Of a stretch of 18,802 nucleotides of DNA, positions 1 through 18,802 are shown piece after piece. The translations under genes were made by a program, and so were the position numbers. Numbering within the stretch: the stretch's first letter is position 1; each line of letters starts with the position of its first letter. The DNA comes from a virus. The notes beneath the pieces were generated by a model, which ran no database searches, was not told where the DNA came from, and saw only the letters and a program-made list of their open reading frames with translations. Location of the stretch: IMG/VR virus record IMGVR_UViG_3300045988_025623; one strand, 5' to 3'.

Positions 1-52
1 CATACGAGCTTTCTGCCTGTCTCGTGGGCTCGGAGATGTGTATAAGAGACAG
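1..52. other. Illumina Nextera/Tn5 adapter read-through (sequencing artefact, not phage DNA)
   Basis: Bases 19-52 read GTCTCGTGGGCTCGGAGATGTGTATAAGAGACAG, the Nextera transposase adapter including the mosaic end. Bases 11-18 (TTCTGCCT) are the reverse complement of an 8-nt index AGGCAGAA. Bases 1-10 resemble the flow-cell adapter tail with one mismatch. Confidence 0.97.
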
Positions 53-86
53 GCCCAGTAGCTATCCTTTTTCCACAACCGCTCTA

Positions 87-166
87 TTCTGTGTTTCGTT
101 ATTGCGTTCTGTTCTGTGTTTTTCATTGCTGTTCCTTCTGTGTTGTTTGTTATCGCTTTCTGTATC
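87..166 (+). repeat. Iteron-like degenerate tandem repeats (22-25 bp period, core TTCTGTGTT) inside the ITR, mirrored at 18637-18716
   Basis: TTCTGTGTT occurs at 87-95, 112-120 and 136-144, with a degenerate fourth unit TTCTGTA at 158-164. The units share a TTCTGTGTT..tt.ATtGC pattern. Confidence 0.6.
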
Positions 167-198
167 TTCTATTTTACTGGCTTTGTTTGTGTTGTCAA

Positions 199-269
199 TT
201 CGGCGTGTCGTTTTGTCTTGTTTTTTAAGCGCGTAGTTTGTTGCCGTTTTTCATTGTTCGGCGTGTCGT
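199..269 (+). repeat. 13-bp direct repeat TTCGGCGTGTCGT x2 (199-211 and 257-269) inside the ITR, mirrored at 18534-18604
   Basis: Two exact 13-mers 58 bp apart, each preceded by CA(A)TT and followed by a T/G-rich run. Confidence 0.7.
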
Positions 270-279
270 GTTTTGGGTG

Positions 280-288
280 TGGTATTAT
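280..288 (+). promoter_or_regulatory. Candidate extended -10 promoter (TGgTATTAT) in the left ITR, facing inward toward ORF 308-565
   Basis: TGGTATTAT lies about 20-40 nt upstream of the possible starts at 308, 317 and 329. I saw no convincing -35 element. Confidence 0.35.
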
Positions 289-307
289 GTAGGTATCAAC
301 CAAGGTT

Positions 308-565
308 ATGGAAAGGATGGTGGTTGATATGTATTACGCGGTGGATACTTCTAGCGAGACGGTTCATGCGTTTCGTACTCGTTCGTACCGTGATAGTTAT
401 GTGATTAGTAATTATGAGGGTAAGGCTATTACTCCGAATGAGGCGCGTGCTATCATGGCTGATTATATTGGTGAGCCTAAGACTATGTATAGTATGAAGC
501 AATTGTGTGCGCGTTATGATCATCGGTGCCGTTTTGATGGTTGCATGTTGGGAATAGCTAGGTAA
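308..565 (+). CDS. Hypothetical protein, the only rightward gene (start may be 308, 317 or 329)
   Basis: 85-aa ORF with ordinary amino-acid composition. Its stop at 563-565 is followed 11 nt later by a strong terminator hairpin. GGTGG lies 5 nt upstream of the ATG at 329. Codons end mostly in T, unlike the other genes. The antisense ORF 296-577 is low-complexity. Confidence 0.5.
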   Translation: MERMVVDMYYAVDTSSETVHAFRTRSYRDSYVISNYEGKAITPNEARAIMADYIGEPKTMYSMKQLCARYDHRCRFDGCMLGIAR

Positions 566-576
566 GCGATATAACA

Positions 577-605
577 AATAAGCCCCGCGAATTGCGGGGC
601 TTATT
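577..605. terminator. Bidirectional rho-independent terminator between the convergent genes
   Basis: 12-bp perfect stem AATAAGCCCCGC / GCGGGGCTTATT with loop GAATT. T-rich sequence follows on both strands. It lies between the stop at 565 (+) and the stop at 618 (-). Confidence 0.8.
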
Positions 606-617
606 CATGCCGGTAGG

Positions 618-1670
618 CTAGTAGTAGAGTACTTCTCCGGGGTAAATGAGGTTCATATCACCCGAGCTGTACCCGGTAATGTTGTACATGCTGATACCGA
701 GCCATACAGCGATGCCCGATAGCGTGTCGCCCGGCTGTACCACATACGTGCGTGCTGCCGTGGCGCTGCCGCCACCATTATGGCACACGGTATCGCCGGG
801 GTACACTACGGACGGGTTTCCGCTGGGAACAGTGACGTTCCACCAGTCTGCCCAGAACATCGAAACGTACTGACCAGACTGGATGACAACGCAATTGGTG
901 TCGCATGTGGTGTCCGGCGTGCTGGGTTGTGGCGTGGGTTGCGGTGCTGGCGCGGGTGCGACTTGTCCGCTACCCGCATATGCATACCACGTATTGAGGT
1001 CGCCGTAAACCACGCTCAGGTCAAGCGCTCCACCCCAGTCACCAACATAGCCGGTGCTAGTGTATTGCCATGCGACTGCGAACGGCCAATGATAGATCGT
1101 GGGCTGAGCGCTCGGCGGGTTAAAACCATAGATTGGCGTATAACCCAAGGTGTATGCGGCAATCCACAGCCCATAATCACCCGCAACCACACTATTCCAG
1201 TCGTAGGAATTTTCCGTGAATTGGTTCATGTAGATTATTGGTTTGGTGCCCCATGCGGCTTCTACGGTTTTGAGCCATGTGAGGGCCCAACCGGTATCCC
1301 ACGGGGCGGACGGTTCCCAGTCGAGAATAGGCACGATACCCTTACCGATGTAGCCGCGCGTGTTGTCGATAAAGTAGTTGGCTTCGCTCAGCGCATTGTT
1401 TTCGGTGTGGGCGAAGTGATACACGCCTACGCCCTGTCCTGCCGCCAAGGCGTCCTGTACCACGCGGTCGCAATCCGGGTTGACGTATCCGATGCCCTCG
1501 GTTGCCTTGGCTACCACAATTTGCGCACCGGATGTGGTGACGTTGATACCGGTTTGCCAACTGGAAACATCAATCATGTCCGCTGCGCTTGCTACCGGCG
1601 CGAATGCCAGCAGTAGTGCGGCGATTGCTGCAATCGCACTATAGGCGATGGCCTTAATCTTCCGTATCAT
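618..1670 (-). CDS. Endolysin: N-terminal signal peptide + GH25 muramidase + Pro-rich linker + LysM-type wall-binding repeat(s)
   Basis: The N-terminus MIRKIKAIAYSAIAAIAALLLAFAPVASA/AD has the basic n-region, hydrophobic core and AxA site of a signal peptide. GH25 hallmarks are DVSSWQ, AKATEG, GVYHFA and LDWE. The linker is PAPAPQPTPQP. The C-terminus YVVQPGDTLSGIA...IYPGEVL matches LysM. RBS GAAAGGA precedes the ATG. Confidence 0.9.
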   Translation of the reverse strand: MIRKIKAIAYSAIAAIAALLLAFAPVASAADMIDVSSWQTGINVTTSGAQIVVAKATEGIGYVNPDCDRVVQDALAAGQGVGVYHFAHTENNALSEANYFIDNTRGYIGKGIVPILDWEPSAPWDTGWALTWLKTVEAAWGTKPIIYMNQFTENSYDWNSVVAGDYGLWIAAYTLGYTPIYGFNPPSAQPTIYHWPFAVAWQYTSTGYVGDWGGALDLSVVYGDLNTWYAYAGSGQVAPAPAPQPTPQPSTPDTTCDTNCVVIQSGQYVSMFWADWWNVTVPSGNPSVVYPGDTVCHNGGGSATAARTYVVQPGDTLSGIAVWLGISMYNITGYSSGDMNLIYPGEVLYY

Positions 1671-2019
1671 TGTTTTCCTTTCTGTTAATGTTGAAAATGT
1701 TGAGTATGTTCGAACCGGATAGTTCGGGGTTGATTTTTACGCAATTCTCCATAATCGAGGTAATCTCAATCAGGCAGATACCCACGCAAACCGGAATAAA
1801 CACGGGTAGTTCTATCCCCAAGTCGATATAATCCGAGCCGTACTCTACAATCAACGCCACGCAAATTACCGCAAGGTACGCGAATTTATGCCCGAGGCCC
1901 TGCCGCATTCTCTCGCTGGATAATTCTCCGTGCATAATCGCGTTTACCACGCCGGTAATATAGTCAATCAGCACCAACAAAAATACGATACCGATAACAA
2001 TTAGTTCATGGATTGGCAT
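1654..2019 (-). CDS. Holin (multi-TM, phage holin 4 / TcdE-like pattern)
   Basis: 121 aa with about 3-4 hydrophobic segments. It contains DYITG near the N-terminus, an IEITSIMEN motif and a charged C-terminal tail. The gene sits immediately upstream of the endolysin and overlaps it by 17 nt. RBS GAGGA is 6 nt before the ATG. Confidence 0.8.
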   Translation of the reverse strand: MPIHELIVIGIVFLLVLIDYITGVVNAIMHGELSSERMRQGLGHKFAYLAVICVALIVEYGSDYIDLGIELPVFIPVCVGICLIEITSIMENCVKINPELSGSNILNIFNINRKENNDTED

Positions 2020-2028
2020 GGATGTTCC

Positions 2029-3156
2029 TCACTTTCTTATGCCTGATTGTTGTAACAAGCCGCCAAGAATCATACTGAACTCCGCCTTGATTTGCGGTGT
2101 CTCGAAACGTAATCGTCCGACGCGATAGGCGTTCAGTATTTTTTGTGTCATATCGTCCGAACGTTTCAACATCATGCAATCATTATCCACCAGTCGATAA
2201 TCAAACGTAAAATCACGAGTGATTTTAGGCTGTTTCTTAGTGATGATATACAATACTTCATCGGTATCACTCAATTGCTGATATACGTTGAAAATACCGT
2301 ATTCGGTGGTTCTTAATGTGAATGCATAACCGGCGTTATTAAAATCACTAATGAGAGTATTAGCGTTATCCCTAAAATCATTATTGATTGCATAATTCGC
2401 ATAATTCTCATCATATTTGCGTAAAAAAGTGCCGAATTTGGATGTGGCCACCTTGGCACTGAAGCCGCCATAATCGGCCAGTTCCACCATGATAAACCCG
2501 TCGCAATAGCGTTGGTATTGCGTGTGATTATCCAACTGCGGTTTCAGGTTGATATTGAATGCCGAAAAATACGGGTTAGCGAGGGTCACTGCGTTGCTGC
2601 ACATGATGACCCTAACCCTATCGTTCCAGCGGTCTACTGTATTGTAGAATTCCTCAAGCGCGGTTACTTCGCCGCCCAAATAGCGCATGTTATCGGGGAA
2701 TATTTCGTCAAAAATAATGGTTCGTACCTTGGGGTAGGCGACTGATTTCACCTGTCCCGCCTGTGATAGGGCGATAAAATACCCCATGATATGCCATGTA
2801 GGGCGCTGTTTGCCGTGCTTGTCGGTGGTGGCGTCCCTATCGTCAATCCAATGGCACTCGGCTTGATTGCCGGACACGCGAAACTCTAGTTCCGGGTATT
2901 GTTCCGCGATATCCGCAAACCACGTGCCTTTATTCTTTTGCTCTTCTGCCGTCCGGCGCAGGTAGATGAATTGCCAGCGTTTTTTAATCCAGTCACCGAT
3001 GACGAGTTTTTTAGCACCATAGGTTTTGCCGAGGCCGCGCGCGCCGATGACGAACATCCAAGGCGCGTGATAGGACAGTACGCGCCCGTAATCGTAGTAA
3101 TCGCCCTCGCTTAACAGCCTTTCCATACTATCCACACTACCGTACGACAACGACAA
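2029..3156 (-). CDS. DNA encapsidation (packaging) ATPase, phi29 gp16-like (start TTG 3156 or ATG 3126)
   Basis: Walker A is VIGARGLGKTY and Walker B is TIIFDEIF. FIYLRRT and CSNAVTLANPYFSAFNI align by eye with phi29 gp16 (FVIGARGIGKSY, FIYVRRY, TIVFDEF, LSNAVSVVNPYF). Confidence 0.9.
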   Translation of the reverse strand: MSLSYGSVDSMERLLSEGDYYDYGRVLSYHAPWMFVIGARGLGKTYGAKKLVIGDWIKKRWQFIYLRRTAEEQKNKGTWFADIAEQYPELEFRVSGNQAECHWIDDRDATTDKHGKQRPTWHIMGYFIALSQAGQVKSVAYPKVRTIIFDEIFPDNMRYLGGEVTALEEFYNTVDRWNDRVRVIMCSNAVTLANPYFSAFNINLKPQLDNHTQYQRYCDGFIMVELADYGGFSAKVATSKFGTFLRKYDENYANYAINNDFRDNANTLISDFNNAGYAFTLRTTEYGIFNVYQQLSDTDEVLYIITKKQPKITRDFTFDYRLVDNDCMMLKRSDDMTQKILNAYRVGRLRFETPQIKAEFSMILGGLLQQSGIRK

Positions 3157-3176
3157 CCGGTAGATATCTACCGGTT
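3155..3176. repeat. 22-bp perfect palindrome AACCGGTAGATATCTACCGGTT at the hydrolase/ATPase junction
   Basis: Lies between the stop at 3187 and the ATPase start, and coincides with the GC-content drop into the ATPase gene. It could form a stem-loop in the mRNA. Confidence 0.6.
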
Positions 3177-3186
3177 TATCGTTGTG

Positions 3187-4440
3187 TTAAAAGTTCGGCG
3201 GGGCGCTGGTGCCGTCCCATACGTTCAACAGCGAATAGGCGGTATTGTAGCGTGTACCATATGGCCCGAACGGGGATGTGTTGAGGATATTGTTATACAG
3301 TTGGGTAAGCGATGAAGCGTGTGGCACGTTCAACGCGCCCGCGGGGCTTTGGTGATAGGCGCACGTCCATAGTATCTGCATTTTCACGTCATCATACGTC
3401 TGCGGATAACTCTCGTAATCCTCCGCGAACTGGTTCCGCTGGCCTTGACGGGATTCCGTGCGCCGCGCCCACGTCCGGAATGCGGCAACCTCACTGCCGG
3501 TCATCGCCCTGTTGAACGTGCCGCCCGATTCCATAAGCGCGGCGATACTCGGCGCGGCGGCGGCAAACGCCTCATACCCCGCAGCGTCAACCGCCTTCAT
3601 CGCATTCAACACCTGCAAGCGGCGTCCGAATGACCATTGTGCGATACCGATACCCTGATTATTGGATTCCACAGCATCCCAGCGTAATGATGATTCCACG
3701 GTGCCGATGACGTAGAGCGCGTAGGAGCTTTCTCCGTCGCCCACGCTTGGCGTGCCCTGCCCCTGGTCGGCGTCCGGCTGACCTTTGCCGCCACGATACA
3801 CCCACGTCTGGGCGCTCGACTTGTAGAAAATGGCTTGCGATGCCGTCGTGCCCGAACCACTGTGATAAATGAGATTATCACCCTGCAATTGGATCCACGC
3901 GGAGATATCGCCATCCACGCTCACGCCCGGATTATTGCCGCCTGTTGGATTATCCCCGGATTCCGGCGGTTCCGGCAGTGCCGTGGGATGCAAGTAGCCG
4001 AGTAGCTGCGACCCCTTCATGAGCGGTAAGGTTTGATGCACTGCGGGTGTCGGGTTTTGGGTCAATACATCGATGGTATCCCCTTGGATACCACCCCATA
4101 CGATGGCCACGTGTGAACCTGTGTAGATTTGACTGCCGAACGTCCAAAACACTACATCGCCCATGCCGGGCGTGTAATTCGCGTCCTTTTTCTCAAAAAC
4201 GCGCCCCACAGCGGACGTGGTGGGGAACATGGTGTAATTACCCTCCGCATAGCCTGTCGGGGTGATGCAATCGCCTAACGACAGATTGTAATTATCCATG
4301 CAGTATTTTGCCCATAAATCCCAGCACTGGGCACCATAGCTACCGTCCATATCCCAATATTGGTTTTGGGTACGTTCCAACCATGCTCGTACATCTACCA
4401 TGATATTAGTATACCCCGCCCGGCGTACCGGACGGGGCAT
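3187..4440 (-). CDS. Tail-associated peptidoglycan hydrolase: N-terminal CHAP peptidase + C-terminal lytic-transglycosylase-like domain (position of phi29 gp13)
   Basis: CHAP Cys/His motifs are YGAQCWDLW and GSHVAIVWGG. The C-terminal half shows the SLT-like pattern GTVES...GIGIAQW...CAYHQSP. The start is uncertain: the ATG at 4440 has no SD, and an alternative ATG lies at 4401. Confidence 0.8.
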   Translation of the reverse strand: MPRPVRRAGYTNIMVDVRAWLERTQNQYWDMDGSYGAQCWDLWAKYCMDNYNLSLGDCITPTGYAEGNYTMFPTTSAVGRVFEKKDANYTPGMGDVVFWTFGSQIYTGSHVAIVWGGIQGDTIDVLTQNPTPAVHQTLPLMKGSQLLGYLHPTALPEPPESGDNPTGGNNPGVSVDGDISAWIQLQGDNLIYHSGSGTTASQAIFYKSSAQTWVYRGGKGQPDADQGQGTPSVGDGESSYALYVIGTVESSLRWDAVESNNQGIGIAQWSFGRRLQVLNAMKAVDAAGYEAFAAAAPSIAALMESGGTFNRAMTGSEVAAFRTWARRTESRQGQRNQFAEDYESYPQTYDDVKMQILWTCAYHQSPAGALNVPHASSLTQLYNNILNTSPFGPYGTRYNTAYSLLNVWDGTSAPPNF

Positions 4441-4454
4441 GTTTCACGTGAAAC
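4441..4454. repeat. Copy 1 of the 14-bp perfect palindrome GTTTCACGTGAAAC (intergenic)
   Basis: Fills the 16-bp gap between the fibre stop (4457-4459) and the ATG at 4438-4440. Confidence 0.95.
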
Positions 4455-4456
4455 GT

Positions 4457-5902
4457 TTACCACGGGTAGCACACAAAGCAACCATTATTGCCGCCCGCCG
4501 TGCTGCCGTAATAGGAGATACGCGGGGAGCTGGTCGTGCTGTTATCCGTGCCGGTCAGCAGCCAGCCGCTCACGGCACTACCGGAATTGGTCAGGCCCGC
4601 TCCCCATGCACGGAACTGGTCGGGGGCGGAACCGGCGGACGTTCTGGCCCAGCTCGGGAAGTTCACACCGGCCTGCAAGTCACTGTTAGTGGCCACACCC
4701 TCGCCCCAAAGCGAGGCGAACACCATGCCGCCCGAGGCCACGACGTTGCTGCGCACGTGACCATTGGACGATTGGACGGTGGCCGCTTCATAGCGCCCGG
4801 TGTACGTGCCCCGAATGGCGGATGCCATATAGGATGCGATGACCTTGGCACCGTTCGCGTTGGGGTGAATATCTCCGCTGGAAAAATTGGAATCGTTGCC
4901 GATGTTCCACGTCCAAGCCCAATCGACGTTTTCCACACCGTTCGCGGCGGCAGCCTCCGCTACGCCCGCCGCCTTCTGTCGCCCATACATATCCATGCCC
5001 GCGTTATGCCAGAGCATCGGCACGGCGATGATTCGAGCCTTGGGGAATTTGCTGCGCGCATTGGAGAATGTCGCGTCTGCGTATGACTTCATTTGTGAGG
5101 TGGTGGCGATATCGTTACGCCCGCCTCCGATGATGATAATCGCCACGTCATCGTTATCAATGGACGGAGCGCTGTAGGCGTTGTTAATCTGGTCGGTGAA
5201 CGTCTTGCCCGACACATTGAACCCAGCGCCGGTCACGGCGTAGTTTTTCACCTGATAATCGTTGCCGATGATGTTACGGAGCTGCGTCGGCCACTTGGTT
5301 GCGTCCGTGCCGTCCGGGTTGGCGGTGTTGGACGAATTGGCGTAGCTGTCCCCGATGCACAAACAGATAGGCAACTGGTCTTCGGGGGCCGTTTCCAACG
5401 CTTGAATACGCTGGTTCAACTGTTGTGCTGTACCCGAATATCCGCCCTGCTGAGTATAGCGCGCTTCGGCCTGAGAGCGCGTATACACGTCCGCCGTGTT
5501 GGCTTTGCCGTCTACGGTACTGGACAGCGAAGCCACGGTGCTTTGCAATGCCGTCAGCGCCGTGGCTTCTGCCTTGCCATTGATGGTGGACATGAGGTTC
5601 TGCGCGCTCGGTACGGACGTGACGCCGAGCGCATTGAAGTACGATGCCTGCTCGGCAATGTCTGTCGCGTTGGCCTGCGCAAGCTCCGCCGCGTTGTCGG
5701 CGGATTCCTTGGCCGCGTCCGCCGCTGTTTTCGCGTTATTCGCCGCCGCCGTCGCCGTGGTGATGTTGGTCGCGTTGGCGTACATCTGATTATCGATCTT
5801 CGTCATGGCGTCGGTAAAATCACCACGCCACGACGGCCTATCGTTCGGATTGTCACCAAATGTCGGCAGATTGTAATGCCCGGTATGCTGTGTGGCAGAC
5901 AT
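4457..5902 (-). CDS. Tail fibre/appendage protein with coiled-coil shaft and C-terminal SGNH/GDSL hydrolase (esterase) domain
   Basis: SGNH blocks are CIGDSYANSS (GDS), IIGGGRNDI (GxND) and SGDIHPNANG (DxxH). The shaft is Ala/Thr/Asn-rich. The N-terminus MSATQHTGHYNLPTF...DRPSWRGDF...KID is shared with the upstream ORF. I chose the ATG at 5902 because AGGAGA lies 9 nt upstream; the longest ORF extends to 5971. Confidence 0.75.
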   Translation of the reverse strand: MSATQHTGHYNLPTFGDNPNDRPSWRGDFTDAMTKIDNQMYANATNITTATAAANNAKTAADAAKESADNAAELAQANATDIAEQASYFNALGVTSVPSAQNLMSTINGKAEATALTALQSTVASLSSTVDGKANTADVYTRSQAEARYTQQGGYSGTAQQLNQRIQALETAPEDQLPICLCIGDSYANSSNTANPDGTDATKWPTQLRNIIGNDYQVKNYAVTGAGFNVSGKTFTDQINNAYSAPSIDNDDVAIIIIGGGRNDIATTSQMKSYADATFSNARSKFPKARIIAVPMLWHNAGMDMYGRQKAAGVAEAAAANGVENVDWAWTWNIGNDSNFSSGDIHPNANGAKVIASYMASAIRGTYTGRYEAATVQSSNGHVRSNVVASGGMVFASLWGEGVATNSDLQAGVNFPSWARTSAGSAPDQFRAWGAGLTNSGSAVSGWLLTGTDNSTTSSPRISYYGSTAGGNNGCFVCYPW

Positions 5903-5915
5903 TGTTACTTTTCTC

Positions 5916-6332
5916 CTATTCTGTGGTGCCGACACGAACGATGCCGTTCGCATCCTTGTACAGTGAATCAAGCTCGGTCGCCGTCAACCCGAGCGTGCCG
6001 GGCTGCGAGGCGGTTTTATCGACCTTACCCGCAAGCCCCGAAGTGAGGGCGGATGTGGTGGCGAAGCCGCTTGTATCCGGAATATCGGTCTTACGGGCGA
6101 TAGTGGCCGCCACTCCCAGCGGTGAACCGGACGTGCCGTTACCGGTAAGGTCGGCAGTGTGCGACACCGACGTAAGGCCGCCCGCAGCGGCAGACGCGAT
6201 GTCATCCGCGTTCTGCTTGAGCTGTGCATCGATTTTCGCCATGTCGCCGTTATAATCACCGAGCCACGTGGGCCGGTCGGTACCGACGAACTGACTTAGA
6301 TTATAATTTTCGGTATGGTTGGTTGCGGTCAT
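5916..6332 (-). CDS. Tail fibre-like protein, a paralog of the N-terminal anchor domain of the SGNH fibre
   Basis: MTATNHTENYNLSQF..DRPTWLGDY..MAKID parallels the N-terminus of the 4457-5902 product. RBS AGGAAAGGA precedes the start. Confidence 0.55.
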   Translation of the reverse strand: MTATNHTENYNLSQFVGTDRPTWLGDYNGDMAKIDAQLKQNADDIASAAAGGLTSVSHTADLTGNGTSGSPLGVAATIARKTDIPDTSGFATTSALTSGLAGKVDKTASQPGTLGLTATELDSLYKDANGIVRVGTTE

Positions 6333-6337
6333 GATGG

Positions 6338-6973
6338 TTATCCTTTCCTGTCAAAATTATCTGCGGTTGGGTTGCGTTCGACATAGCGCGCATCCGCTTC
6401 AGATTGCGTGATAAACGCCATGTCGACCACAGGGTTTTCGGGCATGGACTTTCCGTAGGGGAATTGCGACCTGCCGGGGAAGTCTCCCGGCACACAATTA
6501 TCCACGGCGGTCGCCTTGAGGTCGTACTCGCGCGCATTGAGCGTAAGCCCGTCGTATTCCTGAGCGGTCAACTGCATATCATCGTAGTCACCCCAGAACA
6601 GCCCATGATTGCGCGCGTTGTCGTACATAGCGCCCAGCACGTCCCCAAGCGGTTGCGTGGTGCCGTATACCGGGGAGGTTGCCACGCCTTGTTGCTCCAT
6701 TTCGTGAATGAGGGCCAGCAACTCCGCGCGCAGCTCAGCCATATTCTTGTTGAGCTGTGTTACGGTATCCATAAGGGCCTTGTCTACGGATGTTGCGAGG
6801 TCGGCGGTGGTGTCCTCCAGCTTGCTGAGGTCGCATTGAATAATGTCAAGATTATGTTTCAGGCATTCGACCAACTGTAAGGTTGTTAACCCGTCGCGAT
6901 AGGTGAACGGCACGGATGTGGGTATCCCGTCGAACAATCGTTGCCGTGGAATTAATGCGTTAATGGCAACCAT
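6338..6973 (-). CDS. Putative tail/collar-associated structural protein (coiled-coil), function unknown
   Basis: 211-aa ORF between the lower collar and fibre genes. GGGAG lies 8 nt upstream of the ATG at 6973. No recognisable catalytic motif. Confidence 0.4.
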   Translation of the reverse strand: MVAINALIPRQRLFDGIPTSVPFTYRDGLTTLQLVECLKHNLDIIQCDLSKLEDTTADLATSVDKALMDTVTQLNKNMAELRAELLALIHEMEQQGVATSPVYGTTQPLGDVLGAMYDNARNHGLFWGDYDDMQLTAQEYDGLTLNAREYDLKATAVDNCVPGDFPGRSQFPYGKSMPENPVVDMAFITQSEADARYVERNPTADNFDRKG

Positions 6974-6978
6974 GATTA

Positions 6979-7770
6979 CTACTCCCATTCTCCATAGTTA
7001 TGGCAGTTGCTGAATATTGTATCATACGAACCCCACACCTGCATGAAGCACGGTTCGAGACTGCGCACAACCTCCATGTCCACGTTGATGATGGCGTTAC
7101 GGTATTCCTGGATCAGACTCATGGCCGACTGGCTGCGCCCGGTCACATGGCTTTTGCCCTTGGAATTGCTGGAATCGTGCTGGTAGTCGGTGGCGCTTTG
7201 GGCGGTGGTGTGGCTGGTCGAGTCCTGCGAACTGGACGCGGTGCCCGAGCTGTCCGCCTGCGATTCGTTCGCATGGCTGGCGTAGCGTGCGAAGTCGCCC
7301 ACGACACCGGTTTGCGGCACGTCACTATCGAAACTTTTCGACGTGGTGGTACTGCTATTATCCGACTTGCTGGTGCTAGAGCTTGTCGAGTCCTGCGTGC
7401 TGGATGCCTTGCCCGAGGATTGCGACTCGCTGCCGCTCTCACTATCCGTGGTCATATCCATGGAGTCCAGCGGGTTATACTCAAGGTCGAGCGTTTTGTA
7501 GCGCTCGTTAAAGTAGGGCATGATTTCCGCCATCGTCATCCCCAAATAGAAGATGAATTGTTGTGCGGTTTCCTGTCCGATTTCCCGAAGTGCGTAATGG
7601 CGTACGATTTTCTCGTTCAATTCGGCGCGATGGCTCTCGTCGTAAATCGGATAATAGTCGGCGCTCAGATGCAGTTTATCGTCCGTATCGTATCCGAACG
7701 CAATGAGATTGCCCAACGTCTCGGTGTACTCTCCGGGCGTGGTCATCGCGTAGGCGCTAAAATCCTGCAT
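6979..7770 (-). CDS. Lower collar protein (phi29 gp11-like)
   Basis: 263 aa, directly downstream of the portal gene (ATG overlaps the portal stop, TAATG). The YYPIYDESHRAELNEKIVRHYALREIGQET..F..L...MAEIMPYFNERY pattern is typical of Picovirinae lower collar proteins. The central region is Ser/Thr-rich. Confidence 0.75.
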   Translation of the reverse strand: MQDFSAYAMTTPGEYTETLGNLIAFGYDTDDKLHLSADYYPIYDESHRAELNEKIVRHYALREIGQETAQQFIFYLGMTMAEIMPYFNERYKTLDLEYNPLDSMDMTTDSESGSESQSSGKASSTQDSTSSSTSKSDNSSTTTSKSFDSDVPQTGVVGDFARYASHANESQADSSGTASSSQDSTSHTTAQSATDYQHDSSNSKGKSHVTGRSQSAMSLIQEYRNAIINVDMEVVRSLEPCFMQVWGSYDTIFSNCHNYGEWE

Positions 7771-8720
7771 TACAATACACCTCCGATACCCGCGTCATAC
7801 GAAGCGGGCATATCAATATCCGTCGTACCGCTGGCGCTTGAATCGAGCGCGTTCGGCACGCCGGAGCTTTGCGCGTCCGCGTACTCTACCCATACGTTCA
7901 ATTGCGGCCACAGTCGGTTGATTTCGGTCGCCGCCGCCTGCCGCGCCTTAAGGAAACTCAACCGGAACACGTCCACCTTCTCGTTGGCTTGCGCCACCTC
8001 GTCGGATATAAGCCGTTCCTTTTTCTCCGTGCCGCTGGACTGGATACCCAAGTACCCCAGCACTTCATTGGTCACCTGCGTTTTTTGCTGAATGAACTTA
8101 TCCAGCAGGTAAGGCGTGGTGTTCGGCCATGGTTGAAACATGCTGCCGGGATCCAGTGAGTCGTATCCGATGATATAATCCTGACCGTCCTGCCGTTGCT
8201 GCAGCATGTTTTGCACGGTAAGTTTGGTGCGAGGGTCGGCGATGATGACGGTCGGCAGCTTCAGGCTCTCCAGATTCACGTCATACGCCTTGTCAATGTC
8301 AGCGAGGCGCCGCGCGTACTGCCATAGGATATCCTTGAAGCTCATGCGCATGCGATTATCCCATATCGGGATGCACTCACGTCCAGCCTTGAGCTGCCGG
8401 TAATGGTAGTTGACGCCCACCGGCTCGAAACGTGTCGGATTATTGTAGACATTCAATCGGCCTTGATACCCGGCTTGCGTCACGAGGAACCGGCCTATAC
8501 GCTTATCCTCGAAGAATAGCGCGCAACCGTACTCACACAAGCACATTTCCAGCCATCGCTCGTCTACAGTGGGCGGCAACCCCCGCCAGCTAAAACGGTT
8601 TAACGCCAACTCCGCCAACAGATGATAATACATCATGTCAAGACTGGCGGCGCGTGCCTTGGCATAGTTGCCGCGCGGGTGCAACGCGCCGCCAACTCGA
8701 TTCCTCTTAGACCTACTCAT
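7770..8720 (-). CDS. Portal / upper collar (connector) protein, phi29 gp10-like
   Basis: 316 aa. LALNRFSWRGLPPTVDERWLE and KKERLISDEV align by eye with phi29 gp10 ([31 protein letters not shown]). The size matches gp10 (309 aa). Confidence 0.9.
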   Translation of the reverse strand: MSRSKRNRVGGALHPRGNYAKARAASLDMMYYHLLAELALNRFSWRGLPPTVDERWLEMCLCEYGCALFFEDKRIGRFLVTQAGYQGRLNVYNNPTRFEPVGVNYHYRQLKAGRECIPIWDNRMRMSFKDILWQYARRLADIDKAYDVNLESLKLPTVIIADPRTKLTVQNMLQQRQDGQDYIIGYDSLDPGSMFQPWPNTTPYLLDKFIQQKTQVTNEVLGYLGIQSSGTEKKERLISDEVAQANEKVDVFRLSFLKARQAAATEINRLWPQLNVWVEYADAQSSGVPNALDSSASGTTDIDMPASYDAGIGGVL

Positions 8721-8732
8721 GTCATTATTATA

Positions 8733-11060
8733 TCACTCGTAGCCGATGCCGGGCAGTGGGTTATTATCCGCCCAATCGGTCATGCCGATGTACTCAGGCT
8801 TATCCCAGACTGTCACGCCGCGCTCAAACATGCCCTTGATGGTTAAACGGTATTCCTCCGGCAGCGTGCCGCGTACATACGCCTCCTGCATCTGCCAGAA
8901 TGTGAATTTCTCCATACATTCCAGCGAGGCGGGCGGGGTGACGAAACGCTGGACAAAATAGCCATAGCGTAGCATGTACTCGCCCGCGGCCCTCAGAGCG
9001 CTGGGGGCGCACACCTTAAATCGTACCAACACCCCCATGATGCCATTCGACAAATTGAACATATCGCCTCCGAGCGCCCCGGATGTGGTTGGCGGGGTCA
9101 ACTGCATTTGCTGCACTTGGGCATTGATTCCCGCAATCGCGTTCTGATAGTCACCTTTGGCGGCATAGGCGGCTAGACCATAATTGGCTTGCGATATAAT
9201 GGCGCTCAACTGATTACTTAATCCGGTTGCCCCACTTGCGTAAGCGTTGGCTTGCGAAGTGGCCGCCGCGTTAGTGGCAGTCTGGTTCGCCGTATTCGCC
9301 GCCGCCGTGGAATTTGAAAACGCCGCCGACGAATTAATACCGTAATTGGCAATATCCATCTGCGCGGAGCCGAGGAATGCGCCGCCGACCGCATTCACCG
9401 CGCCCATCGGACTACGTGAGGCGATGGCATTCACCCCGCCGCCGATAATACTGGCCATACCATTAAGATTATTGCTCTTAATGTTCTGTTGCACCTGTAG
9501 ATTAGCCATCTGGTTGGTTTGATTCTGGCCGATAGCAAGGGACTGGTTCAGCGAGTTCGCGGTAATCGCATTGTTCGCAGTACGGTTCTCATTAGCCCAG
9601 TTGGTTTGCTGGGTAGCATATTCGCGCTGCCACATCGCATTGGAATTGGCGACATCCGCCGACGCCAACGCTTTTTGCCGTGTCCACTGTGCGGATTCCT
9701 GAGCATAGGCGCGCGTATATGCGCTGTTCGCCATAGCCAACGCGCCGCCATTATTAACGACGCTAAAATGGGGTAAATTGGTGATGCCAAAACTCGCGTC
9801 CAACATTTCTCCACCGTCAATAGGCAGCCCATATCCCTTACCGTCGATATTCAGCGGGCTTATTGTGTCCGCGCCCGCCTCATTGTAATCGGGGATATAA
9901 AAGTTGATTCTAGTGCCGCTCGGCGCGAAGGAATACGTTTCCCTGATTGTGAGATTATTCGATTGAATATCCTCAGGCTTATAGGTGATTACAGTACCAT
10001 TCAAGCTACTGCATTCCACCACGCAATACGGGTAGCAATAGAGTTTTTTCAGATTCCTGTAACGCGATGGAATATTAAAATTATCCCTAAAATTGGATAC
10101 ATTTAGAATATCCTCGTAGCGCATTTCAGAATCAATACCGGTAGCGAATTGGTAGATTCTGCCGTAATCCGTTGACACGTTTGAACCATAAATTTTAGTG
10201 ACCTCAGCGCCATATTTATCGATATAGTCCTGCGGAATTTTCGGCACCATATAAATGGCACTAATACCCTGAGTAACCCACGGGTATAACGTGCCCAGAG
10301 CCATGATATTGGCGACATACGCCATACGACTATCACAGTAATAGACCTCGCAGCCGTCCGTAGCCCCCTCGAAAATACTACCCGTGGCCGTTTGCAGGGA
10401 GGGCTTGGACTGGGTTCCCGGAGAGTCGGTAAGGTTGGTGGTGGACACGACGATTATCCCATAGTCAACCCAATTAAGACTGCCGCCATCGAGGTTATAG
10501 TGTTGGGCATTCACAATACTCTTATATGTCTGATTCGTCGTGACCATTTCCGCGCCCGTGTCCAGCCCCTCGGGCAAAGCGAGATACGTGCGCCCGTAAT
10601 CATCCCACTGGTGTTCGTTGGCTACGCCGATATGGCCGCGCGTTACGTAGCAACTGCCGAGCGTAATGTCATGCTGGAAACTCTGCCATACGTCCAGCAT
10701 CAAGACCAACTGGGTACAGTGAGCGTTGACGTATTCGACGTGCTGGATGAAGTAATACCATGCGCGTGGCCCCTCTAGTTCGGGGTAATCATTGTAAGCT
10801 ACCAGATAATTCCAGTTCGACGCCTCATTAAACGGCAATTCGACGCGGGCCGGGGTGTTGAAAATGTGCATGGTGGCCGGGCGGCATTCCACGCCGTTCA
10901 CCTGTTCAAACCATTGTTCCTGTGTTTCACGTGAAACAAACCGGACAACATCGCGGTATGAAGCATCCCACGGTACGCGGCAGAGTTTCAGCGTGGTGTT
11001 TGGCGTCCATTCCGCCCATGAAAAATTGGATTCCACGTAAGGGTTCGCGTCATCAATCAT
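8733..11060 (-). CDS. Tail knob / distal tube protein (phi29 gp9-like) with a long N/Q/A/G-rich internal region
   Basis: NYLVAYNDYPE..RAWYYFIQHVEYVNAHCTQLVLMLDVWQSF..ITLGSCYVTRGH aligns by eye with phi29 gp9 ([44 protein letters not shown]...FIVREH). I chose the ATG at 11060 because GGAGG lies 7 nt upstream; the longest ORF (TTG at 11153) would run through two strong hairpins. Confidence 0.85.
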   Translation of the reverse strand: MIDDANPYVESNFSWAEWTPNTTLKLCRVPWDASYRDVVRFVSRETQEQWFEQVNGVECRPATMHIFNTPARVELPFNEASNWNYLVAYNDYPELEGPRAWYYFIQHVEYVNAHCTQLVLMLDVWQSFQHDITLGSCYVTRGHIGVANEHQWDDYGRTYLALPEGLDTGAEMVTTNQTYKSIVNAQHYNLDGGSLNWVDYGIIVVSTTNLTDSPGTQSKPSLQTATGSIFEGATDGCEVYYCDSRMAYVANIMALGTLYPWVTQGISAIYMVPKIPQDYIDKYGAEVTKIYGSNVSTDYGRIYQFATGIDSEMRYEDILNVSNFRDNFNIPSRYRNLKKLYCYPYCVVECSSLNGTVITYKPEDIQSNNLTIRETYSFAPSGTRINFYIPDYNEAGADTISPLNIDGKGYGLPIDGGEMLDASFGITNLPHFSVVNNGGALAMANSAYTRAYAQESAQWTRQKALASADVANSNAMWQREYATQQTNWANENRTANNAITANSLNQSLAIGQNQTNQMANLQVQQNIKSNNLNGMASIIGGGVNAIASRSPMGAVNAVGGAFLGSAQMDIANYGINSSAAFSNSTAAANTANQTATNAAATSQANAYASGATGLSNQLSAIISQANYGLAAYAAKGDYQNAIAGINAQVQQMQLTPPTTSGALGGDMFNLSNGIMGVLVRFKVCAPSALRAAGEYMLRYGYFVQRFVTPPASLECMEKFTFWQMQEAYVRGTLPEEYRLTIKGMFERGVTVWDKPEYIGMTDWADNNPLPGIGYE
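10924..10937. repeat. Copy 2 of palindrome GTTTCACGTGAAAC (inside the tail knob gene, extends to 16 bp at 10923-10938)
   Basis: Read on the minus strand as TTT GTT TCA CGT GAA ACA, giving F-V-S-R-E-T. Confidence 0.95.
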
Positions 11061-11078
11061 CGTCCAGCCTCCGGTATG

Positions 11079-11123
11079 GTCAAGGCCCGGAGCGCTCACG
11101 TGGATTGCGCTCCGGGCCTTGAC
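11079..11123 (-). promoter_or_regulatory. 17-bp perfect stem-loop between the capsid and tail knob genes (attenuator or RNA-stability element candidate)
   Basis: GTCAAGGCCCGGAGCGC / GCGCTCCGGGCCTTGAC with an 11-nt loop. It ends about 14 nt upstream of the GGAGG RBS of the knob gene. No U-tract follows. Confidence 0.55.
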
Positions 11124-11141
11124 TTGCATCACACCGTGAGA

Positions 11142-11165
11142 GAGGGTAGCCAACCGGCTACCCTC
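11142..11165 (-). promoter_or_regulatory. 10-bp perfect stem-loop just downstream of the capsid gene stop
   Basis: GAGGGTAGCC / GGCTACCCTC with loop AACC, 8 nt after the TGA at 11174-11176. Confidence 0.55.
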
Positions 11166-11173
11166 CCATTATA

Positions 11174-12907
11174 TCACGCGCCGGTTACGGTCACACTCTT
11201 CTTACCAGACACGCCAAACAGCGTGGCGGTAATATCAGAGCTACCCGCCTTAACACCGGTAACCACGCCCGACTCGGACACGGTAGCGTTTGCCGGGGTG
11301 CCGGACGTCCATGCGGCTTGCGCGGTCACGTCGGCGGTGCGCCCGTCAATCATGGTCGCCGTCGCAGTCGCCTGCACCGTATGACCCGTGGTCACGTTCG
11401 AGACGTTAACGGCAATCGACGCGATAATCGACGGATTAAACCCGATGACGCCATCGCCAACCACCGGCACATCCAGCGCGGCGGACACGGTGCCCGGCAC
11501 CTCCGGCGTTGCCGGGTTCGTATACAGAGCGGTAGCCGTGACCGGGATAGTCGTGTTCGGCTCGTCAAGGCCGACCACCAGCACGCCGGTCGGGGAGATG
11601 TAGGTGTAATCGCTCTTGGGCTTGGCGGTATCGCCAATGCGATATTCGACCGCATCCGAGCGGAACGTAGCCGTACCATCGTTGGTGATAGTCGTATCGG
11701 CAACCACCTGCACTGCGCCGCCACGCGCCACATTCTCCGGCGTGGTCGTACCGCCACCGTACATTGCCAACTTAAGCTGGAATGTCGGCGTTTTGGCCTG
11801 CGTACCGGTCGGTGCCACCGTCTTGACAGTGGATCCGGCGCCCGTCCAGAACATGATGGCGGGGGCGAAGCCGCTTACCGAGATAATGTGCTGGACATGC
11901 AGGTAATGGTTGACCGAGTTAATGTTAACCGGGTTGGTCTGCTGCGTCATCTCATTGATGACCGGAATATCAATGAGGAACTTGTCGGTGGTCAGGATGG
12001 CCTGCACACCGTCCATGCCGAATCGGTCTTGCGGGATGACGATAATCCGGTCGATGGTCGGCTCTGCATCCGTGCGCTGGAACACCGTGGCGAGGCCCTG
12101 CACATCCAGAGCGCTCTTCACCTCGGGGGAGCAGAACAACACGAGTTCATCCGGGCGGGCGAACGTCGGCATGTGACGCGCATTATACCGGGTGCTGACA
12201 AACTTCAGCGTATCAGCCCACGCGCGAATCTGCCGCAACATGTCGCGGGCGTCGGTTTCCGTAGATCCCATGTCGTTTAAATCCGCATCCATGTGGACGC
12301 GCCAATACCCGCCGAGCTTCGCGTATTCCACGAATTGATGGCACATGGCTTCAAACAGATCCACTTCAGCCGCGTTATAGCAAGAAGTGAGGATCTGCGA
12401 GGTGAGCGAGGCCAAACCGGTTTCGGACGTAAACGCACGCTGCAATGTCTTGTCATCCGTGGTCGCCGGATACCAGTGGGCAAAGTCCAACCGATGATAG
12501 AGGCTATCCACGTCGATTTTCCACTTGCGGAAGTTGTCCGCGCCCAAATATTCAGCGTTCGGGTCATACACCTGGGCGAGTGGCATACCCACGGCAATTT
12601 CCTGCCACGTGTCACCAAACGCCTGAGACGCCCGCTGGAACACACCAAGCGGATTATTCCAACGCCACGTGTTGACGTAGGTGCCGCCGATACGGTTCAC
12701 CAGCGCCGAGTAAAACTCATTCTTCAGCTGAGTGCTGGACATAAGCGTAGCCATCTGCCTATCCATGTTCATCTGGGTAGCGGACGGCATACGCCGCTGA
12801 TATTCCGGCGACGCCTCGTTGCGAATCATATTCAGGATCTGGGCGTTATTAAAATCGGTGAGCGGCCTCAGCTGCTGCTTGGGCGTCACCACGGGGGTAG
12901 TCGGCAT
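11174..12907 (-). CDS. Major capsid protein (phi29 gp8-like) with C-terminal Ig-like (BIG2-type) domain(s)
   Basis: QILNMIRNEASPEYQRRMPSAT and NEFYSALVNRIG....NNPLGVFQRA align by eye with phi29 gp8 ([34 protein letters not shown]....NNPLKKFKKG). The C-terminus ...VTAQAAWTSGTPANATVSESGVVTGVKAGSSDITATLFGVSGKKSVTVTGA is a typical BIG2 repeat. RBS AAAGGAA precedes the start. Confidence 0.9.
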   Translation of the reverse strand: MPTTPVVTPKQQLRPLTDFNNAQILNMIRNEASPEYQRRMPSATQMNMDRQMATLMSSTQLKNEFYSALVNRIGGTYVNTWRWNNPLGVFQRASQAFGDTWQEIAVGMPLAQVYDPNAEYLGADNFRKWKIDVDSLYHRLDFAHWYPATTDDKTLQRAFTSETGLASLTSQILTSCYNAAEVDLFEAMCHQFVEYAKLGGYWRVHMDADLNDMGSTETDARDMLRQIRAWADTLKFVSTRYNARHMPTFARPDELVLFCSPEVKSALDVQGLATVFQRTDAEPTIDRIIVIPQDRFGMDGVQAILTTDKFLIDIPVINEMTQQTNPVNINSVNHYLHVQHIISVSGFAPAIMFWTGAGSTVKTVAPTGTQAKTPTFQLKLAMYGGGTTTPENVARGGAVQVVADTTITNDGTATFRSDAVEYRIGDTAKPKSDYTYISPTGVLVVGLDEPNTTIPVTATALYTNPATPEVPGTVSAALDVPVVGDGVIGFNPSIIASIAVNVSNVTTGHTVQATATATMIDGRTADVTAQAAWTSGTPANATVSESGVVTGVKAGSSDITATLFGVSGKKSVTVTGA

Positions 12908-12929
12908 GATAGTTGTTCCTTTCTAATGT

Positions 12930-13271
12930 TTAGTCTTCATACAGGTCATCAAACGTGCTATAGGTGCCGTTGTAATCGTCGTCGGTCATTTCCGTGGCGT
13001 CCGGATCCGCGTCGCCGTCCGGGCCATCGTTCAACACGTGGTCGGCGGCGGCGTCGCGCATCGCCTCAATGGTCTTGGACAGTTCCGCCACGGTCGCCTC
13101 CAGAGCGCTGAGACGGTTGGCCATGTCGGCGGTCTTGTCATCGCCCGCGTCCTCCGGTTCGCCATCGTCCTGCGTTTCAGGTTCAGGGTTCGGCGTATTC
13201 TCGTCGGTCGGCCCGGCGTCCGGCTCGGTGTCGGGCGTGGTGTCCGGCTTGTCATCGGTTTCGTTATCCAT
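12930..13271 (-). CDS. Putative scaffolding protein (very acidic, central coiled-coil)
   Basis: 113 aa rich in D/E/P/T with a helical core RLSALEATVAELSKTIEAMRDAA. It sits immediately upstream of the capsid gene, as phi29 gp7 does. AAGGGG lies 5 nt before the ATG at 13271; the longest ORF starts at GTG 13277. Confidence 0.6.
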   Translation of the reverse strand: MDNETDDKPDTTPDTEPDAGPTDENTPNPEPETQDDGEPEDAGDDKTADMANRLSALEATVAELSKTIEAMRDAAADHVLNDGPDGDADPDATEMTDDDYNGTYSTFDDLYED

Positions 13272-13291
13272 ATTCACCCCTTAAGGTTAAT

Positions 13292-13319
13292 GGCATGGCA
13301 GCAATCACGCTGCCATGCC
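13292..13319 (-). promoter_or_regulatory. 11-bp perfect stem-loop in the polymerase-scaffold intergenic region
   Basis: GGCATGGCAGC / GCTGCCATGCC with loop AATCAC, about 15 nt upstream of the scaffold RBS. It is part of a 182-bp ORF-free, structure-rich gap (13278-13459). Confidence 0.6.
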
Positions 13320-13459
13320 GGATTGCTAGGCTGTGCGGGTTCCCTCGCCGTCGCTGGGCGTCGGCAAACGCACGTCTACATCCGACCGAATCGCCTTACC
13401 GATTTGCCTGCCGGTCGGGCCATCGAATCGACTTGGGACGCACACCCCGCTACCGATTA

Positions 13460-14920
13460 TTATAACACGAAACTATGGCCATCATCATTGCGATGGCGTG
13501 ACCCCGGCAGGAATTCGTCGTAGGGGATAGGGGCGGCTCGATGCACGCCACTCAACCGCATTACCGTATCGCCATTCGTTTCCACGCCGCAATATTTACG
13601 ATTGCCGAGAATACGGAGCTTCATATAGGTGTGATCGTTTTTCCAAGCTCCCAGTTTCCGGTCATCCGTCTCGATACCTGCGGGCGCGTCCAGCCCCTCC
13701 AATATCATGCCGTCGGTGTCGGCATAGAGTACGCGGTCGGCGTTCGCGTTCATCGCACGGGACAATGTCTGCCGTCCGTAGGCGTTCACATAGGCGGCGG
13801 TCGGCAGCCACGCCAGACTATTGGATGACTCTGGTTTGTCCACGGTAAAATCCACACCCCCGTCAACGGAGGGCTTGGGATGCAGCATGGGCCGGTAGAG
13901 TGAGGCACCGAACTTCCCCACCAATGAGTTTAATAGTAGTTTCGCCATCTGTTTGCGCTCTCCGGTCGCGGTTTGTTTCACGTGAAACCATGTATCCACA
14001 TAGTTATAGTAGAGGCCGTGTGATTTGCGGAACTTCCAGCCGCCAATATGCTCCCACACATGCACGTCGTAGTTTTCGGTCAGCGTCTCCCAATCCACGT
14101 CGGTGACTGGCATGGTGATGACGCCGAGCGTGCTATCCAAGCGTTCGCCCTCATACCCCCATACGGGTAGGATGTTGGTGAGCGTTGCCGTTTTACCCGG
14201 TTTGAGTCGCGCGTCGAACGCGATAATGTCGATATGCAAAGGATAATCAGGGTCATAATGATATTCCCCGTCGTACCATATGGGGGATCCTACCGGCATG
14301 GGATTGTCGCGCATGATACTCGGATAGAGACTGTTCACATCCCAACTCTTGCAATCCCGGTATTCGCCCGCCCGACTGTATACTATCGCCCCATAGTATG
14401 CGGGGCGCATACGGTGATAATCCTCTCGATCCAGTGGTGGAAAATGTCGTTTAAAGCCTGCGTAATCCCCGCCGATATAATCGGCCATCGCCATTGACGC
14501 TATGGTAGTGCCCGTAAGGTGCAGGGCGGCGCATTCCTGCGCGATGTTCCATGTGGTTTCCAAGTCGGTGGCCCCGCCGAATGTTTCACGTGAAACATGC
14601 AACCCATCATCGCGCGTGATGTTGCGCACGTCCAGAAAGTCCACGGTGATGCCGCCCATGCGCACGCGGAAACTGTAGAAGTGACTGCGAATGTTGAACG
14701 TGCCCCATACGCCATCCTTGCTGGGGTTCGGTTGCAGTGGGAGGCGTTTCAAGAGTTCGGCGGCTATGGGTTTGATGTCCTGCCATCCGTGCGCGCACCA
14801 TACGCGCGTATGATAATCAAGCATGGTGAGGCGGATGACGGCATGGGCGGTCAATGGTTCCATGCCGTCATCCGTCAATAGTGTTGCGCCGTCTGTTGCC
14901 GCCGTTCGACGCTCTTTCAT
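13460..14920 (-). CDS. Family B DNA polymerase, protein-primed type (phi29 gp2-like), compact at 486 aa
   Basis: Motif A is WDVNSLYPSIM, motif B is KQMAKLLLNSLVGKFG, motif C is VLYADTDGMIL and the KxY motif is NRKYCG. DYPLHIDII matches phi29 DYPLHIQHI, and a TPR2-like insert lies between motifs B and C. RBS AAGGATGG precedes the start. Confidence 0.95.
   Translation of the reverse strand: MKERRTAATDGATLLTDDGMEPLTAHAVIRLTMLDYHTRVWCAHGWQDIKPIAAELLKRLPLQPNPSKDGVWGTFNIRSHFYSFRVRMGGITVDFLDVRNITRDDGLHVSRETFGGATDLETTWNIAQECAALHLTGTTIASMAMADYIGGDYAGFKRHFPPLDREDYHRMRPAYYGAIVYSRAGEYRDCKSWDVNSLYPSIMRDNPMPVGSPIWYDGEYHYDPDYPLHIDIIAFDARLKPGKTATLTNILPVWGYEGERLDSTLGVITMPVTDVDWETLTENYDVHVWEHIGGWKFRKSHGLYYNYVDTWFHVKQTATGERKQMAKLLLNSLVGKFGASLYRPMLHPKPSVDGGVDFTVDKPESSNSLAWLPTAAYVNAYGRQTLSRAMNANADRVLYADTDGMILEGLDAPAGIETDDRKLGAWKNDHTYMKLRILGNRKYCGVETNGDTVMRLSGVHRAAPIPYDEFLPGSRHRNDDGHSFVL
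13975..13988. repeat. Copy 3 of palindrome GTTTCACGTGAAAC (inside the DNA polymerase gene, just upstream of motif B)
   Basis: Read on the minus strand as TGG TTT CAC GTG AAA CAA, giving W-F-H-V-K-Q. Confidence 0.95.
14583..14596. repeat. Copy 4 of palindrome GTTTCACGTGAAAC (inside the DNA polymerase N-terminal domain, extends to 18 bp at 14581-14598)
   Basis: Read on the minus strand as CAT GTT TCA CGT GAA ACA TTC, giving H-V-S-R-E-T-F. Confidence 0.95.
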
Positions 14921-14932
14921 TTGTCCATCCTT

Positions 14933-15877
14933 TTAGTGTCGTGCTGCGCTGGTCATCCATTCATCGAGTCGTGTCTCCACGTCGCCCGCGTCCGCTTTAG
15001 TCTCCCATTTATGTGTCTTGTCATTATACCATGTCGCCTCACGTACTACGGTGCTAAAATTCGTGTTGTTCATTAGCCATCGTTTTTGGCGGTTCGATAG
15101 AGACGCGAATTTTTGAGCCACGCTAGAGTCGAACGCTTCAATCTGTTGTTCGACCCTATCAAAATCCGAAACGCCCTCACTCTGAGGAATCTTCTTGTTT
15201 CCTGCGTGTAATGGTGCGCGTCCTATAAGCCCGGCGTATTCCAATATTTCCCGCTCAAGTCGTTTACGGTTGCCCTCTCGTATCATCGCGCGCGCATGGC
15301 TTATGCCACGTTCCGTCCCGAACACGTTGGCACGGTTGCGCGTGAGTTCGTCACGCGCCGATCCACCAACCGTATGGGTGCCCAGCACGTCGAACGGTGA
15401 TTCGCCCGCGCGTTCCATTTCGCGTACTTCGCCCACGGTATATTGGGCCATGCTCAGCGCCTCGAATTGTTGGGCGCGTTTGATTTTTTGCCGCGCCTCG
15501 ACTCGGCGGCGCTGCTGCTGCCGTAGCGTCTTGCGGCGCTTTGTTGGGGCGGCGGCGATTTCCGCGTCGGATATCAGCGGACGCGCCGCCATCTCACGGT
15601 CAAATTTCGTAATATGAACATCGGGCACGACCTGATACGGTTCATTATCCCGCGCACGTAAGGCTTGCTGTTGTTCCCCAAACTCCTGCCCGATACGTCG
15701 GGCGACCTGCTCAAGCTGTTGGGCACTGAGTTTGCCTAGGAATGTTTCGGTGATTTGCTTGGGGAGGCGTCCAGTGCTGTAGTCCCTTACCGCTCGTTCC
15801 TGGCGTACCTGCGCAGATCTGATAGCGGCGTTACGTTTCAGATTGTTGGCGCGTCGATTGGTTTTGCGTTTTGCCAC
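14933..15877 (-). CDS. Putative terminal protein (replication primer), assigned by position and composition only
   Basis: 314-aa, highly basic, helical protein (MAKRKTNRRANNLKRN...). It is encoded directly upstream of the protein-primed polymerase, as phi29 gene 3 precedes gene 2. The start is GTG with a strong AAGGAGG RBS. I recognised no sequence motif. Confidence 0.5.
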   Translation of the reverse strand: MAKRKTNRRANNLKRNAAIRSAQVRQERAVRDYSTGRLPKQITETFLGKLSAQQLEQVARRIGQEFGEQQQALRARDNEPYQVVPDVHITKFDREMAARPLISDAEIAAAPTKRRKTLRQQQRRRVEARQKIKRAQQFEALSMAQYTVGEVREMERAGESPFDVLGTHTVGGSARDELTRNRANVFGTERGISHARAMIREGNRKRLEREILEYAGLIGRAPLHAGNKKIPQSEGVSDFDRVEQQIEAFDSSVAQKFASLSNRQKRWLMNNTNFSTVVREATWYNDKTHKWETKADAGDVETRLDEWMTSAARH

Positions 15878-15900
15878 GGCCCCTCCTTGTGAGTGTGAAA

Positions 15901-15934
15901 CACCCCCGCCGCAAGGATGGAAACGACGGGGGTG
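15901..15934 (-). terminator. Terminator-like stem-loop after the SSB-like gene
   Basis: On the minus-strand RNA, CACCCCCGUCG pairs with CGGCGGGGGUG (11 bp including one G-U) around a 12-nt loop. UUUCACACUC follows, which is only a weak U-tract. Confidence 0.4.
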
Positions 15935-15996
15935 AGTCTGGCGGCAACATCCCTATAGGGACATTACCATGTTATCATATGGTGTGGACAATCGCG

Positions 15997-16434
15997 TTAC
16001 TTGCGCTTGTTTTCCGACACCAGTTCGAGGTCGAAGAACTTGTAGCCTCGGCGGCTCTTCTTTTCCACCACCTTGAGAGTAAGCGGCGAAGCCCACGTGT
16101 CCGGCGTGCCGAAAATGGCGAACAGGTTGCCGAATGCGTGCGCCAGCGTAGGGGACGCGGCGGCAAAGTCGCCCTCTTCTGCGTGAATGACAACACGGGT
16201 AGAAGAGTTGATCTCACCGGTTTCCTGATTCGCTACCTCGATGGCCTGCGCAAGCACGTTGGTCACATGCAGCGGCTCGTTCAGGTGTTCGTCAACCTTG
16301 TCGGAGGTCTGCATGGCGTTATAGAGCGACATTTTGCCGTCCATGGTGGTGGTGTCGAAGAAGTGGGAGACTGCGTTAGCACCGTTCGCCGCAAAATTGT
16401 TACCGTTCGTTACGGTCAGTTCGTTGTCAGCCAT
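15997..16434 (-). CDS. Putative ssDNA-binding protein (weak pattern and positional call)
   Basis: 145 aa. The layout (N-terminal MxxNELTV, SLYNAM, an acidic core, GE-x-stRVVIhaEeGdf, FG-P-W, basic tail) resembles small phage OB-fold SSBs as I remember them. Its position two genes upstream of the polymerase parallels phi29 gene 5. RBS AAGGAAAGG precedes the start. Confidence 0.35.
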   Translation of the reverse strand: MADNELTVTNGNNFAANGANAVSHFFDTTTMDGKMSLYNAMQTSDKVDEHLNEPLHVTNVLAQAIEVANQETGEINSSTRVVIHAEEGDFAAASPTLAHAFGNLFAIFGTPDTWASPLTLKVVEKKSRRGYKFFDLELVSENKRK

Positions 16435-16465
16435 GATTGTTGCCTTTCCTTATAGGGATTATTAA

Positions 16466-16783
16466 TTATTTTTCCTCGGAGATGATTTCATCCTCGACCA
16501 CGTTGCCGGTCACCGGCCCCGGATAGTCGATAACGGTATCATCTCCAAATTCACAATTAGCCCAGTAGATTGCCTCGTCCATGCGCGTTGCCTGCGCATG
16601 ATACTCGGCGGACATGGGAAGCATGTCCTTGTTGATCTTGCGGGCTTTCTTCATTGCCATGTCGGCCGTGCGGCACGCGCCGTCTACGACCACCTCGGCG
16701 TCAACGAGTTCCCCGTTTTCGCCGCGCGTGACGCCGCGCACGATACTGTAGTGCTTTGCTCGCTTGATGTATGCCATAATCAT
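16466..16783 (-). CDS. Hypothetical early protein (105 aa)
   Basis: Intact ORF in the early operon. Its ATG overlaps the upstream stop (ATGA), which suggests translational coupling. Confidence 0.6.
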   Translation of the reverse strand: MIMAYIKRAKHYSIVRGVTRGENGELVDAEVVVDGACRTADMAMKKARKINKDMLPMSAEYHAQATRMDEAIYWANCEFGDDTVIDYPGPVTGNVVEDEIISEEK

Positions 16784-17307
16784 ACCGCCTTACTTGACTG
16801 TTGCTGCTGTTGTGACATTCTTGCCACGTCTTCATCAGTATACCGCATGTCGGATAGATCGTCAAAACAACGACACGCAATCTTGATGATGGTTTGGGCG
16901 AATTCGTTGCCGTCCCAGATTTTGCACATCTCATAGCATGTCGCACCCTTGACGTGGCAGACCGCACACCATGCCACCATTGCCGGGGCGTAGATGACGC
17001 CGCCCAACATTTCGATATTCTGGGTTCGCGCCAACGCGCCGATACGGGACGTGCGTGGGGATAATGATAGGCAAACGTTTGCCGCATGTTCGATACCGTC
17101 CGCAAACGCCATCTGCGCGCCTTGAGGTTTGTAAAAATCCTTGAGTAGCGCTACAGTACGGCAGAACGTTTCCCAATCACCCTGGCCTTTATTGTATTCA
17201 CGCAAGTGCAGATGTCGCCGCCTGCCACGGATGACTCGGCGCACGCGGTCATCATCCAGCACGCCATCATCAAACCAATTCGTACGGCTACTATCCTCAT
17301 TCCTCAT
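16780..17307 (-). CDS. Hypothetical early protein (175 aa) with a Cys-rich C-terminal half
   Basis: Intact ORF containing WCAVCHVKGATCYEMC...ACRC cysteine clusters, possibly metal-binding. No family recognised. Confidence 0.6.
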   Translation of the reverse strand: MRNEDSSRTNWFDDGVLDDDRVRRVIRGRRRHLHLREYNKGQGDWETFCRTVALLKDFYKPQGAQMAFADGIEHAANVCLSLSPRTSRIGALARTQNIEMLGGVIYAPAMVAWCAVCHVKGATCYEMCKIWDGNEFAQTIIKIACRCFDDLSDMRYTDEDVARMSQQQQQSSKAV

Positions 17308-17566
17308 AGCGCGCCCAAGCTCCCTTATATTTCTGACATGCGTAAATGCCGATTTTTCTATACATCACATCGGCCTTAAAACCGGAGGTATCGTTAATAA
17401 TCTTCGCAATGTCTTTCAGTTTTTGCAAATCATTCTGCGCAGTATATTCCTCTGAATAAATCGGGAACATGGAATATTCCATAGCAAGCGGTATAATACG
17501 CAAACGGTACACCACTTGCTCACCCTCATATTCGACTTTACTAAAATTCCGGTTGTTCGTTTCCAT
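17297..17566 (-). CDS. Hypothetical early protein (89 aa, start METNN)
   Basis: GAGGGG lies 7 nt upstream of the ATG at 17566. The longer ORF to 17701 would overlap the neighbouring gene and has an Arg/Pro-rich, non-protein-like N-terminus. Confidence 0.5.
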   Translation of the reverse strand: METNNRNFSKVEYEGEQVVYRLRIIPLAMEYSMFPIYSEEYTAQNDLQKLKDIAKIINDTSGFKADVMYRKIGIYACQKYKGAWARYEE

Positions 17567-17774
17567 GATTATACCCCTCACGGTATCCACGTTCATAATC
17601 ATCCTTAAACATCCTATGAATATCATAGGGGAGCGTTTCGCGTTCGGGCTTACCCTCAGCGGCGTCCAGCGCGCCACGCTCGTAACCTTGCGTGGCGGCA
17701 ATCATTGCGCCCTGCTCAGTCCACTGGCCGAACAATTGTTGGCAAAGTTCCGTGATACTGCTAGGCTCTGTCAA
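17541..17774 (-). CDS. Hypothetical small early protein with a GY-repeat motif (paralog of 17761-18003)
   Basis: 77 aa with a TTG start preceded by AAGGGG 5 nt upstream. It contains TQGYERG and DYERGYREGYNHG. Confidence 0.5.
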   Translation of the reverse strand: MTEPSSITELCQQLFGQWTEQGAMIAATQGYERGALDAAEGKPERETLPYDIHRMFKDDYERGYREGYNHGNEQPEF

Positions 17775-18003
17775 TCTCGCCCCTTACTATCGCATCCGCG
17801 ATATGCAAGTCAGTCGGACGCTGCTCACGCTCCGTAACGCCCTGCGCATAACCCTCGCGGAAACAATCGCAATAACCTTGGGCGCACGCCGCATCCTCCA
17901 ATGGGCGGATAGCATGAGCGGGGAGCATCAAACCGGCACGGTAGCCCTGCTCGTAATACGCGGTACATAATGCCGCATCCCATGTCATCGGCGTAAAACT
18001 CAC
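17761..18003 (-). CDS. Hypothetical small early protein with a GY-repeat motif (paralog of 17541-17774)
   Basis: Contains YYEQGYRAG and AQGYCDCFREGYAQG. I chose the GTG at 18003 because GGAGG lies 7 nt upstream and it forms a GTGA overlap with the upstream stop. The longest ORF starts at GTG 18048. Confidence 0.5.
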   Translation of the reverse strand: MSFTPMTWDAALCTAYYEQGYRAGLMLPAHAIRPLEDAACAQGYCDCFREGYAQGVTEREQRPTDLHIADAIVRGEIDRA

Positions 18004-18266
18004 ACCTGCACCTCCAAAGTCACAGTAGGACACCCTTTTATCAAACACTTTGCATCATAGGACACCGCACGCTTAAGCGAATCAAAATCACGGTAAGCAG
18101 CGAATGGCACGTCAAGATCCGCGGAATCCCATTCACCCTCCCACTGGTACTGGTTAATGTTCAGCATCATCCGTTCAAGCTCTATAATACCATTATGGAC
18201 GCGAAACGAAGCGTAAATATCGCCATCGATACGCTTCATAACGCCCTTATGTTTCCTGCAAAACAT
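18000..18266 (-). CDS. Hypothetical early protein (88 aa; alternative start ATG 18239)
   Basis: First sizeable ORF downstream of the right ITR. AAGGG lies 4-5 nt before the ATG at 18239. There is no good RBS for the ATG at 18266. Confidence 0.5.
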   Translation of the reverse strand: MFCRKHKGVMKRIDGDIYASFRVHNGIIELERMMLNINQYQWEGEWDSADLDVPFAAYRDFDSLKRAVSYDAKCLIKGCPTVTLEVQV

Positions 18267-18474
18267 GACCGGAATAAAATAATTTGTCCTCTTCCAGACC
18301 GAATCATATTTTACACTAGCTTTGCCTCATTTTTGGATAAAATAGTTGTCGGGCAATAGACTGTTAAACAAGTCAACAATAATACTATCATCAAAATAAT
18401 TCATCTTTATACGCATAATAACCACTCTCCCTCAGATGACGATAACCAAGTGCTCAATCACAGAGCCTAATACA

Positions 18475-18750
18475 ATCAACCACCATCCTTTCCATAACCT
18501 TGGTTGATACCTACATAATACCACACCCAAAACACGACACGCCGAACAATGAAAAACGGCAACAAACTACGCGCTTAAAAAACAAGACAAAACGACACGC
18601 CGAATTGACAACACAAACAAAGCCAGTAAAATAGAAGATACAGAAAGCGATAACAAACAACACAGAAGGAACAGCAATGAAAAACACAGAACAGAACGCA
18701 ATAACGAAACACAGAATAGAGCGGTTGTGGAAAAAGGATAGCTACTGGGC
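18475..18750. repeat. Right inverted terminal repeat (ITR)
   Basis: Exact reverse complement of 53-328. Confidence 0.85.
18515..18523 (-). promoter_or_regulatory. Mirror copy of the ITR extended -10 promoter candidate, facing inward toward the early operon
   Basis: Same sequence as 280-288 by ITR symmetry. It is the only promoter-like element I found upstream of the minus-strand early genes. Confidence 0.35.
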
Positions 18751-18802
18751 CTGTCTCTTATACACATCTCCGAGCCCACGAGACAGGCAGAAAGCTCGTA
18801 TG
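18751..18802. other. Illumina Nextera/Tn5 adapter read-through (artefact), exact reverse complement of 1-52
   Basis: CTGTCTCTTATACACATCTCCGAGCCCACGAGAC + AGGCAGAA + AGCTCGTATG at the 3' end of the window. Confidence 0.97.

Follow-up and report, generated by a model that had tools for sequence, protein, structure and literature searches.

Putative host-type parS sites under DNA-level selection in a phi29-like phage that probably infects Bifidobacterium

A perfect 14-bp palindrome (GTTTCACGTGAAAC) present in four copies in a viral stretch of 18,802 nucleotides (IMG/VR record IMGVR_UViG_3300045988_025623, referred to as a whole as the window) matches, letter for letter, the core of parS (TGTTNCACGTGAAACA), the centromere-like chromosomal element, near-universal in bacteria, that is bound by ParB/Spo0J. 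In all likelihood, and taken as one joint reading, the copies are host-type parS sites where ParB (Spo0J) would load, and they would serve the inheritance or positioning of the phage genome. We show here that DNA-level selection maintains the sites in a large clade of uncultured phi29-like phages. The precedent of phi29, the type phage of the group, was already known; what is notable is the presence of parS in a phi29-like clade whose inferred host does not sporulate. The initial annotation of the window did not recognise parS and left the function of the palindrome open, and of its candidates, that of a dimeric host protein binding 7-bp half-sites was essentially right.

The exact copies lie at 4441-4454, 10924-10937, 13975-13988 and 14583-14596, each preceded by T at position -1 of the plus strand, and a scan of the 18.8-kb window at up to two mismatches found no further site. 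The initial annotation had reported these four copies, the extension of the palindrome to 16 bp at 10923-10938 and to 18 bp at 14581-14598, the short flanks common to pairs of copies, the reading frames (R-F-V-S-R-E-T in the tail knob, H-V-S-R-E-T-F and W-F-H-V-K-Q in the polymerase) and the alignment of W-F-H-V-K-Q, just before motif B, with W-T-Y-I-K-T of phi29, and we find all of them as described. Its contention that four copies exceed chance also held: none of 200 dinucleotide shuffles contained four (mean 0.06), and codon-preserving shuffles never reached the observed three coding copies in 20,000 trials (mean 0.044, maximum 2). The copies are not an assembly artefact because they recur at matching positions in 80 independently assembled relatives. 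The window begins and ends with 52 nt of Nextera adapter, which had been counted as ITR.

Table 1. Coordinates of the putative parS sites and of the genes that hold three of them.
Feature	Position	Strand	Description
parS-1	4440..4455	.	TGTTTCACGTGAAACG, 15/16 to consensus; intergenic
parS-2	10923..10938	.	TGTTTCACGTGAAACA, 16/16; V-S-R-E-T codons within minus-strand tail-knob gene
parS-3	13974..13989	.	TGTTTCACGTGAAACC, 15/16; W-F-H-V-K-Q within minus-strand DNA polymerase gene
parS-4	14582..14597	.	TGTTTCACGTGAAACA, 16/16; 18-bp palindrome with flanks; H-V-S-R-E-T-F, DNA polymerase N-terminal region
DNA polymerase gene	13460..14920	-	PF03175 (1.3e-34), phrog_1907; 35-37% identical to Bifidobacterium podophage polymerases
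Tail-knob (gp9-like) gene	8733..11060	-	phrog_2248, PF20934, PF16838; contains parS-2

The assignment to parS rests on a close match. In the two sites that depart from TGTTNCACGTGAAACA, the mismatch falls on the outermost base, and since there are 4^7 possible 14-bp palindromes, a coincidental match to parS would be expected about once in 16,000. A review table lists TGTTNCACGTGAAACA as the parS of B. subtilis and C. glutamicum and GTTTCACGTGAAAC as that of M. smegmatis, and almost all matches of a full-text literature search with the 14-mer were ParB/parS papers. As a positive control, the same scan applied to phi29 (NC_011048) recovered its sites at 10446, 11797, 15904, 17244 and 18761. Pfam and PHROG scans of the 20 main ORFs of the window (all but the holin) detected no ParA or ParB domain.

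Two of the genic sites belong to the polymerase: parS-3 encodes residues 311-316, about 10 residues before motif B, and parS-4 (14-mer at 14583) residues 108-114, a segment missing from the BD811P2 and BP1 polymerases. The gene around parS-2 has its real start at the ATG at 11060, preceded by GGAGG. The V-S-R-E-T sites use rare codons (GTT, 11% of Val; TCA, 9% of Ser; CGT, 22% of Arg), and the residues encoded at the coding sites, those of parS-2 included, are not conserved in relatives without parS. Copy 1 had been placed in a gap between the fibre stop (4457) and an ATG at 4440 taken as the start of the tail hydrolase. Its intergenic position stands, the start does not: ATA replaces this ATG in most relatives, so that parS-1 is non-coding and lies wholly between genes, and 4401 is the probable start of the hydrolase gene. 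On its other side parS-1 is bordered by a conserved GC hairpin upstream of this CHAP tail-hydrolase gene. Of the four sites it shows the weakest conservation, being intact in about one third of the relatives and precisely deleted in a few, and in the relatives it adjoins several different fibre-gene ends.

Evidence for selection also comes from 80 uncultured relatives (about 85% DNA identity), in which sites were counted at up to two mismatches in 16. At least three sites are kept in 67 of the 80 and at least one in 77, while shuffled loci have none; individual sites have decayed in some relatives, three loci have no site at all under this rule, and close relatives often have just one to three. 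Summed over the 15 motif codons, synonymous diversity is 2.25 observed versus 4.95 expected (p ~9e-5, an approximate value as sites were compared within alignments of related sequences). The core third positions show a diversity of 0-0.13, compared with 0.40 at N and 0.42-0.47 for the outermost base, so that the synonymous variation sits at position 5 of the 16-mer (N in the consensus) and at the outer positions, as the parS consensus leaves free. In parS-2 the core values are 0-0.12 against a background of 0.2-0.44; the commonest variant of parS-3 (GTTCCACGTGAAAC) is altered at the N position of the consensus; and the parS-4 14-mer is among the 1.4% best conserved windows in the alignment of polymerases. 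The constraint in the relatives thus follows the recognition pattern of ParB, with a fixed core and free position 5 and outer bases. The earlier proposal of a DNA-level signal maintained on top of coding constraint is borne out by the codon shuffles and by this lowered synonymous diversity, orthologous positions having kept the DNA sequence.

By its predicted gene content the window belongs to a phi29-like protein-primed podophage, a small gut phage encoding a terminal protein, a protein-primed polymerase, a gp16 ATPase, a connector and a gp9 knob. Its host is probably a Bifidobacterium, a non-sporulating genus. Podophages of Bifidobacterium have collinear genomes, with 42% identity in the capsid protein as well as the polymerase similarity listed in Table 1, and the endolysin shares 57% identity with that of a B. 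asteroides siphophage and, along its whole length, 65% with a Bifidobacterium phasiani genome. ParABS has been reported in all actinobacteria surveyed, and one study found ParABS and parS in all 12 gut strains, including a B. longum.

The phage clade is represented by more than 100 contigs in IMG/VR and is very common in public human-associated metagenomes; the endolysin has more than 1,700 homologues at E<=1e-10, and among the 120 matches listed all are 88-94% identical. At least 120 viral-contig stretches contain the parS 16-mer, versus 12 for a composition-matched control palindrome; 23 of the 120 are phi29-like, several with 3-6 sites, compared with none of the 12 controls. The 16-mer recurs in many unrelated phi29-like lineages with differing early genes, and a perfect site is present in a cultured Enterococcus faecium phage. 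The same scan found no parS in three cultured Bifidobacterium podophages (BD811P2, BP1 and BadAztec1), which suggests that the sites are a lineage-specific gain, nor in cultured phi29-like phages of Arthrobacter, Curtobacterium and Actinomyces. A phage of this type can therefore do without the sites.

We consider it most likely that the sites serve to recruit host ParB, as in phi29 and Bacillus. ParB might be bound in order to harm or reprogramme the host, by titration or by disturbing segregation, SMC loading or division, or to draw ParB-associated factors into the phage replication factory. This explanation draws on the same sequence evidence as ours, and several sites in a small genome would suit titration, given that replicating genomes would number in the hundreds and each has four sites; partition would bring little gain to a lytic phage in a normal burst, and actinobacterial ParB has SMC, DivIVA and FtsZ among its partners. 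Nothing in the sequence tells the two purposes apart. However, the only studied precedent, phi29, uses its sites for segregation of the phage genome, and close relatives often manage with fewer than four sites; we therefore regard a harmful purpose as unlikely, if a serious contender.

It is far less probable that the palindrome is an operator for a dimeric phage regulator or a host transcription factor other than ParB, its identity with parS being a coincidence. Operators typically have this build, a perfect dyad with 7-bp half-sites; no recognisable family could be assigned to several of the small early proteins (16466-18266); and the intergenic copy lies near a TATACT box as well as the conserved hairpin. 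Yet three of the four sites lie well within genes and have no promoter geometry in common, 15-16 of 16 positions match parS, and variation in the relatives follows the consensus down to its degenerate position. The 16-mer also recurs in unrelated phi29-like lineages with other early genes and in phi29, where the partner is Spo0J. The phage regulator suggested by the initial annotation is not needed. We give hardly any credence to a target or by-product of restriction-modification, nicking or recombination, or to functionless inheritance from a common ancestor. The core CACGTG is a type II recognition sequence, found 13 times in the window versus about 5 expected (our own estimate from base composition), and the flanks common to pairs of copies could hint at copying. 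But phages tend to lose restriction sites, not to keep 14-16-bp extensions of them; the whole 14-mer is conserved and not the hexamer alone; and the 20 ORFs scanned include no nuclease, methylase or recombinase gene. Nothing points to the nicking, modification or recombination once put forward. Neutral inheritance would leave the lowered synonymous diversity, the rare codons and the repeated independent appearance in other lineages unexplained. Least credible of all is an RNA signal, a hairpin (GUUUC-ACGU-GAAAC) acting as a processing, stability or protein-binding element in minus-strand transcripts: while all four copies are on the transcribed strand of a genome read almost entirely one way, and those at 4441 and 14583 fold somewhat better than shuffles (z -1.5 and -2.0), the hairpin is weak and not consistently predicted (z -0.6 at 10924; outside the minimum-energy fold at 13975), the commonest variant, T to C at motif position 4, creates a C-A mismatch left uncompensated in 17-21 relatives, and the palindrome reads the same on both strands, on both of which coding sites occur in phi29.

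If the sites recruit ParB for partition, as we favour, a tentative scheme can be drawn. After injection, dimers of host chromosomal ParB would nucleate at the four sites, turn into sliding clamps with bound CTP and spread along the 18.8-kb genome. ParB accumulation is reported to require a closed substrate, and the terminal proteins at both ends would make the genome "closed" in this sense and should retain the clamps. The phage DNA might then act like a chromosome origin region, moved by ParA and loaded with SMC, and in actinobacteria it could be tethered near the pole. The purpose would be to position the phage genome, or to have it inherited faithfully, while lytic growth is delayed, in a carrier or pseudolysogenic state, as a non-sporulating counterpart of the Spo0J-dependent spore entrapment of phi29. 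Partition of a non-lytic carrier genome is our preferred guess for the role. Partition answers no obvious need of a strictly lytic phage, a carrier state is not documented for the clade, and the polymerase query found no match among species-representative bacterial genomes.

It is tempting, if rather doubtful, to speculate further that phi29-like protein-capped phages repeatedly capture host parS, in non-sporulating hosts too, and that host ParABS carries and partitions a "strictly lytic" genome as an episome from one host division to the next, with the terminal proteins as end-blocks that keep ParB clamps in place. How many parS sites a genome has would, on that view, mark out abundant gut phages that live as hidden carriers. 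The inferred non-sporulating host and the Enterococcus phage with its perfect site imply that the strategy must have a more general use than spore entrapment; candidates are persistence without lysogeny, positioning of phage DNA and sabotage of host segregation. The first of these would bear on how virulent phages persist in the gut. What was an unknown signal now becomes a concrete, testable interaction between a phage and the chromosome-segregation machinery of its host, and the three coding sites are open to synonymous recoding, which offers a clean genetic test. For annotation, V-S-R-E-T peptides in unrelated phage proteins may be read as the footprint of an embedded DNA signal and not as a protein motif.

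Among known systems, the Noc-binding sites (NBS) of Firmicutes are likewise 16-bp palindromes bound by a ParB-family CTP switch protein. Their consensus (ATTTCCCGGGAAAT) differs from parS at the specificity positions, and the window sites match parS, not NBS; Noc is not known from actinobacteria. Plasmid prophages (P1, N15 and phage-plasmids) also carry centromere-like sites for a ParB-type protein on a virus genome. Unlike the window phage, which has the chromosomal site of its host, these temperate elements have their own ParA, ParB and specific parS; the 20 ORFs scanned encode no such cassette, and the sites are dispersed over 10 kb. With chromosomal parS of Corynebacterium, Mycobacterium, Streptomyces and Bacillus the window sites share an identical sequence (GTTTCACGTGAAAC / TGTTNCACGTGAAACA), dyad symmetry, presence in several copies and a tolerated location inside genes, as in B. 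subtilis, where one parS site is internal to spo0J. Chromosomal sites, however, cluster around oriC, whereas these lie on a phage genome, at a density (four in 18.8 kb) far above the chromosomal average.

Among lytic phages, the use of host parS has, to our knowledge, been studied in phi29 alone. The five parS sites of this phage are reported to be used by Spo0J for spore entrapment; a 2024 review of phi29-like phages mentions neither parS, Spo0J nor spores. The phi29 type of system involves a sporulating host and Spo0A boxes at early and late promoters, whereas the inferred host of the window phage is a non-sporulating actinobacterium, so spore entrapment cannot be the purpose there, and Spo0A boxes are not enriched in the window: TGTCGAA occurs three times (6377, 9046 and 16353) versus about 2.3 expected by our own estimate, with no copy in an obvious promoter region or near the start of the early region. 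A further difference is that all but one of the window genes share a strand. The phi29 sites lie in the connector, gp12, gp15, the end of gp16 and gp17, those of the window phage in the polymerase, the knob and the fibre/hydrolase junction. These different genes point to independent gain, and with the closest cultured relatives devoid of sites, shared descent with the phi29 sites finds no support. What the window phage has in common with phi29 and its close relatives is a small protein-primed podophage genome with several copies of the host-consensus parS and no phage ParB, the sites lying largely inside coding sequence in a V-S-R-E/G-T frame: three of the four phi29 sites with at most one mismatch are coding in this frame (V-S-R-G/E-T), and the one at 17244, like parS-1, is intergenic.

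A scan of the window recovers the 14-mer GTTTCACGTGAAAC in four exact copies (parS-1 to parS-4, table) and no further site with up to two mismatches, and four copies were reached in none of 200 dinucleotide-preserving shuffles. This bears out the four exact copies reported in the initial annotation, whose longer palindromes and pairwise flank sharing are also found in the window. On the plus strand the base at -1 is T at all four copies; as 16-mers, two copies read TGTTTCACGTGAAACA and the other two deviate in the final base alone. In the full-text literature the exact 14-mer occurs in 28 papers, nearly all of them ParB/parS work, and in a review table the parS consensus shared by B. subtilis and C. 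glutamicum is TGTTNCACGTGAAACA, the M. smegmatis entry being GTTTCACGTGAAAC. The palindrome is thus the canonical parS of bacterial chromosomes, onto which ParB (Spo0J) loads. The earlier interpretation, a selected DNA-level signal recognised by a dimeric protein, was right as a general inference although the site itself had not been recognised. The four palindromes are very likely parS sites under selection.

The case for selection at the DNA level comes from the coding copies and from the relatives. When synonymous codons were shuffled with all proteins kept, the mean number of coding copies was 0.044 and the observed three were reached in 0/20,000 trials. The two sites read as V-S-R-E-T are written with GTT, TCA and CGT, which represent 11%, 9% and 22% of their respective codon families. 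More than 100 relatives are present in IMG/VR (polymerase identity 88-93%, DNA identity ~85%); of 80, 67 retain three or more sites and 77 one or more (up to two mismatches in 16), and shuffled loci contain none. When 14-nt windows are ranked by conservation, the two polymerase sites fall within the top 1.4% and 8%; for 5-codon synonymous windows they fall within the top 15% and 10%. This whole-window ranking is by itself only moderately convincing, and a codon-class-matched test was needed, in which each motif codon of all three coding sites was compared with same-amino-acid codons elsewhere in five genes: the summed synonymous diversity is 2.25 versus 4.95 expected (p about 9e-5). Residual diversity falls at the N position of the consensus (TTT/TTC; variant GTTCCACGTGAAAC) and at the outermost base or beyond (ACA/ACG, CAA/CAG), core positions being almost fixed. 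In relatives without parS, the residues matching the parS codons are altered or missing: the counterparts of W-F-H-V-K-Q are W-S-E-L-K-Q, W-G-D-L-K-Q and W-T-Y-I-K-T, and that of V-S-R-E-T-Q is D-R-K-K-Q. In these tolerant segments the protein sequence has therefore been dictated by the DNA signal. A symmetric double variant, GTCTCACGTGAGAC, occurs in three relatives (L055 3950, L057 1416 and L071 3955) at the position orthologous to window 14583; it retains a perfect palindrome, both changes are synonymous, and it could stem either from decay or from a host whose parS preference is altered.

Other readings of the palindrome are disfavoured. Against a phage operator, the parS match is complete and the variation obeys the parS consensus. 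The 20 main ORFs scanned (all but the holin) contain no recognisable signature of an HTH regulator, nor of ParA, ParB, a nuclease or a methylase. An RNA hairpin, one of the candidates proposed initially, would fold weakly and inconsistently, is not in the minimum-energy fold at one site, and its stem is broken by the commonest variant with no compensating change. A site for restriction, or for nicking, modification or recombination as put forward earlier, is at odds with conservation of all 14 bases beyond the CACGTG core, with the lack of CACGTG avoidance in the window and with the absence of a recognisable nuclease or methylase from the ORFs scanned.

The remaining copy, parS-1, is the least stable of the four: it adjoins several different fibre-gene ends and is lost or precisely deleted in many relatives. 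The ATG at 4440 had been taken as the hydrolase start, but it reads ATA in most relatives in an alignment of the fibre/hydrolase junction; parS-1 is thus intergenic, and 4401 is the probable start of the CHAP hydrolase gene. Just downstream of parS-1 lies a conserved GC-rich hairpin, CCCCGTCCGG-TACG-CCGGGCGGGG, followed by TATACT. Its stem shows compensatory changes among relatives, and the element in 4401-4440 may act as terminator, promoter or RNA element.

Features of the window
Feature	Coordinates	Remark
Nextera adapter	1-52; 18751-18802	
Terminal repeat	at most 53-328 / 18475-18750	
Iterated motifs in terminal repeat	80-215	mirror in 18531-18723
GH25-LysM endolysin; holin	618-1670 (endolysin)	
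gp16-type packaging ATPase	2029-3156	
CHAP tail hydrolase	3187-4440	
GC-rich hairpin	4414-4437	minus strand
parS-1	4440-4455	14-mer at 4441; intergenic
GDSL fibre	4457-5971	
Lower collar; connector		between GDSL fibre and tail knob
gp9-like tail knob	8733-11060	
parS-2	10923-10938	14-mer at 10924; in tail knob
Capsid stop to tail-knob start	11061-11173	
17-bp inverted repeat	11079-11095 / 11107-11123	perfect
Extended -10-like element	about 11165-11175	minus strand
phi29-type capsid protein	11174-12907	
Protein-primed family-B polymerase	13460-14920	
parS-3	13974-13989	14-mer at 13975; in polymerase
parS-4	14582-14597	14-mer at 14583; in polymerase
Likely terminal protein	14933-15877	
phi29-type SSB; small early ORFs		after terminal protein

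The window covers all or nearly all of the genome of a phi29-like podophage, with almost every gene on the minus strand. At either end stands Nextera library adapter (tail of the i7 primer CATACGAG.T, index TTCTGCCT, then GTCTCGTGGGCTCGGAGATGTGTATAAGAGACAG), which recurs at the termini of many phage records that are unrelated; 52 nt of the 328-nt perfect inverted terminal repeat described initially are thus an artefact, and a shorter real repeat is left. A collection search for near-identical DNA among cultured phages gave adapter matches at the window ends only. No Rfam family was found in the window, leaving no annotated pRNA or riboswitch as an explanation. The terminal repeat contains iterated TTCTGTGTT(T)-type motifs and a repeated TTCGGCGTGTCGT(G/T)TT box, which may be binding sites for replication-initiation proteins. 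The tail-knob gene starts at ATG 11060, preceded by GGAGG, the mechanical ORF start at 11153 being wrong; upstream, the perfect inverted repeat holds CACGTG in its loop with no T-run after it, and an extended -10-like TGATATAAT is present. In a five-sequence alignment, the polymerases of the window phage and the Bifidobacterium podophages are, in their N-terminal third, without the phi29 exonuclease motifs (ExoI D-x-E is D-G-A; ExoII and ExoIII lie opposite gaps). These polymerases are 445-486 aa long versus 572 in phi29, and they may have a degenerate proofreading domain.

Among cultured phages, Bifidobacterium podophages come closest; their genomes are collinear, and identity is 35-37% for the polymerase and 37-42% for the capsid protein. 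The endolysin shares 57% identity with the enzyme of a B. asteroides siphophage that is otherwise unrelated, and its sole full-length relative in a bacterial-genome scan belongs to Bifidobacterium phasiani (65%). The phage polymerase had no match in species-representative bacterial genomes, and a large protein search with the endolysin yielded no host names, the matches listed being the phage's own clade only. From the cultured relatives and the endolysin match in the one genome scan, we infer that the host is a Bifidobacterium.

Genomes of the phi29 type carry a terminal protein covalently bound at each 5' end. Because no phage ParB is recognisable in the 20 main ORFs scanned, the predicted ParB partner must be the host's. 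ParABS was present in all actinobacteria in a survey of over 100 genomes, and in another study all 12 gut strains, a B. longum among them, had ParABS and one to ten parS sites per genome with the same consensus. ParB nucleates on parS as a dimer and, with CTP bound, forms closed clamps that slide along the DNA; these clamps accumulate only on end-blocked DNA. Loaded at four sites within 10 kb, ParB would be expected to coat the whole 18.8-kb molecule, because its ends would be blocked by the terminal proteins. Such ParB-DNA complexes are the substrate of ParA and SMC and, in actinobacteria, also of polar DivIVA. By analogy with phi29, we favour a role in partition or positioning of the phage genome during a delayed, non-lytic infection. 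Titration of ParB, which would disturb the host instead, is a live alternative, and the sequence favours neither.

At least 120 IMG/VR stretches contain the perfect 16-mer, versus 12 with a composition-matched control palindrome, which is always single copy; phi29-like podophages account for 23 of the 120 parS stretches listed and for 0/12 control stretches. Most of these 23 carriers have a low GC content; among the matches listed, several hold three to six sites, and the sites often read V-S-R-E-T or F-H-V-K as in the window. Six other IMG/VR contigs, not recognisably phi29-like (L090, L104, L105, L107, L145 and L157; GC 0.38-0.54), have 3-6 parS within a few kb; candidate explanations are centromeres of phage-plasmids, captured origin regions and additional hijackers. 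Among cultured phages, the perfect 16-mer is present in Clostridium innocuum phage CI130P2, Hungatella phage CH17P1 and CUB-FM, a phage of the non-sporulating Enterococcus faecium, and these are possible experimental stand-ins. CUB-FM (L228) carries a second, near-perfect site (positions 4741 and 1211); in the other two cultured phages, L226 and L227, the perfect 16-mer lies at 10355 and 8388, respectively. No parS was found in the Bifidobacterium podophages BD811P2, BP1 and BadAztec1, nor in cultured phi29-like phages of Arthrobacter, Curtobacterium, Actinomyces and Streptococcus (Cp-1) or in Bacillus phage GA-1. Capture of the host parS is thus recurrent in phi29-like phages, with the clade of the window as the actinobacterial case identified here.

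The direct precedent is phi29 itself, which is reported to have five parS sites, by means of which the Spo0J of the host contributes to entrapment of the phage genome in the forespore. As a positive control, the same scan recovers exactly five in the phi29 record (10446, 11797, 15904, 17244 and 18761). Host-type parS on a phi29-like phage was thus already known, and the window adds a further case, in which the inferred host is non-sporulating and the known rationale of phi29 is therefore inapplicable; Spo0A boxes, as in phi29, occur in the window at chance level only. Of the four phi29 sites with no more than one mismatch, three lie in coding sequence and read N-V-S-R-G-T, N-V-S-R-G-T and D-V-P-R-E-T, the same frame as V-S-R-E-T in the window. 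The window's sites sit in other genes than those of phi29, which argues that they were gained independently.
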